From Proteobacteria bacterium CG1_02_64_396 (lineage in GTDB: Bacteria > Pseudomonadota > MNWR01 > CG1-02-64-396), in assembly GCA_001872725.1 (NCBI GenBank), contig MNWR01000081.1, positions 33,849 to 97,848 on the forward strand: a stretch of 64,000 nt of DNA, written 5' to 3'. A program made the translations under genes and the position numbers. Positions 1-64,000 of the stretch are shown piece after piece. Every line of letters starts with the position of its first letter. Positions within the stretch are counted from its first letter, which is position 1. The notes below the pieces were generated by a model that was not told the DNA's origin, did not search any database, and saw nothing but the letters and a program-made list of their open reading frames with translations.

Positions 1-1382
1 AGGGGCAACCCTCCCCGGTTGAGGTACAGATCGACGAGGATCTGACGCCTGTGACCGTGGGCGAGCCGCTACGGGTTTATTTCGATGCGGGTATTGCCGA
101 ACTACAACCGGCCGCCAAGTTGCGAATCCAGCGGTGGGCCAAGGATCTGGAATCCGATCCTTCCCTTGAACTGCATATCGACGGGTTTACCGACGAACGG
201 CAGATCCACTCCGAGCGTTTTGCCTCCAACCACGAACTGTCGCTGGCGCGTGCCCAAGCGGTCGCCAATCTGATCGCCAAAATGGGGGTGCAGTCCTCGC
301 GCATGAAGGTGCAGGGGCTGGGGGACCAAAACCCCTTGGTCGAAGGGCATGATGAACAGGCATGGGGGCAAAACCGGAGGGTGGAGGTGCAGATGTTCCG
401 TCGGCCTGTGAGTCGACGCGATGCCGCGATACCCCGCTCCAGCCAAACGGCGGATGGGATGTCGATCCTCGAAAACAAGATCTTCAAAATGGTTGAGGGG
501 CGTCCCGAATACAAGATCGGCCCTGGTGATGTTCTAACCATCACGTTATGGGAAGGGAGTCAGGGAAGCACATTCACCCCCGAGGTGTTGTTCGACGGCA
601 CCCTTTCATTCACCTACTTCGACAAACTGAAGGTGGAGGGGTTGACCCCTTCCGATATCGACCAAGTGATTACCGAGCGGTTGTCCAACATTGTGCGCAA
701 TCCCCGGGTCGATGTTCAGGTCAAGGAGCATAAAGCCCATGTGGTGACCCTGTTCGGCAGTGTGCAATCGTTATTGCGCCAACCGACCGGCCCTGGCCCT
801 TACAAAATGTCGGGGCGGGAGAGTTTGCTTGAGTTTATTTCCCGGGCAGGGGGGCCGACCAGCGACGCCGACCTCAATCATGTGCAGGTACGCCGTGGCG
901 AAAAGACCATGGTGGTGAATCTTTACAAAGCGATGTACGAGGGGGACCAAAGTCAGGATTTGGTTTTGGATGCTGGCGATACCGTGATCGTCCCCTCCCA
1001 GAAAATGACCACCAACCAGATCTTTGTGTTGGGGGAGGTCAACAAGCCCGGCATCGTCTCTTTCCAGGATCAAATTCATCTTTTAGAGGCGTTAACCCGG
1101 ACCGATAGCTGGAAACCGTCGGCCGATTTAAGCGAAGTCCGGGTGGTGCGAACGGTGGAGGACCGCCCCGTCATTTTGGCGGTCGATTTCAACCGTCTGC
1201 TGCAAGAGGGGGATCTACGTCAGAACGTCCTGCTTGAGAACAATGACATCGTTTTGGTGCCGACCGGTCCGATCGACAACTGGAATGCCTACATCCAGAA
1301 GTTGATGCCTTCGTTCTCTCTGATTACCCAGCCCTTGAGCGTGTTCTACCAGCTCTACATTCTTCAACAGCTGGGCAAATAG
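1..1382 (+). CDS. Polysaccharide export outer-membrane protein (Wza/GumB family) with N-terminal OmpA-like domain; 5' end truncated by window edge
   Basis: ORF 51..1382 has no in-frame stop upstream to position 3, so the gene continues 5' of the window. OmpA_C-like motifs (HIDGFTDERQ...NHELSLARAQAV...RRVEVQMF) precede Wza Poly_export/SLBB motifs (YKIGPGDVLTITLWEG; IFVLGEVNKPGIV; NDIVLVP). Confidence 0.7.
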   Translation, partial: GQPSPVEVQIDEDLTPVTVGEPLRVYFDAGIAELQPAAKLRIQRWAKDLESDPSLELHIDGFTDERQIHSERFASNHELSLARAQAVANLIAKMGVQSSRMKVQGLGDQNPLVEGHDEQAWGQNRRVEVQMFRRPVSRRDAAIPRSSQTADGMSILENKIFKMVEGRPEYKIGPGDVLTITLWEGSQGSTFTPEVLFDGTLSFTYFDKLKVEGLTPSDIDQVITERLSNIVRNPRVDVQVKEHKAHVVTLFGSVQSLLRQPTGPGPYKMSGRESLLEFISRAGGPTSDADLNHVQVRRGEKTMVVNLYKAMYEGDQSQDLVLDAGDTVIVPSQKMTTNQIFVLGEVNKPGIVSFQDQIHLLEALTRTDSWKPSADLSEVRVVRTVEDRPVILAVDFNRLLQEGDLRQNVLLENNDIVLVPTGPIDNWNAYIQKLMPSFSLITQPLSVFYQLYILQQLGK

Positions 1383-1384
1383 CC

Positions 1385-3691
1385 ATGGCGACCACCTACG
1401 AACTCAATCTGCGCGATTACTGGTTCATCGTCGTCAAACGGCGGGCAATCATTATCTTGTCGACGCTGATTCTATTCGGATTCAGCACCTTCTTTTCGTA
1501 CATCAACAAACCAGAACCGCTCTATGAGGCGACCGCTTCGGTCAAGTTGGAAAAATTCAACAACCTGGCCGGTCTGCTCCTACAGAACTTCTCGTACGAC
1601 GAATACGACTCGGTTTCGACCCAGATCTCGGTGATTACCAGTTATGGGGTGATTGAGGAGGTGGCACGTCGCCTGGGGAAAATCGACCCTAAGAAGAGTA
1701 CCGAGGCGATCCGCGCCGATCCCGAGGCCATGGGGACCATCCTTGCGCTCAAGGGGATGGTCAGCGCCGAACAGGAGGGGATGAGCAGCATCATCAACAT
1801 CTCGGCGGTCTCGGCGTCGCCAATATTTGCCCAACAATTGGCCCAAACATTGGCCGAGGTTTATCGCCAACAAAATCTGCTCGACCGCAACATTCAGGTG
1901 ATCGAGGCCAAGCGTTTTATCGAGAAACAGCTTGCGAGCATCGGCGACAAACTACGTAAATCGGAACGGGAGGTCAGCCGTTATCAGGAAGAAAACGAGC
2001 TGCTGACCCAATCTTCCGGGGGTGGCAACACCGTATATGAGCAACGTTTAGCCGATTTGCAGGGGGAGACCGATACCGCTCGGCGACGGCAGGCAGAATT
2101 GGATTTGATCTACCACGAATTGGATCGCCGTTTGGCCGAAGGGGACAGTCACCCTCTCGAAGGGCTGGTGACCATTGAGATCAGTCCCCTGTTCGACAAA
2201 CTCAACGGCTCCCTGGTCGAGCTCTACATGAAACACAACGGGCTGCTGGTGCATTTTATGCCCGATCACCCCCAGGTGCGGGAGATCGACCAGCAGATCG
2301 CTTCGATCCTCGACAGCATCCACGACGAAATCAAAGCCCAGGTGATGGGGGGGGAGCGCAAAATTAAGGCGCTGACCCAAGAGACCGCCCAATTGCGGGC
2401 CTCGTACCAAGCCATGCCGGAAAAAGTCCTTGAATTCGAACGTCTCAAACGTGATGTCGAAATCACCAACAACCTGTTCGAAATGCTGCAAGAAAAATAT
2501 CAAGAGATCCTGCTGCGCGAAGCCGAAAAGGTGCAGGAGGTTTCGATCCTCCGCCCTGCCTTGACCCCTGCGGTCCCCATCAATCCTCCTAATATTCAGG
2601 GGGCAATGGTGGCGGGGCTGTTGATTGGGCTGATGTTGGGCCTGGTCTTTGCCATGCTGCTGGAAACCCTCGATACCTCGATCGCCACGGTGGACGAGAT
2701 CGAGAGTCTGTTGGGGGTGCCGGTCCTCGGCTTCATTCCCCAATTGACCCAGGACGAGGCGCGGATCCTCTTGATGGGGGACCGAAAACGCAGGGAGGGG
2801 GGGGAGGACAAAGGGGAGTTGTCGGTCGACGAGCTGGAGCGGGCGGTGCGCCTGATTACCCATTTTTCGCCCGATTCGACCCTATCAGAGGCCTATCGAA
2901 CGCTGCGGACCAATATTCAATTTGCCACCATCGACCAGGAAAAACTGGTGCTGATGGTCTCCTCCTCATCGGCCAAGGAGGGCAAAAGTACCGTGGCGGC
3001 CAACCTTGCGGTCTCCATGGCGCAGCAGGGCAAACAGGTCTTGTTGGTCGACGGCGATCTGCGCAAACCCATGCAACACCGCACCTTCGGAGTGGAACGC
3101 GAACCAGGGCTTTCCGATGTGATTTTGGGGAGTTTCGAATGGCGTGAGGTGGTGCGCACCGTAACCGACTTGATGACCGGCGAAATCGGGGTTGAGGCGA
3201 TCATGCGTACCCCTGGGCTTGATAACCTGTCGATCATCACCTCGGGGCAAATCCCCCATAACCCTACCGACCTCATCAACTCGCAGCGTTTTGACCATTT
3301 CCTGGAGGAGGTGCACGAGGCATACGATGTGGTGCTCTTCGACGTCAGCCCCGTGCTTCATACCACCGATGCACTGATTCTGGCCTCCAAGGTGAATTAC
3401 GTTCTGTTGGTTTATCAGGTGGGTTCGGTGGTCTCTTCGGCCCTACGTCGCACCCACACCCTGTTGCAGCACGTGAATGCCAGTCTGTTGGGGGTTTCAC
3501 TCAACGGAGTGCATTCCGATATCTCTCGCGATTACGCCGCCTACAAGATGAAGAACTATTACGCCTACGGCTATGGGCGCAAAGAGGGCAAAAAACCCGA
3601 AGGGGCCATGGAAAAACTGTGGACCGATATCGGCGATACGATCGAGGCGGGGTGGTCGCGGGTGAAACGGTTGTTTTTGCGTAAAGAATAG
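1385..3691 (+). CDS. Polysaccharide co-polymerase / BY-tyrosine autokinase (Wzc/GumC/EpsB-like)
   Basis: 768 aa. N-terminal TM plus Wzz-like coiled-coil region, second TM (GAMVAGLLIGLMLGLVF), and C-terminal P-loop ATPase (SSSSAKEGKSTVAANLAVSMAQQGKQVLLVDGDLRKP; VVLFDVSPV). Tyr-rich tail YAAYKMKNYYAYGYG. ATG at 1385 is 3 nt after the upstream stop. Confidence 0.8.
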   Translation: MATTYELNLRDYWFIVVKRRAIIILSTLILFGFSTFFSYINKPEPLYEATASVKLEKFNNLAGLLLQNFSYDEYDSVSTQISVITSYGVIEEVARRLGKIDPKKSTEAIRADPEAMGTILALKGMVSAEQEGMSSIINISAVSASPIFAQQLAQTLAEVYRQQNLLDRNIQVIEAKRFIEKQLASIGDKLRKSEREVSRYQEENELLTQSSGGGNTVYEQRLADLQGETDTARRRQAELDLIYHELDRRLAEGDSHPLEGLVTIEISPLFDKLNGSLVELYMKHNGLLVHFMPDHPQVREIDQQIASILDSIHDEIKAQVMGGERKIKALTQETAQLRASYQAMPEKVLEFERLKRDVEITNNLFEMLQEKYQEILLREAEKVQEVSILRPALTPAVPINPPNIQGAMVAGLLIGLMLGLVFAMLLETLDTSIATVDEIESLLGVPVLGFIPQLTQDEARILLMGDRKRREGGEDKGELSVDELERAVRLITHFSPDSTLSEAYRTLRTNIQFATIDQEKLVLMVSSSSAKEGKSTVAANLAVSMAQQGKQVLLVDGDLRKPMQHRTFGVEREPGLSDVILGSFEWREVVRTVTDLMTGEIGVEAIMRTPGLDNLSIITSGQIPHNPTDLINSQRFDHFLEEVHEAYDVVLFDVSPVLHTTDALILASKVNYVLLVYQVGSVVSSALRRTHTLLQHVNASLLGVSLNGVHSDISRDYAAYKMKNYYAYGYGRKEGKKPEGAMEKLWTDIGDTIEAGWSRVKRLFLRKE

Positions 3692-3702
3692 GGGGAAAAC
3701 CG

Positions 3703-3909
3703 ATGACCATGCCCCGGTGGTATGTGCGCAATCGACGCACCATTCATGGATTTGCGGGGCTGATGGGGATCGGCGTTGTGCTGTTGTTGCTCCTGTTTCA
3801 AATTCGGGGCTGCGGACAACAGGTCGAGACCAAGGATCTCTATCGCCCCATGGATCGCCCCTCCGAGCATGGCCGCGTGGTTGTTCAGCCCCATGAAGCC
3901 CAGCAGTAA
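3703..3909 (+). CDS. Small hypothetical single-TM protein
   Basis: 68-aa ORF, ATG preceded by GGGGGAA 8 nt upstream, directly after the wzc-like stop. Hydrophobic segment GLMGIGVVLLLLLF. No homology recognised; could be non-coding. Confidence 0.25.
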   Translation: MTMPRWYVRNRRTIHGFAGLMGIGVVLLLLLFQIRGCGQQVETKDLYRPMDRPSEHGRVVVQPHEAQQ

Positions 3910-5485
3910 CCTCCCCCTGAGGGGGGGCGTCGGCGCTCAAGACTGGAACCGCGGGACCGCCTCCCTCACCCCCATTTCGGTCGCCCTGGCCCTATTGGTA
4001 TTCGGGGTCGTCGTCTCCTACCTGTTGATTCAGGTTTCGGTGGTGGCGGCCATGGTGGCGGTTCTAGGGGCCGCAGTTTTTCTCGCCTGTTTTATCTCCA
4101 TTCAATTTTCGGTCGTTCTCCTCATCCTCTCGACCCTGCTTTCTCCTGAATTGCAGATGGGTGGCGGTGGTGTGGGAACGACCGCCTCGCGGGGCGTCAC
4201 CATTCGGGTCGACGACCTTTTGCTGGCTCTGATTGCCTTTGCCTGGCTTGCACGTATGGCGGTGCGCAAGGACTTAGGATTTCTGCGTTCCACCGTGCTC
4301 AACGGACCCATGAAGGGGTATCTGGCGGTGGTGGCGCTGGGCACCACCATGGCCTTTGTTGAGGGAAGGCTCTCTTCGCCACTTGTGGCGTTGATGTACG
4401 CCCTGAAGTATCTGGAATTTTTTCTGATTTATTTTGCCGTGATCAACACGGTCGAGGGGCCGAAGGATGTCCGCCGGTTCCTGACGATCATGTTCGTCAC
4501 CTGCGCGGTCGTTTCGATTCTAGGGATCATGCAGATCCCCTCGGGGGGTCGGGTTAGCGCCCCTTTCGAGGGGGAGGAGGGGGAGCCCAATACCTTCTCA
4601 GGGTATTTGGTATTGCTGATGGGGCTGATGGCCGGGGTCTATTGGCACAAAGGGGTCACCGGAAAAAACCGATTGATCCTGTTCGTTTTTTTGATGCTCA
4701 CCCTTCCCCCCTTCCTTTATACCGAATCGCGCGCTGGGTATTTGGCGGCAGCCATGGCCTACGTGGCATTTTGGTTTTATGCCGAGAACAAGCGACAAAT
4801 CGCCATGGCGACCTTGGCGATTCTTGCGGTTTCCCCCTTTGTGGTGCCCGACCGGGTCATTGATCGAATCTCCTACACCTTTAATCAAAGCGAGCGGGAG
4901 GCCATTGGTTATCAGCGGGTCGAGGTGGCGGGGGTGACGGTCGATACCTCGACCACCGAGCGGTTGGAATCGTGGAAAAACGTCCTGACCCGCGATTATT
5001 TCAAACACCCGGTCATCGGTTTCGGCGCCACCGGATATCGCTTCGTTGATGCCCAATACGTCCGGGTTCTGGCCGAAAGTGGGGCGATGGGGTTTCTGTT
5101 TTTTAGTGTGTTGCTTGTGCGCATTTTTAAACAGGCCAAGGCGCTTTACCGAGAAACCGACGATCCTCTCCTTAAAGGGGTGGCTCATGGCTTGATGGCG
5201 GCCCTGATCGGCCTATTGGCCCATGCGGTGGGCTCCAATACCTTCGCCATCGTCCGGGTGATGGAGCCCTTCATGATTGCCACAGCATTGGTGGTCGCCT
5301 CCCTTCAGATGTTGAAACAACAACGGGGGGAAACGGCGCTTGCTGAAACTGCTAGTGGTCAGGCCATTGTCGAACCTGAATCGATGGCTACACCCATCGC
5401 TGCGAGCGGTCGCAAGGTCGGCCCTGTACCCCGCCGCCAAGTTCGCCTGCCTTCCCCCCACCCACCTTGGCGACGTGGTGGCTGA
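3893..5485 (+). CDS. Wzy_C / O-antigen ligase-polymerase family polytopic membrane protein (start uncertain)
   Basis: ORF 3776..5485 has more than 10 TM helices and a Wzy_C-like loop (TESRAGYLAAAMAYVAFWFY). Candidate starts at 3869/3893 overlap the small ORF. The C-terminal 50 aa look low-complexity. The stop overlaps the xerD GTG start. Confidence 0.6.
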   Translation: MKPSSNLPLRGGVGAQDWNRGTASLTPISVALALLVFGVVVSYLLIQVSVVAAMVAVLGAAVFLACFISIQFSVVLLILSTLLSPELQMGGGGVGTTASRGVTIRVDDLLLALIAFAWLARMAVRKDLGFLRSTVLNGPMKGYLAVVALGTTMAFVEGRLSSPLVALMYALKYLEFFLIYFAVINTVEGPKDVRRFLTIMFVTCAVVSILGIMQIPSGGRVSAPFEGEEGEPNTFSGYLVLLMGLMAGVYWHKGVTGKNRLILFVFLMLTLPPFLYTESRAGYLAAAMAYVAFWFYAENKRQIAMATLAILAVSPFVVPDRVIDRISYTFNQSEREAIGYQRVEVAGVTVDTSTTERLESWKNVLTRDYFKHPVIGFGATGYRFVDAQYVRVLAESGAMGFLFFSVLLVRIFKQAKALYRETDDPLLKGVAHGLMAALIGLLAHAVGSNTFAIVRVMEPFMIATALVVASLQMLKQQRGETALAETASGQAIVEPESMATPIAASGRKVGPVPRRQVRLPSPHPPWRRGG

Positions 5486-6407
5486 GACCCAAGTGGGCCA
5501 TCCGCTCGCCTGGCGGGGTTGGGTCGACTGGTGGAGCGGGGAGCTGGCCATCGGCCATGCGCCCCAAAGTGTGCAGGCCTATCGCCGCGATATCGGCGAT
5601 CTGTGCGATTTTTTGGTGGAGCAAGGACTTGACCTCGAAGCGGCGCAGCGGGTCGATCTGGGGCGCTACCTGGGGCGGTTGGCCCAGGAGGGGGCCAAAC
5701 CCTCGACCCTGCGGCGGCGCATCGCTGCCATGCGCTCCCTCTTTTCCTTTTTGGTCACGGCAGGGGTGCGGCAGGATGACCCCTCTGCGCTGCTGCAACG
5801 TCCCCGCTTGCCCAGCCGCCTGCCCAAGGTGTTGGAGGAGGGGGAGGTTGCCCTGCTGCTCGATGCCGTCTGGCCCGAAACCGCTTTGGCCAGCCGCGAC
5901 CGGTCGATCCTGGAGCTAATGTACGCCACCGGGCTACGTGCTTCCGAGGTGGTGGGACTGCGCCAAGACCAGGTGGTGCTCGATCCAGGTTTTTTGGTGG
6001 TTCGGGGCAAGGGGGGCAAGGAGCGGTTGGTCCCCTTGGGGGAACGGGCCATTGAGGCGACGACCCGGTATTTGCTGGAGGGGCGTCCCTTGCTGGCGCC
6101 TGGCCGAATGTTGCAGGAGGGAGCACTGTTTCCCTCCACGCGGGGGGGAGTGATGACCCGGCAGGCGCTGTGGGGTCTGGTCAAGCGGCGCGCCCTGTCG
6201 GTCGGGATCGACCCCGGGAGGATCTCCCCCCACACCCTGCGTCACTGCTTTGCCACCCATCTTCTGGCCCATGGGGCCGATTTGCGTGCCGTTCAGGCGA
6301 TGTTGGGTCATGCCAGCCTGACCACCACCCAGATCTACACCCACATCGCCAACCACCGTTTGCAGCAGGTCCACCACCAACGCCATCCCCGCAATCGCAC
6401 CGTTTGA
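5475..6407 (+). CDS. xerD: Tyrosine site-specific recombinase XerD
   Basis: C-terminal catalytic motifs (LRHCFATHLLAHGADLRAVQAMLGHASLTTTQIYTHI) and a XerD-like tail (NHRLQQVHHQRHPR). The N-terminal SAM-like domain aligns from about aa 45 of the ORF; the in-frame GTG at 5475 is chosen as start and overlaps the upstream stop. Confidence 0.7.
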   Translation: MVAETQVGHPLAWRGWVDWWSGELAIGHAPQSVQAYRRDIGDLCDFLVEQGLDLEAAQRVDLGRYLGRLAQEGAKPSTLRRRIAAMRSLFSFLVTAGVRQDDPSALLQRPRLPSRLPKVLEEGEVALLLDAVWPETALASRDRSILELMYATGLRASEVVGLRQDQVVLDPGFLVVRGKGGKERLVPLGERAIEATTRYLLEGRPLLAPGRMLQEGALFPSTRGGVMTRQALWGLVKRRALSVGIDPGRISPHTLRHCFATHLLAHGADLRAVQAMLGHASLTTTQIYTHIANHRLQQVHHQRHPRNRTV

Positions 6408-6487
6408 GCGCCTTCGTTGTACCGGGGGGATGTGTCATGATCGCGGCGGTTTTTTATTTTTGTACCCCGTTGCTTTGAGAGGCTCCC

Positions 6488-7909
6488 TTGTCCGCACCCG
6501 TCCGCACCCGCTTCGCCCCTTCCCCTACCGGCATGTTGCACATCGGCGGGGTCCGCACCGCGCTGTTCAATCTGCTGTTTGCCCGCCGTCACGGGGGGCA
6601 ATTCCTGTTGCGCATCGAGGATACCGACCGGGAACGCTCCACCCCCGAGGCGGTGCAGGTGATTTTGGATGGTTTGAACTGGATGGATCTCAACCCCGAC
6701 GAGGAGCCGCTGTTCCAGTCGACCCGGATTGAGCGCCATCGCGCCGCCGCCGAGGGTTTGCTGGCGGAGGGCCGGGCCTATCGCTGCTACTGCACACCCC
6801 AGGAGCTGACCGCAATGCGGGAGGCGCAGCAGGCCAAGGGGGAAAAACCTCGCTACGACGGTCGTTGTCGCCATCGCAGCGATGCCCCTCAAGGGGCCCC
6901 CTATGTGGTGCGCTTGGCCAATCCCACCGAGGGGGAGACGGTGGTCGACGATCTGGTTCAGGGGCGGGTGGTGTTCGCCAATACCGAGCTCGACGATCTG
7001 ATTCTGTTGCGCTCCGACGGTAGCCCGACCTACATGCTGGCGGTGGTGGTCGACGATGCCGATATGGGGATTACCCACGTTATTCGGGGCGACGACCACC
7101 TCAACAACACCCCCCGGCAGATGCAGATCTACCGGGCTCTTGGCCTGGAACCCCCTCAATTCGGGCATATTTCACTGATCCACGGCGCCGACGGCGCCAA
7201 GCTTTCGAAGCGTCACGGGGCGGTGGCCGCGACTCAGTACCGGCAGGAGGGGTACCTGCCCGAGGCGCTGGTCAACTATCTGGTGCGGCTGGGTTGGTCC
7301 CATGGCGATCAAGAGATCTTCTCGCGCCAAGAGTTAGAGGCGCTGTTCGATTTGGATCACGTCGGTAAATCGGCCTCCTCTTTCAATCCCGAAAAGTTGC
7401 TTTGGCTCAACGCCCACTATCTGCGTGAACGCGATCCCGAGACCCTGATTGAGCCGTTGTGGGAGCAGCTGGCCCTTTTGGGTCAGGATGTCGGGGATCG
7501 TCCCCGCGCTTGGTGGGGCGCCTTGATTCGCGAACTGCAACCCCGCAGCGAAACCCTGCGTCAGGTTGCCGAGGGGGTGCTCCCTTTCCTCGCACAGGGT
7601 ATCGAGATCGATCCGGCGGCCCAGGCCAAACATCTCAAGGGGGATGCGGCGCCGGTGCTGTCGGCGCTGATCGCGGGGCTTTCAGCCCTAACCGTGTGGG
7701 AGCGCGAGGCGATTGGCGGTGTGTTTCACGGGGTGGCCGAGCGACTGGGGGTGAAGATGGGCAAAATCGCCCAGCCGGCCCGGGTTGCGGTGACCGGTCG
7801 AACCGTCTCCCCCGGTATTTACGAAACCCTGGAGTTGATGGGGCGGCAGACGACGCTCCAACGGATGCAGGCGGCGGTCGATACAGTCACCGAAGAACAG
7901 GGGGTTTAA
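6488..7909 (+). CDS. gltX: Glutamyl-tRNA synthetase
   Basis: HIGH motif (PSPTGMLHIGGVRTALFN), KMSKS variant (KLSKRHG), length 473 aa. TTG start. Confidence 0.9.
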   Translation: MSAPVRTRFAPSPTGMLHIGGVRTALFNLLFARRHGGQFLLRIEDTDRERSTPEAVQVILDGLNWMDLNPDEEPLFQSTRIERHRAAAEGLLAEGRAYRCYCTPQELTAMREAQQAKGEKPRYDGRCRHRSDAPQGAPYVVRLANPTEGETVVDDLVQGRVVFANTELDDLILLRSDGSPTYMLAVVVDDADMGITHVIRGDDHLNNTPRQMQIYRALGLEPPQFGHISLIHGADGAKLSKRHGAVAATQYRQEGYLPEALVNYLVRLGWSHGDQEIFSRQELEALFDLDHVGKSASSFNPEKLLWLNAHYLRERDPETLIEPLWEQLALLGQDVGDRPRAWWGALIRELQPRSETLRQVAEGVLPFLAQGIEIDPAAQAKHLKGDAAPVLSALIAGLSALTVWEREAIGGVFHGVAERLGVKMGKIAQPARVAVTGRTVSPGIYETLELMGRQTTLQRMQAAVDTVTEEQGV

Positions 7910-7914
7910 CAGGC

Positions 7915-9075
7915 TTGTCCCCATTTTGGATCTTCTATTTTGGCTTCGTGATTCCGGCGGTGCTGATGCTCCTGGCGGTGCATCAGCTGTTCGTTTGGCT
8001 GCGCAAGCAAAAACATAAAGAGGAACACCTGCCCGGTGCGGCGGTTTCGCTCATGACTGTCATGGGCAACGGTTTGGCCAGCGCCGAAAAAGAACGGGCC
8101 GAGGCGCGCCGCCTGGCGGGGCAGATGCTGGAACGTTTTCCCGATCCCCTGGTGCTTTTGAACGAAGCGGGGGCGGTGGTGCTCAGCAATCCCCCCGCCG
8201 AACCCTACCTTGACCGTTCGACCCCCTCCCATCCCCACTTGCCCTCGATCTACCGCGATGGGGAGGGGGTGCGGGAGCAAACCTTCCCCAGCCACGACGG
8301 CCAGGGGGAGCGCATTCTCGAAATCCGCGAAGAACATCTCAGCCTGCCCAACGAGACGCGGTTGATCTGGGTGCAAATCCGCGATGTCACCCAGCTCCGT
8401 CTTGAGGAGCGCCGCCGCCAAGATATGGCGCGGTTGGCCGCCATGGGATCGGGTGTTTCCCTGGTGGCCCACGAGGTGCGCAACGCCCTGCAATCGCTGC
8501 AAATGTTGATCGCCAGCGAAGGCAAGGGGTGTACCGCGTTACAAGAGGCGCTTCAGGTTGAGATCGACGATTTGGTTGGGCATATGAACGGTATGCTCGA
8601 TTTTGCCCGCCCCCTGCCCATTGAACGTCGCCCCCTCGATTTGCCCATCCTCCTGACCGAGATCGTCGCCCCCTATCGCGAGGTCGCGCCGCAGTTGCAG
8701 GTAGATATTCCCGATGGGGAATCCTGCACCGCGGTGGGGGACGGCGCTTGGCTGCGTCGGGCACTGCGCAACCTGATCGACAACGCCCTGCAAGCGGGGG
8801 GGGAGGGGGTACCCTTGATCCTGTCGGTACGACGCGAGCCGGGGTATTGGTGGTTTGTGGTCGAGGATGGGGGGCCAGGATTGCCCCAACTGGTGCAAGA
8901 CAATCCTTTCGCCCCTTTTGCGACCGCCCGTCCCGGTGGGACCGGCCTGGGGCTGGCCTTGGTGCATAAGGTGGCGCTGGCCCATGGGGGGCAGGCCCGG
9001 CTTTGCCAAGCCGAGCGGGGCGCTTGCATCGAATTCTCGATTCCGGATACGGGTCATGCGCGTTCTGCTGTTTGA
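7915..9075 (+). CDS. Sensor histidine kinase (N-terminal TM, PAS-like, HisKA, HATPase_c)
   Basis: The portion of ORF 7459..9075 upstream of the gltX stop overlaps gltX and is rejected; the in-frame TTG at 7915 follows the gltX stop. TM FWIFYFGFVIPAVLMLLAV; H-box HEVRNALQSL; G-boxes DNALQAG and GTGLGLALVHKVA. Confidence 0.75.
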   Translation: MSPFWIFYFGFVIPAVLMLLAVHQLFVWLRKQKHKEEHLPGAAVSLMTVMGNGLASAEKERAEARRLAGQMLERFPDPLVLLNEAGAVVLSNPPAEPYLDRSTPSHPHLPSIYRDGEGVREQTFPSHDGQGERILEIREEHLSLPNETRLIWVQIRDVTQLRLEERRRQDMARLAAMGSGVSLVAHEVRNALQSLQMLIASEGKGCTALQEALQVEIDDLVGHMNGMLDFARPLPIERRPLDLPILLTEIVAPYREVAPQLQVDIPDGESCTAVGDGAWLRRALRNLIDNALQAGGEGVPLILSVRREPGYWWFVVEDGGPGLPQLVQDNPFAPFATARPGGTGLGLALVHKVALAHGGQARLCQAERGACIEFSIPDTGHARSAV

Positions 9076-10366
9076 AGACACCCCCGCGTTGCGGACTCGG
9101 ATGGCCCAGGCGATGCGCGACTGGGGCTGGAAGGTACGCTCGTACGAAAACCTAGGGGAGGCCGACTTTCGCGATAGTCCCGACGCGGTGGTCACCGACC
9201 GTTTTCTGCTCGACGGCGATGCGGTAGCGGCGATCCCCAAATGGCGGGCCAAGGGGTTTGAGGGGCCGATTGTGATGATGACCGGTCAGGCCGACATCGA
9301 GGCGGCGGTGGCGGCGATGCGGGCCGGAGCCGACGACTTCGTGGCCAAACCGGTCGCCCCCGAGGAGATCCGCCAGCGGGTCGAGAGTTTGCTGGGCGCA
9401 AGGCAGTCGGGGAGCGAGAAGCAGGAGAGCAAGAGAACTGAGGAGGGGGTCTGGGAGGCGCCGCTGGCCAAGATGGCCTATCAGCAGCTCTGCCAGTTGG
9501 CTCCACTGCCTGTTCCGGTACTGCTGCAAGGGCCGACCGGCAGCGGAAAAGAGGTCGCCTCCCGGATTTTGCACCAACGCAGCGGACGCAACGGCCCTCT
9601 GGTGGCCATCAACTGCGCCGCAATGCCCGAAGCGTTGTTGGAATCGGAGCTTTTTGGCCACCGTAAGGGGGCCTTCACCGGCGCCGAGCGCGATTCGATT
9701 GGGCTGATCGGCGAGGCGGCGGGGGGGACGCTACTGCTCGATGAGATCGGCGAGATGCCGCTGGCGCTACAAGCCAAACTGCTGCGGGTGTTGGAGGACG
9801 GTACCTACCGCCCGGTGGGTGGGGGCGGGGAGCGGCAGGCCGACGTGCGCTGGGTGCTGGCGACCCACCGAGATTTGCAAGAGGGGGCGGTTGAGGGGCG
9901 CTTCCGGCAAGATCTTTACTTTCGCATCGCCTCGTTCCCGGTGCGTCTTCCCCCCCTACGCGACCGGCTGGTCGACCTGCCCATTCTGGCCCGCCATCTG
10001 TTGCAGCAGGCGGCCCAGCGTTTTGCCCGCCCCGCCCCCCCCCTTGAGGAGGGGGTGCTGGCCGCCCTGAACCACTACGACTGGCCCGGCAATGTGCGCG
10101 AACTGCGCAACGTCATGGAGCGCTTGGTCGTCATGACCCCCCCCAACACCGCACCCGATCCCGTGATGCTGGGGATCCCCCTGCCCGATCCCCGTTCCCC
10201 CGCCATCCGGGTGGGTGGACTCAAGGCGGCCGAGCAGGAGGCGGAGCGCCAAGCGATTCAGGCGGCCCTTGATCGGGCCGGTGGCAACAAAGCCGAGGCG
10301 GCCCGAGTTCTCGGCATCGGCTACAAAACCCTCTTCAATAAGATGAAGCAGTTGGGGATGCGCTAA
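9056..10366 (+). CDS. Sigma-54-dependent response regulator (NtrC family)
   Basis: Receiver domain starting MRVLLFEDT; AAA+ sigma-54 interaction domain (VLLQGPTGSGKEVASR; ESELFGH; GAFTGA); C-terminal Fis-type HTH (AARVLGIGYKTLFNKMKQ). Start overlaps the kinase stop by 20 nt. Confidence 0.85.
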   Translation: MRVLLFEDTPALRTRMAQAMRDWGWKVRSYENLGEADFRDSPDAVVTDRFLLDGDAVAAIPKWRAKGFEGPIVMMTGQADIEAAVAAMRAGADDFVAKPVAPEEIRQRVESLLGARQSGSEKQESKRTEEGVWEAPLAKMAYQQLCQLAPLPVPVLLQGPTGSGKEVASRILHQRSGRNGPLVAINCAAMPEALLESELFGHRKGAFTGAERDSIGLIGEAAGGTLLLDEIGEMPLALQAKLLRVLEDGTYRPVGGGGERQADVRWVLATHRDLQEGAVEGRFRQDLYFRIASFPVRLPPLRDRLVDLPILARHLLQQAAQRFARPAPPLEEGVLAALNHYDWPGNVRELRNVMERLVVMTPPNTAPDPVMLGIPLPDPRSPAIRVGGLKAAEQEAERQAIQAALDRAGGNKAEAARVLGIGYKTLFNKMKQLGMR

Positions 10367-10393
10367 AGTCCTCAGCGGCCTGATTTTCCCCTC

Positions 10394-13300
10394 TCAACCT
10401 TCCCCCTGAGTGCCCGCCTCTTGATCGCCCGGCGGTACCGGCGCGATGTAGCCGATCAGTAGCAGCAAAACCCCCACCCCGATGAACGAAACAATTCGCG
10501 CCACCGTGCCGGTATTGGCCATGTCGACCACAAAAAGCTTAAGGACCACCATCCCGAGCAGCGTGGCGCCAACGCTCCATTGCCAGCGGATGGCCCGACG
10601 GGTGGCGAAGAGCATCAAAGCCAGGGCGCTGACGCTCCACAGCAGCGACAGCGCCGATTGCACCAGGATCGAGTGCCACAAGGGTTGAAAAGCAAAGGGG
10701 ATGTCGCCCCAGTGATGGACGCTGCGCACCACCACCGCGTTGAGCCAACCAAACCCGAGCACCGCCACAACCATCGCCCCATGGGGCCAAGGGGTCTCAT
10801 CTTGCTGCGGCATGGCCCGCCACCAAGCCAGCAGGGCGGCAAGGATCGCCACTTGGGTTAGATCCAACGGGTTGAGCAGCGGCAGATAGGGCAAGGGGGA
10901 GGGATCGCCGGGGTGGTTGATCCAGCTCGACAGACTCCAGAGCAGTCCAAGGATGGCCCAGAGAAGGGGGGCATGAACCTGATAGGTGGTGTGATGGCGG
11001 TTGAGCGGCCAGGGGAGCCAACGACGCAGTAAAGCGGGCAGGGCGATCCCCAAGGCCAGCGGCATCCCCCATCCGGCTCCTTGCCAACCGTCGCCCCAAC
11101 CGGTCCGCTCGATCTGCCAGTGCCATTCCCAGGCGATCAGCACCAGGGCGACGGTATAGCCGGTCAGGTGCCGCAACGGGGTTTGCCATGCCGTCTCTTC
11201 ACGTTCTTGGCGTAGGGCCACGTCGTACAGACTGACCAGGGCGAGCAGCCAGCCCCCCCAGCTCCAGGCGCTGCCAGGGTGGCCGCCGCCTGCGGCCATA
11301 TCCACCAGACCCCAAGCTAGGATCGGGAGCAACAGCAGGGTGGCGCGGCGCAGCGAGGGCCACGACAGGATTTGCCCCCCCCTCTCGAACAACCAGGTCG
11401 CCACGGCGATCCCCCCCACCAAGGCGCCGGGACGCGCCTCGGGGCTCAACCATTGGCTACACAGGCCATACCAGGCGCTCACCCCCACCGCCAGCGACCA
11501 CATCAATGCGGCATCGGCCAGGGGCGCTTTGGCTGTATCCCCTTGCTCGCGCAGTCGGAAGCGCAGGTAGGCGGCAACCCATCCCAGCGCGCTCCACCCC
11601 AGTGCCCACCCCTCGTGAACATGGGTCAGACACCACAGCGCCTCCCAACTGGCCAGTACCACCATGGCCAGCCAGCCGATGGCGCCGCGCAAATCCAAAA
11701 ATCCCTCCTCAGCAAGGTCGTGTTGGCGATGCAAGATCCAAAAGTGGATCGCCAACGCCACAGGCCAGACCACCCACCCCCCCCAATCCAGGGGGTGGGT
11801 GTCGCCGACCACCGCCACCCGAATGGCGCCCAAGAGGGTCAACAACACCACGAGGGTGTGCAGATGGGTGGTCCGGCGCAGTCCCGCCCAATCGAGACGC
11901 TGGGCCAGCCACTGGCTGGCTGCGAAGAGCAGACTACTCCAGGCCAGCGTGGCGGCAGGGAGGTAGTCGTGGGGGAGGATCCCCTGCCAAATCAGATGGA
12001 GCCCGCCGAGCAACCACCAGGCTGCGGCCCAGAAGCTGGTCGAGGTCGAAAGGATGTCGGGGGGGGCAAAATCGGAGTCGAGCTGGTCGCGGTAGCGGTG
12101 GTAGAGCCAACCGGTGAGCCAACCGGCCAGGGCAATAAAGCTGCAACCGAGGATGAAATCGTTGAAGAAGGGGTTGGATTCGTCGTAGCTGCCATGCAGG
12201 TGCAGAAAATAACCCGCAGCCCCCCCTTGCAGGAGCATGCCGAAGCCTCTGGCCAGGGGGCGGTTTTGCCGGATCCCGAGCCAAACCACCCCCGCCCCCT
12301 CCAGCGTCCATAGGGCGAAGGTGGGGTAGCCCTCGAAGGCGAAATAGAAGGCCAGGGTGGTGAAGGCGATGGCTAGGGCCAGCTCGCTTTCGGCCAGCAG
12401 CCGCAGCGTTTCGCGGCGCAGCAGCGCCAGCCCCAACCCCAGGTAGAGCAGTGCGGCTCCCGCCGCGCTCCAGGCCAGGGGACGCCCCTCCATCCCCTGT
12501 ACCAATCCCGCTTGCAGAGCCGCCACCGCCAAAGGGGTGCCGAACACCAACAGGCCGTCGACCCACCCCTTGAGCTCGGGAGGCTGACGCTGGGCAAACA
12601 GGATCGGAATGGCCAGATAGATGGCAAAATAGCCGATCAGGAACGGCTCCACGGTGGCAAAGTGTTCGGGACGGTACGAAAACCACCCCCAGGTCAGCGC
12701 CACGACGAAGGTGAAGAAAAAGCCGACCAGATTCAGCGCCCGCCACGACTTGAACCAGCTGACCCCCAGAATGACCAGATTGAGCAGGGTGTAATACGAG
12801 AAAAGCAGGATGTGGGTGCCGCTGCCGGTAGCGGCCAGGATCGGGGCTAGGAAGGCGCCGATCAGCCCTAGGACCGCCAGGGAGGGGGCATCCTGACGCA
12901 CCGCGAGCACCAGGGTGACCACCCCCAACGCCATGAATAGAGCAAAGGCGGCGGTGGGGCCGATCAGGATGAAGGTTTTCAGGGCGAAGTAGACATCGAG
13001 GTAAGCCAGCCCCACCCCGCCCCCTTGCAGAATCAACCCGTACAGCCGACGCCCCGCCAGCATCCGGGCTCCCCCCACCCACATGCCGACCGCAACAACC
13101 CCCACTCCGAGCAGGCGGCTCCAGGGGGGGAGGACGGCGTGGTCATAGGCGTACTTGAGCAGGAAGCCGACCCCGAAAAAGAGGATCACCACCCCCAACT
13201 TGGCCACCAGGTTTTCGCTGAGCCAGCGCGCCCAAACCGACGTCCAGCTTTCGGTGGGGGGTGTCGGCGGTTTCTGTTGGAAGGACGGGGGCGGGGTGGG

Positions 13301-13786
13301 GGTGCGCTCCTGCGGTTTGGGTGCGGTTGCGACCGGCGAAGGGGCGACCGGCGAAGGGGCGACCGGCGAAGGGGCGGGGCGGGGATCCGCCTGGCGGATG
13401 CGCGGATCGCTCGCCATGGCGGCGGTTTGCCGAGCCGGGGTTGAAGCAGTGGTACGGGGCGGCAGGGTGGAGGAGGGCGCCGCCGCCCCCCCCTCCTCTT
13501 CGACCTTGAGTCCCAAACGGGCCCGCTCCAGCCGTTCGATCCGTTTGTGGGCCTGTTCCAGCGCCCATTCCAGATGGGTCACCCGTTCCTCAAGGGTGGA
13601 GGGGGTCGATGTCGGCGAAGTGGCAAGAGGCCAGGAAACCGGGGTTGACGGAGTCTTTTCGTCCTCCCGGCCAGGGTCGAGCAAATAGGCGATGACCCAT
13701 CCCAGGAAAGCCCCGAGCAGGAGCCCAACGAGGCCCGCGACCAATAGCCCCAGTACACCACCACCCAGCGTCCACCCGATCTTCAT
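10394..13786 (-). CDS. Large polytopic membrane protein, DUF2339-like (N-terminal TM, coiled coil, Pro-rich linker, about 24 TM helices)
   Basis: ATG at complement of 13784-13786 with AGGAG 7 nt upstream. MKIGWTLGGGVLGLLVAGLV TM, coiled coil LEERVTHLEWALEQAHKRIERLERARL, PSPVA repeats, then an about 900-aa multi-TM body. Family assignment from architecture only. Confidence 0.65.
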   Translation of the reverse strand: MKIGWTLGGGVLGLLVAGLVGLLLGAFLGWVIAYLLDPGREDEKTPSTPVSWPLATSPTSTPSTLEERVTHLEWALEQAHKRIERLERARLGLKVEEEGGAAAPSSTLPPRTTASTPARQTAAMASDPRIRQADPRPAPSPVAPSPVAPSPVATAPKPQERTPTPPPSFQQKPPTPPTESWTSVWARWLSENLVAKLGVVILFFGVGFLLKYAYDHAVLPPWSRLLGVGVVAVGMWVGGARMLAGRRLYGLILQGGGVGLAYLDVYFALKTFILIGPTAAFALFMALGVVTLVLAVRQDAPSLAVLGLIGAFLAPILAATGSGTHILLFSYYTLLNLVILGVSWFKSWRALNLVGFFFTFVVALTWGWFSYRPEHFATVEPFLIGYFAIYLAIPILFAQRQPPELKGWVDGLLVFGTPLAVAALQAGLVQGMEGRPLAWSAAGAALLYLGLGLALLRRETLRLLAESELALAIAFTTLAFYFAFEGYPTFALWTLEGAGVVWLGIRQNRPLARGFGMLLQGGAAGYFLHLHGSYDESNPFFNDFILGCSFIALAGWLTGWLYHRYRDQLDSDFAPPDILSTSTSFWAAAWWLLGGLHLIWQGILPHDYLPAATLAWSSLLFAASQWLAQRLDWAGLRRTTHLHTLVVLLTLLGAIRVAVVGDTHPLDWGGWVVWPVALAIHFWILHRQHDLAEEGFLDLRGAIGWLAMVVLASWEALWCLTHVHEGWALGWSALGWVAAYLRFRLREQGDTAKAPLADAALMWSLAVGVSAWYGLCSQWLSPEARPGALVGGIAVATWLFERGGQILSWPSLRRATLLLLPILAWGLVDMAAGGGHPGSAWSWGGWLLALVSLYDVALRQEREETAWQTPLRHLTGYTVALVLIAWEWHWQIERTGWGDGWQGAGWGMPLALGIALPALLRRWLPWPLNRHHTTYQVHAPLLWAILGLLWSLSSWINHPGDPSPLPYLPLLNPLDLTQVAILAALLAWWRAMPQQDETPWPHGAMVVAVLGFGWLNAVVVRSVHHWGDIPFAFQPLWHSILVQSALSLLWSVSALALMLFATRRAIRWQWSVGATLLGMVVLKLFVVDMANTGTVARIVSFIGVGVLLLLIGYIAPVPPGDQEAGTQGEG
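13329..13373. repeat. 15-bp perfect tandem repeat x3 (GCGACCGGCGAAGGG), in-frame inside the DUF2339-like gene, encoding (PSPVA)3
   Basis: Three contiguous identical 15-mers read directly in the sequence. Minus-strand translation shows PSPVAPSPVAPSPVA. Confidence 0.85.
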
Positions 13787-14006
13787 GATCGACTCCTTGA
13801 AATTGTCTTGAGGCCGAAGCAGCCGCCCCCGCGATCTTGGGGGGTGACCTGATTCGGGGCAATGCAATGGCAGCACTCGTCACCGGCCCTTACCAAAGGG
13901 GATGCTCTTGGCTAGAATCCCGCCCCTTTTGTGCATTAGGCCCGGGGTCTCGACTTCGGACGATTAGCCTCGCCGCGACATACATTTATCTTTGGAGTGG
14001 ACATCC

Positions 14007-15179
14007 ATGAGCCAGGGTAACTTCCTCTTTACCTCCGAATCGGTTACCGAAGGCCACCCCGACAAGGTTGCCGACCGAATCTCCGATTCGATTCTGGACG
14101 CCATTCTTGCCCAAGATCCCTACGGGCGGGTCGCCTGCGAAACCCTGGTGACCACGGGTCTGGTGGTGGTGGCCGGTGAGATCACCACCAAGGCCAACAT
14201 CGATTATCCCGCCATCGCCCGCCAGGCAGTGAAGGAGATCGGCTACAACTCTTCGGCCATGGGGTTCGATTGGGAGTCGTGCGGGGTGTTGGTCACGATC
14301 GATAAACAGTCGCCCGACATTGCCCAGGGGGTGAACGAGGGGCAGGGGCTCGATCCCGACATGGGGGCGGGCGACCAGGGGTTGATGTTCGGTTATGCCA
14401 GCAACGAGACCGAAACCCTGATGCCGGCGCCGATCTATTACGCCCACCGTCTAGCCGAGCGGCAGGCGCGGGTCCGTCACGATGGCACCGTCCCCTTCTT
14501 CCGTCCCGACGCCAAAACTCAGGTCACCTTCCGCTACGAAAACCACAAGCCGGTGGCGATCGACACCATCGTCGTCTCGACCCAGCACACCCCCGAGGCG
14601 ACCCACGCCCAGGTCAAAGAGGCGGTGATGGAAGAGGTCGTCAAACCGGTGCTGGGCGAAACCGGCTTTTTGCACGCCGATACCGAGTACTACATCAACC
14701 CGACCGGGCGGTTTGTTATCGGCGGCCCCGTGGGCGACTGCGGCGTCACCGGTCGTAAGATCATCGTCGATACCTACGGCGGGTTCGGCCACCACGGCGG
14801 CGGCGCCTTCTCGGGCAAGGATCCCACCAAGGTCGACCGCTCGGCCTGCTACATGGCCCGTTATGTGGCCAAAAACATCGTCGCCGCCGGGCTGGCCGAC
14901 CGCTGCGAGGTTCAGGTCGCCTACGCCATCGGGGTCGCCAAGCCGCTGTCGGTCATGGTCAACACCTTCGGCACCGGCAAGATCGACGAAGCCCGTCTTG
15001 CTCAGATCGTGCGCGAGGAGTTCGACCTGCGTCCCAAGGGGCTGATCATGGCGCTCGATCTGCTGCGCCCGATCTACAGGCAGACCTCCTCCTATGGACA
15101 CTTCGGCCGCGAGCTGGCCGATTTCACCTGGGAAAAAACCGACCGGATCGCCTCGCTGCGCAGCCGGGCCGGACTCTGA
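14007..15179 (+). CDS. metK: S-adenosylmethionine synthetase
   Basis: [39 protein letters not shown] motifs. ATG at 14007 with GGAG 10 nt upstream; the track ORF starts 15 nt earlier. Confidence 0.9.
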
Positions 15180-15195
15180 TCCACGTTTGAGATTT

Positions 15196-15285
15196 TCCCC
15201 GGCGAGGGGCGTTGCGACGGCGGGATCTCCCGCTGCCAGGCTCGCCGGGGACCCATCCTTGTTGCAACGGCGCCCGCCAACCGAA
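15196..15285 (+). promoter_or_regulatory. Candidate SAH riboswitch in the metK-ahcY intergenic region
   Basis: Blocks GGCGAGGGGCGUUGCGAC ... CCAGGCUCGCC ... GCAACGGCGCCCGCC resemble the SAH-riboswitch consensus as recalled. Complementary pairs GGCGAG/CUCGCC and GUUGC/GCAAC, and an inner hairpin GCGGGA-UCUCCCGC. It ends just before the ahcY SD GAGGAG. Confidence 0.55.
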
Positions 15286-15297
15286 GAGGAGCATGCC

Positions 15298-16701
<1,404 letters not shown>

Positions 16702-16731
16702 GCCTAAGCCCGGTGATGATGTCGCCATTAA

Positions 16732-16761
16732 GGGCGGGTCTTCGGACCCGCCCTTTTGTTG
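16732..16761 (+). terminator. Rho-independent terminator after ahcY
   Basis: GGGCGGGTC-TTCG-GACCCGCCC stem-loop followed by TTTTGTTG. Confidence 0.75.
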
Positions 16762-16932
16762 TCGGCTGAGGGTCTGCTTCTCCGGGTTGGTAAGGTAGAT
16801 GTTGTTGTAGGGTGGATAAGCGCAGCGCATCCACCTTTTCCCTATATGGCTGCCCACCCCTGTTTTGGTGAATGCACCGTGTTGATCCACCCTATGCCAA
16901 ACCACGTTCCGCCATCTTTTTTAGGGGGTTTC

Positions 16933-18054
16933 ATGAACTGCCGCCAATTGCGCGACGACACCGTCCCCGAATCGATTCCGGCCTCCTCCCGAGCTATGGA
17001 GGTCATGCGGCAAACCGTCTCCCTGATCCACCGCCTTTCGACCCTGCCCGAATACCGCAGCGAGATTGAGCCACTGCTGCCCGAGGTGGCTCGATTCGAT
17101 CCCGGACACCACTCGGCGATGATGGGGTACGACTTCCACCTCGACGCAGACGACCCCGAGGGGGGGATGCCGACCCTGATTGAGGTCAACACCAACGCCG
17201 GCGGCATGCTCTACCTCAGCCGCTGCCTCCCCCCAGAAGGGTGGCGCGACGGACCGGTGGCGGCGATGTTCGAGCAAGAATGGGATTTATGGCGGCGGGG
17301 CCGGGGGGGGGTGTCCGGGCGTCCCGGCCTGATCGCCATCGTCGACGAGGCCCCCGAGGGGCAGTTTCTCTACCCCGAGATGCGACTGTTTCAAGCGATG
17401 TTCGAGGCGGCGGGGATTGCGACACTGATCCTGGCACCCGAGGCAATCCAAGGGGGGGCAGGGGGGCTGATCGCCCCCGACGGACGGCTTATCGACCTGA
17501 TTTACAACCGTCATACCGATTTCTATTTAGAGGAGCCGGTGATGGCGGCGATCCGGACCGCCTACCTGAATGGAGAGGTCTGCCTGACCCCAAATCCCCG
17601 AACCTATGGTTTGATCGGCGACAAGGGTCGGTTTGCTGTGTGGCGGCAAGAGGGGTTCTTGGAGGGGCTGGGCTTTACAGAGGAGGAGGGGGCGCAGCTG
17701 CGCGGGGTGATCCCCGAAACCCGATTGCTCGACGAGAGTGATCCCGAGTGGGTCTGGCAAAACCGCAACCGCTTGGTCTTCAAACCGGCGGCCCGCTTTG
17801 GCAGTCGGGGGGTCTACATGGGGCGTTCGATCTCCCGCAAAAAACTCGAAAGCCTGAGTGGTCAGAACTACTTGGCCCAACGGCTGGCCCCCCCCCACCG
17901 AGTGGCGCCTCTGAACGGGGGGGACCCCTTCAAGGCCGATGTGCGACTGGTGGCCTATCAAGACCAAGTGCTGGCGACCATGGGAAGGTTGTATCGGGGG
18001 CAGGTGACTGGATTCGGGCAGGGGGGAGGGTTCGTCTGGGTTCAGGCGTTGTAA
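16933..18054 (+). CDS. ATP-grasp superfamily ligase, glutathionylspermidine-synthetase-like (YgiC/YjfC-type) / circularly permuted ATP-grasp
   Basis: ATG at 16933 with AGGGGG upstream. Motifs DLIYNRHTDFYL, CLTPNPRTYGLIGDKGRFAVW, KPAARFGSRGVYMG, ADVRLVAYQDQVL match GSP-synthase-type ATP-grasp signatures. Family-level call only. Confidence 0.5.
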   Translation: MNCRQLRDDTVPESIPASSRAMEVMRQTVSLIHRLSTLPEYRSEIEPLLPEVARFDPGHHSAMMGYDFHLDADDPEGGMPTLIEVNTNAGGMLYLSRCLPPEGWRDGPVAAMFEQEWDLWRRGRGGVSGRPGLIAIVDEAPEGQFLYPEMRLFQAMFEAAGIATLILAPEAIQGGAGGLIAPDGRLIDLIYNRHTDFYLEEPVMAAIRTAYLNGEVCLTPNPRTYGLIGDKGRFAVWRQEGFLEGLGFTEEEGAQLRGVIPETRLLDESDPEWVWQNRNRLVFKPAARFGSRGVYMGRSISRKKLESLSGQNYLAQRLAPPHRVAPLNGGDPFKADVRLVAYQDQVLATMGRLYRGQVTGFGQGGGFVWVQAL

Positions 18055-18084
18055 CCCCCCACAGGGTGGTCCCACCCGATGGAG

Positions 18085-18270
18085 CCCGGATTTTTCATCA
18101 ATATTGTTCTGCCCTGGCTTGTTTCTCGCCTCAAGGCGCCTACTTATTGGTGTCCGCACTGGGGATTTTGCAAAAACAGTCCGTATGAACGACGACGCTC
18201 CGTTTTTGCAAAATCCCCAGTGCGAACAAGCTCCTACGCGATCATCGGGCAAATTGATGAAAAATCCGGG
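18085..18270. repeat. 186-bp nested palindromic element in a convergent intergenic region
   Basis: Outer arms CCCGGATTTTTCATCAAT (18085-18102) and ATTGATGAAAAATCCGGG (18253-18270). Inner perfect 23-bp arms CGCACTGGGGATTTTGCAAAAAC (18155-18177) and GTTTTTGCAAAATCCCCAGTGCG (18202-18224) around a 24-nt loop. Mirrored peptide fragments appear in ORFs on both strands. Confidence 0.7.
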
Positions 18271-18891
18271 TTAGATCGTGGTAATGCCGACCTCTGCGTC
18301 GGCCCTGGCGGTGACCTCGTTGAGTGCCGCCGCCACCCTGGCTTTGGCCTGCTCTTTTGAAAGCCCCCCGAGATCGACCGGATCCCCCCAAACAAAGACC
18401 CCGCGACCGAAGGGGAGCGGCAGGAAGTGACGATCCCAAGAGCGCAACTGGCGAAAGCGACTGGTGGCGAAGGCGAAGGGGACAATCGGTAACTTGTAGC
18501 GTTGGGCAATCTCGACCGCCCCCTGGGCCACGGAGCGACGTGGACCGCGAGGGCCGTCGGGGGTGATCCCGAGGGAAACCCCCTCTTGAGCCGAACGCAG
18601 CAACCCTCGAATCGCCCCGGCAGACCCCTTGCTCCCCGACCCTCTAATCGCCTCGATGCCGAAACGGTGGAAAAAGGTCGAGACGATCTCGCCATCGCGG
18701 CTGTTGCTGATGACGCAGTGGGTGGGGCGGCGCGGTGCGAAAAGGGGGAACAGGCTCAACCGCTCGTGCCAAGCGACGATGACAACCTGACCTTCGGGAG
18801 GGGCGCCGAGTATCCGCCAGCGCACGGTGTGGCGAATCAGCCAGACATACAGGGCGATTAGCCGGGCTGTGGTGCCGGGTGATAGGGTCAT
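18271..18891 (-). CDS. DUF374-family lysophospholipid acyltransferase-like protein (paralog 2)
   Basis: 206 aa. Conserved with the upstream paralog (AWHERLSL...ISNSRDGE...GSGSKGSAGAIRGLL...GITPDGPRGPRR...LPFGRGVFVWG), the family usually linked to kdtA/msbA. Confidence 0.65.
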   Translation of the reverse strand: MTLSPGTTARLIALYVWLIRHTVRWRILGAPPEGQVVIVAWHERLSLFPLFAPRRPTHCVISNSRDGEIVSTFFHRFGIEAIRGSGSKGSAGAIRGLLRSAQEGVSLGITPDGPRGPRRSVAQGAVEIAQRYKLPIVPFAFATSRFRQLRSWDRHFLPLPFGRGVFVWGDPVDLGGLSKEQAKARVAAALNEVTARADAEVGITTI

Positions 18892-18899
18892 GGAGGCGG

Positions 18900-19523
18900 C
18901 TAGATGGTGACGATGCCGACCGCCGCGTCGGCCTGGGCGGTGGTTTCGTTCAGCGCCTGGGTCACCTTGGCTTGGGCCTCCTCCTTACTCAGCCCATCCA
19001 GATCGACCGCTTCCCCCCAGACAAACACCCCGCGACCGAAGGGTAGCGGGACGAAGTGGCGATCCCACGCCTTGGTCACCTGCCTGAAACGGCTGGTGGC
19101 ATAGGCCATGGGAACCACCGGGATGTGGTATCGCATCGCCACCTCAAGGGTCCCCTGGGCCATTTGACGCCGCGGTCCGGTTGGGCCGTCGGGGGTAATA
19201 CCCAGGCTGAACCCCTCCTGGGCCGCCTTGAGCAATCCCCGGAGTGCGCTGGCGCCACCTCGGTTGCCCGATCCCCGCACCGATTCGATGCCGAAACGAC
19301 GCATAAACAGAGTAACCAGCTCCCCATCTTTATGCTGGCTGACGATGCACTGGGTGGGGCGTTTGGGGGTGAAGAAGGGCCACAGCGAAAGCCGTTCGTG
19401 CCAAGCAACGATGATGGCCTGCCCCTCGGGTGGGGTGCCGGTGACCTGCCAGCGTTGGGTCTTGAAGGACAGCCAAAGGTAGGCGGCCAGCACCGTTTCG
19501 ATCACCCTGGGATGAATCTTCAT
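18900..19523 (-). CDS. DUF374-family lysophospholipid acyltransferase-like protein (paralog 1)
   Basis: 207 aa, roughly 60-65% identical to the 18271..18891 product by eye. Start overlaps the msbA stop (ATGA). Confidence 0.65.
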   Translation of the reverse strand: MKIHPRVIETVLAAYLWLSFKTQRWQVTGTPPEGQAIIVAWHERLSLWPFFTPKRPTQCIVSQHKDGELVTLFMRRFGIESVRGSGNRGGASALRGLLKAAQEGFSLGITPDGPTGPRRQMAQGTLEVAMRYHIPVVPMAYATSRFRQVTKAWDRHFVPLPFGRGVFVWGEAVDLDGLSKEEAQAKVTQALNETTAQADAAVGIVTI

Positions 19524-21256
19524 GAAGTAGCCGCCTGTTCGGCGCGAAATTGCATGTGGTACAGCCCGGCGTAGGCGCCATTGCGGGCCAGAAGTTCGTC
19601 GTGTTTGCCCTCTTCGACGATCTCGCCGCGCTGCATCACCACGATCCGGTCGGCGTGGCGGATGGTCGACAAGCGGTGGGCGATCACCAGGGTGGTGCGC
19701 CCCACCATCAGCCGATCAATCGCCTGCTGCACCATCGCTTCCGATTCGCTATCGAGGGCCGATGTCGCCTCGTCGAGAATTAAAATCGGGGCATCCTTGA
19801 GTAGCGACCGGGCGATGGAGACCCGCTGCCGCTGCCCCCCGGAGAGTCGCCCCCCCCGCTCCCCGGCCAGCGCTTCGAATCGCTCGGGAATTTGCTCGAT
19901 GAATTCCAGTGCGAAAGCGTCGGCGGCGGCGGCGCGCACCTGCTCGGGCGAGACGTCGTCACGACCGTAGGCGATGTTCTCGTGCAGGGTTTCGTTGAAG
20001 AGGATCACCTCTTGAGTCACCAGGGCGATGCCGCCGCGCAGCGATTCAAGCTCCATGTCGCGGATGTCGACCCCCCCGATTTCGATGCTCCCCCCCTGGG
20101 GGTCGTAGAAACGGGGAATCAGGTTGGCCAAGGTCGACTTGCCCGAGCCCGATGCCCCTACCAGCGCCACCACTTCCCCTTGCCTGACGGTCAGATCGAT
20201 CCCCTTGAGCGCCTCCTCCTTGCTGTCGGGGTAGGCAAAACGCAGCCCCTTGATGGCAATGTCGCCGGTGGGACGGTTCAAAAGGCGCTGCCCGGTGTTG
20301 GTTTCGGGGGGGCTATCGATGATGGCGAACACCCGGTCAGCGGCCGCCAATCCCTCATGCATCTTGTTGTTGAAGGTCGACAGCCGTTTGACCGGCTCAT
20401 AGACCATCAACAGAGCGGTGAGGAACGAAAAGAAATTGCCGGGGGTGGTGGTGCCGGCGATGACGTTGCTGCCGCCGTAGTAAACCACCAAGGCAATACC
20501 GAAGGAGGCAAACATCTCAACAATCGGGGAAGAGGTGGTGTTGTAGGTCTCGGTCTTGATGCCCAGGCGGGCCAGCTCGTCGACCATCTTGCGGAAACGT
20601 CCCGCCTCGTGCCTCTGCATGCCGAAGGCTTTAACAATTCGGATGCCCCCCAGGGTTTCTTCAAGGCGGGAGGTCAACATCCCCATGTTTTGGGCGGTTT
20701 GCTGAGCAATCTTTTTGATGCGCCTGGCGATGATGACCACCGGCATCATCGCCAGGGGGAAGACGATCAGGGTGTAAAAGGCGAGCAGCGGATCGCGGTA
20801 GATGACCAGGGCGACCAGAAACAGGGCGGTGAGCAGGTCGCGCACTGCGCCGGTCACCAGCATGGTTAACCCCGCCTCGATGGTCAGCACGTCATAGGTG
20901 ACCCGGCTCATCAATTGCCCCTTACCCTGACGGTCGATGACCGTCATGGGTAGGGAGAGGATGTGGGTGTACAGGTCGCTACGCAGCGCGGCGATCACCG
21001 AGTGCCGGGTTTTGGCCATCAACACACCCTGCCCGAAATAGGCCACCCCCTTGGTCGTGTAAATGGCGATGACGATCCAAGGGAGAATCACCAGCGCTTG
21101 CTCGTTCTTGGCGACAAAAACGTCGTCGAGAATGGGCTGAATGACGAAGGCGGTTCCAGCGGTGGCGGCGGCCACCACCACCATGCAGAGCATGGCGAGG
21201 ATCAGGGTCGAAACGTGGGGGCGCAGATACTGGAGCAGGCGGCGCAGGTGGTTCAT
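19520..21256 (-). CDS. msbA: Lipid A / lipid export ABC transporter, fused permease-ATPase (MsbA-like)
   Basis: Six N-terminal TM helices; Walker A GASGSGKST; signature LSGGQRQRVSIARSLL; Walker B ILILDEATSALD. 578 aa. Confidence 0.8.
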   Translation of the reverse strand: MNHLRRLLQYLRPHVSTLILAMLCMVVVAAATAGTAFVIQPILDDVFVAKNEQALVILPWIVIAIYTTKGVAYFGQGVLMAKTRHSVIAALRSDLYTHILSLPMTVIDRQGKGQLMSRVTYDVLTIEAGLTMLVTGAVRDLLTALFLVALVIYRDPLLAFYTLIVFPLAMMPVVIIARRIKKIAQQTAQNMGMLTSRLEETLGGIRIVKAFGMQRHEAGRFRKMVDELARLGIKTETYNTTSSPIVEMFASFGIALVVYYGGSNVIAGTTTPGNFFSFLTALLMVYEPVKRLSTFNNKMHEGLAAADRVFAIIDSPPETNTGQRLLNRPTGDIAIKGLRFAYPDSKEEALKGIDLTVRQGEVVALVGASGSGKSTLANLIPRFYDPQGGSIEIGGVDIRDMELESLRGGIALVTQEVILFNETLHENIAYGRDDVSPEQVRAAAADAFALEFIEQIPERFEALAGERGGRLSGGQRQRVSIARSLLKDAPILILDEATSALDSESEAMVQQAIDRLMVGRTTLVIAHRLSTIRHADRIVVMQRGEIVEEGKHDELLARNGAYAGLYHMQFRAEQAATS

Positions 21257-21368
21257 GCAGGGTTCTCAACGTGGCGAGGTCGGGGAGGGATGATTCCACC
21301 CCCCGACCCCGTGCTGCGATGTACGGCGATGTCGTTCCAAGCAAGTGGTGGATCGCCGACGGGAATAT

Positions 21369-22058
21369 TCAGAGCAGGTCCATCCCTTCGCGCAGCTTTT
21401 CGATGTCGATCAACACGTCGCGCCCCTCGGAGGCCTCGATCAGGCCATCGCGGCGTAGTTGACTGATGGTGCGGCTGATCGATTCGCGGCTGGTGCCCAG
21501 TTGATTGGCGATGGTTTGGTGGGTTGGCAGGGTGAGGCGCACCCGGGTTTCGTCGAAGGCGGCGCCGTGACGCTCGGAGAGCTCGATGAGAAAATCCATC
21601 AAGCGATGGGCCACATCCATGGTGCATAGACGCTCCAGAACCCGAGAAGTCAAGCGTATGCGTCGCACGAGTTCTTGAATCAGATCCATCATCATGTCGG
21701 GGTTGTTGCGCATCATGTTCAGGAAGGGTTCGCGCTGCAGATGCAGGGTTTCGGTTTTTTCCTGGGCCATGACGGTGGCCGAGCGGGGCTCGTTGTCGAG
21801 CAGGCTCATTTCGCCGAAGAACTGCCCCGGCTCCAGGGTCGAGAGGATGACCTCCTGCCCCTCGCCGGTGAAATAAACCACCTTCACCGAACCCTTGATG
21901 ATGATCTCCATGCTGTCGCCGATCTCCCCCTCGTGGACGATGATCGCCCCGCGGGGATAACAGCGGTGGGTGACCAACGACTCGATCCGTTTGAGCTGAT
22001 CGTCGGTCAAGCGTTGGAAAATCGGTACGTTTTTGAGTCGATGAACAATGTTCAACAA
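21369..22058 (-). CDS. Crp/Fnr-family transcriptional regulator (cNMP-binding plus HTH)
   Basis: cNMP-binding beta-roll (GEIGDSMEIIIKGSVKV...FFGEMSLL) and C-terminal HTH (THQTIANQLGTSRESISRTISQLRRDGLI). No N-terminal Cys cluster, so not an FNR-type O2 sensor. Confidence 0.8.
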   Translation of the reverse strand: MLNIVHRLKNVPIFQRLTDDQLKRIESLVTHRCYPRGAIIVHEGEIGDSMEIIIKGSVKVVYFTGEGQEVILSTLEPGQFFGEMSLLDNEPRSATVMAQEKTETLHLQREPFLNMMRNNPDMMMDLIQELVRRIRLTSRVLERLCTMDVAHRLMDFLIELSERHGAAFDETRVRLTLPTHQTIANQLGTSRESISRTISQLRRDGLIEASEGRDVLIDIEKLREGMDLL

Positions 22059-22182
22059 GGCCGTGCCCCCCCGGAATTACACGGTCGCTACAAGCGCAGT
22101 CGCGATGGGATCGAATCGGAAAAACCCAAGCAGAAGGTGCATGATGGGACCATGCCGGACGATTTTCCAGAATTCCCTCAAG

Positions 22183-22536
22183 TCAAACGTCGGTATTGGT
22201 ATCGGGCTGAAACAGGGTGACCGGATCGAGGGAAAAGGGGTGGGTCCCTTCGAGCAGAGCGACCAGCTGGGGCAGGATGGTCCGCATACGGTCGGCATCG
22301 TCGACCACCTCGACCACCAACGGGAGCGCCTGGCTCAGGCGTAGCAGGCTGGTGATGTGGGGTTTTCCACTGCGACCGATACCGGCTACCGCCCGAAAGA
22401 TCGAGGCGCCGGCCAGGCCGTGGGTATGAAAAAAATCGAGGAGTTTCTCGGCCAACGGGGGTTCGCCGGGGCGATGGTCGTCCTCGGTTAGATAAATTCT
22501 CAAGCGCTGGGCCTGGACAATGCGGTAACGTTCCAC
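22183..22536 (-). CDS. DUF190 / PII-like family protein
   Basis: 117 aa; pattern [45 protein letters not shown] matches the DUF190 fold signature. Confidence 0.55.
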
Positions 22537-22646
22537 GGTGCCTCCAAGGGTTGGCGAGCTGTCGGGCCGACACCTCTTTTCGTGTGCAGCGCGCGTCCCG
22601 ATTTGGGTCCGCCGTTTTCAAACGTTACTATAGGAGAAACCAATTG

Positions 22647-23231
22647 ATGCGTGTATCGGCCTTCATGACCTCGGTCTGGCTGGGTATTGCCCTTCTTTTT
22701 TCCGCTAATACAGCCTCTGCAGGAGAGTCCCCCGTGATCGAAATGACCACCAACCTGGGCACCATCAAAATCGCCCTGGATGCCGACAAAGCCCCCAAGA
22801 CGGTCGCCAACTTTTTGGCCTATGTCGACAGCGGCTTTTTCGACGGCAAGATTTTTCACCGGGTCATTCCCGGCTTTATGGTTCAGGGGGGGGGCTTTGA
22901 TGCCGACATGAATCAGCCTCCGACCAAGGCCCCCATTGCCAATGAGGCCGACAACGGTCTGAAGAACGACCGTGGCACCCTGGCTATGGCCCGCACCTCC
23001 GATCCCAACAGCGCTACCGCCCAGTTCTTTATCAATCTGGTCGATAACAGCTTCCTCAATTTCAAAAGCAAAACCCCCAACGGTTGGGGCTACTGCGTCT
23101 TCGGCAAGGTGGTCGAGGGGATGGATGTGGTCGATCAGATTGCCAAGGTGCGCACCACCTCCAAACGGGGTCATGGCGATGTGCCGGTCGATCCGGTGGT
23201 CATCCAAAAGGCGGTTCGCGTTCAGAACTGA
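22647..23231 (+). CDS. ppiA: Periplasmic peptidyl-prolyl cis-trans isomerase, cyclophilin type
   Basis: Signal peptide [25 protein letters not shown]; cyclophilin motifs [15 protein letters not shown] and [14 protein letters not shown] at 22647 with AGGAG 9 nt upstream. Confidence 0.85.
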
Positions 23232-23270
23232 TCGGTTCGTCGCCATTTCTCGTCGTTTCAGCGCAAACCC

Positions 23271-24194
23271 ATGGAATCCATCGTGACGATCCCCACGATT
23301 CGCAAGGCGGTTTTTCCCGTCGGCGGGTTGGGAACCCGGTTCCTGCCCGCCACCAAGGCAATCCCCAAAGAGATGCTCCCCATCGTTGATAAACCGCTGG
23401 TGCAGTATGCGGTTGAGGAGGCGGTGGCAGCGGGGTGCGACGAAATCATCTTTGTTACCGGGCGGGGCAAAACGGCGTTGGAAGACCACTTCGACCGTTC
23501 CCTTGAACTCGAAGAATCGCTGCGTCGCGCCGCCAAAGAGGTACTGCTGACTCGGGCGACCGAGATGCCCCCTCCGGGCATTCGCATGGTCTATACCCGT
23601 CAGGGTGAGGCGTTGGGGCTAGGTCATGCGGTGTTGTGCGCCGAGGCGTTGGTGGGCAACGAGCCCTTTGCGGTGATTCTGGCCGACGATTTCATCCTCA
23701 GCGACCGAGCCGGGGCGCTGGCCCAGATGGTCTCGGCCTATCGGGGGGGGGCGCTGCTGGCGGTACAAGAGGTGCCCGACGACGAGATCAGCCGTTATGG
23801 GGTGATCCGTCCAGGTGGTGAGGTCGCTGGTTGTATCGCCGTCGAGGCGATGGTCGAAAAACCCCCCGCCGATCAGGCTCCCAGCAATCTGGGGGTGGTC
23901 GGGCGGTACATCTTGCCCCCCGAGATTTTTCAAACCTTGCGTACCACCCCCAAAGGCAAGGGGGGGGAGATCCAGTTGACCGACGCCATCGCAGCGTTGA
24001 TCGGTCGTTATCCGGTGGGCGCATTTCGGTTTCACGGCACCCGTTACGATTGTGGCTCCAAGGGGGGATTCCTAGCCGCCAATCTTCGGGTGGGACTCGA
24101 CCACCCCGAAGTGGCCAAGGAACTCAGCCGGGTGATTCGGCAATCGGGGACCGACCGAGCCCGCCTTATTCAGGCATTGGAGAGCGGCAGTTGA
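23271..24194 (+). CDS. galU: UTP--glucose-1-phosphate uridylyltransferase
   Basis: KAVFPVGGLGTRFLPATKAIPKEMLPIVDKPLVQYAVEEA N-terminal signature; 307 aa. Confidence 0.85.
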   Translation: MESIVTIPTIRKAVFPVGGLGTRFLPATKAIPKEMLPIVDKPLVQYAVEEAVAAGCDEIIFVTGRGKTALEDHFDRSLELEESLRRAAKEVLLTRATEMPPPGIRMVYTRQGEALGLGHAVLCAEALVGNEPFAVILADDFILSDRAGALAQMVSAYRGGALLAVQEVPDDEISRYGVIRPGGEVAGCIAVEAMVEKPPADQAPSNLGVVGRYILPPEIFQTLRTTPKGKGGEIQLTDAIAALIGRYPVGAFRFHGTRYDCGSKGGFLAANLRVGLDHPEVAKELSRVIRQSGTDRARLIQALESGS

Positions 24195-24991
24195 TTCGAC
24201 TCAACCAGGTGGTCAAACGGTTTGAAGGCCGCTTGGTTACCGACCATGTCAGTGCCAACTTCCCCCAAGGGAAGGTCAGCGTCATTCTGGGGGGCAGCGG
24301 CTCGGGCAAGAGCACCCTGCTGCGCCAGATGACCGGCCTGCTGCCCCCCGACGGGGGGATGATCGAGATCGACGGGCAGGATGTGCCCCAGCTGGGGCGG
24401 CGCGATCTGTACCGACTGCGTCAGAGGCTGGGGATGCTGTTTCAGAACGGCGCTCTGCTCAACGCCATGAACGTGTTCGAGAACATCGCCTTTCCCATGC
24501 GGGCCCACACCAACCTATCGGAACGGATGATCCGTATCATCGTCGGCATCAAGCTCGAAATGGTGGGGCTGCGCGGGACCGAACACCTCATGGCCTCCGA
24601 ACTCTCCGGCGGGATGGTCAAACGGGTCGCTCTGGCCCGGGCCATTGCCTTGGATCCCCCCGTGATGTTCTTCGACGAGCCCTTTTCGGGGCTCGATCCG
24701 ATCAGCGCCGGGGTGATCGAGAAATTAATCCTCGACTACAAAAAGATCCGGGGGGCGACCTGTGTGGTGGTTTCCCACGACATCCCCTCTACCTTCCGTA
24801 TGGCCGACCACATCATCATCCTCAGTCATGGGCGGGTGATCGCCCAGGGCAGCGCCCAAGAGATCCAACAATCGCCCCATCCCGAGGTGCAGCAGTTCAT
24901 TCAAGGATTGCCCGACGGCCCCATCCGCTTTCGGTATCCGGCGCAGGCCCCTCTTCAGGACGATTTGATGCAAAGGGCACAGCGGTTATGA
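24191..24991 (+). CDS. mlaF: Phospholipid ABC transporter ATP-binding protein MlaF
   Basis: Walker A GGSGSGKST, signature LSGGMVKRVALARA, Walker B MFFDEPFSGLD. The ORF's upstream extension overlaps galU; the in-frame TTG at 24191 overlaps the galU stop. Confidence 0.8.
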   Translation: MIRLNQVVKRFEGRLVTDHVSANFPQGKVSVILGGSGSGKSTLLRQMTGLLPPDGGMIEIDGQDVPQLGRRDLYRLRQRLGMLFQNGALLNAMNVFENIAFPMRAHTNLSERMIRIIVGIKLEMVGLRGTEHLMASELSGGMVKRVALARAIALDPPVMFFDEPFSGLDPISAGVIEKLILDYKKIRGATCVVVSHDIPSTFRMADHIIILSHGRVIAQGSAQEIQQSPHPEVQQFIQGLPDGPIRFRYPAQAPLQDDLMQRAQRL

Positions 24992-25758
24992 ATCCCATTG
25001 AGCGTTTGGGGCGGTTGGGGGTGCGCACCCTGCTGGCTTTTGGCGATGCCGGTACCTTTCTGGCCGAAACGGTGCGGGCATCGGTTTTGCCTCCGGTGCG
25101 CCTGCGCTTTGTAATCGATCAAGTTTTCGACATCGGCGTTAAATCGTTGGTCATCATTGTTGTGACCGGTCTGTTCACCGGCATGGTGTTGGGGCTCCAG
25201 GGTTACAACACCTTGAGCAAATTCGGCTCGGAGGAGGCGCTGGGCACCTTCGTGGCGCTTTCGTTGATTCGAGAGTTGGGGCCGGTACTCGGTGGCTTGC
25301 TGGTGGCTGGACGGGCCGGATCGGCGATCACCGCCGAGATCGGTTTGATGAAAACCACCGAACAGATCGCCGCCCTTGAGGTCATGGCGGTCGATCCCAT
25401 GGGGCGGGTGGTGGCGCCGCGTTGGTTGGCCGGGATGATCGCGGTGCCACTGCTGGTGGCGATCTTCGATGTGGTGGGGATCTACGGCGGCTATCTGGTC
25501 GGAGTCGACATGCTGGGGGTGAATCCCGGCGCCTATTGGGTCGAGATGGAGAAATACGTCGATTTCGACGAAGACGTTTTTGGGGGGATGGTCAAGGCCT
25601 TTGTTTTCGGCTTGTTCCTCACCTGGATGGCGACCCATCAGGGTTGGAGTTGCCGCCCCACCTCTGAAGGGGTGGGGCAAGCGACCACCCGCACCGTGGT
25701 GATCTCCTCGGTGGGGATCCTCATCATCGACTACGTGTTGACCGCCATTTTGATGTGA
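24988..25758 (+). CDS. mlaE: Phospholipid ABC transporter permease MlaE
   Basis: 256 aa, 5-6 TM helices, MlaE-like conserved region (IRELGPVLGGLLVAGRAGSAITAEIG). ATGA overlap with mlaF. Confidence 0.8.
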   Translation: MNPIERLGRLGVRTLLAFGDAGTFLAETVRASVLPPVRLRFVIDQVFDIGVKSLVIIVVTGLFTGMVLGLQGYNTLSKFGSEEALGTFVALSLIRELGPVLGGLLVAGRAGSAITAEIGLMKTTEQIAALEVMAVDPMGRVVAPRWLAGMIAVPLLVAIFDVVGIYGGYLVGVDMLGVNPGAYWVEMEKYVDFDEDVFGGMVKAFVFGLFLTWMATHQGWSCRPTSEGVGQATTRTVVISSVGILIIDYVLTAILM

Positions 25759-25775
25759 AGCTTAAGGAGCTGACG

Positions 25776-26222
25776 ATGCCCCGTTGGGTCGATTTTGTGG
25801 TCGGGTTGTTCATGGTGGCGGGGATCGCCGCCATGGGGTACCTGGCGGTTAATTTAGGCAATCTGCAGATCGGCAATCAAAATGTTTACACCCTGCATGC
25901 CACCTTTCCCACCGTCAGCGGCCTGAAGTTGGGGGCACAGGTGGAACTTGCCGGGGTGCCGATCGGCCGGGTCGCCCTTATTGCGGTCGACAAATTGCAG
26001 GACCGGGCCGATGTCGACATCGAGGTTAGGGGCGACATCAGGCTGCCCGACGATACCTTTGCCTCGGTTCGGACCCAGGGGATCATCGGCGATAAGTACA
26101 TCCAACTGACCCCTGGTGGCTCTCTCGACATTCTCGGCGACGGGGACGAAATCACCGAAACCGAAGGGTCGCTCCAGCTTGAAGAGCTGATTAGCAAGTA
26201 CATTTTTGAGAAGGATAAGTGA
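25776..26222 (+). CDS. mlaD: MCE-domain periplasmic substrate-binding component MlaD
   Basis: N-terminal TM anchor plus MCE domain (YTLHATFPTVSGLKLGAQVELAGVPIGRV). ATG at 25776 with AAGGAG 6 nt upstream. Confidence 0.75.
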   Translation: MPRWVDFVVGLFMVAGIAAMGYLAVNLGNLQIGNQNVYTLHATFPTVSGLKLGAQVELAGVPIGRVALIAVDKLQDRADVDIEVRGDIRLPDDTFASVRTQGIIGDKYIQLTPGGSLDILGDGDEITETEGSLQLEELISKYIFEKDK

Positions 26223-26238
26223 ACGGATTCCCCCCCTC

Positions 26239-27618
26239 ATGACCCCCCCAACCTCTACCTCCACCCCCCTGGTTATGGGCCGTATTTGGGCGCTGTTGTG
26301 GGGCGCCCTGGGGTGGGGCGTGTCGGCGTCGTTTGCTGGCGCTGCCCCCTTGTCCCTAAACGACCTTCTGGATCGGGTCGACACCACCTCGGCCGAGCTG
26401 CAAGAACACGACGCCAAAATCGACGAGGCCCAAGCCCTGCTTGACCAGGTATTGGGCAGCAGCGGGCCGAGTTTCTCGATGCGGCTGTTTGCCGGTCCCA
26501 CCTCGAAGGCGAGGGGGGATCAAGTCACCTCCCCCGATTCCCAGTGGCGCCTTTCGGGGTTGTCCGATTGGGAGGGGCTCGATTTCAGCGTCATTCAGCC
26601 CCTTGCCGGGTTTGGTCGTTTCGAGGCCTACAAAAGGGCCGCCGAGGCCAACATCGTCATGGAGGAGGCGGCCAAAGAGGTGAAGCGGGCCGAACTGCGA
26701 CAACAGGTTCGGGCGCTTTATTTTGGTGCTTGGGTGGCCCGCGACATCACAGTGTTGTTGCAGGAGAGCCTCGATCGGGTCGAGAAGGCGATCGGTATCG
26801 TCGAGGATGCGCTTGATGAGGGGAACGAAGACTTTTCCTCTGTCGATCTACTGAAGCTCAAAAGTGGCAAGGGGAAAATCGACGGTTTTATGCCCCAAGC
26901 CAAGGCGGCTCAGCTGATGGCGGTTGAGGCGCTGCGCGGACTGCTCAGGTTGGGACCGAACGAGACGGTCGAACTGCCCAATTACCCGATTCAGGCGCCC
27001 AGTTTGCCTGCCGACGCATTGGCGGTGCTGCAATCGAGGGCCTTGGAGCAACGGCCTGAAATGCAGCAGGTCGCGGCGGGACTCGCCGCCACCCAGGCTT
27101 TGAGCGATGCCGAACAAGCCAATGGCCGTCCCGTGGCTGCCCTGGCACTGGTCGGTTCGGCGGCCCATGCCGGCAACCGTTCACGCATCGACAACCCTTT
27201 CATCAACGACCCCTTCAACCACCTGTACGGCACCGTGCTCGTGGCGCTGCAATGGGAGATCAACATGGGGGTTCACGATGCCAAAGTCGCCCAGGCCCAG
27301 GCCAAGGCGGCTCAGGTGGCAGCCAAGGAGCGTTTTGCCCGCACCGGCATTCCCCTCCAGGTCATGCAGGCCTACTACGAAACCCTGCAATATAACGAGA
27401 CGGTGAAGGGATTCAGGGATGCCTACAAAGCGGGCAATCAATGGTTGGTGGCCGCCTATGCCGACTTCGAAATGGGGGTGGGGCAGGCCAAGGAGGTTTT
27501 CGATGCGTTGTCCGAATACACCCTGAATCGGGTGGCCTATTTACAAGCGGTGTATGCGTTGCAGTTATCGACCGGTCGCCTGGTTCAGGCGGTGGGGGGA
27601 GACAAAGATGATCGGTAG
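26239..27618 (+). CDS. TolC-family outer-membrane efflux protein (OEP) embedded in the mla operon
   Basis: Signal-peptide-like LWGALGWGVSASFAGAAPLS; two OEP repeats with coiled-coil helices (LNDLLDRVDTTSAELQEHDAKIDEAQALLDQ...; ALQLSTGRLVQAVGG). Start uncertain among the TTG at 26206 and ATGs at 26239/26275. Confidence 0.6.
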   Translation: MTPPTSTSTPLVMGRIWALLWGALGWGVSASFAGAAPLSLNDLLDRVDTTSAELQEHDAKIDEAQALLDQVLGSSGPSFSMRLFAGPTSKARGDQVTSPDSQWRLSGLSDWEGLDFSVIQPLAGFGRFEAYKRAAEANIVMEEAAKEVKRAELRQQVRALYFGAWVARDITVLLQESLDRVEKAIGIVEDALDEGNEDFSSVDLLKLKSGKGKIDGFMPQAKAAQLMAVEALRGLLRLGPNETVELPNYPIQAPSLPADALAVLQSRALEQRPEMQQVAAGLAATQALSDAEQANGRPVAALALVGSAAHAGNRSRIDNPFINDPFNHLYGTVLVALQWEINMGVHDAKVAQAQAKAAQVAAKERFARTGIPLQVMQAYYETLQYNETVKGFRDAYKAGNQWLVAAYADFEMGVGQAKEVFDALSEYTLNRVAYLQAVYALQLSTGRLVQAVGGDKDDR

Positions 27619-28261
27619 TCGTGGATGGAGCGCGTTGCGCCGCTTGATTGCGATGGTGGTTGTTCTCGGAGCCCTTTTGGGCGCAGGGATGCATCAAGCG
27701 GTGGCCCAGTCTTCGGCAACTGAGGTGGTGTCGACCACCGTGAATCATGTGCTGGAGATCCTGCGCGATCCCGCTCTCAAGGGGGCCGAGAAGGCGGCAC
27801 AACGGCGCCAGCTTATCAGTGACACCATCTGGGCCCATTTCGATTTCGATTCGATGGCCTCATCGACCCTCGGCTCAACCTGGCGAGAAATGACCCCTCC
27901 CGAACGGAACCGTTTTCTTGGCCTGTTCCGCGATCTTCTGCACCGCTCTTACATCGGCGCCATCGAGTCCTACACCGACGAAAAGGTGGTGTTCACCAGT
28001 GAGGAGCCGGTGGGGAGCAAGGGGAACAAGATGGTGGTTCACAGCGAGATCCAGCGCCCCCCCGCCGAGCCGATCCCCATCGATTACCGGCTCAAGCAGA
28101 AGGGGCAGGACTGGTGGGTGTACGACATCTACGTCGAGGGGGTGAGCCTCATCAGCAACTATCAGAACTCCTTCCGCAAGATCGTCGCCAAGGATGGGGT
28201 GTCGGGATTGCTGGATCGATTGCGTAAGAAGGTCGAATCCAACGAGAGCGGCGATGTCTGA
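27608..28261 (+). CDS. mlaC: Periplasmic phospholipid-binding protein MlaC (Ttg2D/toluene-tolerance family)
   Basis: Signal peptide MIGSRGWSALRRLIAMVVVLGALLGAGMHQAVA; MlaC-like core (ILRDPALKG...RFLGLFRDLLHRSYIG...DWWVYDIYVEGVSLI). Overlaps the OMP gene end by 11 nt. Confidence 0.75.
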   Translation: MIGSRGWSALRRLIAMVVVLGALLGAGMHQAVAQSSATEVVSTTVNHVLEILRDPALKGAEKAAQRRQLISDTIWAHFDFDSMASSTLGSTWREMTPPERNRFLGLFRDLLHRSYIGAIESYTDEKVVFTSEEPVGSKGNKMVVHSEIQRPPAEPIPIDYRLKQKGQDWWVYDIYVEGVSLISNYQNSFRKIVAKDGVSGLLDRLRKKVESNESGDV

Positions 28262-28562
28262 TCCCGGCGGTTTGCACATCGAGGGGGATCAAGTGGTACT
28301 GAGCGGCGACCTGACCTTCGCGACGGTTCCCGCCCTTGAAACCCGTCTTAATGGCCACAACGGGGGTACCTTGAACACCTTCGATCTGACCCGGGTCGCC
28401 GCCTTCGACAGTGCCGGGTTGGCATTGCTGGTGGTGTTGGCGGCCCGCCTGGAGGGGGTTCGTCCCCGGTTGATCGGGGTCAGCGCCGAGGTGGCCAGCC
28501 TGCTGGCGATGGGGGGGGTGTCCGACCTGTTTCATTGGGAAGGTAAACCATCCCCCCCTTGA
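28254..28562 (+). CDS. mlaB: STAS-domain protein MlaB
   Basis: 102 aa anti-sigma-antagonist-like fold (LSGDLTFATVPALETRL...FDLTRVAAFDSAGLALLV). ATG overlaps the mlaC stop. Confidence 0.7.
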   Translation: MSDPGGLHIEGDQVVLSGDLTFATVPALETRLNGHNGGTLNTFDLTRVAAFDSAGLALLVVLAARLEGVRPRLIGVSAEVASLLAMGGVSDLFHWEGKPSPP

Positions 28563-29881
28563 CCCCGCTGCCCCAGGATCCCCTGGTCGCCCGCCTCTGG
28601 CCCGAGGTGGCCTGGTTGATCCAGCGCTTTCCCTCCGGCGCGTTGGTCGCATGTTCGGGTGGGGGCGATTCCTGCGCCCTGCTCGATCTCATGGCCCAAT
28701 GGGCTCTTAAGGGCCAATGGCCCTGGGCGGTGGCGACCTTCGACCACGGCCTGCGCCCCGAGGCGGCGGTCGAGGCGCGCTGGGTCGCAACCCAATGCAA
28801 CACCTACGGCGTCGACCATTTTCTGCTGCATCCCCCCACCCCCCTGCACGATCTTCCTGGCAATCTTGCCGACAACGCCCGTCGCCTGCGCTATGAGGCG
28901 CTTGGCCGCTGTGCCCGCGATCTCGGGTTTTCGGTGGTGCTCACCGCCCACCATCTTGACGACCGCATCGAGGGGATGTTGATGGCGCTGCTGCGCGGCG
29001 GCTCCCCCCAAGCCTTAGCCCCCCAACCCCCCTTACGCCCCCTGGAGGGCGATCTGTGGTTGGCCCGCCCCCTCAACAACGTGGGTCGCGGCGAACTGCG
29101 TGCCTACCTAGGGGGTCGCCATCTGCCCTGGCTGGAGGATCCTTCCAACAGCTCTACCCATACCGGGCGGGGATCGGCGCGCCACCGCTTGCTCCCTTGG
29201 CTAGAACACAATCAACCGGGGGCGCGCGAGGGTCTGGCCGCCAGCCTGAGCATGTTGTCCCAACAATTGCAGCGGGACGAACGGGCGGCCCTTCCCCAAA
29301 CAAGATGGCATTGGTGGCGGCGCGATCCGGCGCTTTCCCCCCGACAAGCCATGGCTGGATTGGGCTTGGGGGTCGCCCTCTCGGGCCGTGAGGAGCGGGA
29401 AATCCTTACCCGCTGGACCCGTTCCGAAGGTCGCTGGGACAAGCCCGGTTTAACCTTGCTGTGGCACGGCAATTGGGCTGGATGGGGCAGGGGGGGGCTG
29501 CAGCCCTGGCAAGAAGGGGTGTGGAAGGAAGATCAATCTGTTTTCGACTTGGGCGATTGGGGTTACCTCTGGCGTGACGGCGGGGCGGGGTTGGCCGCCC
29601 CCCCCCATCCTTATTGGGGACGGCTGATTTGGCTTGCGGCAACGACTTGGCAGGTTAAGGTGGCGCCACCGCAACATCCCTGGCCCGCAGGCCGCTCGAA
29701 GGTGGTGGCTCGCCATCTTCAGGGTGGCTTGCTCCCCCGCTGGCTGCGGGCCCCCTTTCCCGCCCTGGGTTCGATGGAGGGAGCGATCTTGGCACTGCCG
29801 GGCATTGCGTCCGCCCGCCACGAAGGACAAGGGGTTCGGGTTGGATGGTGCCCCCCATGGTGGCGGCTGGGGAGACGCTGA
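28559..29881 (+). CDS. tilS: tRNA(Ile)-lysidine synthetase
   Basis: PP-loop SGGGDS (LVACSGGGDSCALLDL) and TilS N-terminal architecture. TTG start overlaps the mlaB stop (TTGA). 440 aa. Confidence 0.75.
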   Translation: MTPLPQDPLVARLWPEVAWLIQRFPSGALVACSGGGDSCALLDLMAQWALKGQWPWAVATFDHGLRPEAAVEARWVATQCNTYGVDHFLLHPPTPLHDLPGNLADNARRLRYEALGRCARDLGFSVVLTAHHLDDRIEGMLMALLRGGSPQALAPQPPLRPLEGDLWLARPLNNVGRGELRAYLGGRHLPWLEDPSNSSTHTGRGSARHRLLPWLEHNQPGAREGLAASLSMLSQQLQRDERAALPQTRWHWWRRDPALSPRQAMAGLGLGVALSGREEREILTRWTRSEGRWDKPGLTLLWHGNWAGWGRGGLQPWQEGVWKEDQSVFDLGDWGYLWRDGGAGLAAPPHPYWGRLIWLAATTWQVKVAPPQHPWPAGRSKVVARHLQGGLLPRWLRAPFPALGSMEGAILALPGIASARHEGQGVRVGWCPPWWRLGRR

Positions 29882-30143
29882 TTCAATGCAGGATGCCTTT
29901 AATCGGCGATTCTCTAGGATTCTCTTGAGAGGACCCCATGACCGTGTGTCTCTGATGCGACAGCCCCTCTTACGCTTTGTCACCCCCGCGCCTCCGGTTT
30001 TCTCGCGAGTGAAATCTTGACAGGTTTGCTCGGTTGACCGCCCCTTCGTGGGGGATGATGATCATCCCAACGGGTTTCGCTAATGAGGGTCCGAATTAGC
30101 ATTCAAAGTGTCCGAATACAAAAAGAGAAGAAAGGAGTCCCCC

Positions 30144-31412
30144 ATGGGTCAACTCATTCAGAAAAAGGCAAGTCCTAGGCTGAATACGGCCTTGGCAGTT
30201 ATGGCTACTGCGGTCTTGGTTGCCTCGTGTGGTCCCCCCAAGTTGGATCTGTCGCAAAAACCCAACTGGACCCCGGTGCGTGACACGATGGTGCTTCCGG
30301 GCGGCGCTGTGGCCTATACCGGCGACACCTACCGAGTGGCGGTCATGCCGTTTGCCAACACCACCGCCTTGGCGGGGACGGTGAACCAAAATCAAAGCCA
30401 GACCGTGACCGATTCGGTGTCGGCCTCCAGGACCACCCATGCCGAGGCCAACGTGGTCGGCATCGTTGCCGCCCCCGGCGCTGTGGGGATTGGCCATGTC
30501 GGGGTCTCCCAGACCAACACCGTCGGGGCCAGCCATACCGATGCGCGCACCAAGGGTGAGAGCTCCTCGTTCGAGGTGCAGATTGGCAATGTGGCGACCG
30601 ACGCCATGATTAAGGAGTTGGTCAACCTGGGCGGGGTCAAGATCTTTACCCGGACCGAGCTCGACAAGGTGATGAACGAGCAACGGTTCCAGATGTCGGG
30701 GATGGTCCCTGATGATCAGATGATCCAGTTCGGTAAAATGGCGGGGCTGACCCACGTGATTACCGGTACCGTTTCCAACATCAAAAAGGAGTTCGTCGAG
30801 CAGACCTCTGTCGAAACGGACCGTGATGACTCGGGCGGGGCGATGCTCCTCAAGGGGGCTTTCAACGCATATTCCGCAGCCTCCTCGGGCTGGAACGTCG
30901 ATGTTGAGGTGCAGGTACGCATCATCAACGTGCAGACCGGCGAGATCGAATTTGCCGACAAGCTGATCGGCCACGAGGCGGGCAGCGCCGATCCGATGGC
31001 CGGCTCCGATGTGATTTTGGGGATTGCCCAAGATGCTCTGGGTGAGGCGGTCGAGACCGCCAAGGCCCCTCTGTCGAAGATCTTCGCCCCCCAGGGTTAC
31101 CTCAAGCAGGTTTACCTGCGCATCGACGAACCGGCGGTGGCCAATCTGAACCTGGGTGAGAAAGACGGGATCAAGCCCGGTCAGCAGATCGAGATCCTCT
31201 CCTTCGAGACCATCACCGATCCCATCACCGGTCAGAGTGAGGTCCAGAAGTACCGGGTTGCCACCATGACCATCGTCGATCCCATTCAGCCCCACGATGC
31301 TTGGGCCCAGATCGACGATGCTGCCAAGAGTGGTCTGCTCAAGGTCGGTATGCCATTCAAGCGGATGGAGCTTTCCAACGGCATGGGCGCAACCATGAAG
31401 GGGATGTTCTAA
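30144..31412 (+). CDS. CsgG-family-like outer-membrane lipoprotein with extended C-terminal region
   Basis: Lipobox LVASC after an N-terminal signal; AAAGGAG SD 6 nt before the ATG. CsgG-like motifs VAVMPFANTT and LGGVKIFTRTELDKVMNEQRFQMSGMV...GKMAGLTHVITGTV. About 150 aa longer than canonical CsgG. Confidence 0.5.
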   Translation: MGQLIQKKASPRLNTALAVMATAVLVASCGPPKLDLSQKPNWTPVRDTMVLPGGAVAYTGDTYRVAVMPFANTTALAGTVNQNQSQTVTDSVSASRTTHAEANVVGIVAAPGAVGIGHVGVSQTNTVGASHTDARTKGESSSFEVQIGNVATDAMIKELVNLGGVKIFTRTELDKVMNEQRFQMSGMVPDDQMIQFGKMAGLTHVITGTVSNIKKEFVEQTSVETDRDDSGGAMLLKGAFNAYSAASSGWNVDVEVQVRIINVQTGEIEFADKLIGHEAGSADPMAGSDVILGIAQDALGEAVETAKAPLSKIFAPQGYLKQVYLRIDEPAVANLNLGEKDGIKPGQQIEILSFETITDPITGQSEVQKYRVATMTIVDPIQPHDAWAQIDDAAKSGLLKVGMPFKRMELSNGMGATMKGMF

Positions 31413-31437
31413 ACCCTTTGCGCCGTGTTGAACCTCG

Positions 31438-31472
31438 GGCCGAGGGGGCGCGCAGCCTCCTCGGCCTTTTTT
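31438..31472 (+). terminator. Rho-independent terminator after the CsgG-like gene
   Basis: GGCCGAGG / CCTCGGCC 8-bp stem with a 13-nt loop, followed by TTTTTTG. Confidence 0.6.
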
Positions 31473-31500
31473 GTCGCAACCAGGATGAAAGGGGGCGCCC

Positions 31501-31707
31501 ATGATCGATCGCCATCGCAAGCTCGACGCCCTGTTTCAGGATTTTCCCGAGGCTCGGGAGGTCTTGAGGGAGCACGGCATCAACTGCGCAGAATGTATTG
31601 CCGTTTCGATGGATACCCTTGCCGACGTCTTTCGCATGTACAACCTTGACGGCGCTGCCCTCGAACGGGAGATGACCGCCCGCATTCAGGCCCGCACGCG
31701 CCCTTGA
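31501..31707 (+). CDS. DUF1858-like small CxxC protein (hybrid-cluster-protein-associated redox disulfide family)
   Basis: 68 aa; FQDFPEAREVLREHGINCAECIAVSMDTLADV matches the DUF1858 pattern. Stop overlaps the recG start. Confidence 0.5.
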   Translation: MIDRHRKLDALFQDFPEAREVLREHGINCAECIAVSMDTLADVFRMYNLDGAALEREMTARIQARTRP

Positions 31708-33557
31708 GCACCCTTCTTCCCCACGCCCCCCTTCCCGTCGACCCCCGCAGCCGCACCCGTGCGGCCAAGCTGGGGCTGCGCACGTTGGCAGACGCCCTGT
31801 TCTACCTGCCGCTGCGATACGAGGATTTACGCGCCCCGGTGCCGGTAGCCACTTTGCGCGAGGGGATGGAGGCGTTGGTGCGGGTGCGGGTGTTGCGCCA
31901 CAAAGAGGGGCAAAAAACGGTGCGGTTGGAGTGTGCCGACCCCGACAGCGGCGCCCCGTTGACGTTGGTTTTCTTCCAGCGCCTGGGTTGGGTACGTAAC
32001 GCCTTCCATGCCGGAACCATCCTGACCCTTCGGGGTAAGGTGCAGTGGTTTCGAGGTGAGCCTGAGATCGCCCAGCCCGAGATGCTTGATGGGGGAGATC
32101 TGGGGAAGATCCGCCCGGTTTACCCCAAGGTGGCCGGGGTGTCGCAGCAGTGGGTCCGTGATTTGATGGCTCGGGTTCTGGAGGCCATCGACGATTGGAA
32201 TTTGGCGGTTCCCCCCGGCGACACCGCCCCCGGATTGCCGAGCCTGGCGCAAGCGCTGCAAACCCTGCATCGCCCCGACGATTTGCCCTTGTCCGGCGCC
32301 GTTTTAGAGGCGCTTAAGGTTTGGGAGATCCGGCAGGTGTTGCAAACACTCAAAGCCCAGTGGGGACGGGCCCCCTCAGGCGCGACCCCCCTGGTCATTG
32401 CCGATAAGGCGCTGCAAGCCTGGCGGGAGGGGCGCCCCTTCACCCTGACCCAGGCCCAGGAGCGGGCCATCGCCGAGGTGCGCACCGATCTGGAACAAGA
32501 GCGTCCCATGCGCCGCCTGGTGGTGGGCGATGTGGGCTCGGGCAAAACCCAGGTGATTCTGGCCGCCAGTCTCATCGCAGCCCAGGCGGGGGGGCGCAGC
32601 GCCGTGATGCTCCCCACCGGCATTTTGGCCGAGCAAATTTTTGAAGAGGTGGCCGCCACCATCCCCGAGGCGGCCTTGATTACCCGCACCGAGGAGCGGG
32701 GGGCGCCGCTGGATCGGGCCAAGGTGGTGGTCGGCACCCATGCCCTGCTCCACCGCGACCTGCCCCCTCTCAATCTGGTGGTGATCGACGAGCAACACCG
32801 CTTCGGCACCCAGCAGCGCCAGCAGTTGCTGGAACGTCACCCCGGCGCTCACGCCTTGCAGCTGTCGGCCACCCCCATTCCCCGCACCATGGGGCTGTTT
32901 CTTTCCCAGGCGTTGAGCCTAAGCGTGATCGACCAGGCGCCGGTGCGGCGTGCCATCGCCACCCAGGTGCTGGCCCGCCATCAGCTGCCGAGCATGTTCG
33001 CCCGCATCGAGGCCGAGATCGCCCTGGGTCATCAGGTCTTCGTCATCTACCCCACCATCGAGGGGGGGGAGGAGGATGTGGCCGACCTGAAACGGGGGCA
33101 CGCTTGGTTTGCCCAGCGTTACCCCGGCCAGGTCGAGATGACCTTCGGACGCGACCCCAACAAGGAGGTGACCCTGCGCCGCATGCGTCGGGAGGAATTC
33201 CAAATTTTGGTCACCACCTCGGTGGTTGAGGTGGGGATCAGCCTGCCCAAACTCACCGTGGTCGCCATTTCGGGGGCCGAGCGGATGGGGCTGGCAACCC
33301 TGCATCAGCTGCGCGGTCGCTTGGCTCGGGCGGGGCTGCCGGGCTGGTTTTACCTGCACAGCCACACCGATGAAGAGGTGCCCCGTTTGCGGCTGCTTGA
33401 AGAGACCCTCGACGGTTTTGCGATTGCCGAACAAGACATGAAGCTGCGCGGTTGGGGCGACCTGATCTCGGGGCTCGACCAAAGCGGGCAGCACCTGCGC
33501 TTTTTTAAACCCCAGCAAGATCTGCATCTGCTCGACAAGGTGATCGAACGTGGCTGA
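31704..33557 (+). CDS. recG: ATP-dependent DNA helicase RecG
   Basis: Wedge/OB N-terminal domain; helicase motifs VVGDVGSGKTQV, DEQHRFG, VTTSVVEVGISLPKLTVV, QLRGRLAR. 617 aa. Confidence 0.85.
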   Translation: MSTLLPHAPLPVDPRSRTRAAKLGLRTLADALFYLPLRYEDLRAPVPVATLREGMEALVRVRVLRHKEGQKTVRLECADPDSGAPLTLVFFQRLGWVRNAFHAGTILTLRGKVQWFRGEPEIAQPEMLDGGDLGKIRPVYPKVAGVSQQWVRDLMARVLEAIDDWNLAVPPGDTAPGLPSLAQALQTLHRPDDLPLSGAVLEALKVWEIRQVLQTLKAQWGRAPSGATPLVIADKALQAWREGRPFTLTQAQERAIAEVRTDLEQERPMRRLVVGDVGSGKTQVILAASLIAAQAGGRSAVMLPTGILAEQIFEEVAATIPEAALITRTEERGAPLDRAKVVVGTHALLHRDLPPLNLVVIDEQHRFGTQQRQQLLERHPGAHALQLSATPIPRTMGLFLSQALSLSVIDQAPVRRAIATQVLARHQLPSMFARIEAEIALGHQVFVIYPTIEGGEEDVADLKRGHAWFAQRYPGQVEMTFGRDPNKEVTLRRMRREEFQILVTTSVVEVGISLPKLTVVAISGAERMGLATLHQLRGRLARAGLPGWFYLHSHTDEEVPRLRLLEETLDGFAIAEQDMKLRGWGDLISGLDQSGQHLRFFKPQQDLHLLDKVIERG

Positions 33558-34581
33558 AGCCCCCGAGCTGTTGGTGACCGTCCCCTCCTGGGTCGGCGAT
33601 TGCGTCATGGCGATGCCGGCGTTGCGCCGCGCCATCGACGGCGGTCGGTGGTCCAAGGTGGGGGTGCTCGCTCGTCCCTGGGTCGCCCCTCTGTACAGGT
33701 TGGTCCCAGGGGTTGAGGTGGTGGTGATCGACGATGCCAAGGGACGTCATCGGGGGTTGAAGGGCCGGTTGACCTTGGCAAATGAGCTGCGCACCCAAGG
33801 GTGGAATACCGCGCTGCTGCTGCGCGGCGCCATCGACGCCGCTTTTGTCGTGTGGTGGGCGCGGATCCCCCACCGGGTAGGACATGGGGGTGAGGGGCGG
33901 GGGGTGCTGTTGACCCGATCGTTGCCCCTGACCCGCAAACAGTGGTGGCGGGGGCACCGCGCCAACCACTACCTCGATCTACTCCCCCTGCTTGAGATCG
34001 CTCGCCCCCCCTTGGAGCCCGACGGGCGCCCGACTCCGGTGCGCTGGCAACCCGACGCTGCGTTAACCCAGGCTGCCGCCGATTTGTTGGGTCCAGCGAC
34101 CGGAAGACGGGTCGGCTTTGCCCCCGGCGCCCAGTTTGGCGCCGCCAAGAAATGGGGAGCGGCCCGCTATCGGGCGGTGGCCGAGGCGTTGCTTGCCCAG
34201 GGGATCGAGGTCCATCTGTTTGGATCTCGCGACGACCAAGCCGAATGTGCGGCCGTCGCCCAGGGGCTGACTGGGGTGCGCGACTGGTCGGGCAAAACCG
34301 ACCTGGCCACTGCGATTGCCTTGATTGGGGCGATGGAGGGGTTCGTGGCCAACGATTCGGGGCTGATGCATGTGGCGGCCGCCTGGGGCATGCCGGTGGT
34401 GGCGATTTTTGGATCGACCCGGCCCGACTCGACCTCGCCGCTGGGACGGGCCGAAATCCTGATGCATCCGGTCGCATGCGCCCCCTGTTTGCAGCGCGAA
34501 TGTCGGGTGCCGGGGCAACCCTGCATGGCGGCGGTCGACCCCGACGAGGTGCTGGCCGCCCTGATGCGGGCGTTGGGATGA
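33550..34581 (+). CDS. waaF: ADP-heptose:LPS heptosyltransferase (GT9; WaaF/RfaF-like)
   Basis: GT9 N-terminal signature LVTVPSWVGDCVMAMPALRRA and C-terminal motif AIALIGAMEGFVANDSGLMHVAAAWGMPVVAIFGST. GTG start overlaps the recG stop. Confidence 0.7.
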   Translation: MAEAPELLVTVPSWVGDCVMAMPALRRAIDGGRWSKVGVLARPWVAPLYRLVPGVEVVVIDDAKGRHRGLKGRLTLANELRTQGWNTALLLRGAIDAAFVVWWARIPHRVGHGGEGRGVLLTRSLPLTRKQWWRGHRANHYLDLLPLLEIARPPLEPDGRPTPVRWQPDAALTQAAADLLGPATGRRVGFAPGAQFGAAKKWGAARYRAVAEALLAQGIEVHLFGSRDDQAECAAVAQGLTGVRDWSGKTDLATAIALIGAMEGFVANDSGLMHVAAAWGMPVVAIFGSTRPDSTSPLGRAEILMHPVACAPCLQRECRVPGQPCMAAVDPDEVLAALMRALG

Positions 34582-35309
34582 GGGCCATTGGACTGGCGCT
34601 GGGGCTGCTGTTGGGGGCGAGCGCCTGGGCCGACCCCTCACCCCTGGCGGGGGAGCGGCTGATTTTTGATCTGCACTACCTGGGGGTTCCGGCGGGGGTG
34701 GCCGAGATGCGGGTCGAGCCGGTCGACGCCGACGGGGCGACCGCGGTGGTGATCGAGGCCCGCTCCGCCGACTGGTTCAATTGGCTCTATCGGGTGCGTG
34801 ACACCATCGTCAGCACCACCATCTGGGGGGAGAAGGGGCTGCGCTCTCGGCGCTACAGCGTCGACTCAAAAGAGGGAAGCTACCGCAATTATAAAGAGCT
34901 GGTTTTCTCGTCCGACCAAGTCGTCGAGACCAACCCGAAAGAGACGCTCACCTTCCCAATTCCCCGACCCGCCCTCGACGCCGTCGACGGTTTCTACGCC
35001 CTGCGGATGGTGCCACTGAAGGTGGGGCAAACGGTCACCTTCCCGCTGTTCGACTCGCGCATCTTTTACGATTTAGAGATCGAGGTGGAGCGGCGCGAGG
35101 TGCGTAAAACCCCGTTCGGCCCCCAAACCCCCTGCGTGGTGGTGTTTCCCCGGCTCAAAAGCGAGGGAATTTTTCAGCGCAAGGGGGAGATGCGCATCTG
35201 GTTGACCGACGATGCCCGCCACATCCCGGTGCGGATGGAATCGAAGATCGCCATTGGCGCAGTGGTTGCAGAGTTGAGGCCCGACGGGTACCGTCCGCCC
35301 TTCCCGTAA
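34578..35309 (+). CDS. Secreted hypothetical protein (DUF3108-like)
   Basis: ATG at 34578 overlaps the waaF stop (ATGA). Signal peptide MRAIGLALGLLLGASAWADP. The ORF's longer upstream extension overlaps waaF and is rejected. Family guess only. Confidence 0.35.
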   Translation: MRAIGLALGLLLGASAWADPSPLAGERLIFDLHYLGVPAGVAEMRVEPVDADGATAVVIEARSADWFNWLYRVRDTIVSTTIWGEKGLRSRRYSVDSKEGSYRNYKELVFSSDQVVETNPKETLTFPIPRPALDAVDGFYALRMVPLKVGQTVTFPLFDSRIFYDLEIEVERREVRKTPFGPQTPCVVVFPRLKSEGIFQRKGEMRIWLTDDARHIPVRMESKIAIGAVVAELRPDGYRPPFP

Positions 35310-35350
35310 TTGAGGTTTTTCCTGCCTTTTTTCCCCCCAGGATATCGCTG

Positions 35351-36703
35351 ATGAGCATGCGTATCGCCGTGGTCGGCACCGGCTATGTGGGCTTGGTGAC
35401 CGGCACCTGCTTGGCCGATTTGGGCCACCGTGTCGCCTGCATCGACATCGACCCCCGCAAGATCGAGGGGCTCAAACAGGGGCAAATCCCCATTTACGAA
35501 CCCGGTTTGGATGATCTGGTCCGGCGCAACGCCAAGGCTGGCCGCTTGAGCTTCACCACCGATTATGAAGAGGGACTCACCGGGGCCGAGGTCGTCTTCA
35601 TTGCGGTGGGTACCCCCCCCGGAGAAGACGGTTCAGCCGACCTGCAATACGTGCTGGCGGTGGCCAAGAAGATCGCCGAGGTGATCGACCACGACGCGGT
35701 GATTGTTGACAAATCGACCGTACCGGTGGGGACCGCCGATCAGGTGCGGGCGGTGCTGACCCAAACCCTGGAGGCGAGGGATTCCAGCCTCAGCCTCACC
35801 GTGGTCAGCAACCCCGAGTTTCTCAAAGAGGGGGCGGCGGTTGAGGACTTCATGCGCCCCGACCGGGTGGTGGTGGGGGCCGATGAGCCCGAATCGCGCT
35901 TGGTCATGGAGCGGCTCTACGCCCCCTTGGTGCGCAACGGCCATCCGGTGTTGGTGATGGATGTGCGCAGCGCCGAGATGACCAAATACGCCGCCAACGC
36001 CATGCTCGCCACCCGCATCAGTTTCATGAACGAAATCGCCCTTCTCTGCGAGCGGCTGGGGGCCGATGTCGAGATGGTGCGCCGCGGCATCGGCACCGAC
36101 CGGCGTATCGGCATGCCCTTCCTCTATGCCGGAGTCGGTTACGGCGGCTCGTGCTTTCCCAAAGATGTGCAGGCGCTGGTCCACATGATGAGTGACGCTG
36201 GTCTGCCCGGTGCGGTGGTCAACGCGGTCGAGGCGGCCAACAAGGCGCAGCGGCAATGGTTCATCGAGCGCATCGCCGTCACCCTGGAATCGCTGCACGG
36301 CAAGAAAATCGCGGTGTGGGGACTGGCGTTCAAACCCAACACCGACGACCTACGCGAAGCCCCCGCCTTCGACGTCATCCGCGCCCTGCTCGACGGTGGC
36401 GCGCAGGTTGCCGCCTACGATCCGGTGGCGGTCCCCGGTTTTCGCCGCGAGGGGTTCGAGCACCCCAATCTCACCCTGGTCGAAGAGGAGGGTTACGCCG
36501 CGCTGGAGTCTGCCGACGCCCTGGTGCTGCTGACCGAGTGGAAAGAGTTCCAAGTTCCCGACCGCGACCGCATGGCGGCCTTGATGAACGACAAACTCGT
36601 CTTCGATGGGCGCAACCAGTACGACCCCTGGGAGTGGGCAGCCGAGGGTTGGCGGGTACTTGGCATCGGTCGTCCGCAAATTGAACCGGAGTTTTTGCCG
36701 TGA
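35351..36703 (+). CDS. ugd: UDP-glucose 6-dehydrogenase
   Basis: Rossmann fold MRIAVVGTGYVGLVTGTCLADLGH; catalytic GGSCFPKD; 450 aa. Confidence 0.9.
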   Translation: MSMRIAVVGTGYVGLVTGTCLADLGHRVACIDIDPRKIEGLKQGQIPIYEPGLDDLVRRNAKAGRLSFTTDYEEGLTGAEVVFIAVGTPPGEDGSADLQYVLAVAKKIAEVIDHDAVIVDKSTVPVGTADQVRAVLTQTLEARDSSLSLTVVSNPEFLKEGAAVEDFMRPDRVVVGADEPESRLVMERLYAPLVRNGHPVLVMDVRSAEMTKYAANAMLATRISFMNEIALLCERLGADVEMVRRGIGTDRRIGMPFLYAGVGYGGSCFPKDVQALVHMMSDAGLPGAVVNAVEAANKAQRQWFIERIAVTLESLHGKKIAVWGLAFKPNTDDLREAPAFDVIRALLDGGAQVAAYDPVAVPGFRREGFEHPNLTLVEEEGYAALESADALVLLTEWKEFQVPDRDRMAALMNDKLVFDGRNQYDPWEWAAEGWRVLGIGRPQIEPEFLP

Positions 36704-37647
36704 GCTTGAATGTATTGGTCACCGGCGGCGCCGGGTTTCTTGGCTCCAACCTGATCGACCGCCTGCTGGCCCAGAGGCACAAAGTCACCGTGCTCGACAA
36801 TCTGCAAACCGGGCGACTTGAAAACCTGGCTCACCTGCCCGAGGGGGCGATCCGCTTCATTCAAGGCGATGTGCGCGATCCGTTCCCCGAGCCGGAGCAA
36901 GGGGCGTGGGGGCAGATTTACCATCTGGCCTGCCCCGCCAGCCCCCCCCGCTATCAGGCCGATCCGGTCGGCACCTTCTTGATCGCCGCCATCGGCACCC
37001 TCAACGCCCTTGAGGCGGCGACCAAGGCCGGGTGCCGGGTGCTGATCGCCTCGACCTCCGAGGTCTACGGCGATCCCGAGGTCCATCCCCAAACCGAGTC
37101 CTACCGGGGGGCGGTCAATCCCATCGGTCCGCGTGCCTGTTACGACGAGGGCAAGCGGGGGGGGGAGACCTTGGCCTTCGATTACCACCGCGCCCGCGGC
37201 ACCGACATCGCCGTGGTGCGGATCTTCAACACCTACGGCCCGCGCATGGATCCCGCCGACGGACGGGTGGTGAGCAACTTCATCGTGCAGGCGCTCAAGG
37301 GCGAGCCGATCACCCTGTACGGTGGCGGTACCCAGAGCCGGTCGTTCTGCTACGTCGACGATCTGGTCGAGGGTTTGCTGCGGATGATGGCGACCCCCGG
37401 TTTTACCGGTCCGGTGAACCTGGGCAATCCCAACGAATTTACCGTCAAGGAGCTGGCCGAGGTCATCGGACGGGTGTTGGGCAAGGAGCTGACCTTCGAG
37501 GATCGCCCCCTGCCTCAGGACGATCCCTTGCAACGCCAGCCGGTGATCGCGGTGGCCGCCGAAAAGCTCGGTTGGGCCCCCACCGTGCAGTTGGAGGAGG
37601 GAATCTCCCGCGCTGCCGCCTGGTTTCAGGAGAGCCTGAAGCTGTGA
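36700..37647 (+). CDS. UDP-glucuronate decarboxylase (UDP-xylose synthase-like SDR)
   Basis: VLVTGGAGFLGSNLIDRLL; the YxxxK region ACYDEGKRGGE typical of the UXS/ArnA-decarboxylase subfamily. GTGA overlap with ugd. Confidence 0.7.
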   Translation: MSLNVLVTGGAGFLGSNLIDRLLAQRHKVTVLDNLQTGRLENLAHLPEGAIRFIQGDVRDPFPEPEQGAWGQIYHLACPASPPRYQADPVGTFLIAAIGTLNALEAATKAGCRVLIASTSEVYGDPEVHPQTESYRGAVNPIGPRACYDEGKRGGETLAFDYHRARGTDIAVVRIFNTYGPRMDPADGRVVSNFIVQALKGEPITLYGGGTQSRSFCYVDDLVEGLLRMMATPGFTGPVNLGNPNEFTVKELAEVIGRVLGKELTFEDRPLPQDDPLQRQPVIAVAAEKLGWAPTVQLEEGISRAAAWFQESLKL

Positions 37648-38642
37648 ATCCCTCGGTCGGGGGAGACAAAGGGCCAAGGATTTTGGTGATTCGATGCGGC
37701 GCGGTGGGTGATACCGTCATGGCCACCTGCGTCATCGATCCCATTTTGGCCCGGTTTCCCGACGCCCAAATCGAATGGCTGGCGACCCCCGGTTCGGCTG
37801 CGTTGTTTAAGCACGATCCCCGCATGACCCAGGTCCACCTGCTGCGCCACCGCAAATTCCCCACTTGGCTCACCAAGACCAAACGCGAACTGGTGCGCAG
37901 CAGCCGCAAGCGCCCCTTCGATTGGATCGTCAACCTTGAAGTTGCCCGTTTTCTGCGCCCCTTCGTCTCGGCGCTGAAGTGCCGCCATCTGATCGGCTTC
38001 AACGACGCCCTACCCTGGCAAGACATCCACGGGGTCGACAACCATCGCCGGGTGCTGGCCGCCGGGGGATTCGACCTTGAGCTGGCCTACCCGAGTTTGC
38101 GGGGGATCGCTCCGAGCATCACGTTGCCCCCCCGTTTCGTGGTGCTCCATCCCGGCAACAGCCATGCGGTGGGTCGTGGCCGCCTGAACATCCGGGCCTG
38201 GCCCGAGGAGCGGTGGCGGGCACTACTCTTGGCGCTACACAGCAAGGGGATCGCAGTGGCGGTGACCGGGGCTCCGACAGAGGCGGAGTTGGTACGGAAG
38301 GTGGCCGGTCGGGAGGGAATCGACTTGGCGGGGCGGACCACGCTACCCGAGTTGATCGACGTGGTAGGGCGTGCGGTTGTGTTTGTTTCGAGCGATACCG
38401 GGCCGATCCACATCGCCGCCGCGACCGGCGTTCCCATCTTGGGGCTGTATGGTCCGACCCGTCCGAGTCAGACCCGCCCCTATGGCCGGGAGGGGCAGGT
38501 GCTTTTGTTGCATAGCGACCGCCCCTGCATCCCCTGTTATGGCACCCCCCAGCAAATAAGCTGCGCCGACAATCTGTGTATGAGCGACCTTGGGGTTGAT
38601 CTGGTGCTTGAGCGGGTTCTGGAGCGATGGGACGGGCGGTAG
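37644..38642 (+). CDS. LPS heptosyltransferase, GT9 family
   Basis: RILVIRCGAVGDTVMATCVIDPILARFPDA N-terminal GT9 signature and C-terminal FVSSDTGPIHIAAATGVPILGLYGPT. GTG start overlaps the upstream stop; the ORF's 5' extension is rejected. Confidence 0.7.
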   Translation: MNPSVGGDKGPRILVIRCGAVGDTVMATCVIDPILARFPDAQIEWLATPGSAALFKHDPRMTQVHLLRHRKFPTWLTKTKRELVRSSRKRPFDWIVNLEVARFLRPFVSALKCRHLIGFNDALPWQDIHGVDNHRRVLAAGGFDLELAYPSLRGIAPSITLPPRFVVLHPGNSHAVGRGRLNIRAWPEERWRALLLALHSKGIAVAVTGAPTEAELVRKVAGREGIDLAGRTTLPELIDVVGRAVVFVSSDTGPIHIAAATGVPILGLYGPTRPSQTRPYGREGQVLLLHSDRPCIPCYGTPQQISCADNLCMSDLGVDLVLERVLERWDGR

Positions 38643-38940
38643 CAGCGCGGCATTGATGTCGGAACAATGGGCCGCATAGTCTAAAGCAGGAACGTCGGTG
38701 ACTGATTTTGGCAGCCCATCCCTGGTCTGCTCGGAGGCGCTGGATAAATCAGCGCCTCCTGAGAGATCCCCGGTTATCAAGGTCCGGGCGATTACCTGTT
38801 TGCCCATCCCGACCGGGTCGATCCGGCCCTGCTTCCGGTCATGCAATAACGGGGCGGGTTGTCGGAAAACCCTGGTTGGTGGGATGGCCCCCTCTCCCAA
38901 ATACTGTGACACCCCCCTTTTTTCAGATGGGAACCGGTTT

Positions 38941-39504
38941 ATGAACAAGGTTGGCTCCACCCGTGAACGGTACCGCACCGGGATTTTCGGTTTTGTTGTT
39001 TTGACCGCAGTGCTGTTTTCAAGGCCCGCCCCGGAGGGGATTGCCCTGGGCACCATGTTGGTGTTGCTCGGGTTGGTGATTCGGACCTGGTCGGTAGGCT
39101 ACGAGGATCGGGGCAATCACCTGTGCACCCTGGGCCCCTATTCCATGACCCGTCATCCGGTGGTGGTGGGCAACATCGCCCTGACGCTCGGGGTGGCCAT
39201 TGCGACCTCGACTTGGTATATGGCCCTTGGTGTGCTGCTTGCCGGTGGATGGGTCTATCGGCAAATGGTCGCCACCCGAGAGGCCGAGCTGAAGGAACGG
39301 TTCGGGGCCGCTTATGACCGCTGGGCGGAGGAGACCCCTCTGCTGTGGCCCAGTGTGGCTAACTTGACCTTGGCCCGAGGCACCTTTTCTTGGAAGCGGA
39401 TCTTTGCCCGGGAGGAGTGGCTGGTCTGGGTGGGGATGCTGGGGCTGATCGTCGTCCTTTGGTGGATCTTCTTTTTGCAGGCCAGCGGTCGGTGGTGGTT
39501 TTGA
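38941..39504 (+). CDS. ICMT/PEMT-family membrane methyltransferase (LmtA-like candidate)
   Basis: 187 aa from the ATG at 38941; 4-5 TM helices; C-terminal ICMT motif region (TLGPYSMTRHPVVVGNIALTLG...REAELKERFGAAYDRWAEETP). Confidence 0.6.
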   Translation: MNKVGSTRERYRTGIFGFVVLTAVLFSRPAPEGIALGTMLVLLGLVIRTWSVGYEDRGNHLCTLGPYSMTRHPVVVGNIALTLGVAIATSTWYMALGVLLAGGWVYRQMVATREAELKERFGAAYDRWAEETPLLWPSVANLTLARGTFSWKRIFAREEWLVWVGMLGLIVVLWWIFFLQASGRWWF

Positions 39505-40472
39505 GCGATTCGGCGCCCGCTTGGTTGATCGCCCGTCCCGACAAGATCGGCGACTTGATGTGCGCCACCCCGGTCTTCCGGGCCATTCGGGCGCAGCGCC
39601 CCGAGGTGCACATCGCAGCCCTGGTCAGCGATTACGCCGCCCCGGTGTTGCAAGGCAGCCCCTTTGTCGATGAGGTGATCGCAGTGCCGAGGGGGGGGGG
39701 CTTCGGCTGGCAGGCCATCGGCGAATTGTCCGCCCGTTTGCGCGGGAGGTTCGAGGTGGCGGTCAGCCTTTATGCCACCCCACCGCTTTCGGCGGCGCTG
39801 TGGCGGGCCGCGATCCCCGAACGAATCGCCCCGGCCAGTCGCTGGGTGCAGGTGTTCTACAACCAAACGGTGACGCAGCGCCGTTCCCGCTCCGACCGCC
39901 ATGAGGCGGTTTACAACCTGGAGCTGTTCGCCCCGGTGGGGATCGAGACACCCGCAGCGATTCGGGGCGACCTCTGGGTGAGCGAAGCCGAGCGGGTCGA
40001 GGGGGCGGCGTTGTTGCATGGGGCGGGCAGCCGCCCTGGTGCGGTGGGGATTTTGCCCGCCATGGGGGGCTCGGCTGCCGCTTGGCCCGAGGAGCGCTAC
40101 GTGGCGCTGGCGTGCGCCTTGCTCAAACGGGGTCTCCCGGCGGTGGTGATTGCCGATCCGGCCCAGATCGAGGCGGTGAAGGGGCGGTTTGGATCCGAAA
40201 CGCCGGTGGTTGCCGCCCCCGATCTTCGCCGCCTTGGTGGCGTACTCGCCAACCTGAGAACCCTGGTGGGGGGCTCGACCGGGCCGCTGCATATGGCGGC
40301 GGGGGCGGGGACCGCCGTGGTTGGCCTCTACCCGAGCTTCCCCCCCAGTCAGACCGCGACTCGCTGGGGCCCTTTGGGGGAGGGGCACTGCGTATTGTCC
40401 CCTGCGGTTGGGGAGGGGATGGAAACCATCGGGGTCGAGGCGGTTGTGGCCGCTGTGGAGGCAATGCCATGA
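39492..40472 (+). CDS. LPS heptosyltransferase, GT9 family
   Basis: LIARPDKIGDLMCATPVFRAIRAQRPEVHIAALV and C-terminal GGSTGPLHMAAGAGTAVVGLYPS. GTG start overlaps the methyltransferase stop. Confidence 0.7.
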   Translation: MVVLSDSAPAWLIARPDKIGDLMCATPVFRAIRAQRPEVHIAALVSDYAAPVLQGSPFVDEVIAVPRGGGFGWQAIGELSARLRGRFEVAVSLYATPPLSAALWRAAIPERIAPASRWVQVFYNQTVTQRRSRSDRHEAVYNLELFAPVGIETPAAIRGDLWVSEAERVEGAALLHGAGSRPGAVGILPAMGGSAAAWPEERYVALACALLKRGLPAVVIADPAQIEAVKGRFGSETPVVAAPDLRRLGGVLANLRTLVGGSTGPLHMAAGAGTAVVGLYPSFPPSQTATRWGPLGEGHCVLSPAVGEGMETIGVEAVVAAVEAMP

Positions 40473-41272
40473 GCAAGATGCCGATTTCGGTGGCGATTAT
40501 CGCCATGAACGAAGAGGAGAAAATCGACGAATGTCTCGCCTCGGTCGCTTGGGCTGAGGAGATCGTCGTTGTCGATTCAGGTTCGACCGACCGCACCTTA
40601 GAAATCGCCCGTACCTATACCGACCGGGTGGTCCACCGCGATTGGAGCGGTCACATCGACCAGAAGAACTACGCGCTATCACTGTGCAGCCACGACTGGG
40701 TGCTGTCGTTGGATGCCGACGAACGGGTTGGCCCCGAACTGCGCGAGGCGTTGCTACAGCTGCGCGAGCAGGGTCCCGGCGATTTTCAAGGGTTCGAATT
40801 CAACCGCGTCACCTGGTACCTGACCCGCTGGATCCGCCATGGGGAGTGGTATCCCGACCCGAAATTACGTCTGGTGCGTCAAGATGTGGCCCGGTGGGAG
40901 GGGACCAATCCCCACGACCGCCTCGTGGTCGAGGGAAAGGTCGGGCGGCTTGAGGGAGACCTGTACCACCAGTCGTTTTCCAACATCGAGGAACATCTCG
41001 ATACGATTCAGAGTTTTTCGTCGATCGCGGCGCGTGAGGCGATTGCCCGGGGTCGGGATGCCACCGTTTTTACCATGCTGGGGCACGGCCTGTTCGCGGT
41101 GTTTCGGTATTACGTGTTGCAGCAGGGATTTCGGGACGGCATCCCCGGCGTCATCATCGCGGTGCTGTCGGGCTGCGCCGCGTTTACCAAATATGCCAAA
41201 ATTTGGGCCTATCGGCGGGCATCCCAAGGGGTGATGCCCCAAGAAAAGGGCGGTTCGGGAGTCGAGCAGTGA
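40469..41272 (+). CDS. Glycosyltransferase family 2 (WaaE/KdtX-like LPS core glycosyltransferase)
   Basis: ISVAIIAMNEEEKIDECLASVAWAEEIVVVDSGSTDRT...LSLDADERV (GT2 DXD context). ATGA overlap with the upstream gene. Confidence 0.7.
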   Translation: MSKMPISVAIIAMNEEEKIDECLASVAWAEEIVVVDSGSTDRTLEIARTYTDRVVHRDWSGHIDQKNYALSLCSHDWVLSLDADERVGPELREALLQLREQGPGDFQGFEFNRVTWYLTRWIRHGEWYPDPKLRLVRQDVARWEGTNPHDRLVVEGKVGRLEGDLYHQSFSNIEEHLDTIQSFSSIAAREAIARGRDATVFTMLGHGLFAVFRYYVLQQGFRDGIPGVIIAVLSGCAAFTKYAKIWAYRRASQGVMPQEKGGSGVEQ

Positions 41273-42363
41273 AAATCTTGCAGGTCTGCCCCAGCCCCGC
41301 TTGGGGGGGGCTGGAACATTACCCCATGCGGGTGTTAACCCCGGCGCTCAAGGGGCGGGGGCATGAGGTCCACTGGTTGGTTCGTCCCGGCACCCCCCTT
41401 GAAGGGGCAGCCAGCGATCAGGGCGAAACCACCTTCTTGCTCCCCTCGGGCTATGCCAACTATTCCCCCGCCAACATCAAAATGGTGCGCAGGCTGTGCC
41501 GCGAACACCGCTACGACATGGTGGTGGTTCATCGCCCCAAAGATGTCTACCTGCTCTCTGCGGTCGAGGGTGGGCAGCGGGTGCTGTTCAGACACATGAA
41601 CCCCGGCACCAAGGATCGACGCACCCTGTTCCATCGCTGGGTGTATCGCTTTGTCGACCGGATGCTCTGCACCACGCAGTTGATGAAAACCATGACCGTG
41701 GCCACCTACCCCATCGCGGCCGAAAGGGTCGAGGTGGTCCCCTATGGGGTCGATCCCCTCCGTTTTCAGGTCGATCCCCAAGCCATCGCCCGGGTGAGAA
41801 ACGACTGGGGGGTGGACGAGGGGCAGCCGGTCGCCGGGATCATCGGTCGTCTCGATCCCCAAAAAGGGCAGGATGTGTTTGTCGCCGCCGCCGCCCAGGT
41901 TTTGCAGCAGCTCCCCGAGGCCCGCTTTGTCATCGTGGGGGAGGAGACCAAAGGGGAGGAGGGTTTCGGCGCTCAGGTCCATCGTCAGGTCGCGTCGCTC
42001 GGCTTGCAGGATCGCATCCTGTTTCGCCCCTTCGCCCGCGATGTCGCGCCGCTGATGGCGGCCCTCGATGTTTTCGTCTTGGCGACCCACTGCGAGACCT
42101 TTGGCATTGTGCTCATCGAGGCGATGGCGGCGGGGACGGCGGTGGTCGCCACCGATTGCGGCGGCCCCCCCGAGGTGCTCGGCGATGCCGGGGTGCTGGT
42201 CCCCCCCCAAGATGTTCGGGCGCTGGCCGATGCTTTGATGAATCTGCTTGCCGACCCGGTAGGGCGCCAAAATCTGGCCCTGCGGGGAAGGGGGCGGGCC
42301 CATGAACGTTTTGCATTAGAGCGCACCGTCGACTTGTTTCTTTCGACCTCGGGGGATTGCTGA
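41269..42363 (+). CDS. Glycosyltransferase family 4 (GT-B, retaining)
   Basis: C-terminal EX7E-type motif region (ATHCETFGIVLIEAMAAGTAVVATDCGGPPEVL); 364 aa. GTG start overlaps the GT2 stop. Confidence 0.7.
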   Translation: MKILQVCPSPAWGGLEHYPMRVLTPALKGRGHEVHWLVRPGTPLEGAASDQGETTFLLPSGYANYSPANIKMVRRLCREHRYDMVVVHRPKDVYLLSAVEGGQRVLFRHMNPGTKDRRTLFHRWVYRFVDRMLCTTQLMKTMTVATYPIAAERVEVVPYGVDPLRFQVDPQAIARVRNDWGVDEGQPVAGIIGRLDPQKGQDVFVAAAAQVLQQLPEARFVIVGEETKGEEGFGAQVHRQVASLGLQDRILFRPFARDVAPLMAALDVFVLATHCETFGIVLIEAMAAGTAVVATDCGGPPEVLGDAGVLVPPQDVRALADALMNLLADPVGRQNLALRGRGRAHERFALERTVDLFLSTSGDC

Positions 42364-42365
42364 GC

Positions 42366-43604
42366 ATGAACGGTTTGGCCACCTCGATGGCGATTCCTGA
42401 GGGGGTCTCCCCTAAATTAATCCGCTGGGCAGGGGTTGCGGCTGTTTGCCTGGGGGTCGCGATGCCCATTGGGATCGCCCCCATCAGCTGGGCGGGGGTT
42501 CCCCTGACGTTGATGATGATCGCCCTGTGGCGCCGCGGGGTGCACCCCGCCCCTTTCTGGCCCAAAGCCTGGGCGGGGTTTGTCGGGGCGGCTGTGGTGG
42601 TGTTTGTGTTCGCCTCGAACTGGAAGCAGGGGTGGAACCCTTTCCACGGGTTCGGATTTTTGGTCTATGCCTATGCCCTGTGGACCTTGCTGAATGTCGC
42701 CCCCGAGTGGGGTGAGCGCACCGCCAAGGGGTTCGTCTATTCCTGTACGGCGGTGGCCGTGTTGGTTGTGGTCCAGGCGATGGGGCTGCTCGATTTCATT
42801 GCCGGGTGGTTGTGGGGGGAGGGGAGTGGTCGGGCTGGGCTGTTCACCAATCCTATTTTGACCGCCGAGCTGTTGTTGCTGGCCCTGATTACGGGGTGGT
42901 TTAACCGTCAGAATAAACGGTGGTGGTTGATCAATCTGGCACTGTTGGCCGGAATCGTAGCGACCGGTACCCGTGGCGTTTGGGTGGCAACCTTGGTGGT
43001 GTTGCCTATTTTAGCCACGACATATTGGCGTGGTTGGCGAGCTTGGGCGGGGAGCGCAGCGTTGCTGGCAATGTTTGCCGGGATGGTGGCTGTGAGCCCC
43101 ATGGGGCAAGAGCGCATTTCGCTGATGCTGGCCGAGTTGCAGGAGGATCAAAGCATCAACCGCCAGAGGATGATGGAGGATGGGGTCGACAACAGTTCGA
43201 TGACCCGGATTTACCTTTGGCAGGGCGCGTGGATCCTATGGAAGGAGCACCCCCTGCTTGGAGTTGGTTTTGGTGCTTTCCCCGAGAAGGTGCAGGCCTT
43301 GTCGGATCGAGGCGAGATCGGCCCCATCCTGGTTAATGTCCATGCCCACAATGTGGTACTGCATTGGTTGGCAGCTCAGGGTGCAGTAGGGGCTCTGGCT
43401 CTACTCTTTCTCTTCGCTCAACCCTGGTTGGCGGCCCCCTCCTGGCGCCATCCCGGCACGCCATGGACCCAAGCCCGGCTGGTGATGTTGGCAACCCTGA
43501 TGACCGGGATGACCGAGGTCAACCTGGGTTGGGATGCCATGATGACCGCTTTTAGTGTCTGTCTGGTGTTGGCCATGGCCCCCCCGATGGGCTCGAAAAC
43601 GTAG
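42366..43604 (+). CDS. O-antigen ligase (WaaL/Wzy_C family) membrane protein
   Basis: About 10 TM helices and a Wzy_C loop (IVATGTRGVWVATLVVLPI). Alternative TTG start at 42357. Confidence 0.6.
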   Translation: MNGLATSMAIPEGVSPKLIRWAGVAAVCLGVAMPIGIAPISWAGVPLTLMMIALWRRGVHPAPFWPKAWAGFVGAAVVVFVFASNWKQGWNPFHGFGFLVYAYALWTLLNVAPEWGERTAKGFVYSCTAVAVLVVVQAMGLLDFIAGWLWGEGSGRAGLFTNPILTAELLLLALITGWFNRQNKRWWLINLALLAGIVATGTRGVWVATLVVLPILATTYWRGWRAWAGSAALLAMFAGMVAVSPMGQERISLMLAELQEDQSINRQRMMEDGVDNSSMTRIYLWQGAWILWKEHPLLGVGFGAFPEKVQALSDRGEIGPILVNVHAHNVVLHWLAAQGAVGALALLFLFAQPWLAAPSWRHPGTPWTQARLVMLATLMTGMTEVNLGWDAMMTAFSVCLVLAMAPPMGSKT

Positions 43605-43657
43605 CCACAGTTTCCGGCACGCTGGTTCAACCCTTTTTGCGATTGTGTAGGTACCTC

Positions 43658-44602
43658 ATGAGTCGACAACCCGCCATTTTGGTCTTCGGCGATCTGATGT
43701 TGGACGAATTTATCCGGGGCCGGGTGCGCCGGATCTCCCCCGAGGCGCCGGTCCCCGTGCTTGAGGTCGAGGAGGAACATTGGGTTCTGGGCGGTGCGGG
43801 CAACGTGGTCAACAATTTGGTTGCCCTGGGGGCCAAGGTGGGGGTGGTTGGGGTGGTCGGCGACGACACCTTCGGTCGTCTGCTCAACGAAACCCTTGAA
43901 GAAAAAGGGGTCGACACCCGTGGACTGGTGGTCGATCTCACCCGCCCCACCATCCGCAAAACCCGGGTGATCGCCCATCACCAGCAGGTGGTGCGGGTCG
44001 ACCGCGAATCCAAAGCGCCGCTCAGCGATCGGGTACGGGGCGATTTGGTCGAGCAGCTCACCGCCATGGCCGACGGCTGGGATGCGGTGATCGTTTCCGA
44101 TTACGGCAAAGGGGTGATCGAAAAACAGAGTCTGCCCGCCATCATCGCTGCCTTCCGCGCTCAGGGGGCCATCGTCGCCATCGATCCCAAGCCGCAAAAC
44201 ATGGCTGCCTACCTCGGGGCGACCTTCCTGACCCCCAACCATTTTGAGGCGGGGCAGATGGCGGGGGTCGAGATGGAAAACGACGCCGAGGTCGAGCAAC
44301 AGGGGATGGCGCTGCGGAAGACCCTTCAATGCGACGATCTGCTCATCACCCGTGGCGAACGGGGTATGAGCCTGCTGCTGGACGACGGCATCCACCACCT
44401 GCCCACCGTGGCGCAAGAGGTCTTCGATGTCACCGGCGCCGGCGATACGGTGATCTCGGTGATGACCTACTTCTTGGCCCAAGGAAAATCCCCCCTTGAG
44501 GCGGCGCGGCTGGCCAACATTGCGGGCGGCATCGTGGTCGGCAAACTCGGCACCGCTACCGTGACGGTCGACGAAATCATGGCCCACGAAAGCGCCTCTT
44601 AA
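43658..44602 (+). CDS. hldA: D-beta-D-heptose 7-phosphate kinase (RfaE domain I / HldA), ribokinase family
   Basis: ILVFGDLMLDEFIRGRVRRISPEAPVPVL and C-terminal DVTGAGDTVISVM (pfkB signature). The ATG at 43658 is preferred over the TTG at 43637. Confidence 0.75.
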   Translation: MSRQPAILVFGDLMLDEFIRGRVRRISPEAPVPVLEVEEEHWVLGGAGNVVNNLVALGAKVGVVGVVGDDTFGRLLNETLEEKGVDTRGLVVDLTRPTIRKTRVIAHHQQVVRVDRESKAPLSDRVRGDLVEQLTAMADGWDAVIVSDYGKGVIEKQSLPAIIAAFRAQGAIVAIDPKPQNMAAYLGATFLTPNHFEAGQMAGVEMENDAEVEQQGMALRKTLQCDDLLITRGERGMSLLLDDGIHHLPTVAQEVFDVTGAGDTVISVMTYFLAQGKSPLEAARLANIAGGIVVGKLGTATVTVDEIMAHESAS

Positions 44603-44604
44603 AC

Positions 44605-45465
44605 GTGCCATCCCCCGAGTTACAACCGATTCTGAGCACCGGCAGCGGCAATCTGTTGACCTGGATCCACCGTTTGCGCTTTCGCCGCGCCTTTACGGGG
44701 GTGCGGGCGACCCAAGGGCCAGGCGACGTAAGCCGCTTCGTGCAGCAGAGTCCGGGGCCAGTGTTGCTGGCAGGTGGGGATGGATCGCTACGCGAGGCGT
44801 TGACCGCCGCCCGCCCCGACCAACCGGTTGCGTTTTTTCCCGCCGGTACCGCTTCGGTCGCCCGTTGGGATCTCGGTTATGGCCGCACCGTGAGCGGCTG
44901 GCGCCACTGGCGCACCCGACCGATGCACCTGGGCTGGATCGAGCAGGGGGGGCAGGTGTGCGACGGATTCGTGATGATGCTCTCCGCTGGTCCCGACGCC
45001 GCCGCCGTGGCGGGAGTCTCTAAAAACCTCAAGCGCTGGTCGGGACCGTTGGCCTATTTGACGGCGATGATTCGGGCGCTGCTGGCCCCCATGGGGGCGA
45101 TCCGGGTGATCCTTCCCGATGGGGAGGAGCGGATGACCCCCCAAGTGATCGTTCAGAAAATCGCCCATTACGGCGGCCCCTTTCCGGTGGCGCCGGGTCG
45201 CAGCTCGGCGGGGATTGGATTTGCGGTGTTGGTATGGCGGGGCAGGGGGGCGTGGTCGGTGTTGCTGGGATTCATCGCCCTGTTTTTGCGCCTGCCCTTT
45301 TGGCGCCATTGGGTGGAGCGGATCGACACCGACGGGCCGGTACGGCTTGAAGCGGTTGCCGGAGCGGTGGCCGTGCAGATCGACGGCGATCCTGCCCCGC
45401 CCCTGCCTTTGACGGTGGTGGATGGTCCGCCCCGCACCCTGGCTTACCCGGTGGGGGGGGCATGA
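44605..45465 (+). CDS. DAGK_cat-family lipid kinase-like protein (YegS/BmrU-like)
   Basis: GGDGS motif (VLLAGGDGSLREAL) in the expected position. GTG start 3 nt after the hldA stop; ATGA overlap with kdsB. Confidence 0.5.
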   Translation: MPSPELQPILSTGSGNLLTWIHRLRFRRAFTGVRATQGPGDVSRFVQQSPGPVLLAGGDGSLREALTAARPDQPVAFFPAGTASVARWDLGYGRTVSGWRHWRTRPMHLGWIEQGGQVCDGFVMMLSAGPDAAAVAGVSKNLKRWSGPLAYLTAMIRALLAPMGAIRVILPDGEERMTPQVIVQKIAHYGGPFPVAPGRSSAGIGFAVLVWRGRGAWSVLLGFIALFLRLPFWRHWVERIDTDGPVRLEAVAGAVAVQIDGDPAPPLPLTVVDGPPRTLAYPVGGA

Positions 45466-46253
45466 AAGACAACAACTGCAACGCCGATGTTTTGGTGGTT
45501 CTTCCGGCGCGGCGCCGCTCCACCCGCCTGCCCGACAAACCGCTGCTCGACATCCACGGTCAACCGATGATTGTCCATACTTGGCGGCGCGCCATGGCAG
45601 CCCAGGTGGGGGCGGTGGTGGTGGCGACCGACGATCCCGACATTGCCGCAGCGGTTCGGGCGGTGGGGGGGGAGGCGGTGATGACCCGGGCCGATCACGT
45701 CAGTGGCTCCGACCGGGTCGCCGAGGTGGCGCGGGGGCGATCCGAAAGCTGGATTGTGAATTTGCAGGGTGATGAACCTTTGTTCGATCCGGCAATCTTG
45801 GGGCGGGTCCTCGAACCGTTGCGGGCCGACGCCGCGTTGGGCATGGCGACCCTGGCCCACCCTCTGCACGAGTGGTCCGACATCGTTAATCCCAATGTGG
45901 TGAAGGTGGTCTGTTCGGCGCTGGGACGCGCTCTGTATTTCAGCCGGGCGCCGATCCCCTTCGACCGAGACAGCTGGGGTCACCACCTGCCTCGACGCGA
46001 CGAACCGGTTTCGGATTTTCCCCCGATGCTTCGCCATATTGGCGTTTACGCGTATCGTCGGGATTTCCTGCTCGAATGGACCACCTGGCCCGAGGGGCGG
46101 TTGGAACGGCTGGAGCGGCTGGAGCAGCTGCGGGTATTGGAAGCGGGGCACCCCATCGGGGTAGCCGTGGTCGACCATGGCCCCGTCGGGGTCGACACCT
46201 GGGACGACCTGGAACGTGTGCGCCAATTGTTGGCGCGAGAGGGGGGGCTTTGA
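45462..46253 (+). CDS. kdsB: 3-deoxy-manno-octulosonate cytidylyltransferase (CMP-Kdo synthetase)
   Basis: VLVVLPARRRSTRLPDKPLLDIHGQPMIVHTWRRA; LQGDEPL motif; 263 aa. Confidence 0.85.
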   Translation: MKDNNCNADVLVVLPARRRSTRLPDKPLLDIHGQPMIVHTWRRAMAAQVGAVVVATDDPDIAAAVRAVGGEAVMTRADHVSGSDRVAEVARGRSESWIVNLQGDEPLFDPAILGRVLEPLRADAALGMATLAHPLHEWSDIVNPNVVKVVCSALGRALYFSRAPIPFDRDSWGHHLPRRDEPVSDFPPMLRHIGVYAYRRDFLLEWTTWPEGRLERLERLEQLRVLEAGHPIGVAVVDHGPVGVDTWDDLERVRQLLAREGGL

Positions 46254-46939
46254 TCGAGAACGAAGATCGTGTGGTCGACGCAGCCCGTCAGGGTAATGCC
46301 AAAGCCTTCGAGTTGCTGGTGATAACCTATCAGGGGCGGATTCGCGCCCTGCTGTCGCGCTGGGTGCGCAACGCCGCCGAGGTCGACGAGCTGTCGCAAG
46401 AGGTCTTCTTGCGCGCCTATCGGGGGCTACCCAACTTCCGGGGCGATTCGAGCTTTTTTACCTGGATCTACCGCATCGCCATCAATCTGGCCAAGAACCA
46501 CCTGCAAACCCAGAAGCGGCGTCCGCAGATTGCCGATGTCGAAATCGCCGACGCCGAGCAATTCGATTTTGCCCCCGACCTGCGCACCAACGAAACCCCG
46601 GAGCGGACCCATCTGCGTCGGGAGCTTTTGGATCAGCTCGAAGAGGCGGTCGAGGCGCTGCCCGAGGTGCTGCGTCGGGCGGTGGAGCTGCGCGAGCTCG
46701 ACGGCAAGAGTTACGAGGAGATCGCCGAGATCCTCGATTGCCCCATCGGGACGGTGCGTTCCCGACTGTTCCGGGGACGGCAAGAGATCGAGCGGCGCAT
46801 GCGCCCCTATCTGCAAAAAGGGCAGGCGGGGGAGCGCGATGCCGATCTCAAACGGGGGCAGTACCGGCAGCAACATGGTCACCATGAGGATCAAGAGCAT
46901 CGAGAACGGGCCGTCGAAGAGGTGCTCGACCATTCCTGA
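46250..46939 (+). CDS. rpoE: ECF sigma factor (RpoE/sigma-24 family)
   Basis: Region 2 (ELSQEVFLRAYRGLPNFRGDSSFFTWIYRIAINLAKNHL) and region 4 (LRELDGKSYEEIAEILDCPIGTVRSRLFRGRQEI). TTG start overlapping the kdsB stop. Unusual charged/His-rich C-terminal tail of about 35 aa. Confidence 0.75.
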   Translation: MIENEDRVVDAARQGNAKAFELLVITYQGRIRALLSRWVRNAAEVDELSQEVFLRAYRGLPNFRGDSSFFTWIYRIAINLAKNHLQTQKRRPQIADVEIADAEQFDFAPDLRTNETPERTHLRRELLDQLEEAVEALPEVLRRAVELRELDGKSYEEIAEILDCPIGTVRSRLFRGRQEIERRMRPYLQKGQAGERDADLKRGQYRQQHGHHEDQEHRERAVEEVLDHS

Positions 46940-47109
46940 AAAAAAATACGGAATTTGATGCAACCTTTTCGCGGGGTGCCTCTCTATCGCTCCCAAGCAA
47001 GCCCCAGAGGGGCAAAAAAGTCAGTAAATAAAGGGTGTTTGAACACCCGAGGTCTTCAACGCAAGGGCGTGTATGCGCCTCAATCCACTGATCGAGGTGG
47101 GAGGGAAGA

Positions 47110-47694
47110 ATGTCTGAATCACGTTTGATGTGCCGCGAGGATCTCGTTGCCGCCTGGGTCGATGGCGAGCTTGATCCCTTTGAGCTACGGGGCTTTCTGG
47201 AACACATCGAGGATTGTGCCCATTGCTGTGAGGCGATGGTCGAACAGCAGCAGGTTCGCGATCTCTTCCACCATCGCGCCGAGCAGGATCTGCCGGGCGG
47301 TATGCTGTCTTCCCGCCAATTTGTGGCGAGCGTCATGGGGGAGCTGCATCAAGCCGAAGAGGAACTCGAACTGAATGTTGTGGGAGAGCCCTCCACCCGC
47401 CAGGCGATGCGTCGCATGTGGACAGTCGCCGCCTCCCTGGTTGTCGTCGCCTCCGGGGTTTGGATGTGGCAGGGGCCTCAAGAAGAAACAGTCGCCAAAC
47501 GCATCACCAACCAACCCTCTGCCACCCAGATGGCCCAGCAGCCCGCCCCCAGCCTGCAGCAAGATGTTCGCCCCGCCGCTTTCACCCAGCACGAACAAGA
47601 TTCTCAGAACGATCCGCTCCATCGCATCACCCCCACCACCAGCCAGCGTGCCCCCGTTGTTTTCGAATCGATTCCCAATGCAGCCGGTCGCTGA
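47110..47694 (+). CDS. Anti-sigma factor (RseA/ChrR-like N-terminal anti-sigma domain, single TM)
   Basis: MCREDLVAAWVDGELDPFELRGFLEHIEDCAHCCEAMVEQQQV (anti-sigma N-domain with an HxxxCxxC-like Zn motif), TM WTVAASLVVVASGVW. Confidence 0.6.
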   Translation: MSESRLMCREDLVAAWVDGELDPFELRGFLEHIEDCAHCCEAMVEQQQVRDLFHHRAEQDLPGGMLSSRQFVASVMGELHQAEEELELNVVGEPSTRQAMRRMWTVAASLVVVASGVWMWQGPQEETVAKRITNQPSATQMAQQPAPSLQQDVRPAAFTQHEQDSQNDPLHRITPTTSQRAPVVFESIPNAAGR

Positions 47695-48211
47695 ACACAG
47701 GGCAGGATCCAGCGAAGTCGGGGTGGTTGTTGCGTTGGACGGCGACCATGCCCTGGTGGAGACCCGGCGCACCAGTAGTTGTGGTGGCTGCGCCGGTTCC
47801 TCGGCCTGCAGCAGCCTGAGTGGCCCCAAGGGGCAACGGGCGGTCACCATCCGGGCGCTTAACCTCACCAAGGCCAGGGTCGGCGAGCACGTCCAGGTGG
47901 TGTTGCCCGAGGGGGTAGTGTTCCAAGCCGCCTTGCGGGTGTATGGCTTTCCGGTGTTGGCCCTGATTCTGGGGGCGGCTGCGGGGGATGCCCTGGGTGG
48001 ATTGTACGGCGCCTCAACCGCCAATCTGGTGGCGCTGCTGGGGGGGCTGACCGCCCTGATCGGCGGTTTTTTGATGGCGCGGCGTTGGGATCGTCAGGCC
48101 GCCCTCGACCCGCGCTATACCCCGGTCATCCGGCAAACGGTTCCCTACCAACCTTTGAATGGGGGCGAGCCCGCCATCGGCGGCATTCCGGTTTCGGCAA
48201 AATCCTCGTAA
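47678..48211 (+). CDS. rseC: Sigma-E positive regulator RseC/MucC family membrane protein
   Basis: GVVVALDGDHALVETRRTSSCGGCAGSSACS followed by two TM helices, the typical RseC architecture. Start overlaps the anti-sigma gene end. Confidence 0.65.
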   Translation: MQPVAEHRAGSSEVGVVVALDGDHALVETRRTSSCGGCAGSSACSSLSGPKGQRAVTIRALNLTKARVGEHVQVVLPEGVVFQAALRVYGFPVLALILGAAAGDALGGLYGASTANLVALLGGLTALIGGFLMARRWDRQAALDPRYTPVIRQTVPYQPLNGGEPAIGGIPVSAKSS

Positions 48212-48286
48212 ACCGATGAACGGTTTGTTCGTTCAAGCCCGTGATACCTTCCCTTCCATTCGTTCTTCCTTTCCAAGGAGCATGAC

Positions 48287-49729
48287 GTGTCTGAGCATGA
48301 TCGCTTGGCCGGTTGCCCACGCCCGTTTCGGGGGCTGATCGCCGCCCTGATCCTGGGGCTCGCCCCGCTGATTTCCTCCCCCGCCTTGGCCGATCCCGGT
48401 CGTCTCAACCTGCCCGACTTCTCGGGTTTTGTTGAAGAGGTTCGTCCGGCGGTGGTCAACATCCGCACCACCAGCACCGTCACCCGCAACATGCCACAGT
48501 TTCCCTTCGGCGATTTCTTCGCCCCCTTCTTGCAGCAGCGGCCCGGCACCCCCCGTCCGGCGCCGAAAACCTACAAAAGCCAAAGTTTGGGGACCGGTTT
48601 CATCATCTCCAGCGATGGTTACATCGTGACCAACAACCATGTGATCGATGATGCCGACGAGATCGTGGTCCGTTTGGCCGATGATCGGGAGTTTCCCGCC
48701 AAGGTGATCGGCCACGACGAGAAAACCGACGTGGCGCTGATTAAGGTCGAGGCGAGCGGATTGCCCCAGGCTACATTGGGCGATTCCGACAAGGTCAAGG
48801 TGGGGCAGTGGTGCCTGGCCATCGGCAACCCCTTCGGTTTTTCGTTCACCGTGACCGCCGGGATCGTCTCGGCGGTGGGGCGCGACATCGGTGAGGGGCC
48901 TTACGACAACTTCATTCAGACCGACGCGGCCATCAATCCCGGCAACTCGGGCGGCCCCCTGTTCGATACCGATGGCCGGGTGATCGGTATGAACACCGCC
49001 ATCTATTCCCGTAGCGGCGGCTATCAGGGGATTGGATTTGCCATCCCGGTCAACATGGTCACCGAGGTGATCGACCAACTGCGCGATCACGGCAGCGTGG
49101 TGCGCGGTTACCTGGGGGTGAACATCCAGGAGGTGACCAAAGAGATGGCCGAGGCGATGGAGTTGCCCAGCGCCGAGGGGGCCCTGGTCGCCCAGGTGAT
49201 GGAGGGGACCCCCGCCGCCAAGGCTGGGATTAAGGCGGGCGACGTGGTGGTGAGCTTCGAGGGCCATCCCATTAAGAGAAGCCGCGATCTGCCCCGGTTG
49301 GTGGCGACGGCCAGTCCCGGCAGCAAGTCGACCCTTGAGGTTATCCGCGACGGCAAGCGGGTGAAGTTGAAGATTGAGATCGGCACCCTACCCGAGGAGA
49401 TGGCCCAATCGGGTGGTGGTGGGGGACATAGCGGCGATTCGGATCGCTTTGGTCTGCGGGTCGCTCCCATCACGACCGATCTGATGACCCAGTTTCATCT
49501 GCCCGCCGATGCCAAGGAGGGGGTACTGGTGGTTGATGTCAGCGACGGCAGCCCCGCCGCCGATGCCGGTCTTCAGCCGGGCGACCGGATTCTCAAGGTC
49601 GGCCCGAGCGCGATCGCCTCGGTGAAGGATTTGGTCAAGGTGCTCGCTGGGGCGGCCAGCGGCAAGGTGCTGCTACTGCGGGTGGCACGGGGTGAAAACA
49701 AACTCTTCCTGCCGGTGCGGGCGCCGTAA
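48287..49729 (+). CDS. degP: Periplasmic serine endoprotease DegP/HtrA (trypsin domain plus two PDZ domains)
   Basis: Catalytic triad context (TNNHVIDDAD; DVALIKV; GNSGGPL), two PDZ domains, signal peptide. Confidence 0.9.
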   Translation: MSEHDRLAGCPRPFRGLIAALILGLAPLISSPALADPGRLNLPDFSGFVEEVRPAVVNIRTTSTVTRNMPQFPFGDFFAPFLQQRPGTPRPAPKTYKSQSLGTGFIISSDGYIVTNNHVIDDADEIVVRLADDREFPAKVIGHDEKTDVALIKVEASGLPQATLGDSDKVKVGQWCLAIGNPFGFSFTVTAGIVSAVGRDIGEGPYDNFIQTDAAINPGNSGGPLFDTDGRVIGMNTAIYSRSGGYQGIGFAIPVNMVTEVIDQLRDHGSVVRGYLGVNIQEVTKEMAEAMELPSAEGALVAQVMEGTPAAKAGIKAGDVVVSFEGHPIKRSRDLPRLVATASPGSKSTLEVIRDGKRVKLKIEIGTLPEEMAQSGGGGGHSGDSDRFGLRVAPITTDLMTQFHLPADAKEGVLVVDVSDGSPAADAGLQPGDRILKVGPSAIASVKDLVKVLAGAASGKVLLLRVARGENKLFLPVRAP

Positions 49730-49750
49730 CAGGGGATGGTTGAGCAAGTT

Positions 49751-49787
49751 AAAAAGGGCGGATCTTCGGATCCGCCCTTTTTTATGC
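49751..49787. terminator. Bidirectional rho-independent terminator between degP and the convergent transporter gene
   Basis: AAAAAGGGCGGATC-TTCG-GATCCGCCCTTTTTTAT; A-tract and T-tract on both sides; nearly identical hairpin to the ahcY terminator. Confidence 0.75.
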
Positions 49788-50714
49788 CTCCGTGGGCCTG
49801 TGACTGCGCAGATAGGCCGAGGCCCCCGCCGCCGTAAGGATGCACCACACCGCGAACAAGGCGCCGGGCAGGGCGGTCTCGGGCTCGAAATGTTTCAAGG
49901 CCAGCGCCACCCCGAGCCCGGCGTTTTGCATCCCGATCTCGATGCTCAGGGTCATGCGGTAGGCCCGATCGAACTTGGCCATCCCCCCCGCCAGCCATCC
50001 CAAGCCGTAGCCCAGGGCGTTGACCGCCACCACCAGGACCAGGGTCAGCCCCCCGACATCGGCCAGTCGCGTGGCGTTGGCCGCCACCGCGTAGCCGCAG
50101 ATCACGACGATGGCGATGGCCGCAATACCCGGCGCCCCCTGTTCGAAGTGGGGGCGCAGGTTGGGCAGCCAGCGCCCCAACCCCATTCCGACCAGCAGCG
50201 GCAAGAGCACCGTCCAGACAATCGTTTCGACCATCGGCCAGAAGGGGATGGGCAAAATCGCCCCCCCGAGCACCTCGACCAACCAGGGGGTGAGCAGCGG
50301 CGAGAGCAGGGTCGCCACCGTGGTCATGGCAATCGAGTAGGCGACCGCCCCCCCCGCCAGATAAACCAACACGTTGCTGGCCATCGCTCCCGGCGCGCAG
50401 CCGACGATAACGAACCCCAGCGCCAGAGCGGGCGAAAGCCCCGCCGCCAGGGCAATGCTCGCCCCCCCCAACCCCAGCAGCGGCATCACCCCGTATTGGG
50501 TCGCCACCCCCAGCGCAATCGACCCAGGCCGTTTGGCCGCCGCCTTGGCCTCCTCGGGGTGGAGGACCAAACCCAGGGCGAACATGGTGGCGGCAAACAG
50601 GGGTAAAAAGGCCTCTTTGAAGATCAAAAAGGCGGGGGGATAAAGAAAGGCGGCCAGGGCGGCCAATCCGGTGAGCAGGGCCAAATGCCGGGCGGCGAGG
50701 GGGAGCAATCCCAT
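49782..50714 (-). CDS. BASS (bile acid:sodium symporter / SBF-like) family transporter
   Basis: 310 aa, about 9-10 TM helices, SBF-like core (GVMPLLGLGGASIALAAGL...NVLVYLAGG). Family-level call. Confidence 0.65.
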   Translation of the reverse strand: MGLLPLAARHLALLTGLAALAAFLYPPAFLIFKEAFLPLFAATMFALGLVLHPEEAKAAAKRPGSIALGVATQYGVMPLLGLGGASIALAAGLSPALALGFVIVGCAPGAMASNVLVYLAGGAVAYSIAMTTVATLLSPLLTPWLVEVLGGAILPIPFWPMVETIVWTVLLPLLVGMGLGRWLPNLRPHFEQGAPGIAAIAIVVICGYAVAANATRLADVGGLTLVLVVAVNALGYGLGWLAGGMAKFDRAYRMTLSIEIGMQNAGLGVALALKHFEPETALPGALFAVWCILTAAGASAYLRSHRPTEA

Positions 50715-50788
50715 GGTTTTCCTCTTGGTTGCAAGGGGGGAGGGGGGCAGTATAGCCGGGCTTCCGACCTCAAACCGCCGAGAATCCC

Positions 50789-51289
50789 ATGCACACCGCC
50801 CTCGATTACATCGCCCGCTTGCACCTGGAGCCCCATCCCGAAGGGGGGTGGTACCGGGAAAGCTACCGCAGCGACGGCTCGATACCCCACACCGCCTTGC
50901 CCGAGCGATATCAAGGCCCCCGCCCCTGGTCGACCCTGATCTACTTTTTGTTGGAGGGGCATCGGGTCTCTCGCCTGCACCGCATCCACTCCGACGAGTT
51001 GTGGCATTTCTATGCGGGCAGCCCGTTGACCGTGCACATCATCGACAGCAATGGGGAATACCGACCGATGCGACTTGGGGGGGCGGGTCATCCCGATCCC
51101 TTCCACGGGGTGGTTTCGGCGGGGGCTTGGTTCGGTGCCACCTGCGACGATCCCGAGGGGTTCAGCTTGGTGGGATGTACCGTGGCGCCGGGATTTCACT
51201 TCGACGATTTCGAATTGGGGAGGCGGAGCGATCTGCTGGCCTGTTTTCCCCAACATTGCGACCTCATCGAACGGTTGACCCCGCCATGA
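50789..51289 (+). CDS. DUF985 / cupin_5 family protein
   Basis: LEPHPEGGWYRESYRS signature of DUF985. Confidence 0.6.
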   Translation: MHTALDYIARLHLEPHPEGGWYRESYRSDGSIPHTALPERYQGPRPWSTLIYFLLEGHRVSRLHRIHSDELWHFYAGSPLTVHIIDSNGEYRPMRLGGAGHPDPFHGVVSAGAWFGATCDDPEGFSLVGCTVAPGFHFDDFELGRRSDLLACFPQHCDLIERLTPP

Positions 51290-51618
51290 GCAACCTGCTG
51301 CACGATCTCCCCGATGCCCGACAGGAGGAGATATTCGAGCCGTTGTGGCAACGCCCAGGCCTGAAGGTGGAACGGATCGTCACCCAGGGTCAGAGCTCCC
51401 CCGAGGGGTTTTGGTACCAGCAGGATTGGGAGGAATGGGTTTTGGTGGTGCAGGGGGCGGCGGAGCTGGAATTCGAGGGGGGTGATCGAGTGCAGCTTGA
51501 ACGGGGCGGCTATCACCTGATCCCGGCGGGAGTCAGACATCGGGTCGCCTGGAGTGAACCCAAGCAGGTTACGGTTTGGCTGGCCATTCATGCACAGGCG
51601 GAGCAGCGGACGCTATGA
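51286..51618 (+). CDS. Cupin_2 domain protein
   Basis: 110 aa from the ATG overlapping the upstream stop; cupin motifs (WEEWVLVVQGAAELEFEGGDRVQLERGGYHLIPAGVRHRV). The track ORF's 5' extension is rejected. Confidence 0.55.
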   Translation: MSNLLHDLPDARQEEIFEPLWQRPGLKVERIVTQGQSSPEGFWYQQDWEEWVLVVQGAAELEFEGGDRVQLERGGYHLIPAGVRHRVAWSEPKQVTVWLAIHAQAEQRTL

Positions 51619-52097
51619 AACGATATTTTTGGGCCGTGTTGGCGAACCTCTTGGGCGTGTGGGCATTGGCCGGATGCCAGGTGGCGGTGACCAATGGCAA
51701 TAGCGGGGGGGGCGGTAGTCCTATCCCTTTTACCACCCTTACCACGGTTCCCACCGTAACCAACCACCGCCTGGAGGTCATCCGAGACATCACGACGTGG
51801 CAGCAACTATGGACGACCTACGCTCCGGGATTGACCCCGCCCACGGTCGATTTCACCCAACAAACGGTGATTGCCGCCTTTCGCGGCGATAGCCCCAATC
51901 CCGGTTACAACATCGTTATCGAGTCGGTGGACGATCTGGGGACAACCTCGACCGGTCGCAGCCAACTCCAGGTGACGGTTGGACTCATCCAACCGCAACA
52001 GGGGCAGGTCTATGCCCAGGTCATCACCGATCCTGCGCATGTGGTGGTCATCAACCGGGTGAGCCAAGAGGTGACCTTCGTCGAGGCGGTGCGTTAA
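51615..52097 (+). CDS. Hypothetical lipoprotein
   Basis: Signal plus lipobox LAGC; ATGA overlap with the upstream cupin gene. No family recognised. Confidence 0.5.
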   Translation: MKRYFWAVLANLLGVWALAGCQVAVTNGNSGGGGSPIPFTTLTTVPTVTNHRLEVIRDITTWQQLWTTYAPGLTPPTVDFTQQTVIAAFRGDSPNPGYNIVIESVDDLGTTSTGRSQLQVTVGLIQPQQGQVYAQVITDPAHVVVINRVSQEVTFVEAVR

Positions 52098-52405
52098 CCA
52101 GGGTGAGGAATCGGCCTGGGTAGCCGCCCCGGCTTAGAAATCCGCAGCCGTTTGTCGACCTTGTAGACCCCGAAAACCACCTCGATGGCCTGGGTGTCGA
52201 CCCCGAATTCCCCCGCAAGAAACCGCACCAGATGGGCGGTTGCCCGTCCGCGGATGGGACGTTCGGCCACGAAGATCTCCAGCTGTGCCCCAATTACCTG
52301 GCCGATCCGAGTCTCTTTGGCATTGGGCCGCCCCAGAATGTTGAGGACGAGGGTTTCCCCCTCCCACCAACAAAAGGGCTCCCGTGGTCGTTTGAGATCG
52401 AGCAT
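52094..52405 (-). CDS. yggU: DUF167 (YggU/UPF0235) family protein
   Basis: Pattern LVLNILGRPNAKETRI...LEIFVAERPIRGRATAHLVRFLAGEFGV...KVDKRLRI matches YggU. Confidence 0.6.
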   Translation of the reverse strand: MLDLKRPREPFCWWEGETLVLNILGRPNAKETRIGQVIGAQLEIFVAERPIRGRATAHLVRFLAGEFGVDTQAIEVVFGVYKVDKRLRISKPGRLPRPIPHPG

Positions 52406-53274
52406 TAAGGGGTTACCGCTATGTGCATGATCCAGCGGCGCTCCTCGCCTGGAGCAACGAGCGCCACCCCCGGTTTATCGGCAAAGTCACCTGCAAACCC
52501 CACCGTATCGGCATGCCCCTGCCACGGCTCCAAACAGACGAAGTGCGCCCCCGGTTTGCTCCAGATCCCCAGCATGGGGAAGTCGTCGAAGGTGACCGCA
52601 ACCTGCGCCCCGTTCGGGGATACCAGCGCGACCTTGCGGCTGGCGAGCTGTGTCCAGATCAGGGCGTCGTCTGCGAAGAGGTCGTCGCTCAGAGGCAGGC
52701 GGTCATCCTGCACCGGTGTGGGCAGCGCGGTGGGATTGAGCAGACCGCCGCTCAGGCGGTGGATCGGACCCGGCTCGTGTTGCCCAAAAACCACAACGTG
52801 ATCGGATCGTGCTCCGCCGTCGGGCAGTGGCCAGGCAAAAGCGGGATGCCCCCCCAGCGAGACCGGCAGTGGTTCAGTGCCGGGATTGCATACCGAATAG
52901 CCCACCTGAAGCCGCCCCCCCTCAAGCCGGTAGGCGACCTCCAGCTCGAAGGCAAAGGGGTAGCGGGCGCGGGTTTCCTGTGAATCGCACAACCGCAATC
53001 GGACGAAATCGTCCCCGGTCTCCATCACCTCGAAGGTGCCGTCGCGGGCAAACCCGTGTTGTTTCATGGGGTAGGTTTGCCCGCCGTGGCGCAGCAGGTC
53101 GCCGTTCAGACGACCGACCATGGGGAAGAGATTCGGGGCGTGGCGGGGCCAGATGGCGGGGTCGGCCTGCCACAGGTATTCCCGCCCCTGGGGGTCGCGC
53201 AGCGAGGCGAGCTCGGCGCCGAAGGGGGCGATGCAGGCGGTAAAGCCGTGGGAGGTCAGTTCGATAGGGGGCAT
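52405..53274 (-). CDS. Aldose 1-epimerase family protein
   Basis: 289 aa; galactose-mutarotase-like fold signatures (NLFPMVGRLNGD; GGHPAF). Stop overlaps the yggU start. Confidence 0.65.
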   Translation of the reverse strand: MPPIELTSHGFTACIAPFGAELASLRDPQGREYLWQADPAIWPRHAPNLFPMVGRLNGDLLRHGGQTYPMKQHGFARDGTFEVMETGDDFVRLRLCDSQETRARYPFAFELEVAYRLEGGRLQVGYSVCNPGTEPLPVSLGGHPAFAWPLPDGGARSDHVVVFGQHEPGPIHRLSGGLLNPTALPTPVQDDRLPLSDDLFADDALIWTQLASRKVALVSPNGAQVAVTFDDFPMLGIWSKPGAHFVCLEPWQGHADTVGFAGDFADKPGVALVAPGEERRWIMHIAVTP

Positions 53275-53320
53275 GGTCTGCTCTTGAGGGGGACGGTGGA
53301 TGGGGTCTTTTTGTGCCCCC

Positions 53321-54013
53321 TTACTGTATCACCGGTGGTTTTGGCGGGTGGAAAAACGCGGCCCACTCACCCGCACCACCCGATTCACCGACCGCCCCCA
53401 CCGCTGCGTGCCTGTGCCACCGCCTCCCGTACGATGAAATGTAAATCCTCTTTCGACACATCGACCGGTGAGCCGAGTTTACGCAGCGCAACGTCGAGGT
53501 CTTCATCGCGCACCAGGTCGGGGCGGGGGAGGGGGTGGGGCCAAGATGGGGGTGGCTGCGGTGCAGCACCCAACGGTTGAGCACCAGCCCAAGCAGGGCG
53601 AGTAACGCGACGTTGATCCCCACCGGCAGCAACAAGACATCCCAACCGATCCCATGTTCGTGTCCCGCCAGTACCGCGATCAGGGCGGCGGCCCCTCCGG
53701 GGGGATGCAGGGAGCCGGTCAGTTGCATGGCGACCATCGCCAGGCCGGTGGCGAGCGCCAGGGCAAGGGGAAGATGGGGGACATACTGGACGCAAACGAT
53801 GCCGACGGCGGTGGAGATCAAGGTGCCGCCGACCACAGGCCAGGGCTGGGAAAGGGGGCTGAAGGGGATAGCGAAGATCAATAGCGCCGAGGCCCCCATC
53901 GAGGCGGTCATGATCGGGGTGACTTCGGGGGGGAGCAGCCAAAGGCAGGCCTCAGCCACCACCGCAATGGCGACCAGCGCGGCCAAAGCCGAACGGATCG
54001 CCTCCCGGTTCAT
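53321..54013 (-). CDS. HPP-family integral membrane protein
   Basis: 230 aa from the ATG at complement of 54011-54013 (GGGAG SD). HPPGG motif in a TM context. The track ORF's 119-aa 5' extension is rejected. Confidence 0.6.
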   Translation of the reverse strand: MNREAIRSALAALVAIAVVAEACLWLLPPEVTPIMTASMGASALLIFAIPFSPLSQPWPVVGGTLISTAVGIVCVQYVPHLPLALALATGLAMVAMQLTGSLHPPGGAAALIAVLAGHEHGIGWDVLLLPVGINVALLALLGLVLNRWVLHRSHPHLGPTPSPAPTWCAMKTSTLRCVNSAHRSMCRKRIYISSYGRRWHRHAAVGAVGESGGAGEWAAFFHPPKPPVIQ

Positions 54014-54026
54014 CTCCCGATGGCTT

Positions 54027-54195
54027 CTAGGAGTCTGTCGGACTTGAGATTGTCCTACTGCGCCGGCGGGTAATCGGTCCAAATTTCCCCGGTTTTTCGT
54101 CACATAGCCACCACTATGATCCTCAAAACCGTGAAAATTTGGCCTCGATTCCCCACTCGGCTCGCTACGGACGCTCAAGTCCGACAGGCTCCTAG
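54027..54195. repeat. 22-bp inverted repeat (1 mismatch) flanking about 125 bp
   Basis: CTAGGAGTCTGTCGGACTTGAG (54027-54048) vs CTCAAGTCCGACAGGCTCCTAG (54174-54195). The right arm overlaps the last codons and stop of the rrf2 gene. Confidence 0.6.
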
Positions 54196-54645
54196 GGGAA
54201 AGGCCCCCAACGAGGGGGGTAGGCCGAGCAGGTGTTGGATCGAGGCCGGTTCGGTCACCACATCGGCCAGGGTGTGGCGTTCGAGCACCCCGAGGAAGGC
54301 ATTTTGGGCGTCCAGGAGTACCCCCTTGAGGGTGCAATGGTGCAGCAGGGGGCAGTGGGGTTTGGCACAATCGATGGGGTCCAAGGTGACCTCGACCTGC
54401 CGCACCACCTGCCCGATGTTGATCTCTTCCGGCGCCATCCCCAGCGCGATTCCCCCCCCTTTGCCCCGTGAGGTGTTCAGGTAGCCAAGTTTGCCCAGCT
54501 GCTGGACCACCTTGATGAGGTTGTTGCGGCTGATGTCGAAGTGTTCGGCGATCTCATTGATGGTGGTCGTCGAGCCATCGGTGGGACGCAGCGCCATGTA
54601 AATCAACACACGCAGCGCGTAGTCGGTGTATCGGGTCAATTGCAT
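54175..54645 (-). CDS. nsrR: Rrf2-family transcriptional regulator (NsrR/IscR-like, 3-Cys cluster)
   Basis: MQLTRYTDYALRVLIYMAL...INEIAEHFDISRNNLIKVVQQLGKLGYL (wHTH) and CAKPHCPLLHHC cysteine cluster. ATG at complement of 54643-54645 with GAGGAG SD. Gene symbol reflects the neighbouring globin, not proof. Confidence 0.75.
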   Translation of the reverse strand: MQLTRYTDYALRVLIYMALRPTDGSTTTINEIAEHFDISRNNLIKVVQQLGKLGYLNTSRGKGGGIALGMAPEEINIGQVVRQVEVTLDPIDCAKPHCPLLHHCTLKGVLLDAQNAFLGVLERHTLADVVTEPASIQHLLGLPPSLGAFPLGACRT

Positions 54646-54752
54646 GGGGTTCTCCTCGCGGGAATTGATGCATTTCACCGGCATGATATGCCCTAGCAAC
54701 GATAAAGGGTCATGAACTCTTGTTCATCTCGATCCTCCGGTTCAATCGATTC

Positions 54753-55724
54753 TCACAGGCGCCCAAAGGCGTCGGCCAGAATGTCCTTCGAGGAGGCGCC
54801 GGCCAAAAACGTCTGTTTACGCAGCAGTTGCACCATGTCGGGTGCGCCGCACAAATAGGCCCGCCACCCCTTGAGGTTGGGAAACGCCTCTTTGATCAAG
54901 AGGTCCAGCGCCCCCTCGACCGCCCGCCCCACTTCAAGCCCCGCAACATCGAGGGCGCAGGGGTGGTAGTTGAAGTTGGGGTGCTGCGCCGCCAAGGCTT
55001 CGAGCTCTTCCATCAGGTAGAGCCCCTGGGCATCCCGCCCCCCGTGGAAGAGATGGATGATCCCACGGTGTTCCTGGCGCAGTGCCTCGCGGGCGATTCC
55101 GTAAAGCGGCGCCAACCCCGTGCCGGTGCCTGCCAGCAGCAGCGGTTGATCCTGATCCCCCGGCAGGTAGTAGCACTCCCCTTCCGGCCCTTGCAGCTCG
55201 ACGTAGTCCCCCTCCCGCAATTGGTCGTGAATCCAGTTGCTCATCACCCCGCCGGGGATCCGCCCGACGTGGAGGATCAACGCCTCTTCGATCCCCGGCA
55301 CGCTGGCCAGCGAATAGCTGCGTCCCAGGTTGGCGTCGCGCCACAGGTTGACGAACTGTCCCGGTTGGTAGGCAAAGGGGGATTCGGGTTGCAGCCGGAT
55401 TTCGACGATGCGCTCGGTGAGCGCCCGTTGGCCGGTGACCACGGCGGGGATGCGGGTCTGGGTGGTGGAGGGGAGCGCGACCGTCAGTTCGCCGGTGGGG
55501 TAGCAACTACAGGCCAGCAGGTAGCCCTGTTCCCGCTTGGCGGGGGAAAGGGTCCGCTGCGCCGCCTCGGGGATCGCGCCCTCGACCCCCTTCATCAGGC
55601 AGGTTTGGCAGACGCCGGAACGGCAGCCGTGGGGAATGGTGTGCCCTTGGGCAAGCAGGCCGTCGAGAAGGGAGATGCCTTCGGGAAGATCGACGCTGTC
55701 GCCATCAAAATGGATCTTGGGCAT
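54753..55724 (-). CDS. 2Fe-2S ferredoxin-FAD-NAD(P)H oxidoreductase (N-terminal plant-type ferredoxin, C-terminal FNR-like)
   Basis: CRSGVCQTCL 2Fe-2S motif, RSYSLAS FAD motif, LLAGTGTGLAPL NAD(P) motif. 323 aa from the ATG at complement of 55722-55724. Confidence 0.75.
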   Translation of the reverse strand: MPKIHFDGDSVDLPEGISLLDGLLAQGHTIPHGCRSGVCQTCLMKGVEGAIPEAAQRTLSPAKREQGYLLACSCYPTGELTVALPSTTQTRIPAVVTGQRALTERIVEIRLQPESPFAYQPGQFVNLWRDANLGRSYSLASVPGIEEALILHVGRIPGGVMSNWIHDQLREGDYVELQGPEGECYYLPGDQDQPLLLAGTGTGLAPLYGIAREALRQEHRGIIHLFHGGRDAQGLYLMEELEALAAQHPNFNYHPCALDVAGLEVGRAVEGALDLLIKEAFPNLKGWRAYLCGAPDMVQLLRKQTFLAGASSKDILADAFGRL

Positions 55725-55750
55725 GGGGGCTCCGGAAGATCGATCTTGGG

Positions 55751-55789
55751 TTGAAATAAAAACGGCGCGGGAGTTGCCCCTCCGCGCCG
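55751..55789 (-). terminator. Candidate intrinsic terminator/attenuator between the globin and reductase genes (minus-strand transcript)
   Basis: CGGCGCGG / CCGCGCCG 8-bp stem with an 11-nt loop; on the minus-strand RNA it is followed by UUUUUAUUUC. Confidence 0.45.
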
Positions 55790-55812
55790 CTTCGTGGTGC
55801 CACAAACCAGCC

Positions 55813-56178
55813 TTAGCGGCTCAGGACATCGTCCCGGACCGATTCGGCGATGGCGGCGACCTGAGCGATGTCCTCATCGGGCACGCCCAGCTCTTTTAAG
55901 GTGCCGCCCAGGTGCTCGATCACGACATCGACGTGGAGGTCGTTCATGCCCTGCTCCACCAGGTGAGCGTGACCCTCACGCATGTCCTTGCCGGTGTAAT
56001 TGTTGGGGCCGCCGAAGACCATGGTCAAAAACGCCTTCTGCTTAGCCGCTTGGCGATCCATGTCGACCGAATCGAAGAAGCGGGCGACCCGGTCGTCGGC
56101 CAGCATCTTGCGGTAGAAAATGTCGACTGCGGCATTCACAGCCGCTTCACCACCAAGGCGTTCGTACAAAGTGGACAT
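55813..56178 (-). CDS. glbN: Truncated hemoglobin, group I (trHbN/GlbN-like)
   Basis: 121 aa; MSTLYERLGGEAAVNAAVDIFYRKMLADDRVARFF...HAHL 2/2-globin pattern. GGAGG SD. Confidence 0.85.
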   Translation of the reverse strand: MSTLYERLGGEAAVNAAVDIFYRKMLADDRVARFFDSVDMDRQAAKQKAFLTMVFGGPNNYTGKDMREGHAHLVEQGMNDLHVDVVIEHLGGTLKELGVPDEDIAQVAAIAESVRDDVLSR

Positions 56179-56248
56179 GGGGTTTCCTCCAGTTGGAAAA
56201 AGGATTGAGGTGCAACGTGGGGAGAGCCTAAAAGAAGTTTGTTTGAGG

Positions 56249-56269
56249 ATGCAACTTAAATTTCAGCAT
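56249..56269. promoter_or_regulatory. Candidate Rrf2/NsrR-type operator in the glbN upstream region
   Basis: ATGCAACTTAAATTTCAGCAT: ATGC...GCAT ends around an AT-rich centre, resembling the ATGCAT-containing NsrR half-sites as recalled. About 70 nt upstream of the glbN ATG. A GATGCATTT half-site also lies upstream of rrf2 (54665-54675). Confidence 0.35.
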
Positions 56270-56504
56270 TAGAACTCTTGAATATCTGAGTGGGTCGCGG
56301 GCGCCTCAACGTTCGTCAGCTGGAACGTCGCGGCAGAGGTATTGGGGTGGGGGGAAGCAGGTTCAGGCCACATGTAGGGGGCCGGTTTGAAGGGCTCATA
56401 CAGGGGACATATCCAAGCATCTCCATCTCGAACGCCCCCTTTCCACCGCAAACCGACGCCCCTACAAAAACCTGGGGGGCCTCCCCGCCCCTTCGGCAAC
56501 CTCC

Positions 56505-57287
56505 TCACCCCACCCGCGCCAGCGCCTCCAGGCGGCACATCGCCACCGTGATGATCCCCTGTTCGTCGGCGGGAAAGTCGCGGCAGTAGTGATCGATCAC
56601 CCCTCCCACAAAATCCTCCACCTGCCCGGTGGGGATCCGCGAGACCCAGGGGAGCCAGGTGGTGCGGATCCACCCGGCAAGTCCGGCGCGGTCGTGGCGC
56701 ATCGCTTTGGGCACAAGCGCAACCGATTCAGGAATCCAGCCGCACTGTTCCAACAAAGCGCGGTAGGGCCCGGCCTCGGGAAAGGTGTAGGCGAACGAGA
56801 AATCGTCGAAATAGCCGCGCCAGCGCGGCGCACGCCGCTTCGCCTCGATGGCCTGCACCATCGCCGCCGCATTGCCGTGCCCCCCGAACGAAAAGAGCAG
56901 GCGTCCCCCGGGTGCCATGCGGGGATGCAAGGCGGTGAGCATCGCCCGGTGGTCGGGGACCCAGTGCAAGGCTGCGTTCGAAAAGGCCCAATCGAAGGGG
57001 CCGGGGGTCGGCAAGATCTGGGCGTCCCCCTGGATGAAGCTCAGATTGGGGGCGGTGTGGCTGGCGCGGGCGAGCGCCACCATGGCGGGGGAGGCGTCCA
57101 TCCCCACGACCACCCCTTGCGGGACTTGGGCGGCGAGCTGGGCGGTGATGGCGCCGTTGCCGCAGCCGATGTCGAGGATGCGCTCGTCCCCCCGAAGGGC
57201 GAGGCGTGGCAACACCGAGGCGGCCCACCCGGCTTGGGCGGTGGCGTTGGCGGCGTAGTCTTGGGCGTTCCAGTTGAAGGTCGTCAT
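56505..57287 (-). CDS. Class I SAM-dependent methyltransferase (trans-aconitate methyltransferase Tam-like)
   Basis: ILDIGCGNGAITAQLA motif I; GMDASPAMVALA; overall Tam-like layout; 260 aa. Confidence 0.6.
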   Translation of the reverse strand: MTTFNWNAQDYAANATAQAGWAASVLPRLALRGDERILDIGCGNGAITAQLAAQVPQGVVVGMDASPAMVALARASHTAPNLSFIQGDAQILPTPGPFDWAFSNAALHWVPDHRAMLTALHPRMAPGGRLLFSFGGHGNAAAMVQAIEAKRRAPRWRGYFDDFSFAYTFPEAGPYRALLEQCGWIPESVALVPKAMRHDRAGLAGWIRTTWLPWVSRIPTGQVEDFVGGVIDHYCRDFPADEQGIITVAMCRLEALARVG

Positions 57288-57294
57288 GGTGATT

Positions 57295-57359
57295 TTCTCT
57301 GGGTGTTTATAGGTCTTATAGGTTCTATAAGTCTTGTAGGTCCTAAGTTTTTTAAAGCT
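57295..57359. repeat. AT-rich block with degenerate TAGGTC/TAAGTC direct repeats upstream of the Tam-like gene
   Basis: TTATAGGTCTTATAGGTTCTATAAGTCTTGTAGGTCCTAAG: five or more spaced copies of (T)AGGTC-like units in the only strongly AT-rich 65 bp of the window. Confidence 0.5.
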
Positions 57360-59012
57360 TCAAGCGCCGATGCCGCGCAAGGTCGCCTGCAAGGTCGCCG
57401 CCACCGGATCGCGCCCCAGCGCCACCCCATAGCGGGTGTGCTCGCCCAGCCGCACCGCCACATAAACCGCCGCCTGGGCGTCGGTTCGGGTTGGATGGTC
57501 GAAGGCGTGCTGGGCGTAGTCGGCGATTTCGACCGCCATCCCCAAGCCCCCGTGCAGCGCCGCCGTAAAGGCCTCCAGCGGCCCCGCCCCTTCGCCGGTG
57601 CAGGTGAGGGTGAGTCCGTCCCGCTCGATGGTGGCGCTGATGCGGCCGTGGTCGAAGTGGTGGTCGAGCAGCTGCCAGCCCATCACGCTCAAGTAGTGAT
57701 CCCGAAACAGATCCCCCAACCGCTGAGGGTCGATCTCTCCTCCGTGCCGGTCGGCCTGCCCCTGCACGATGGCCGAAAAATCGACCTGCAACCCCCTGGG
57801 CAGTTGAAAGCCATGCACCGTCTCCATGACATGGGCGATCCCCCCCTTGCCCGACTGGCCGTTGATCCGGACCAGATCCTCGAACCCCCTTCCGACATCG
57901 CGGGGATCAAGGGGCAAGTAGGGAACCTCCCAGGCTTCACCATCCCGCCGCGCCGCCAGCCCTTTGCGAATGGCATCCTGATGCGAGCCCGAAAAGGCGG
58001 TGAAGACCAAGCCTCCCGCATAGGGGTGGCGGGGGTGGACCTGCATCCCGGTGCACCCCTCGTAGGTGCGGGCGACCGCGTCGATGGCCGAGAAATCGAG
58101 CCCGGTGTCGATCCCCTGGGTGTGCAGGTTCATGGCCAGCGTGACCAAGTCGAGGTTGCCGGTCCGCTCCCCGTTGCCGAAGAGGGTCCCCTCGACCCGA
58201 TGGGCCCCCGCCAAGAGTCCCAACTCCGCCGCCGCCGCTGCCCCCCCGCGATCGTTGTGGGGGTGCAGGCTGACGCTAACTCCCCGCTCAGGGGTCAGTC
58301 CGTGGTCGGAAAGACGGCGCACCATCCACTCGATGCGGTCGGCGAAGCGGTGGGGGGGCTCGACCTCGACGGTGGCGGGCAGATTGAGGATGCAGGGGCG
58401 CTCTCGGCTCGGCTGCCACGCCGCCATCACCGCCTGGCTGATCGCCAAGGCGAATTCAGGCTCGGTGGCGGTGAAGCTCTCGGGTGAATACTCGAAAACC
58501 CACCGGGTTTCGGGCTGAGCGGCAGCACATTCGGCCACCACCTGCGCCGCCTCCACCGCCAAGTCGATCACCTGACCCTGGGATTTACCAAAGACCACCC
58601 GCCGCTGCACCGGCGAGGTCGAGTTGTAGAGGTGCACAATCGCCCGAGGCGCCCCCTTGAGGGCGGCAAAGGTGCAGCGGATGTGGGGTTCCCGGGCCGG
58701 GGTGAGTACCTGAATGGCGACGTCATCAGGGATCGCACCCAGCTCAATCAGGGCGCGGACGAAGTCGAATTCGACCTGGCTGGCCGAGGGGAATCCGACC
58801 TCGATTTGCTTAAAACCGATGGCGACGAGCTGCTCGAAAAGCCGTTTTTTGCGCGGAGCATCCATCGGGTCGATGAGCGCTTGGTTGCCGTCGCGCAAAT
58901 CGACGGCGCACCAGACCGGGGGTTGGGTGAGGGTCGCCTCGGGCCAGGTGCGGTCGGTGAGGATCACGCCGGGGGAGGGACGGTATTTGCCGGGGATAAA
59001 AAATGAAGACAT
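57360..59012 (-). CDS. leuA: 2-isopropylmalate synthase (long form)
   Basis: DLRDGNQALIDPMDAPRKKRLFEQLVAIGFKQIEVGFPSAS, HPHNDRGGAAA, C-terminal LeuA dimerisation/regulatory domain. ATG at complement of 59010-59012; 550 aa. Confidence 0.9.
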   Translation of the reverse strand: MSSFFIPGKYRPSPGVILTDRTWPEATLTQPPVWCAVDLRDGNQALIDPMDAPRKKRLFEQLVAIGFKQIEVGFPSASQVEFDFVRALIELGAIPDDVAIQVLTPAREPHIRCTFAALKGAPRAIVHLYNSTSPVQRRVVFGKSQGQVIDLAVEAAQVVAECAAAQPETRWVFEYSPESFTATEPEFALAISQAVMAAWQPSRERPCILNLPATVEVEPPHRFADRIEWMVRRLSDHGLTPERGVSVSLHPHNDRGGAAAAAELGLLAGAHRVEGTLFGNGERTGNLDLVTLAMNLHTQGIDTGLDFSAIDAVARTYEGCTGMQVHPRHPYAGGLVFTAFSGSHQDAIRKGLAARRDGEAWEVPYLPLDPRDVGRGFEDLVRINGQSGKGGIAHVMETVHGFQLPRGLQVDFSAIVQGQADRHGGEIDPQRLGDLFRDHYLSVMGWQLLDHHFDHGRISATIERDGLTLTCTGEGAGPLEAFTAALHGGLGMAVEIADYAQHAFDHPTRTDAQAAVYVAVRLGEHTRYGVALGRDPVAATLQATLRGIGA

Positions 59013-59664
59013 GGGATGCCTCGAATTTGAAAAAGGTGGAAGCCCCCTCCTTAAGGGGAGGAAAGGCATCGCCAGGGGACCGGGCTCCTACCGCTGAGAC
59101 GAACGGTCGCAGCAGGTGTAGGAGCTCGGTCTCCGGGCGATTCGAAGGCAAGGTCCACCGTGATGATCGGCCTTAAGAGGGGCCAAACGCAGCGGACGAA
59201 AACGGGCCGACGAATCGTTGGAAAAGGGGATCAAGCGTGGCGTACCGCTACGGCCTCCGCCCGGCCACGCAGGGGGAAACCCCTTACGGACGGCGACCGC
59301 TGGGCAGTCGTAGGGACAGCAGTAGGGGGGGTAGAGCGGACGAATCCTGGGCGCTGCCGTAGATCGGCATTGCAGGGGTGAAGCTCAAGATGTGGAAGGA
59401 GGTGTCTTGCATGACCAGCCCCGGTGGGGATCCCCTTGTTCAGGGGTACAACGACTCAAGGACAAACCGGCCCCCTCTTCGCGGAAGGGGAAACTTCAGC
59501 GCGGCAGTAGGCCTAACAGTCGTTGGGTGGGCTGGGTGTTCATAGGGCGCGGATGGTGGGCAAAGTGGGGGGCAGGGTCAAGGGATGCTTGTTTCTCTTG
59601 CCATTGAATGGGGTAATGGCGGAGTCGATGTCGACAACCTCATGGCGAAGGAACAAGGAGCTCA

Positions 59665-60483
<819 letters not shown>

Positions 60484-60521
60484 AAGGGGATTCAGCCCCC
60501 TTGTGGAGATCTCTAAGGAGA

Positions 60522-60562
60522 CGCCGATTCAAAGCCTCCTGCCTTGAATCGGCGCTTTCTTA
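60522..60562 (+). terminator. Candidate terminator after the DUF2726-like gene
   Basis: GCCGATTCAA / TTGAATCGGC 10-bp stem, 11-nt loop, followed by GCTTTCTT (weak T-tract). Confidence 0.45.
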
Positions 60563-60608
60563 GAGGTTTCCTTGTTTCGAGGATGCCGACGGAAACAAAG
60601 GAGGGACG

Positions 60609-61703
60609 ATGCTGGTTTTGCTTGCAGGCAAGGACAACGCAGTGGTGCCACTGACGCTCGAAGCGGTTCAGAGAGGGTCGCCGCTTGACGCCATCGCCAA
60701 GGATCATCGCGATCTGCTCCTGGATTTGGGGTTGGCCCCGGAGGCGTTGGACGACCCTTTGGCTGCCGACCCACCCCACTGGGAGGGCAACGTGTTCACC
60801 CATACGTGGTGGAATACCGACCCCCCCTTCGATTCGGGCAGCGTTACCGCCTTCCTCTTCGATCCCTCCCGAGCCACGACCACCCATACCTGCCTGGTGT
60901 TGGGGGGCTCGGACGAAAGCTGGGTGTTCGCCTGCGACATCCTCGACGAGAGTATGTGGCGTTTACAGGCCGCCTCGATGTTTCGGCATGCGCTCGTTTT
61001 GCTCGATCCCCAGACCTATGCGGTCCATGCGGCAACTGAGAACCCAATCTCGGGACCGAATCCGTCCGACGTTCTGCCTCCGGTGGAGGTGACGACCGGG
61101 GTGGAACGCAGCGAGCTACGGGCCGAGACGGTTTCGCAAGCGGTAGGTCCATTGGTCGTCTACCGAGTTGCCAACACCTCGATCACGCCGGAACTCAAGG
61201 GGCTTCATGAAGGGCGCGTCCAACGTCGGTTTTGGGGCGATTACGCTGCATATGCATTGGTGATGATGTTTTGGCTGGTGTTGTTTTGGGGGGGCTCCCT
61301 GTGGCAGGGCCTCATCGAATCGTTGTTTTGGGTGGCGCTGGTTTTGACGGTTGTTTTCGTCACGTTGTGGCGTGATCCCAGGTGCGATGACGTATTGGGT
61401 CAAAAGACCATTCAGTGGAGCGGCCGAGATCGGCTCATGACGTTGTCGCTCTTCGCAGTCATTGCGGCTGGAATTTGGGGGATGGAATACCTGAAGAGAA
61501 TCTATGGCGTCGATATCGCTCAGTTCAGCAGAAATATAGTTCTGTCCCTCGTGACGTTGGGTGCGCTTGGGTCGTTGGTGGGGAGGTTCCGGCACAAAGC
61601 AAGGTGCAAGGTGGCCCTGGAAGAGGTTTGCTTGTGCCCATCCGAACCAACGCTGTCATCGCTTGATTCATTGGTATTTCAAGGAACAAGGACCATTTCA
61701 TGA
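60609..61703 (+). CDS. Hypothetical membrane protein (about 220-aa N-terminal soluble domain plus 4 TM helices), lower GC
   Basis: AAAGGAGGG SD 4 nt before the ATG. TM helices YALVMMFWLVLFWGG, LFWVALVLTVVFVTLW, LSLFAVIAAGIWGM, IVLSLVTLGALGSLVG. No family recognised. Confidence 0.45.
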   Translation: MLVLLAGKDNAVVPLTLEAVQRGSPLDAIAKDHRDLLLDLGLAPEALDDPLAADPPHWEGNVFTHTWWNTDPPFDSGSVTAFLFDPSRATTTHTCLVLGGSDESWVFACDILDESMWRLQAASMFRHALVLLDPQTYAVHAATENPISGPNPSDVLPPVEVTTGVERSELRAETVSQAVGPLVVYRVANTSITPELKGLHEGRVQRRFWGDYAAYALVMMFWLVLFWGGSLWQGLIESLFWVALVLTVVFVTLWRDPRCDDVLGQKTIQWSGRDRLMTLSLFAVIAAGIWGMEYLKRIYGVDIAQFSRNIVLSLVTLGALGSLVGRFRHKARCKVALEEVCLCPSEPTLSSLDSLVFQGTRTIS

Positions 61704-63349
61704 CACGAGAAACTCAAAAGATCCTGAGGATTGCCCTCCCCCTGTTGTTACCCTTCATCGGCTGTCTGTATCTGCTGTTCGATGCCCAGCAGAAGCTGCA
61801 AAACTACGACTGTCACATGCCGTTGTTGGCAACCCAGCAGGGGTTCATGGTGGCCACCTGTAACGGCTTGATTGAGGCGACTCCCGCAGGCGAGATTCTG
61901 CGCTCGTCCGAATTCCCCCCTTTGCATCTCAGCCCCCAAATCTACGCTCTGGCTACATCGGGCTCCGATGACCTGCTTGTGGTCGATATGAACGGAATCG
62001 ATGGCGCACGTGGCATCAACCGCTGCGATCATGCGTTGAGTCAGTGCACGGTGGTGTTGCCGCAAGAGCAGGCCGAGCTCTCCCGCCCTTACGGGATCCA
62101 TGAGATCGATGGTCAGGTGTTGGTCAACGAACCCAATCGTGACCGGGTGCGACAGTTCGACGAGCACTGGCAACTGGTTTCCAGCTTGCCCCTCTCCCTG
62201 CATGAACCGTATGGGCTTGATGTTCGGCAGGGATGGCTGGTGGTGGCCGATACGGGCAACCAACGGTTGGTGTACGCCCAGAAACAAGGGCAGGGGGGGT
62301 GGATCCAAGATCGAATCGTTGATTTCGCTGCGATGGGGGAGGGGGTGGACTTCAGTCGTCCCCTCAAGGTGGCGTTCGGCCACGAGGGTGAGACCTGGGT
62401 GTTGTTGGCCGATTCGCTCGATGTGGGGCGGGCCGTTGTCAGAATCGACGCTCAGGGGCAGGTGTTGAACACCTACCTTCCCCCCGAGGATGCCGAGCTC
62501 TTCGATATCCTTGCCCTACCGGATCGGTTGATTGTCAGCGATTCGGCTTTGCACACCTTGTACGAGGTCGGCCCAAACGGGGGAATGCAGACTTTGGCCC
62601 AGGGCAGTCCTCTACAAGCGTCACTCCATGAGGTCTATGAGGAGGGGCAGCAGGTTCGGGGCCAGTTCAAGTGGGGGCTCTTCGGGGCCTGTGCCATTCT
62701 GATTGGCTATTTGTTGTTGCGGAGCTGGCAAGAGTCGCGTCAACAGGGGGGGGAACGGCCGCAATCTGCATCCCCTACCATGGTGGAGGGGATCGATCCC
62801 CACAATCCCGAGATTCGTTGGATCGACCCCGAGGGGGAGAGCAGGAACCAAATGGATCGAGCCTTGTTGCTCCTAGCGCTGCTCCCCTTACTGGGTGTCG
62901 TCATCATCGGAGTGAGGTTTTTCGGGGAGGATGTCGATCTGTGGGAGGTCCTGACCCAAGGTCCCCTCTTGCTTGTGATCCTGGGGATGGTGGTGTTGAT
63001 TGGCCGCACTTGGTCAAGTCAGGTTGCCAAACGGCGGCTTGGTGTGCTGGGTGACGTCATTCTGGTGCACAAAAGCGATGGCGCGGTGGTGGCTTCTCAG
63101 GCCGATCAGGTGCGCTATGCCGCCAACGTTTTAGTCATCGGGGACGAGGTGATCCAGACGACGATGCCCCCCTTGTCGACGCAGCAGTTGATGACCCAGG
63201 TTTACCCGTTGTTGATTCGAGCCAAACCCATGGATGCGGGTGAGCTGCAAAAGCTCACGTTCAGCCAACAAACCCAGGGCATCTTGGTGGTTGGACTGCT
63301 GATCTTCCTCTTCTTCATTTGGATGACGCTTGAGCAGTTTTTCTTGTAA
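61700..63349 (+). CDS. Hypothetical membrane protein with N-terminal signal/TM, NHL-like beta-propeller repeats, three internal TM helices and a C-terminal TM
   Basis: ATGA overlap with the upstream gene. NHL-like repeat motifs (LVVADTGNQRLVY; LIVSDSALHTLYEV). TMs WGLFGACAILIGYLLL, ALLLLALLPLLGVVIIGV, LLLVILGMVVLIG, ILVVGLLIFLFFIW. Confidence 0.45.
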   Translation: MTRETQKILRIALPLLLPFIGCLYLLFDAQQKLQNYDCHMPLLATQQGFMVATCNGLIEATPAGEILRSSEFPPLHLSPQIYALATSGSDDLLVVDMNGIDGARGINRCDHALSQCTVVLPQEQAELSRPYGIHEIDGQVLVNEPNRDRVRQFDEHWQLVSSLPLSLHEPYGLDVRQGWLVVADTGNQRLVYAQKQGQGGWIQDRIVDFAAMGEGVDFSRPLKVAFGHEGETWVLLADSLDVGRAVVRIDAQGQVLNTYLPPEDAELFDILALPDRLIVSDSALHTLYEVGPNGGMQTLAQGSPLQASLHEVYEEGQQVRGQFKWGLFGACAILIGYLLLRSWQESRQQGGERPQSASPTMVEGIDPHNPEIRWIDPEGESRNQMDRALLLLALLPLLGVVIIGVRFFGEDVDLWEVLTQGPLLLVILGMVVLIGRTWSSQVAKRRLGVLGDVILVHKSDGAVVASQADQVRYAANVLVIGDEVIQTTMPPLSTQQLMTQVYPLLIRAKPMDAGELQKLTFSQQTQGILVVGLLIFLFFIWMTLEQFFL

Positions 63350-63379
63350 AAATTCAAGCATCTCAAAACGAAACAGGGG

Positions 63380-63820
63380 GTGGCCATGAACGTCGCACGT
63401 CGGCAACACCTCGTTACGTTGGCTTTGTTGCTGTGTTGGCTGGGAGCGCCCCCCGCCTACGCCCAACTTTACAAGTGGGTCGATGCGGGCGGCGTTACCC
63501 GTTTCGGCGATACCCCTCCTCCAGCGGGAACCTCGTTCGAGTCCCGCGCCATATCCCAAGGGTTGGTGGTCGAGATCTACACCACCGATTGGTGCCATTG
63601 GTGCAAAAAGGCCAAGGCCTTTTTTGCGGCGCAGCATGTGATCGTGCACGAGTACGACGTCGAAAAAGACCCCGCCGCCGACCGCCGCCGCATGGCCTTG
63701 ATCGGCAAGCGGGAAATCCCGGTCGTGGTCATCGACGGACAGGTCCCCATCGTCGGGTTCAACGAAGAGAAGTACACCTTGGGGCTGGAGGCTTGGCGCC
63801 AGGCCCATCCCGCACGCTAA
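63380..63820 (+). CDS. DUF4124 domain - glutaredoxin-like (CxxC) fusion protein, secreted
   Basis: Signal peptide ending PPAYAQ; LYKWVDAGGVTRFGDTPP (DUF4124 signature); thioredoxin-fold segment VEIYTTDWCHWCKKAKAFF...REIPVVVIDGQ. Confidence 0.6.
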   Translation: MAMNVARRQHLVTLALLLCWLGAPPAYAQLYKWVDAGGVTRFGDTPPPAGTSFESRAISQGLVVEIYTTDWCHWCKKAKAFFAAQHVIVHEYDVEKDPAADRRRMALIGKREIPVVVIDGQVPIVGFNEEKYTLGLEAWRQAHPAR

Positions 63821-63843
63821 AAGCCTGATCCATCCCACAAAAA

Positions 63844-63870
63844 GGGGGCCAAACGGCCCCCTTTTTTTGA
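63844..63870 (+). terminator. Rho-independent terminator
   Basis: GGGGGCC-AAAC-GGCCCCC followed by TTTTTTTGA. Confidence 0.75.
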
Positions 63871-64000
63871 TGCCCCAACCCTCAGCGCCGATTGATGCGG
63901 CCTGTCGTAGGAGGCGACCCCGTCGCCGAAGCTCTGTTTTTGGTCTTTGCGCAGCGTCGCCGAAAAAGGCAGGAGGCCTTGAATCAGCGCTTCCCTAGGA

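Follow-up and report, generated by a model that had tools for sequence, protein, structure and literature searches.

The 118-nt spacer between metK and ahcY of an uncultured groundwater bacterium almost certainly holds a genuine SAH-class riboswitch aptamer, with the P1, P2 and P4 helices of the class pseudoknot. The reading that we favour for the locus as a whole, with a probability of about 0.8, is that of a SAH aptamer serving as an ON switch, probably at the level of translation and probably inside a bicistronic metK-ahcY mRNA. SAH is an inhibitory by-product of SAM-dependent methylation, and as it accumulates it would bind the aptamer and lock the P4 helix, a step that would raise the expression of ahcY directly downstream. 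If the riboswitch does lie inside a bicistronic mRNA, translation of ahcY could answer SAH independently of metK. The spacer RNA is an unremarkable member of an established RNA class at its usual target; it adds one more case of a well-known riboswitch in front of its canonical target, and the type of control that it represents is already known. Its significance is mostly one of annotation, namely the assignment of a regulator to the ahcY gene of this bacterium.

Identification of the aptamer

The spacer occupies positions 15180-15297 of the window, by which we mean the whole 64-kb stretch of DNA that was analysed, and both flanking genes lie on the + strand. Upstream of it, metK (14007-15179, 390 aa), which encodes methionine adenosyltransferase (SAM synthetase), runs from an ATG at 14007 to a stop codon ending at 15179 and matches TIGR01034 with 600 bits against a cut-off of 309; a metK of identical length is also called in the source metagenome contigs. 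Downstream of it, ahcY (15298-16701, 467 aa), which encodes adenosylhomocysteinase (SAH hydrolase), begins with the ATG at 15298-15300, has a stop codon ending at 16701 and matches TIGR00936 with 636 bits against a cut-off of 498, and its N-terminus aligns with those of relatives. These boundaries and protein family matches agree with a preliminary description of the locus, which had given the same two genes and the same spacer length.

The entire window was searched on both strands with 4227 Rfam families. The SAH riboswitch family, RF01057, matched at 15198-15282 (+) with 59.8 bits against a gathering score of 37 and an E value, calculated for the whole window, of 1.6e-8, values which place the match far beyond chance; it spans model positions 1-78 of 78. 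A covariance model of our own (R1, described below) scores the same aptamer at 62.1 bits. The end of the RF01057 model is 16 nt from the ahcY start, with this SAH-recycling gene directly downstream, as expected of a class that precedes such genes (ahcY, metF or metH). No other family among the 4227 passed its gathering score in the 64 kb. In the region 13600-16900 no family besides RF01057 was found at E<=1, and at E<=5 the only further matches were two snoRNA/scaRNA matches at chance level; at this threshold no RNA element was detected upstream of metK, and neither the SAM/SAH riboswitch (RF01727) nor the SAM riboswitch classes gave a match. The latter were likewise absent at their gathering scores from the whole 64-kb window. 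The preliminary description had called a SAH riboswitch from three sequence blocks, and the call was correct: the blocks are present, GGCGAGGGGCGUUGCGAC at 15201-15218, CCAGGCUCGCC at 15236-15246 and GCAACGGCGCCCGCC at 15264-15278, and a cmsearch match above the gathering score, the lack of which would have spoken against the call, was obtained.

Architecture and covariation of the aptamer

The aptamer core is enclosed by P1, a 9-bp helix formed by 15197-15205 with 15242-15250 (CCCCGGCGA / UCGCCGGGG). Within it lies the P2 hairpin, 15218-15224 with 15229-15235 (CGGCGGG / CCCGCUG, 7 bp, loop AUCU), followed by the conserved junction J2/1 (CCAGGC, 15236-15241), which leads into the 3' strand of P1. 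The pseudoknot helix P4 joins the 5' side of the P1-P2 internal loop, at 15207-15212 (GGGCGU), to the 3' tail, at 15270-15275 (GCGCCC), and between P1 and the P4 3' strand runs a variable linker (15251-15269). All of these elements are on the + strand. The conserved core nucleotides of the class (GAGG.GCG.UGC, CCAGGCUC and AACGGCGC) are present in the window, which keeps 17/17 of the columns that are invariant in a 22-sequence alignment, where AGGCT is among the invariant elements. Departures from the Rfam consensus are either compensated or common variants; in P4, for example, the consensus GAGCGC/GCGCUC has become GGGCGU/GCGCCC, a double change from A-U to G-C. Compared with shuffled sequences, the fold of the whole spacer has no extra stability (z = 0.06), as expected for a pseudoknot in a GC-rich RNA.

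Relatives were retrieved with the AhcY protein from species-representative genomes, giving 80 loci, of which the nearest is that of a Mariprofundaceae MAG (90% AhcY identity); the others come mostly from Zetaproteobacteria, Sedimenticola, Thiotrichaceae, Sideroxydans, Burkholderiaceae and similar organisms. RF01057 was found above its gathering score at 61/80 loci, with 62 matches in all, and the RNA is directly upstream of ahcY at 59 of the positive loci and upstream of metK at the other 2. The covariance model R1 was built from 22 RF01057 matches and regained the same set, giving a structure-registered alignment of 63 sequences. Across this alignment, 90.8% of cells are paired in P1, 92.6% in P2 and 98.1% in P4, with compensatory changes in 6/7, 6/6 and 5/6 pairs, respectively, so that 17/19 pairs of the three helices taken together show double changes. 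When columns were shuffled, 0/500 controls reached the observed values for P1, P2 and P4, and when the 3' partners were slid by 1-3 columns, pairing fell to 32-43%. The conserved structure that the preliminary description had anticipated in related spacers is thus borne out, both by the presence of the RNA at 61 of the 80 ahcY loci and by the covariation of P1, P2 and P4.

Two of the three pairings proposed in that description correspond to these helices, GGCGAG/CUCGCC to P1 and GCGGGA/UCCCGC to P2. The second needs amendment at its inner end, where the proposed A-U pair would leave a loop of 2 nt; the true P2 is CGGCGGG/CCCGCUG. The third, GUUGC/GCAAC, can form in the window, but its pairing extends to just 61.9% of cells and no compensatory pair was seen (62 distinct relatives in the 63-sequence alignment), which marks it as an accident of this particular sequence and not a helix of the family, and P4 is preferred to it. 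Two other candidates were set aside. An extension of P4 by pairing alignment columns 16-162 would match an invariant U with a column (162) that varies between G, U and C, and a nested GAGC/GCUC alternative returned by RNAalifold is essentially devoid of covariation.

Gene order among relatives

In 39/80 relatives metK lies directly upstream of ahcY, and in 26/80 the order is metK-riboswitch-ahcY, as in the window. Five further metagenome relatives, with AhcY identities of 87-90%, share this order. In the window the aptamer begins 18 nt past the metK stop codon, and at 14/27 loci this distance is <=40 nt. The arrangement with very short gaps is widespread, occurring in Zetaproteobacteria-like MAGs and in MAGs of sulfur- and iron-oxidising Gamma- and Betaproteobacteria, and this recurrence implies control by a riboswitch inside an operon. 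The AhcY and the spacer of the window recur, identical, in several groundwater metagenome contigs (six independent contigs for the spacer) and in the NCBI MAG 'Alphaproteobacteria bacterium CG_4_10_14_0_2_um_filter_63_37'.

Among the 39 metK-ahcY pairs, the spacer has no riboswitch in 11, and in 2 (L035 and L056) a riboswitch stands before metK instead. Short-spacer pairs without a riboswitch are seen at L012, L014, L016, L021, L022, L023, L028, L032, L034, L059 and L077, and two metagenome relatives (L091 and L092) have a 27-nt metK-ahcY spacer that also lacks it. The presence of the riboswitch is therefore patchy among related metK-ahcY pairs whose AhcY is 77-87% identical to that of the window.

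A separate observation concerns copies of the SAH riboswitch upstream of metK, which are found at L035:1620-1702 (55.9 bits), L056:1594-1676 (63 bits) and L080:1561-1639 (57.8 bits), all above the Rfam gathering score. These loci are metK-ahcY pairs in Thiotrichaceae, Thiothrix and Pseudomonadota MAGs, and L080 carries two copies, one before metK (1561-1639) and one before ahcY (2872-2968). A 2014 survey stated that SAH riboswitches do not control metK (PMC4239095), a statement to which the three copies are exceptions.

Transcription of metK and ahcY

A consensus scan of 13600-18400 returned a single sigma-70-like match, TTACCA-17-TAGAAT at 13890-13918 (+), in the intergenic region that separates metK from its divergent upstream neighbour. 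Being a match to the consensus only, it is a candidate promoter for a metK-ahcY unit. The unit is likely to end at a strong intrinsic-terminator-like hairpin at 16730-16755 (+), which has an 11-bp stem with 8 G-C pairs and is followed by TTTTGTTGT. Neither metK nor the spacer gave a terminator-like or sigma-70-like match in the consensus scan. A bicistronic mRNA is the simplest reading of the 18-nt metK-aptamer gap, the lack of terminator-like and promoter-like sites in the spacer and the terminator past ahcY. On these sequence features, metK and ahcY are likely to be co-transcribed, with the riboswitch inside the bicistronic message. The preliminary description suggested that metK and ahcY form one transcription unit in which SAH would induce ahcY, and the arrangement makes this a reasonable inference.

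At some related loci the gap between metK and the aptamer is longer and contains promoter-like hexamers that can be picked out by eye (TTGAAT...TATACT at L043, TTGACA... at L018 and TATAAT at L071), which indicates that independent ahcY promoters exist among these loci. By the same logic, the ahcY transcript of the window could start from its own promoter in the 3' end of metK, in which case the RNA would be a conventional 5'-UTR riboswitch. We consider this unlikely, because the window gap is just 18 nt, the sigma-70 scan gave 13890-13918 as its only candidate and none inside metK or the spacer, and no terminator follows metK.

Expression platform

The Shine-Dalgarno (SD) sequence of ahcY, GAGGAG at 15286-15291 (+), ends 6 nt before the start codon and starts 10 nt after the P4 3' strand, and its position matches that of the GGAG in relatives. 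The consensus scan found no intrinsic terminator between the aptamer and the ahcY start codon. This absence, together with the closeness of the SD to P4, makes it fairly probable that the output of the riboswitch acts at translation. By analogy with the published behaviour of the class, from which both SAH binding and the direction of the response are taken, the riboswitch probably regulates ahcY as an ON switch.

How such a switch can be built is evident from the relatives. There, the P4 3' strand, together with what follows it up to the start codon, forms a hairpin in which the final nucleotides of this strand are base-paired to the SD or to the SD-AUG region. The sequestor is CCGUUCA/UGAACGG at L088, L089, L090, L093 and L003; L064 and L076 have CCAUUCA/UGAAUGG, differing from it by a compensatory change, whereas in the Zetaproteobacteria-like loci L001, L087, L006 and L018 it is CUCAUAC/GUAUGAG. 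These hairpins have predicted stabilities of -7.7 to -16.5 kcal/mol. In the relatives, P4 and the sequestor are mutually exclusive, which fits the requirement for an ON switch.

The window does not have the relatives' sequestor hairpin, its equivalent segment folding at only -3.9 kcal/mol. Complementarity between the P4 tail and the RBS is at chance in the window (z = 0.17) and significant in 8 relatives, and the P4 3' strand and tail were rejected as anti-SD in the window on this account. Another complementarity involves the linker between P1 and P4, in which UCCUU (15256-15260) and UUG (15262-15264) can pair with the SD region at 15282-15290. The resulting hairpin, 15256-15290, has a predicted stability of -10.1 kcal/mol, or -5.1 kcal/mol when the P4 3' strand is blocked, and the linker-SD complementarity is matched by 57% of shuffled linkers. 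The linker UCCUU is the only candidate anti-SD in the window, and its assignment to that role is weakly supported and rather less likely than not. Our best guess for the OFF state is that the linker UCCUU.UUG would pair with the SD region in the 15256-15290 hairpin, the apex of which would contain the P4 3' strand, such that formation of P4 would remove about half of the stability of the hairpin.

Nested-structure modelling of SD accessibility, by partition functions for apo and 'holo' states under 18 boundary choices, put the probability of the SD being unpaired at ~0.2 with or without P4 and gave no consistent unmasking of the SD; the outcome depends strongly on the boundaries and, as the pseudoknot is not representable, is treated as uninformative. 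Similarly crude modelling across 36 relatives gave mixed results. It is a somewhat doubtful proposition that the platform has been rewired, with the ancestral P4-tail/SD sequestor lost and the UCCUU of the otherwise idle P1-P4 linker serving as anti-SD instead in an operon-internal translational switch. If this were true, a single mRNA would support constitutive synthesis of SAM synthetase together with production of SAH hydrolase as required. What the comparison does bring out is that expression platforms vary between close relatives while the aptamer stays constant.

The same observations could be accommodated if the aptamer were intact and the platform decayed, so that SAH would be bound with little or no regulation and ahcY would be translated constitutively from the metK-ahcY mRNA. 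Such decay would fit with the loss of the sequestor that is found in the nearest relatives having the same P4 variant (L088, L089, L090, L093 and L003, with the compensatory form at L064 and L076), with a replacement anti-SD that is statistically indistinguishable from chance, and with two-dimensional modelling that yields no ligand-dependent unmasking of the SD. The aptamer itself, however, is undecayed: every invariant position is kept and the A-U to G-C change in P4 is compensated, a pattern that speaks for ongoing selection for ligand binding. Moreover, six independent metagenome contigs carry the spacer unchanged, and the 15256-15290 hairpin loses ~5 kcal/mol when P4 forms, much as the canonical sequestors would on a rough estimate. 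Collectively these points make a decayed platform improbable. Many translational riboswitches also act through Rho, and control at the level of transcription or of what becomes of the mRNA, such as Rho-dependent termination or the access of RNases to early ahcY, could explain why no convincing SD-sequestering switch could be modelled, but this is highly improbable given that an intrinsic terminator is absent between aptamer and ahcY, that the SD is 10 nt from P4 and that relatives clearly use sequestration of the SD or RBS.

Comparison with known systems

SAH riboswitches bind SAH tightly and selectively, up-regulate ahcY and adopt an LL-type pseudoknot fold, according to three papers that deal with the class (PMC7057144, PMC3905868, PMC4239095). 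In its account of class behaviour, for which it cites Wang 2008 and Edwards 2010, PMC7057144 gives an SAH affinity of about 32 nM and a preference for SAH over SAM of roughly 1000-fold. The window element resembles this class in its family (RF01057), its LL-type P1/P2/P4 pseudoknot, its core and its target, ahcY (PMC7057144, PMC3905868, PMC4239095). Known members of RF01057 include the ahcY/sahH leaders of Pseudomonas, the metH leader of Dechloromonas aromatica and the Ralstonia solanacearum aptamer, for which there is a crystal structure (3NPQ). In contrast to members that are stand-alone 5' UTR elements, the aptamer of the window lies 18 nt past the stop codon of metK, and unlike the D. aromatica metH leader it has no terminator platform.

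Close parallels are the metK-riboswitch-ahcY loci of Zetaproteobacteria, Sedimenticola, Sideroxydans and similar MAGs (L001-L006, L064, L076, L087-L090 and L093), which have the identical gene order and short gaps. The window differs from them in having no covarying OFF hairpin between the P4 tail and the SD or RBS.

Joint control of metK and ahcY is also exercised by the SAM-Chlorobi motif and within the SahR regulon (PMC2864571, PMC4239095). The SAM-Chlorobi motif is an unrelated RNA located upstream of the whole metK-ahcY operon, whereas the sensor in the window has only ahcY downstream, and SahR is a protein transcription factor where the window sensor is an RNA. The SAM/SAH riboswitch (RF01727) invites comparison as a metK-linked RNA with SAH as a ligand, but it is an OFF switch found upstream of metK in Rhodobacterales (PMC6411933).

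Neighbouring sequences

Several minor features adjoin the unit. A two-codon mini-ORF (AUG CCA UGA, 15293-15301) starts with an AUG that is out of frame, and its stop codon overlaps the ahcY start (AUGA); with just 1 nt between the SD and this AUG at 15293, it is unlikely to be used. Upstream, metK is divergent from a gene for a predicted DUF2339 membrane protein (10394-13876, - strand, 1160 aa), and the 130-nt intergenic region that the two share carries the only promoter-like site near the operon.

Just past the ahcY terminator, a palindromic REP-like sequence, GGTGGATAAGCGCAGCGCATCCACC, lies at 16811-16835; no second copy was found in the window with 3 mismatches allowed. The ORF directly after the terminator (16934-18054, + strand, 373 aa) has no Pfam or NCBIfam match and is called as a gene beside ahcY in those source metagenome contigs that reach that far. 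The genes downstream of ahcY are unrelated to the metK-ahcY pair. They include tandem DUF374 paralogues (18271-18891 and 18900-19523, - strand) and, adjoining these, a gene for an MsbA-like ABC exporter with ABC_membrane and ABC_tran domains (19520-21256, - strand); the stop of this gene and the start of the adjacent DUF374 gene have 4 nt in common.

Follow-up and report, generated by a model that had tools for sequence, protein, structure and literature searches.

A palindromic, MITE-like element between convergent genes of an uncultured groundwater alphaproteobacterium

A 188-bp palindromic sequence that separates two convergent genes in an uncultured groundwater alphaproteobacterium is probably a miniature inverted-repeat transposable element (MITE), present in low copy number and moved by a transposase that targets TA or CTAG. 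The element occupies positions 18084-18271 of the window, by which we mean the whole 64,000-nt stretch of DNA that was analysed. This reading rests on the inverted repeats and fold of the element, on sharp-ended copies of it elsewhere, on compensated changes between those copies, on their TA/CTAG flanks and on the position of a native stop codon, and from these we infer a transposition event, the kind of transposase responsible and the effects that the element may have on RNA. It adds a member to a class of bacterial repeats that is already well known, and the value of recognising it is mainly one of annotation, in that an eye-catching palindrome is explained as ordinary selfish DNA.

A two-tiered palindrome between two stop codons

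The outer tier of the palindrome is formed by terminal inverted repeats of 18 bp, the left arm (18085-18102, + strand) reading CCCGGATTTTTCATCAAT and being the perfect complement of the right arm (18253-18270, - strand), which reads ATTGATGAAAAATCCGGG on the + strand. These repeats reach 20 bp if the G-T and A-T pairs outside them are counted, and 26 nt at 88% when extended further (18077-18102 / 18253-18278). The inner tier has a left arm of 23 bp, CGCACTGGGGATTTTGCAAAAAC, at 18155-18177 (+) and its perfect reverse complement at 18202-18224 (-), and extends to arms of 34 nt, at 88%, around a 10-nt loop (18151-18184 / 18195-18228). Both repeats had been called in an earlier note made from the sequence, and a repeat finder confirms each of them to the base; dinucleotide shuffles of the window are expected to contain 0.00 (inner) and 0.04 (outer) such matches by chance. 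The two tiers are not concentric, with spacers of 52 nt and 28 nt between them, because the element has 24 extra bases at 18127-18150 (+; CGCCTCAAGGCGCCTACTTATTGG) that appear as a gap in alignments with the two homologous copies described below, and without which both spacers are 28 nt long.

Folding bears out the two-tier hairpin proposed in the same note. RNA of either strand is predicted to form a single long branched hairpin, with a free energy of -110.9 kcal/mol on the + strand, as compared to about -67 in shuffles (z = -9.4), and of -117.5 kcal/mol on the - strand, as compared to about -72 (z = -9.5); the 24-nt segment makes a small side hairpin in the + strand fold. The element is 49% GC in a window that is 62% GC, and the frames that are open across it have no Pfam match at E ≤ 1. 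Its sequence is 99.9-100% identical in nine independently assembled contigs that span it, drawn from NCBI, ENA and JGI assemblies of groundwater samples, and it is therefore not an assembly artefact. One of the nine differs by a single base and a tenth contig breaks off within the element; the sole population variant seen within the element is a C to T change at 18157 (+) in contig L073. The locus is also present on PFQI01000100.1 of GCA_002793495.1, a MAG named 'Alphaproteobacteria bacterium CG_4_10_14_0_2_um_filter'.

The placement of the element between two convergent stop codons, also described earlier, is exact. Upstream, a + strand gene (16933-18054) whose homologues are named as members of a circularly permuted ATP-grasp type 2 family, and which has no Pfam match at E ≤ 0.001, ends 30 nt before the left arm. 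It follows metK and ahcY, and a canonical terminator identified by consensus scan (16730-16755) separates it from ahcY. Outside the same population its best homologue is only 48% identical, and two homologues whose contigs were examined (P0006 and P0004) have different neighbours and no synteny with the window. On the other side, the right arm is directly followed by the stop codon of a DUF374 gene (18271-18891, - strand), this TAA codon (18271-18273) being composed of the last base of the element and the TA that flanks it. The DUF374 gene is the second of a tandem pair downstream of an MsbA-like ABC transporter gene, in a unit of the order Crp-msbA-DUF374-DUF374. The two paralogues (18271-18891 and 18900-19523, both - strand) share 63% identity and align collinearly from end to end; they stem from an old tandem duplication within a neighbourhood of lipid A / envelope genes. 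Their C-termini are near-identical and align to the last residue (...GI[T/V]TI followed by the stop), and the paralogue ends in ATC TAG, which makes a CTAG at 18900.

Homologous elements in metagenomic contigs

Relatives of the element were found by an exhaustive search of 1.84 billion representative proteins with the frame that is open across it as the query. The only true matches were ORFs that run through the same element, namely the spurious local ORF P0134 and, with 57% identity across 42 residues, P0137. P0137 is carried by a 692-bp metagenome contig, L086, in which an element 78% identical in DNA sequence to that of the window is present. The homology has sharp ends, starting at AG/CCCGG and stopping at CCGGG(T/C), next to which stands TAGA; outside these limits the two sequences are not related, and neither the ATP-grasp nor the DUF374 gene of the window resembles any part of L086. 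A profile of the two sequences (nhmmer) matches window positions 18083-18275. Two further candidate homologues, P0135 (a large repeat protein, apparently of FG-GAP type) and P0136 (from GCA_029449255.1, an ORF that spans repetitive DNA), were rejected as chance similarities.

The L086 element closely resembles the window element in its architecture. Its predicted fold is a symmetric hairpin (-89.4 kcal/mol, z = -10.6), and it is 53% GC between flanks of 62-68%, and has a perfect 18-bp outer repeat (CCCGGATGTTTCATGAAT / ATTCATGAAACATCCGGG) that differs from the window copy by two compensated double substitutions (alignment columns 14/185 and 21/178). Altogether 5 of 70 pairs have changed on both sides, a number reached in 4 of 500 shuffles, and controls with slid partners gave 0-1. 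One pair of the inner stem is C-G in the window copy, U-G in the population variant of L073 (18157) and U-A in L086. The inner stem is otherwise perfect only in the window copy, being partly kept and imperfect in L086 and broken in the third copy, L102; the perfect 23-bp stem is thus specific to the window copy and not a defining feature of the family, and could be the outcome of recent homogenisation or of local selection.

The third copy lies on a 979-bp metagenome contig, L102, which was reached through P0138, the 90% cluster mate of P0137. L102 shares its right half and right flank almost exactly with L086, whereas its left half is diverged and the left flanks of the two are unrelated; on the left of L102 the sequence ...ATATTAG passes directly into CCCGAATG, and the copy adjoins the apparent start of a response-regulator gene. 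The difference between these contigs could have arisen by recombination between copies, by strain-level rearrangement at the palindrome or by chimeric assembly, and whether it reflects recombination or chimerism, at least two copies must have been present in that community. Across the window, L086 and L102 the family is seen with three left flanks and two right flanks, and it has a conserved word, CGCGATCATCGGGCAAATT, and a degenerate end, GCCCGRATKTTTCATSAAT.

Such elements also complicate annotation and assembly. P0134, P0137 and P0138 are spurious ORF calls that they have yielded in metagenomes, and assemblies break at them, as illustrated by L086, which ends inside another repeat, and by the disagreement of L086 and L102 within the family of the window element. 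The other repeat is a second CTAG-bounded inverted repeat (CTAGTGTCTCAACCCATAAGTTT...) of ~170 bp, located at 524-549/665-692 in L086 and at 730-756/870-897 in L102. It is absent from the window, and L086 ends exactly there, a typical assembly break at a repeat.

Ends of the element and putative target site

In the three copies the element is flanked, apart from one degenerate site, by TA, mostly as part of CTAG or TTAG. L086 reads C-TA-[GCCCGG...CCGGGC]-TA-G and L102 has T-TA-[GCCCGA... at its left end and ...]-TA-G at its right end, so both have TA on both sides. The window copy reads G-GA-[GCCCGG...CCGGGT]-TA-G, with a TA at the right end (18272-18273), a putative target-site duplication within TTAG, and a GA at the left end (18082-18083), where the second TA would be expected and where the match is degenerate by one base. 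This left flank, G-GA and not C-TA, counts against the MITE reading, in that the duplication is imperfect despite perfect inverted repeats. Two other qualifications concern the metagenomic copies: L086 and L102 are short contigs, one of which may have been assembled as a chimera with its junction within the repeat, and since CTAG is itself palindromic, a duplication in L086 is inseparable from an extension of the terminal repeat, to which the CTAG there could belong.

CTAG is a rare tetramer in the window, where it occurs 22 times, as compared to an expectation of 65 under a first-order model or of 220 given the base composition; 4 of the 22 sites are the ends of a second element, described below, or the stop codon of the DUF374 paralogue. 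The TA dinucleotide likewise occurs in the window at less than half its expected frequency. Elements of the IS630/Tc1-mariner group duplicate TA, and IS630 itself prefers a TA inside CTAG (PMC2170065); an IS5-derived MITE has a target duplication of CTAG or YTAA (PMC3189936). Targeting of either kind may apply to the window element.

The properties by which bacterial MITEs are recognised are a size from below about 200 bp to a few hundred, terminal inverted repeats with TA termini, a non-coding and A+T-rich sequence, presence at several sites and an autonomous insertion sequence with matching repeats (PMC2229807). The window element is 188 bp long, as bounded by its homology to L086 and L102, has perfect 18-bp terminal repeats that differ in L086 by compensated changes, contains frames without any Pfam family at E ≤ 1, and is poorer in GC than the window, at 49% as compared to 62%. 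TA is observed on both sides of L086 and L102 and on the right of the window copy, which has GA on the left, and dispersal is observed as the three left and two right flanks, with one copy found in ~102 kb of the source genome.

Copy number

No second copy was found in the ~102 kb of the source genome that is represented by the window and contigs L079, L080 and L083, and the sole near-match elsewhere in the window, at 9561, falls within a gene for a sigma-54 activator. The earlier note had proposed that its reading would be refuted by a single copy, absent from all relatives, to which no transcript end or sRNA maps; a single copy is what the ~102 kb contain, but diverged copies do exist in metagenomic contigs. 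Searches of larger collections added no further members. A scan of genome contigs with the 18-mer CTGGGGATTTTGCAAAAA gave 67 chance matches of single arms in unrelated taxa and none with both arms. With the 20-mer of the inner arm, metagenome contigs gave one chance match at a contig end and viral contigs none; the inner-arm negatives in the genome and metagenome collections say little, because this arm is not conserved even in L086, and the exact-word scans of the genome, metagenome and viral collections did not return the source locus itself. Viral contigs had no match to the terminal repeat and 14 chance matches to a conserved 16-mer, none of which was extended by nhmmer, and BLAST against plasmids with both copies as queries gave nothing meaningful. 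A partner transposase was sought in the annotated parts of the contig, and matching ends among plasmids and viral contigs, and neither was found.

A six-frame pseudo-protein of the element had no match at E ≤ 10 among 5.8 billion proteins, in a word-indexed search that also missed P0137, which the exhaustive search recovered. The same six-frame search returned 13 proteins for the second element of the window, which served as a positive control, and none for this one, which means that the family is either uncommon or undersampled.

A second CTAG-bounded element in the same genome

An inverted-repeat survey of the whole window revealed another long nested palindrome (54027-54195), which belongs to an element, here called B, at 54024-54197. 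Element B, ~170 bp long, is flanked by CTAG at either end; its 22-bp terminal repeats (CTAGGAGTCTGTCGGACTTGAG) enclose an inner repeat, and it folds into an almost continuous 170-nt hairpin (z = -8.9). A copy at L080 7269-7487, which is 97.8% identical, inverted and carries a 47-bp extra segment, starts at window position 63993 and passes the end of the window; a third lies elsewhere in the same MAG, on contig L083 (10296-10465). The copies are 97-98% identical to one another and number at least three in ~102 kb of this genome, and a relative with similar ends is present in an unrelated genome, GCA_030145205.1 (L085, ~7149-7320). Each copy has the form CTAG-GAG(N)CTGTC(G/T)GAC...GTC(C/A)GACAG(N)CTC-CTAG, with the differences between their repeats compensated. 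Of the 13 predicted proteins that match the six-frame translation of B, one is from the same MAG. Since B is dispersed, with CTAG ends and compensated repeats, it is a true MITE family, and elements built in this way are mobile in this genome.

Element B and the window element are alike in their short length (~170 bp in B), nested repeats, CTAG flanks, long hairpins and compensated changes; they differ in that B is multi-copy and in that their sequences are unrelated, the local alignment score of 21 not being significant against 16.8 +/- 2.0 in shuffles, with a maximum of 24. The genome of this uncultured groundwater alphaproteobacterium thus appears to harbour two or more MITE families directed at CTAG, a tetramer that is rare in it.

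A model for the insertion

We suggest that the element is a ~190-bp non-coding remnant of a DNA transposon, of which only the terminal inverted repeats and a palindromic interior have been kept. Its transposase would be supplied in trans and would bind the 18-20-bp terminal repeats, GCCCGGAT[T/G]TTTCAT[C/G]AAT, with integration at the TA inside (C/T)TAG, as is the habit of IS630/Tc1-mariner elements and, similarly, of some IS5-family MITEs (CTAG or YTAA). The ancestral distal DUF374 gene would have ended in ATC-TAG, like its paralogue, and the element would have entered the TA of that CTAG, the junction before insertion being ...CCGATGG(C)TAGATCGTGG... under the MITE reading. The terminal G of the element would have rebuilt TAG, and a later G-to-A change on the - strand would have turned this into TAA and left the G-T mismatch at the outermost pair. 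The DUF374 protein would be unchanged because the terminal base of the element restored the stop codon, which makes this a candidate example of a transposon that landed on a TAG stop codon without altering the protein. Because it lies at the 3' ends of convergent units, the element is probably transcribed from both sides as a ~190-nt hairpin, and any exonuclease block, RNase III cleavage or partial termination at the transcript 3' ends would be a by-product.

Alternative explanations

The best placed alternative, which we nevertheless regard as unlikely, is that the palindrome is a functional RNA structure maintained by selection at the convergent 3' ends, either as a bidirectional terminator that does without a T-tract or as a transcript-stabilising hairpin. 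The element does sit exactly between two stop codons, but its homologues are found in other contexts, and the copy in L102 adjoins a gene start. Compensated changes do keep the stems paired between copies, and the sole population variant, C to U, retains a G-U pair on the + strand; compensated terminal repeats, however, are equally predicted if these are transposase binding sites. The folds of both strands are very stable, and comparable roles have been described for transcripts of Neisseria MITEs (PMC2229807). As for termination, the earlier note was correct that the sequence is longer than a terminator needs to be and has no T-tract: a consensus scan gives no terminator-like site in 18055-18270 on either strand, so an intrinsic terminator, with a short GC-rich hairpin and a T/U tract, is rejected. 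The host uses ordinary intrinsic terminators, as seen from the textbook example at 16730-16755 after ahcY, and another canonical terminator is used at 60505-60571.

A related but distinctly unlikely possibility is that a MITE has been domesticated, as a bidirectional terminator or insulator of the convergent operons that lacks a T-tract, or as an RNase III processing site. The perfect 23-bp stem and the 24-nt side hairpin, both specific to this copy, could then have been selected so that the transcribed hairpin, by halting read-through or through RNase III processing, insulates the stand-alone ATP-grasp gene from the Crp-msbA-DUF374-DUF374 unit on the other strand. If the hairpin does shape transcript 3' ends, it would be an added case of a MITE co-opted as a terminator.

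It is very improbable that the element acts as DNA, as a protein-binding or cruciform site composed of nested operator-like palindromes or as a recombination site. The motif GGATTTT(G/T)CA has five matches in the window as compared to 0.24 expected, and four of them are in the element as two inverted pairs, but these four are not independent, because they are simply both arms of each repeat. Each inner arm also contains the self-complementary sequence TTTTGCAAAA, which is not conserved in L086 or L102. A gene for a Crp-family regulator is only three genes away, yet a site between two 3' ends has no promoter to regulate, and no promoter-like site was found there; nor does anything link the site to the XerC/D-like Phage_integrase gene located ~12 kb upstream.

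A local palindrome that has never been mobile, such as one produced by template-switch 'quasipalindrome' correction, with the likeness to L086 and L102 reflecting an orthologous or horizontally moved segment, would agree with the apparent single copy in this genome and with two perfect repeats beside a degenerate duplication, but we consider it highly unlikely given that the same ends meet three left and two right flanks, that the flanks of L086 and L102 have no similarity to the genes of the window, and that the ends coincide with TA/CTAG in every copy.

Several more specific identities were tried and rejected. Rfam 15 gives nothing at gathering score within the element and, at E ≤ 10, only generic animal microRNA hairpins that are far below their thresholds, so that no Rfam family is assigned; a 6S-RNA-like reading lacks an Rfam match, and the perfect 23-bp stem is unlike 6S RNA. 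By eye, a sigma-54 promoter has the wrong spacing and no GC at -12, an integron attC site is missing its inverse core at the left end, the half-sites of an FNR or CRP box are 150 bp apart, and a small ORF in the loop is without a ribosome-binding site.

Comparison with known repeat families

With these alternatives set out, the MITE reading can be compared with described systems, although in sequence the window element resembles none of the named families compared. MITEs of the IS630/Tc1-mariner type, such as RUP of Streptococcus pneumoniae and Nezha of cyanobacteria, are similarly below 200 bp and non-coding, with terminal repeats of ~18-26 bp, TA ends, a composition richer in AT than the host, an intergenic location and a long hairpin (PMC2229807). 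The window element differs from them in that the annotated stretches of the contig yielded no IS630-like partner transposase and in that its left TA is degenerate, and its apparently very low copy number contrasts with the ~100 copies of RUP. MITEPsy1 of Pseudomonas syringae, which is derived from the IS5 family, has 18-nt terminal repeats and a CTAG/YTAA target (PMC3189936), matched here by the CTAG flanks of L086 and by the TTAG flank of the window copy (CTAA on the other strand). It is only 100 nt long, with another terminal repeat sequence, and a 4-bp duplication of the IS5 type fits the window copy (GGAG versus TTAG) less well than one of 2 bp.

Correia / NEMIS elements of Neisseria are also palindromic MITEs, often co-transcribed with their neighbours, and their RNA hairpin is a proposed regulator of adjacent mRNAs by way of RNase III cleavage (PMC2229807). 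By analogy they may be the best model for a possible action of the window element at the RNA level, but they belong to another lineage, have another terminal repeat sequence and are present in hundreds of copies per genome.

REP, BIME and REPIN sequences, which are mobilised by RAYT, resemble the window element as extragenic palindromes that form hairpins at gene 3' ends and are able to stabilise mRNA. REPs measure 20-40 nt, are palindromic, number from tens to hundreds of copies and come with a linked RAYT gene. The window element, in contrast, measures ~190 bp, is bounded by true terminal repeats and by TA, and has no second copy in the window; neither a RAYT gene in the annotated parts of the contig nor a Y1 transposase among the annotated neighbours was seen, and a REP/REPIN identity is rejected. 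Where the earlier note had offered a 'MITE or REP-like' repeat, it is the MITE half that stands, on the sharp-ended homologues at unrelated loci, compensated repeats and TA/CTAG flanks; the REP-like half does not, as the copy number is not high and a short palindrome of REP type is lacking.

Other features of the region

Three other structured sequences were noted in the window. An inverted repeat of 87 bp at 16808-16894, with 28-nt arms that are 79% complementary (TAGGGTGGAT...ATCCACCCTA) and TA-bounded ends, lies 3' of the ahcY terminator (16730-16755) and 5' of the ATP-grasp gene, which starts at 16933; it may represent a 5' leader structure or another small MITE-like element, the third in the window. 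At 60505-60571 (+), just 3' of a gene that ends at 60483, a hairpin with 31-nt arms, 81% complementary, and a 5-nt loop is followed by TTGTTTCG and looks like an intrinsic terminator with an unusually long stem. Finally, a SAH riboswitch (RF01057, 59.8 bits versus a gathering score of 37) is present at 15198-15282 (+), directly 5' of the S-adenosylhomocysteine hydrolase gene and with metK just before it, which is the expected arrangement; the mechanically called ORF at 15094-16701 overruns the riboswitch, and the true start of ahcY is therefore downstream; the called gene encodes 467 aa.

Follow-up and report, generated by a model that had tools for sequence, protein, structure and literature searches.

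A divergent TolC-family protein encoded between mlaD and mlaC as a probable outer-membrane partner of the MlaC lipid carrier

The Mla phospholipid-transport operon of Proteobacteria bacterium CG1_02_64_396 contains, between mlaD and mlaC, a gene for a divergent TolC-family protein (hereafter referred to as OEP) which, judging from sequence comparisons, would be the station in the outer membrane dedicated to the MlaC shuttle, instead of or besides MlaA, a reading to which a probability of about 0.6 is assigned. ORF calls in combination with Pfam and NCBIfam matches in the 64-kb stretch of DNA analysed here (the window) place the operon at 24191-28562 on the plus strand, in the order mlaF-mlaE-mlaD-OEP-mlaC-mlaB that the sequence-only reading had proposed. 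The arrangement is not a matter of chance, because independent metagenome contigs of this organism, as well as distant taxa, have these genes in an identical order.

The neighbourhood of the operon is one of LPS and outer-membrane biogenesis, with msbA-like, heptosyltransferase, O-antigen ligase and DegP-like genes. Immediately upstream lies galU (UTP-glucose-1-phosphate uridylyltransferase; 23271-24194, plus strand; PF00483, 1e-29), whose TGA stop overlaps the TTG start of mlaF by 4 nt, an instance of translational coupling; in the locus of one gammaproteobacterial MAG (L015), mlaF is likewise preceded, at a distance of ~3.7 kb, by a galU homologue. The mlaF/mlaE and mlaE/mlaD junctions overlap by 4 nt each, the OEP stop and the mlaC start by 11 nt, with the ribosome-binding site GGGGGGAG preceding the mlaC ATG, and mlaC and mlaB by 8 nt. 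The claim that start and stop codons overlap throughout holds for these junctions and for that of mlaB with tilS, but not for the mlaD/OEP junction, where a spacer of 16 nt (with ATG 26239) or 52 nt (with ATG 26275) is present and an overlap arises only when TTG 26206 is taken as the OEP start. The coupling of tilS (tRNA-Ile lysidine synthetase; 28559-29881, plus strand; PF01171, 2e-37) at the 3' end was likewise confirmed, in the form of a 4-nt overlap with mlaB; tilS is not kept beside the cluster in other taxa and is treated here as an operon passenger outside the lipid system.

The first gene, mlaF (24191-24991, plus strand), encodes an ABC ATPase (PF00005, ABC_tran, 1.6e-29) whose top NCBIfam match is MlaF (NF008809) at 303 bits, below the equivalog cut-off of 441 bits. 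The permease gene mlaE (24988-25758, plus strand; PF02405, 1.2e-78) scores 348 bits with NF033619, above the cut-off of 315, and mlaD (25755-26222, plus strand; PF02470, 5e-20, residues 45-121) scores 148 bits with TIGR04430, above the cut-off of 135. MlaD has 155 aa, comprising an N-terminal membrane anchor, a single MCE domain and, at the C-terminus, a tail of ~34 residues, and is devoid of a long helical or beta-barrel extension. The periplasmic lipid carrier gene mlaC (27608-28261, plus strand; PF05494, 2.3e-50) encodes an N-terminal signal peptide; its product matches best the NCBIfam model HpnM (TIGR03481) at 109 bits, below the cut-off of 160, followed by the enteric MlaC model PRK15117 at 63 bits, below the cut-off of 195. 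The accessory subunit gene mlaB (28254-28562, plus strand; PF13466, 6e-11) reaches 32 bits with NF033618 (cut-off 90), with the STAS domain being present and the operon position fitting MlaB; both MlaC and MlaB thus fall below the cut-offs of their enteric equivalogs. Features of a Mla lipid-asymmetry system found here include MlaE, a single-MCE MlaD, MlaF encoded beside MlaE and MlaC with a signal peptide. MlaF, MlaE, a short single-MCE MlaD, a STAS-domain protein in the MlaB position and a periplasmic MlaC, in the order F-E-D-C-B, are shared with the Mla system of E. coli and other Proteobacteria, from which the present operon differs in the TolC-family gene between mlaD and mlaC and in having no mlaA within the window.

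The OEP gene (plus strand) begins at ATG 26239 (NCBI call, 459 aa) or ATG 26275 (JGI call, 447 aa) and ends at 27618. Its product, deposited as 'hypothetical protein' (OIO55921.1/PJA23736.1), matches PF02321 in two repeats (1.5e-27, 97 bits) and carries the type-I signal peptide MGRIWALLWGALGWGVSASFAGAA; it is not NodT/OprM-like, because no lipobox cysteine is present in its sequence. An AF2 model of the monomer (pLDDT 94.7, pTM 0.87) shows the canonical outer-membrane-factor topology, with four beta strands, long helical hairpins and an equatorial domain per protomer, and compares in Foldseek with TolC, OprN, CusC and OprM at a TM of ~0.75 and an identity of 14-20%. As modelled, the OEP constitutes an entire protomer of the TolC fold, full-length but divergent, and its four strands would fit a trimer with a 12-stranded barrel. 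Scores with the NCBIfam models for NodT (TIGR01845; 34.9 bits, cut-off 210) and TolC type I secretion (TIGR01844; 28.5 bits, cut-off 225) lie below both cut-offs; with the profile of the OEP family, members score 300-600 bits and E. coli TolC 66 bits. By these profile scores, the OEP belongs to a subfamily separate from TolC.

Two predicted extracellular loops were delineated in the model. Loop 1 (SKARGDQVTSPDSQWRLSGL; 26503-26562, plus strand), between the AF2 strands at residues 66-76 and 97-111, exceeds the loop aligned with it in E. coli TolC by ~10 residues, and its G81 is kept in 89% of the family members. Loop 2 (GNRSRIDNPFINDPFN; 27172-27219, plus strand), between the AF2 strands at 287-299 and 316-326, shows the highest conservation of any extended segment in the family (2.24 bits vs a mean of 1.76) and carries the signature R-x3-(D/E)-N-P-(F/Y)-x2-D-x-(F/L)-N, with R302, P308 and D312 conserved in 87%, 83% and 93% of the members, respectively; translation of the interval gave the expected loop sequence. 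The motif occurs in members linked to MlaFED as well as in those linked to MMPL proteins, and is absent from E. coli TolC. The 64-kb window has no second OEP gene, and no MFP/HlyD adaptor domain was detected, either in the operon or among the related loci annotated with Pfam.

In all the 33 related loci recovered by sequence, mlaC adjoins the OEP gene. Among the sources of these loci, which represent at least four phyla, are the window organism, Geobacter (G. hydrogenophilus and one MAG), gammaproteobacteria (three MAGs, of which one is assigned to Ectothiorhodospiraceae), Entotheonellaceae, Rokubacteria and 15 metagenome contigs. Related loci with upstream DNA usually have the order mlaE/F-mlaD-OEP-mlaC, and L015 has the exact F-E-D-OEP-C-B order of the window. 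One lineage (L005/L006) has the order MMPL(HpnN-like)-mlaC-OEP, and hence a different inner-membrane engine, while another (L008/L009) carries the OEP-mlaC pair with no adjacent engine; the persistence of the pair with another engine or none points to MlaC rather than MlaD as the direct partner. One lineage has a genuine and reproducible fusion, OEP::MlaC, of 677 aa, in which the linker of ~55 aa lacks a signal peptide; it lies in an mlaE-mlaD-[fusion] cluster, and five variants of its sequence occur on contigs that stem from several separate metagenome samples (three of them read here). Among the more distant profile matches (303-327 bits), three of the seven examined (P0140, P0153 and P0157) are not beside mlaC, which indicates that the linkage marks the subfamily and not every look-alike protein.

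The absence of mlaA from the operon and the window, as read from the sequence, stands for these 64 kb: no match was obtained by tblastn with E. coli MlaA as the query (E<=1), and none to PF04333 by Pfam among ten plausible ORFs of 170-480 aa in the window. PF04333 was also found in no Pfam-annotated related locus, and the E. coli MlaA query was matchless by tblastn in all the loci. In different lineages, mlaA and the OEP gene occupy the same operon slot, never together in one cluster. By the accession numbers of Grasekamp et al. 2023 (Supplementary Data 1, PMC10665443), mlaA holds this slot in other Desulfobacterota, namely as E-F-D-MlaA-C in Pelobacter carbinolicus and in Desulfocapsa, and as F-D-A-C in P. 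acetylenicus; for G. sulfurreducens, Desulfobacca acetoxidans and M. lanthanidiphila, the numbering leaves one unlisted gene between mlaD and mlaC. From the accession numbering, this gap gene would be the OEP in Geobacter sulfurreducens, Desulfobacca and Methylomirabilis, and in two other Geobacter genomes it is the OEP by direct reading. The published tables list MlaC without MlaA in Desulfobacca, three MlaC without MlaA in Rokubacteria bacterium 13_1_40CM_2_68_13, and MlaA homologues elsewhere in the genomes of G. sulfurreducens (AAR36062) and Methylomirabilis lanthanidiphila (SYW90039). In view of the latter two homologues, an alternative to MlaA is not established as a rule. The suggestion of a TolC-like alternative outer-membrane component is supported by the linkage across phyla and engines, the fusion and the shared slot, but does not extend to a general replacement of MlaA.

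No description of a TolC-like outer-membrane partner between mlaD and mlaC was found in the literature searched, in keeping with the earlier remark that this architecture is little characterised. The canonical Mla partner in the outer membrane is a lipoprotein in a porin trimer (MlaA-OmpC/F), whereas the candidate partner encoded here is of the TolC type. In Veillonella parvula and the Negativicutes, mlaD is immediately followed by a tolC homologue in a class-wide outer-membrane biogenesis cluster (mlaEFD-tolC-tamB), MlaC is lacking, MlaD has 419 aa with a beta-barrel of its own at the C-terminus and is a proposed bridge across the envelope, and the adjacent tolC is given no role by Grasekamp et al. 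2023 (PMC10665443). A TolC-family gene after mlaD is common to that cluster and the present operon; the latter, however, has a short MlaD as well as an MlaC whose gene is coupled to that of the OEP. A precedent for Mla-type ABC modules swapping their outer-membrane partner is provided by the Brucella Mpc (Mla-Pqi chimeric) system, in which MlaA is replaced by a PqiC-like lipoprotein (PMC12436622). Mpc differs from the present system in its long needle-like MCE protein, its lipoprotein partner and the lack of MlaC, as against the TolC-type barrel found here.

That the OEP works with efflux pumps or type I secretion systems whose genes lie elsewhere, and is found in the mla operon only for co-regulation or by accident, is strongly disfavoured and very improbable in our estimate. 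The protomer fold is indistinguishable from that of TolC/OprM, E. coli tolC is also encoded apart from its pumps, and three distant family members are not beside mlaC; yet the adjacency to mlaC in 33/33 loci from different phyla, with stop and start codons that overlap, the existence of the fusion, the distinct subfamily with an extracellular-loop signature missing from TolC and the lack of an MFP gene nearby all speak against it. An ABC transporter encoded with, or working with, a TolC-family trimer is familiar from MacAB-TolC and DevBCA-HgdD (general background in PMC8277102). Such tripartite pumps require a hexameric membrane-fusion/adaptor protein bridging the pump and the duct, whereas a soluble MlaC and an MCE ring, with no adaptor, are encoded in the operon. 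The OEP trimer may alternatively scaffold an MlaA that is encoded elsewhere and still exchanges lipid with MlaC, in the manner of OmpC/OmpF trimers in E. coli. This is considered unlikely, since Desulfobacca and one Rokubacteria genome have MlaC without MlaA, mlaA and the OEP share a slot but never a cluster, no PF04333/MlaA match was found in the loci, and the fusion puts MlaC directly on the OEP; it nevertheless draws support from the embedding of E. coli MlaA in a trimeric barrel protein (PMC10665443, PMC12436622), from the MlaA homologues of G. sulfurreducens and M. lanthanidiphila, both of which show the gap of a single gene after mlaD and before mlaC, and from the size of the window, as mlaA may lie outside these 64 kb.

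A further reading, judged about equally unlikely, is that the cluster does not maintain phospholipid asymmetry and exports hopanoids, other non-phospholipid lipids or solvents, with an HpnM-like MlaC handing the cargo outward and the OEP acting as the exit duct or outer-leaflet inserter. TolC-family ducts can carry lipids, as in the DevBCA-HgdD exporter of heterocyst glycolipids in cyanobacteria. The Rokubacteria-type clusters (L004, L007, L010, L011, L018 and L030) lie directly after shc and hpnH/hpnG-like hopanoid genes, and in one lineage an MMPL exporter resembling HpnN accompanies the OEP and MlaC, but the clusters of Geobacter and the gammaproteobacterial MAGs have no hopanoid neighbours, and no shc, hpnH or MMPL gene occurs in the 64-kb window. 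The window MlaC scores higher with the HpnM model than with that of enteric MlaC, although below the HpnM cut-off, while MlaE and MlaD exceed the cut-offs of the phospholipid-system equivalogs and a STAS-domain protein occupies the MlaB position of canonical mlaFEDCB. An HpnN-HpnM-HpnS route for hopanoids has been put forward in which the outer-membrane partner, HpnS, is an MlaA-like lipoprotein, with no mention of a TolC-like protein (Lawrence et al., bioRxiv 10.1101/2025.07.29.667474). That route resembles the present system in combining an MlaC-family carrier (HpnM) with an exporter in the inner membrane and a dedicated partner in the outer one, and relatives of the window OEP are found beside HpnN-like MMPL and shc/hpnH clusters; the window, in contrast, is without hopanoid genes and has MlaFEDB in place of HpnN.

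In the favoured reading, with the OEP as the outer-membrane station of MlaC, an MlaF2E2D6B2-like ABC complex would reside in the inner membrane and the soluble MlaC carrier in the periplasm. MlaC would still shuttle lipid, because the short MlaD cannot reach the outer membrane. The OEP would form a 12-stranded barrel in the outer membrane, continued by a periplasmic alpha-barrel of ~100 A (helices of 67-69 residues); MlaC would dock on it, lipid would be passed there to or from the outer membrane, and the conserved extracellular loop 2 may work at the outer leaflet. Contact between the OEP and MlaC, assembly of the trimer, the direction of transport and any dispensability of MlaA are all inferred from sequence. 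Counting against this reading, the lumen of TolC-type channels is water-filled and, to our knowledge, there is no known lipid route through or along such a channel. The OEP is probably, from its genomic associations, an undescribed outer-membrane docking partner for the MlaC carrier, the cargo of which is most likely glycerophospholipid in this organism and hopanoids in the shc-linked relatives.

The Mla-type operon lies within a run of eight closely packed genes on the + strand (23271-29881), identified with Pfam and NCBIfam as galU (23271-24194), mlaF (24191-24991), mlaE (24988-25758; 348 bits to NF033619, whose cut-off is 315), mlaD (25755-26222; 155 aa; 148 bits to TIGR04430, whose cut-off is 135), the gene for a divergent TolC-family outer-membrane protein (hereafter OEP) that ends at 27618 and matches 'outer membrane efflux protein' (PF02321, 1.5e-27, two repeats), mlaC (27608-28261; PF05494, 2e-50), a STAS protein gene in the place of mlaB (28254-28562) and tilS (28559-29881). 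The order mlaF-mlaE-mlaD-OEP-mlaC-mlaB proposed in the sequence-only reading holds, and the overlapping start and stop codons that it described throughout the operon are found at every junction except that between mlaD and OEP. The overlaps measure 4, 4, 4, 11, 8 and 4 nt along the operon, the last of them coupling tilS to the STAS/mlaB gene at the 3' end, as had been claimed. At the exceptional junction the start of OEP is ambiguous, with three candidates: ATG 26239 (the NCBI call) leaves a spacer of 16 nt after mlaD, ATG 26275 (the JGI call) leaves 52 nt, and TTG 26206 overlaps mlaD. An exact database look-up of the 470-aa ORF from TTG 26206 gave no match, the databases carrying calls of 447 and 459 aa. 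Scans for promoters and terminators inside the operon yielded nothing exceeding shuffled expectation, and the only strong terminator-like site, a hairpin at 31437-31467, lies 3' of a CsgG-like gene. This gene (30108-31412), directly 3' of tilS, encodes a lipoprotein with weak matches to the CsgG, LpoB and FlgT_C domains and is kept at the same position in the sister contigs L001 and L002.

The absence of mlaA from the window was also borne out, as neither tblastn with E. coli MlaA as the query (E<=1) over the 64 kb nor Pfam searches of ten candidate ORFs detected it. Genes for a second OEP, a squalene-hopene cyclase, HpnH or an MMPL protein were likewise not found in the 64-kb window. The surroundings are rich in LPS and envelope genes, including heptosyltransferases, an O-antigen ligase, an hldE-like kinase, a DegP-like protease and, on the - strand at 18271-21256, an msbA-like ABC exporter with a tandem pair of DUF374 paralogues (206 and 207 aa) behind it, the genes overlapping or nearly so at their junctions. 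A very large DUF2339 membrane protein of 1160 aa (10394-13876, - strand) is encoded amid the envelope-biogenesis genes. A perfect hexanucleotide repeat, (TGGTCG) x 7.7, at 59681-59726 encodes about 15 consecutive valines in the N-terminal membrane segment of an ORF with DUF2726 and a Top1-type zinc ribbon (59665-60483), and this tract could be slippage-prone.

OEP is labelled 'hypothetical protein' in GenBank, in the Crystal Geyser MAG 'Proteobacteria bacterium CG1_02_64_396', and its orthologue in Geobacter hydrogenophilus is annotated 'TolC family protein'. It has a cleavable signal peptide and lacks a lipobox cysteine. The AlphaFold2 model, built from a 76-sequence alignment, is confident (pLDDT 94.7, pTM 0.87) and corresponds to a textbook outer-membrane-factor protomer with four beta strands (66-76, 97-111, 287-299 and 316-326), two helices of about 67-69 residues and about 100 A in length, return helices and an equatorial segment (224-248). 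A Foldseek search of the PDB retrieved TolC, OprN, CusC, OprM, SilC and VceC at a TM of about 0.75, with an identity of only 14-20%. In sequence OEP falls well short of the curated subfamilies, scoring 28 and 35 bits where the cut-offs are 225 and 210, and E. coli TolC scores 66 bits with the OEP family HMM. The word index was limiting for this family, giving 10 matches with the single OEP protein and 3 with the 76-sequence profile, and an exhaustive profile search was therefore needed, which identified 1288 clusters (50% identity) at E<=1e-30, the best 150 scoring 300-600 bits. Of all extended segments in the family, the predicted extracellular loop 2, GNRSRIDNPFINDPFN (27172-27219), is the best conserved, at 2.24 bits per position (family mean 1.76); R302, P308 and D312 are each kept in at least 83% of the members, and the motif is absent from TolC. 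Loop 1 exceeds that of TolC by about ten residues.

The genomic context was inspected for every sequence-detectable relative of OEP, and the OEP-mlaC arrangement was found to be strikingly conserved. Among the ten word-index homologues, three more contigs of the window organism carry the same operon, three soil lineages have the order shc-mlaE-mlaF-mlaD-OEP-mlaC beside hpnH- and hpnG-like genes, one lineage (L005 and L006) has overlapping MMPL, mlaC and OEP genes (L005 5060-9317) and another has OEP-mlaC alone. The MMPL/HAE3 transporter of L005 has its best match to HpnN (239 bits, under its cut-off), and the L005/L006 locus is an RND-driven version of the carrier-plus-barrel pair. The related-locus scan used a 5-sequence alignment. 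With one genome taken per GTDB species, seven loci were found in Geobacter hydrogenophilus, a Geobacter MAG, an Ectothiorhodospiraceae MAG, two Gammaproteobacteria MAGs, Entotheonellaceae and Rokubacteria, all seven with the order mlaD-OEP-mlaC; the locus L015 repeats the F-E-D-OEP-C-B order of the window with galU nearby. The metagenomes added 15 further loci, mlaC following OEP in each of the 15 and mlaD preceding it wherever the contig extends far enough. The five genes stand as a unit of their own in Geobacter, with unrelated neighbours. Neither an MFP/HlyD adaptor gene nor a PF04333 (MlaA) gene was found in any related locus. The Geobacter MAG (L012) has a second mlaC-like gene (16481-17059) about 6.5 kb downstream of the OEP-linked mlaC.

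Seven more distant profile matches (303-327 bits) were also inspected, and lipid-transport neighbours were present in four: P0106 and P0120 adjoin mlaC, P0114 adjoins MMPL and P0126 adjoins an HpnL-like LPG_synthase_TM protein. Since the other three (P0140, P0153 and P0157) are not beside lipid-transport genes, the linkage to mlaC marks only a subfamily, which it delimits near 310 bits with the family profile used. The distant member P0157 (L039 989-2819) keeps the loop-2 motif (RENIDNPYFYDQYN); a lone STAS-domain gene follows it, and MlaC and MlaFED were not found nearby at L039. A 201-aa ORF after P0153 was considered as MlaC and rejected as not MlaC-like.

A natural fusion of the two proteins was identified in P0106, a 677-aa protein with OEP at the N-terminus, MlaC at the C-terminus and a linker of about 55 residues without a hydrophobic signal sequence. 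It is represented by five sequence variants, each 677 aa long, in contigs of JGI, ENA and NCBI samples. The fusion gene (L036 1696-3729; also L037 and L038) belongs to an mlaE-mlaD-OEP::MlaC cluster; in the three contigs, gene calling gave no mlaF between the mlaE and mlaD genes. The fusion provides Rosetta-stone evidence that carrier and barrel act together, and in this lineage the 'shuttle' is tethered to the outer-membrane protein. Other apparent fusions were rejected. P0114 (MMPL and OEP) and P0126 (LPG_synthase_TM/HpnL-like and OEP) both have a signal-peptide-like hydrophobic stretch at the junction; each is represented by one contig and was counted as an adjacency. P0099 (PEPCK and OEP) looks like a gene-calling merger.

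The operon position of mlaA in other genomes was read from consecutive accession numbers in Supplementary Data 1 of Grasekamp et al. 2023 (PMC10665443), which lists the Mla components genome by genome. The order is E-F-D-MlaA-C in Pelobacter carbinolicus and Desulfocapsa, F-D-A-C in P. acetylenicus and E-F-D-C-A in Desulfovibrio and Desulfomicrobium. Exactly one unlisted gene lies between mlaD and mlaC in G. sulfurreducens (AAR34145 / AAR34143), Desulfobacca acetoxidans (AEB09361 / AEB09363) and Methylomirabilis lanthanidiphila (SYW88071 / SYW88069). In two Geobacter genomes other than G. sulfurreducens the gene at this position was seen directly to be OEP, which is probably also the gap gene of G. 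sulfurreducens, and we infer the same for Desulfobacca acetoxidans and M. lanthanidiphila. Given this one-gene gap and the presence of mlaA there in sister lineages, OEP holds the operon position that mlaA has in the latter. The genome-wide picture is mixed: according to the same data, Desulfobacca and one Rokubacteria genome have MlaC and no MlaA, and G. sulfurreducens and M. lanthanidiphila encode MlaA elsewhere.

The observation made from the sequence is thus confirmed, and its interpretation, that OEP may be an alternative outer-membrane component of an Mla-type system, is supported by comparative genomics through synteny, fusion and operon slot. OEP is very probably a dedicated component of this lipid system, and the odds moderately favour its being the outer-membrane partner of MlaC; that it replaces MlaA in the window organism is a more tentative proposition, with the odds somewhat against it. 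Synteny and the OEP::MlaC fusion all but exclude a generic efflux duct placed here by accident. Alternatively, OEP could be a scaffold, analogous to OmpC/F, for an MlaA encoded elsewhere; the co-occurrence of MlaA in two genomes supports this explanation, but it is weakened by the existence of carriers without MlaA, by the single operon slot that mlaA and OEP share and by the fusion. A role as a specialised export system for hopanoids or another hydrophobic cargo is well supported for the Rokubacteria-type loci, but not for the window. In these soil lineages the complete mlaE-mlaF-mlaD-OEP-mlaC cluster lies directly downstream of squalene-hopene cyclase and opposite the hpnH-/hpnG-like genes (L004 4045-10161; L007 3871-10054; L010 2851-8834; L018 3919-9924; L030 2697-8826), and resembles a hopanoid transport module of the ABC/MCE type. 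The cargo of the shc-linked relatives is probably hopanoid, and that of the window system most likely glycerophospholipid, as MlaE and MlaD reach equivalog thresholds, a STAS protein stands in the place of MlaB and no hopanoid genes were found in the window. Since the OEP-MlaC pair occurs with an HpnN-like exporter, it can plausibly work outward.

The mechanism proposed for OEP as partner of MlaC is based on a canonical MlaFEDB-type module with MlaC, a complete TolC-fold protein, the lack of an adaptor gene, the fusion and a pairing that is kept regardless of the type of inner-membrane engine. MlaD (145-188 aa in the OEP clusters) would be too short to reach OEP, so that MlaC would remain the carrier. 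The OEP trimer would serve as the outer-membrane station of MlaC, its alpha-barrel of about 100 A placing a docking surface deep in the periplasm, and the conserved extracellular loop 2 suggests an outer-leaflet activity, either extraction or insertion. Docking of MlaD directly on OEP, in the style of MacA on TolC, was rejected as the main model because these MlaD proteins are as short as or shorter than that of E. coli and OEP-mlaC pairs are also found where MlaD is missing. The most far-reaching reading, to which we assign a probability of roughly 0.45, is that this subfamily of TolC-fold trimers constitutes a third outer-membrane terminus for MlaC-type shuttles, besides the MlaA lipoprotein and the long-MlaD beta-barrel extension, serving ABC (MlaFED) and RND (HpnN-like) engines and carrying phospholipids or hopanoids towards the outer membrane or away from it with no membrane-fusion adaptor.

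To our knowledge, MlaA in a porin trimer is the one outer-membrane partner of MlaC that has been characterised. The window system is like the canonical Mla pathway in its inner-membrane module and carrier, but differs in the outer-membrane partner. Adaptor-dependent ABC-TolC pumps such as MacAB-TolC and DevBCA-HgdD are also among the systems closest to this operon. The Negativicutes likewise have tolC beside mlaEFD, in an mlaEFD-tolC-tamB synteny noted without a role for tolC (PMC10665443), but their system is without MlaC and has a long, barrel-bearing MlaD. The proposed HpnN-HpnM-HpnS hopanoid route has an MlaA-like outer-membrane partner, and the preprint describing it together with HpnT (bioRxiv 10.1101/2025.07.29.667474) mentions neither a TolC-like protein nor the shc-linked Mla-OEP cluster. 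Brucella Mpc (PMC12436622) is a precedent for the exchange of the outer-membrane partner. The variant had been called little characterised. In full-text searches of the openly accessible literature that combined Mla or MlaC with hopanoids or with TolC, TolC-like proteins or outer-membrane factors, no description of a TolC-family partner of MlaC came up.

If true, the Mla pathway would gain a new outer-membrane component, and the TolC fold, whose family is known solely from ducts for efflux and secretion, would acquire a role in lipid trafficking that needs no adaptor protein. In the biology of the Gram-negative envelope, the entry and exit of lipids at the outer membrane still rank among the less settled questions, and the result would surprise specialists in lipid transport at that membrane. 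Geobacter, a tractable organism with both the cluster and genetics, allows a direct test. Phospholipid and hopanoid trafficking would be joined through a shared carrier-plus-barrel module, and the completion of the pathway in diderms that contain MlaC and lack MlaA, such as Rokubacteria and Desulfobacca, would be explained. The finding also bears on the published view of MlaABC as a late proteobacterial addition, since MlaC and OEP occur together in non-proteobacterial phyla.

Follow-up and report, generated by a model that had tools for sequence, protein, structure and literature searches.

The 64,000-nt stretch of DNA analyzed here (referred to as the window) carries on its minus strand a three-gene module made up of glbN, a gene for a 2Fe-2S/FAD/NAD reductase and an NsrR-like Rrf2 gene. 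Judged from sequence, the locus probably encodes a two-component NO dioxygenase together with its own NO-sensing repressor, the enzymatic activity and the derepression both being predicted properties; the module itself is real and widely conserved, and its role is most likely the destruction of nitric oxide. The split NO dioxygenase under NsrR-type control that had been put forward in a previous, sequence-only reading of this DNA is supported by synteny, by operators in related loci and by the ligand and cofactor residues of the encoded proteins. The underlying idea is not new. An operon of glbN and a ferredoxin-reductase gene was predicted as the sole NsrR target in Legionella by Rodionov et al. 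2005 (PMC1274295), and Gardner 2012 (PMC3820574) reiterated the prediction; in the literature searched, no biochemical or genetic work on a member of the globin-reductase pair was found.

Gene calls and Pfam domains agree with the three minus-strand genes previously described (Table 1). For the reductase, the ATG at 55724 was preferred as start codon over a TTG at 55805 and, for rrf2, the ATG at 54645 was preferred over a TTG at 54699. The distance between glbN and the reductase gene is exactly 88 nt by gene coordinates, as had been stated, and the two gaps within the module in this lineage (88 and 107 nt) compare with roughly 10-30 nt in relatives. No isc or suf genes adjoining the module were found in the gene neighborhood covered by the window.

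Table 1. Features of the module and its flanks, in positions of the window.
Feature	Position	Strand	Description and basis
HPP-family membrane protein gene	53321-54013	-	PF04982, 1.7e-40
Dispersed palindromic repeat, MITE/REP-like	54059-54195	-	second copy and fold
Rrf2 gene	54175-54645	-	156 aa; PF02082, 5e-35
NsrR-type half-site TTGATGCATTT with weak second half	54665-54687	+	15/22 positions; PWM
Reductase gene	54753-55724	-	323 aa; Fer2, FAD_binding_6 and NAD_binding_1 (Pfam)
Inverted repeat bracketing reductase RBS and ATG	55706-55748	-	repeat search; half-site PWM
G+C-rich hairpin followed by UUUUUAUUU, intrinsic-terminator-like	55754-55793	-	inverted repeat and fold
glbN	55813-56178	-	121 aa; PF01152, 3.5e-18
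Degenerate NsrR-type operator upstream of glbN (AAGTTGCATCCTCAAACAAACTT)	56235-56257	-	23-nt PWM

A scan of a genome collection returned 80 other species with orthologs of the reductase (43-53% identical), no Legionella locus being among them. In 79 of these 80 species glbN lies directly upstream of the reductase ortholog on the same strand, and this degree of synteny places the arrangement far beyond chance. Carriers are found among the Gamma- and Betaproteobacteria, Myxococcota, Hydrogenedentota, Phycisphaerae and Acidobacteriota, and some of them have been cultured, among them Methylococcus capsulatus, Methylobacter, Methylomonas and Archangium. Pairwise identities of globins and reductases are correlated (r = 0.74). 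An Rrf2 gene adjoins the pair in 62 of the 80 species, either in divergent orientation (46) or downstream, as in the window (16). The proposal that all three genes belong to an NO response is thus supported by conserved synteny together with the NsrR operators of relatives.

GlbN is classified as a group I truncated hemoglobin, with NO dioxygenase as its predicted activity. It matches PF01152 at 66.4 bits (cut-off 21) across residues 3-118, and its best solved relative is Synechocystis GlbN (1s69, 3.8e-35), with Tetrahymena trHb, Chlamydomonas THB1, Paramecium and M. tuberculosis HbN as further near relatives. The top 26 solved matches all rank above the first entry of group II type, from Geobacillus; that entry and the YjbI and HbO entries after it match only at E-values of 1.5e-8 or weaker. 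The residues expected around the heme are Tyr22(B10), Gln43(E7), Lys46(E10), Gln47(E11) and His70(F8), and all five are invariant in 80 of 80 orthologs; two Gly-Gly hinge motifs (Gly9-Gly10 and Gly56-Gly57) are equally invariant, with the exception of Gly10 (79/80). Both the nearest structures and the invariant heme pocket bear out the trHbN-like assignment made earlier. We take the combination of Tyr-B10, Gln-E7 and Gln-E11 to be the NO-dioxygenase pocket of trHbN; truncated hemoglobins also catalyze other reactions in vitro.

The three-domain architecture claimed for the reductase is confirmed by its Pfam domains, which follow the order Fer2 (residues 10-77), FAD_binding_6 (105-186) and NAD_binding_1 (199-302), and by the presence of every cofactor motif: the cysteines of an N-terminal plant-type [2Fe-2S] ferredoxin domain (Cys34, 39, 42 and 72), an FAD motif R135-x-Y137-S138, an NAD(P)H motif GTGTGLAP and a C-terminal Phe320. 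Across the 80 species, C34, C39, C42, C72, R135, S138, T200, G203, P206 and F320 are invariant, and Y137 (77/80), G199 (73/80) and G201 (79/80) nearly so. The best NCBIfam model is PRK05713, at 214.9 bits versus a cut-off of 338, and BenC scores 135 bits versus a cut-off of 430; since the protein falls below the NCBIfam cut-off of every named equivalog (PRK05713, BenC, MmoC, PaaE and others), it is best regarded as part of a subfamily of its own, recognizable by linkage to glbN. A search of 5.8 billion proteins returned no relative above 55% identity. Among solved structures, the best match is 5ogx (1.5e-42), followed by BenC (1krh) and then by Hmp (1gvh). As 5ogx was deposited under the name 'Cytochrome P450 reductase' (we presume it to be GcoB, the partner of the P450 GcoA), the nearest solved relative would serve another heme protein. 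The FAD/NAD half is in turn homologous to that of the flavohemoglobin Hmp (81.7 bits to the Hmp model; 1gvh, 1.6e-15).

The third protein had been described as a three-Cys Rrf2 regulator of the NsrR/IscR type, a description that holds and that now leans towards NsrR. It scores 120.9 bits against PF02082 and 110 bits against TIGR00738 (cut-off 73), and among NCBIfam models NsrR ranks best (137.1 bits, under the equivalog cut-off of 182), ahead of RirA (105 bits) and IscR (48 bits). Its putative Fe-S ligands are Asp8 and Cys93-x4-Cys98-x5-Cys104. They align with Asp8 and three Cys of the best solved relative, ScNsrR (5n07, 1e-19), the cluster ligands of that protein, and the three aligned Cys are changed to Ala in the variant chain 5n08. 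In the set of 64 glbN-linked Rrf2 proteins, Asp8 is retained in 63 and the three Cys in all 64. The recognition helix of the window regulator, SRNNLIK, carries Asn42 where the 63 others have His.

The regulatory DNA of the window departs from that of its relatives. Operators were called when at least 16 of 22 positions matched the canonical NsrR operator AAGATGCATTTnAAATGCATCTT, a level reached by 3 of 2340 shuffled controls. By this definition, an operator lies upstream of glbN in 59 of 78 relatives, and it is present in 54 of the 62 cases in which an Rrf2 gene adjoins versus 5 of the 17 in which none does. The canonical operator was not found in the window, where candidate sites match at 14/22 and 15/22 positions and score 4-10 bits, compared to at least 20 bits in relatives. 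The AAGTTGCATCCTCAAACAAACTT 23-mer upstream of glbN is the 14/22 candidate, with a good left half-site (AAGTTGCAT, 56249-56257) and a decayed right half. It is the best 23-nt PWM match of the whole window (8.9-10.6 bits, real operators in relatives scoring at least 20.2), its score was reached by 8 of 2000 local shuffles, and its center precedes the glbN ATG by about 68 nt, which is where the canonical boxes lie in relatives with nsrR downstream. The TTGATGCATTT site, 20-42 nt upstream of the rrf2 ATG, is the third-best 23-nt match and was equaled by 25 of 2000 local shuffles. PWM scores in the window are, however, no higher than the best matches of some shuffled 64-kb windows. The half-site that had been noted upstream of rrf2 is indeed present (GATGCATTT, 54667-54675) and occurs once in 64 kb, but a single chance occurrence in a sequence of this length is to be expected (42 of 100 shuffles), and only its position is therefore informative. 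The inverted repeat at the reductase start contains the palindrome AAGATCGATCTT and AAGATCCATTT, the latter being the best NsrR half-site match of the 64 kb (10/11 positions, 55708-55718). Conversely, the ATGCA...TGCAT palindrome reported upstream of glbN dissolves on inspection: the sequence reads ATGCT-N11-TGCAT, and with complementary arms of just 4 nt (ATGC/GCAT) the element is trivial. With a degenerate operator and no real palindrome, NO-dependent regulation is less certain here than in relatives.

Two structural elements and one further gene complete the locus. The hairpin and U-tract that had been proposed between glbN and the reductase gene are present, with a stem of 12-15 pairs and a free energy of -20.8 kcal/mol for the hairpin alone, although for its base composition the whole region shows no unusual stability (z = -1.6). 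The hairpin is lineage-specific, the gap measuring at most 32 nt in 65 of the 79 other glbN-carrying species, and attenuated read-through at this predicted structure is plausible. Downstream, the final 7 codons of rrf2 and its stop codon are contributed by the dispersed repeat, which also occupies some of the space between rrf2 and the HPP gene. Elsewhere, a contig of the same species (L001, 9445-9581) carries another copy with 96% identity. Assemblies break at this repeat. Its predicted fold (MFE -63.8 kcal/mol, z = -4.5) was matched in stability by 0 of 200 shuffles, and the repeat probably forms the stem-loop at the 3' end of the mRNA. The HPP gene adjoins glbN and the reductase gene in 11 of the 80 other species, and is hence a facultative but recurrent companion; a passage in PMC7438415, citing Maeda 2014, gives the HPP family a role in nitrite transport. 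The decayed operator and half-sites, Asn42, the hairpin after glbN and the repeat-derived 3' end of rrf2 are thus what sets the window apart.

In the proposed mechanism, NAD(P)H would reduce the FAD of the reductase, which would pass single electrons to the N-terminal [2Fe-2S] domain; this domain would then re-reduce the ferric heme of GlbN, taking the place of the direct FAD-to-heme contact of single-chain flavohemoglobins, and oxy-ferrous GlbN would convert NO to nitrate. The Rrf2 protein would act as an NsrR-type Fe-S repressor, released from its promoters when NO damages the cluster. Partial termination at the hairpin would probably allow more globin than reductase to be made, and the HPP protein encoded downstream may export the nitrite or nitrate product. 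Given that the 11-1-11 operator has decayed to half-sites, repression in this lineage is probably weaker or organized differently.

Alternative readings can be set against this proposal. One of them casts the Rrf2 protein as a regulator of iron or Fe-S status (RirA/IscR type), with the cluster serving iron or heme homeostasis instead of an NO response. The score under the NsrR equivalog cut-off and the second rank of RirA would fit such a role, as would the RirA-like spacing C-x7/8-C-x5-C of many divergent-type relatives and one myxobacterial relative that slightly favors the RirA model; yet the NsrR model outscores the others for the window protein as well as for 7 of 8 relatives sampled, the best solved match is ScNsrR, and the C-x4-C-x5-C spacing is the pattern of E. 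coli NsrR. Upstream of glbN, relatives moreover carry the NsrR box of gamma/beta-proteobacteria rather than one of IscR or IRO type, and with isc and suf genes missing from the immediate neighborhood we consider this role very improbable. A different heme reaction, for which the reductase would keep the heme ferrous, has somewhat more in its favor but is still quite unlikely. Anaerobic NO or nitrite reduction, hydroxylamine or peroxynitrite turnover, and O2 scavenging or delivery are the candidates. Carriers are often microaerophiles or inhabitants of hypoxic niches (Gallionella, Sideroxydans, methanotrophs, groundwater MAGs), the nearest solved reductase relatives serve oxygenases, and an NsrR-controlled globin of Acinetobacter displayed NO dioxygenase as well as NO reductase activity (PMC11836069). 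The invariance of the Tyr-B10/Gln-E7/Gln-E11 pocket and the NsrR operators, which indicate NO as the inducing signal, argue for NO dioxygenation instead, and most of the alternatives would still amount to detoxification of NO or nitrogen oxides.

The third alternative touches regulation alone and leaves the reading of the enzymes as a two-component NO dioxygenase unaffected: control may have been rewired or lost, such that Rrf2 no longer represses glbN tightly. In that event glbN could be constitutive, its transcript ending at the hairpin, and Rrf2 could act solely through half-sites, for instance by autoregulation from its own promoter or as a roadblock where the reductase gene begins, or could control other targets. 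This is a possibility of some weight, if a doubtful one. Among 16 nsrR-downstream loci, that of the window alone lacks a box matching at 16 or more of 22 positions, and its gaps are longer than those of relatives. It has the one regulator of 64 with Asn42, and at the corresponding position of ScNsrR (His42) and StNsrR (His41) a His makes contact with the DNA backbone (PMC10783083); Asn, on the other hand, is still able to hydrogen-bond phosphate. Single half-sites occur at each of the three gene starts and account for 3 of the 8 best half-site matches in 64 kb, but this enrichment is post hoc (P about 0.002), and control may in fact be intact, since a passage of PMC11836069 citing Partridge 2009 reports E. 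coli NsrR on single half-sites at many targets. A more ambitious interpretation would join these peculiarities: in an isolated lineage, the module would have been re-engineered around an H42N variant of NsrR bound to single half-sites at three gene starts, with the terminator setting the globin:reductase ratio and the HPP protein as a fourth, product-exporting part, and group I truncated hemoglobins would have in the conserved pair the physiological reductase system long sought for them. Taken as a whole, we regard this chain as unlikely, and retain the two-component NO dioxygenase with its own repressor as the preferred reading.

Smagghe et al. 2008 noted that cognate reductases were needed more than further ligand kinetics (PMC2323109), and for truncated and other non-transport hemoglobins the physiological reductase is the limiting gap when NO dioxygenase function is to be assigned. 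Here, one 2Fe-2S/FAD/NAD reductase subfamily almost always directly follows a group I truncated hemoglobin gene, in at least 5 phyla and usually with an NsrR operator. Because the conserved pair includes cultured carriers, the 2005 genomic prediction becomes broadly testable. The distribution further suggests that groundwater iron-oxidizers and methanotrophs commonly possess two-component NO dioxygenases, in settings where NO of chemical or biological origin is likely. The contribution of the window itself is modest: one more member, with an unusual and possibly weakened regulatory layout.

The closest known counterpart is the predicted glbN-lpg2536 operon of Legionella pneumophila, in which a group I ('cyano') globin gene is likewise followed by a ferredoxin-reductase gene, and which was proposed to oxidize NO like Hmp. 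The Legionella operon is itself a prediction, and the likeness to lpg2536 rests on the published description. Most relatives of the window locus share the Legionella NsrR operator, whereas that of the window is degenerate; the window differs further in having nsrR downstream in the same orientation, and a terminator-like hairpin between globin and reductase. Hmp of E. coli (1gvh), the canonical NsrR-regulated NO dioxygenase, shares NsrR control and a homologous FAD/NAD module, and its electron flow from NAD(P)H through FAD to heme, with conversion of NO and O2 to nitrate, would have its counterpart in the window pair. Hmp, however, combines a 3-on-3 globin and the FAD/NAD module in one chain and lacks an Fe-S centre, while the window has two proteins from separate genes, a 2-on-2 globin, and a reductase carrying Fer2 instead of a globin domain, the added [2Fe-2S] domain presumably acting as a one-electron shuttle. 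The oxygenase reductases 5ogx, BenC (1krh) and TmoF (4wqm) have the same domain order and cofactor motifs, and the NCBIfam MmoC and PRK05713 models also match, but the putative partner of the window reductase is a truncated hemoglobin, not an oxygenase.

Synechocystis GlbN is about 55% identical to the window globin and shares Tyr-B10, Gln-E7, Gln-E11 and His-F8. At E10 the window protein has Lys aligned with His46, no His was found near its C-terminus in the alignment (His117 is thus also missing), and, in contrast to cyanobacterial GlbN, its reductase is encoded next door. Lacking His46 and His117, it would have neither the bis-His coordination nor the covalent heme link of the cyanobacterial protein. 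Chlamydomonas THB1 also has Lys at E10, and receives its electrons from the flavoprotein nitrate reductase. A raphidophyte fusion of a truncated hemoglobin to nitrate reductase is cited by Gardner (PMC3820574). Finally, a globin of Acinetobacter baumannii described in 2025 (PMC11836069) has no NADH domain of its own and showed NO dioxygenase activity with a separate reductase; the adjacent NsrR represses it via AAGATGTATTTTAAATACATCT, the same box as AAGATGCATTTnAAATGCATCTT of the relatives, which was shown experimentally to mediate this control. The Acinetobacter globin is 3-on-3 and Hmp-derived, with a physiological reductase not yet assigned, whereas the window globin is 2-on-2 and has a candidate reductase in its own operon.

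A sequence-only reading of the window had claimed a split NO-detoxification-like module of three genes, one of them encoding an NsrR-like Rrf2 regulator, and these genes, glbN, a reductase gene and rrf2, are present as co-directional minus-strand genes within 54175-56290, with the corresponding Pfam domains. A mechanical ORF call placed the reductase start at TTG 55805; this start was rejected in favor of a downstream ATG, because the latter is aligned with Met1 of every homolog. The spacing from glbN to the reductase gene is 88 nt, as first read, and the gap from the reductase gene to rrf2 is 107 nt; both are atypical for the module family. The module is flanked upstream by a methyltransferase gene and leuA and, beyond the HPP gene, downstream by an aldose epimerase gene and a DUF167 gene. 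A sigma-70 consensus scan of the three intergenic gaps returned no convincing promoter, its sole match lying inside glbN, and a by-eye candidate before rrf2 (TTGCTA-16-TGAAAT) was too weak to claim. The source organism comes from a groundwater metagenome and has 62% G+C; outer-membrane and RseC genes point to a Gram-negative host, probably a proteobacterium. Identical module proteins were found on 21 contigs from groundwater and other metagenomes. Among 5.8 billion proteins searched, the nearest non-identical reductase reaches only 55% identity, and the lineage is therefore sparsely sampled.

Genes of the module, the adjoining HPP gene and the dispersed repeat in the window
Feature	Coordinates	Strand	Description
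glbN	55813-56178	-	121 aa; Pfam Bac_globin; GGAGGA ribosome-binding site
reductase	start ATG 55724	-	323 aa; Pfam Fer2 + FAD_binding_6 + NAD_binding_1
rrf2	start ATG 54645	-	156 aa; Pfam Rrf2; begins MQLTRYTDYALR...
HPP-family membrane protein	53321-54013	-	downstream of rrf2
palindromic repeat	54059-54195	-	~137 nt; MITE/REP-like, dispersed; gives rrf2 its last seven codons and stop

The conservation of this arrangement was assessed by aligning 27 reductase homologs, scanning one genome per species and retaining the 80 best loci (designated L). Sampling is thereby biased towards close relatives of the query reductase, the 80 being its nearest ones, so that the resulting counts describe the reductase subfamily, not all ferredoxin-FNR reductases. 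They include Gamma- and Betaproteobacteria (Methylobacter, Methylomonas, Methylococcus capsulatus, Gallionella, Sideroxydans, Sulfuriferula), as well as Myxococcota (Archangium, Hyalangium, Vitiosangium), Hydrogenedentota, Phycisphaeraceae and Blastocatellia. In 79 of the 80 other species glbN lies immediately 5' of the reductase gene on the same strand, with a gap of at most 32 nt in 65 of these 79. An Rrf2 gene is found within 5 kb in 62/80 species, divergent from glbN in 46 and downstream and co-directional, as in the window, in 16. Pairwise identities of globin and reductase are correlated (r = 0.74), which is consistent with inheritance of glbN and the reductase gene as one unit. Six Methylobacter loci (L020, L022, L025, L029, L030, L054) harbor an extra, convergent glbN copy no more than 5 kb away from the first pair, accompanied in four of them (L020, L022, L025, L029) by a second reductase copy.

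For each locus, the 220 nt 5' of glbN were scored against the E. coli-type NsrR consensus AAGATGCATTTnAAATGCATCTT, a 23-nt inverted repeat with 22 scored positions. At least 16 of the 22 positions were matched in 59 of 78 loci, a value reached by 3 of 2,340 shuffles, and eight loci matched 21/22. The consensus derived from the boxes of these relatives is AAGATGyATTTnAAATrCATCTT. Of the 62 loci where an Rrf2 gene is adjacent, 54 carry the box, compared with only 5 of the 17 that lack such a neighbor. NsrR was the best-matching model for seven of eight sampled glbN-linked regulators. Repression of an Acinetobacter baumannii globin gene by NsrR through the same box has been shown experimentally (PMC11836069). 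Taken at the level of the family, these sequences provide strong comparative evidence that the module would respond to NO.

The window is the only locus with a downstream nsrR that lacks a canonical NsrR box. The ATGCA...TGCAT palindrome first described upstream of glbN did not hold up: the sequence is ATGCT-N11-TGCAT, with complementary arms of 4 nt. Present there instead is AAGTTGCAT (56249-56257), by sequence a good NsrR half-site, which constitutes the left half of the best 23-mer of the window (56235-56257; 14/22 positions) and is identical in the relatives L015 and L019, the right half having decayed. This 23-mer lies ~68 nt before the glbN start codon, the usual position in loci with nsrR downstream. 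It is the top match of a 23-nt operator matrix (PWM) run over the 64 kb and its score is reached by 8 of 2,000 local shuffles; that score is, however, ~9-10 bits, versus 20-42 bits for the sites of relatives, and some shuffled windows are comparable. The half-site reported upstream of rrf2, GATGCATTT, was recovered at 54667-54675 as the only copy in the window, and the pre-rrf2 site 54665-54687 is the third-best 23-nt match (15/22; score reached by 25/2000 local shuffles). The second-best, 47357-47379 (7.2 bits, 15/22), overlaps the beginning of an RseC/MucC-domain ORF and has a score within the shuffled-window range; a box-like AAGATGCAT at 20357, inside a 578-aa ORF, was taken as a chance occurrence. 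Among half-sites, the best PWM match of the window is AAGATCCATTT (55708-55718), five nt into the reductase gene, and three of the top eight matches sit at the three module gene starts (post hoc binomial P ~0.002). The same region holds a 13-nt inverted repeat (55706-55748, minus strand, 85% complementary) that spans the reductase ribosome-binding site and ATG and includes the perfect palindrome AAGATCGATCTT together with that half-site.

The regulator itself scores highest with the NCBIfam NsrR model (137 bits, cut-off 182), followed by RirA (105 bits) and IscR (48 bits), and among solved structures it is closest to Streptomyces NsrR (1e-19), in an alignment that pairs Asp8 and all three Cys. 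Its recognition helix reads SRNNLIK, as compared to SRNHLVK in relatives: codon 42 of rrf2 (54520-54522) specifies Asn, the sole instance among 64 glbN-linked Rrf2 proteins, the other 63 having His. In both ScNsrR and StNsrR, the equivalent His makes contact with the DNA backbone (PMC10783083). Sequencing error does not account for Asn42, since independent metagenomes yield the identical protein. Together with the degenerate operator, this substitution could signify weaker repression, regulation through half-sites or drift. The nearest relatives of the window regulator (55-57% identity) are two NsrR-like Rrf2 proteins of L015, a gammaproteobacterial MAG, whose genes (3811-4344 and 5929-6459) flank the glbN-reductase pair on the same strand. 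Cysteine spacing is C-x4-C-x5-C in the regulators of the window, L015 and L019, and C-x7/8-C-x5-C in most of the glbN-linked regulators that are encoded divergently or come from myxobacteria (L050, L017, L081, L020, L018, L073, L043). The former resembles E. coli NsrR and the latter RirA; the two spacings thus point to two regulator subtypes on one operator.

A hairpin with a U-tract had also been noted between glbN and the reductase gene, and a G+C-rich stem of 12-15 pairs followed by UUUUUAUUU indeed lies at 55754-55793, with a stability of about -21 kcal/mol by itself. It escaped a consensus terminator scan, probably owing to the 8-nt ceiling on loop length applied there. In the 13 other species with long glbN-reductase gaps strong hairpins are frequent, yet only L056 has a U-tract. 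No element is common to the long-gap species, so the terminator-like hairpin does not count as conserved and a conserved attenuator was rejected. In the window, the hairpin would likely result in more globin than reductase transcript. The repeat at the end of rrf2 has a minimum free energy of -63.8 kcal/mol (z = -4.5 versus shuffles) and a second, 96% identical copy at 9445-9581 of L001, a contig from the same species. Contigs L003 to L006 terminate at window positions 54027-54087, and L001, which departs from the window at 54027, continues with HIT, Ppnp and cytochrome-b genes in place of HPP; this points to either a repeat-driven assembly break or a strain rearrangement. Hairpin and repeat match no known RNA family: a sensitive Rfam scan of 53950-54260 gave a chance miRNA match only, and at gathering thresholds the only match in the whole window was an SAH riboswitch (RF01057, 15198-15282, plus strand, 59.8 bits, gathering score 37), whose overlap with the beginning of the 15094-16701 ORF probably places it upstream of the true gene start. 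Elsewhere, a GTC/GTG codon run (59665-59760, plus strand) encodes an N-terminal poly-Val stretch in a DUF2726/zinc-ribbon-type ORF and, on the opposite strand, His-Asp repeats; the gene is called at 267, 271 and 272 aa in same-species contigs, so its length may vary.

The protein folds can be considered settled by sequence identity to solved structures. The best solved relative of GlbN is Synechocystis GlbN (3.8e-35, about 55% identity), and the other top ones (Tetrahymena, Chlamydomonas THB1, M. tuberculosis HbN) are likewise group I truncated hemoglobins (trHbs). Tyr22(B10), Gln43(E7), Gln47(E11), His70(F8) and Gly56-Gly57 are invariant in 80/80 GlbN orthologs, and Gly9-Gly10 is kept in 79/80. 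Position E10, which provides the bis-His ligand in cyanobacterial globins, is Lys in all 80, as in Chlamydomonas THB1. In the reductase, Cys34-x4-Cys39-x2-Cys42...Cys72, R135-x-Y137-S138, GTGTGLAP and the C-terminal Phe320 are invariant or nearly so across 80 species. It falls under all NCBIfam equivalog cut-offs (top PRK05713, 215 bits versus 338), and its closest solved relative is 5ogx (1.5e-42), deposited as 'Cytochrome P450 reductase', which we take to be GcoB, whose partner is the P450 GcoA. BenC, carbazole dioxygenase reductase, TmoF, Fre and the reductase half of E. coli Hmp follow.

The best-supported reading of the module is a putative two-component NO dioxygenase under NsrR-type control, in which electrons would pass from NAD(P)H through FAD and [2Fe-2S] to the GlbN heme, oxy-GlbN would convert NO to nitrate and an NsrR-type Fe-S repressor would control expression. 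The HPP gene may encode a fourth component, plausibly exporting a nitrogen-oxide product. A passage of PMC7438415 citing Maeda 2014 describes HPP proteins as nitrite transporters in cyanobacteria and plastids, and NO induces an HPP gene in Desulfovibrio (PMC5701242). An HPP gene adjoins the glbN-reductase pair in 11/80 other species (L012, L014, L029, L049, L050, L057, L062, L079, L080, L082, L084), often in shared orientation.

An NsrR-controlled operon of glbN and a ferredoxin reductase was predicted in Legionella by Rodionov et al. 2005 (PMC1274295), and the finding thus correctly rediscovers a kind of operon already known from prediction. The prediction was repeated in a 2012 review by Gardner as evidence for ferredoxin reductases as electron donors to trHbs (PMC3820574), and a literature search on lpg2536, Legionella glbN and trHb cognate reductases, which are an acknowledged gap (PMC2323109), retrieved no experimental test beyond these two sources. 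The present analysis adds how broadly the module is conserved and in what respects its regulation in the window is peculiar. The globin studied in Acinetobacter in 2025 (PMC11836069) is of a different type from GlbN. Three analogies support the dioxygenase reading. The FAD/NAD module of the reductase is homologous to that of Hmp, the nearest solved relative of the reductase was deposited as a P450 reductase and thus as serving another heme protein, and a natural fusion joins a raphidophyte trHb to nitrate reductase with an FNR-like reductase domain (PMC3820574).
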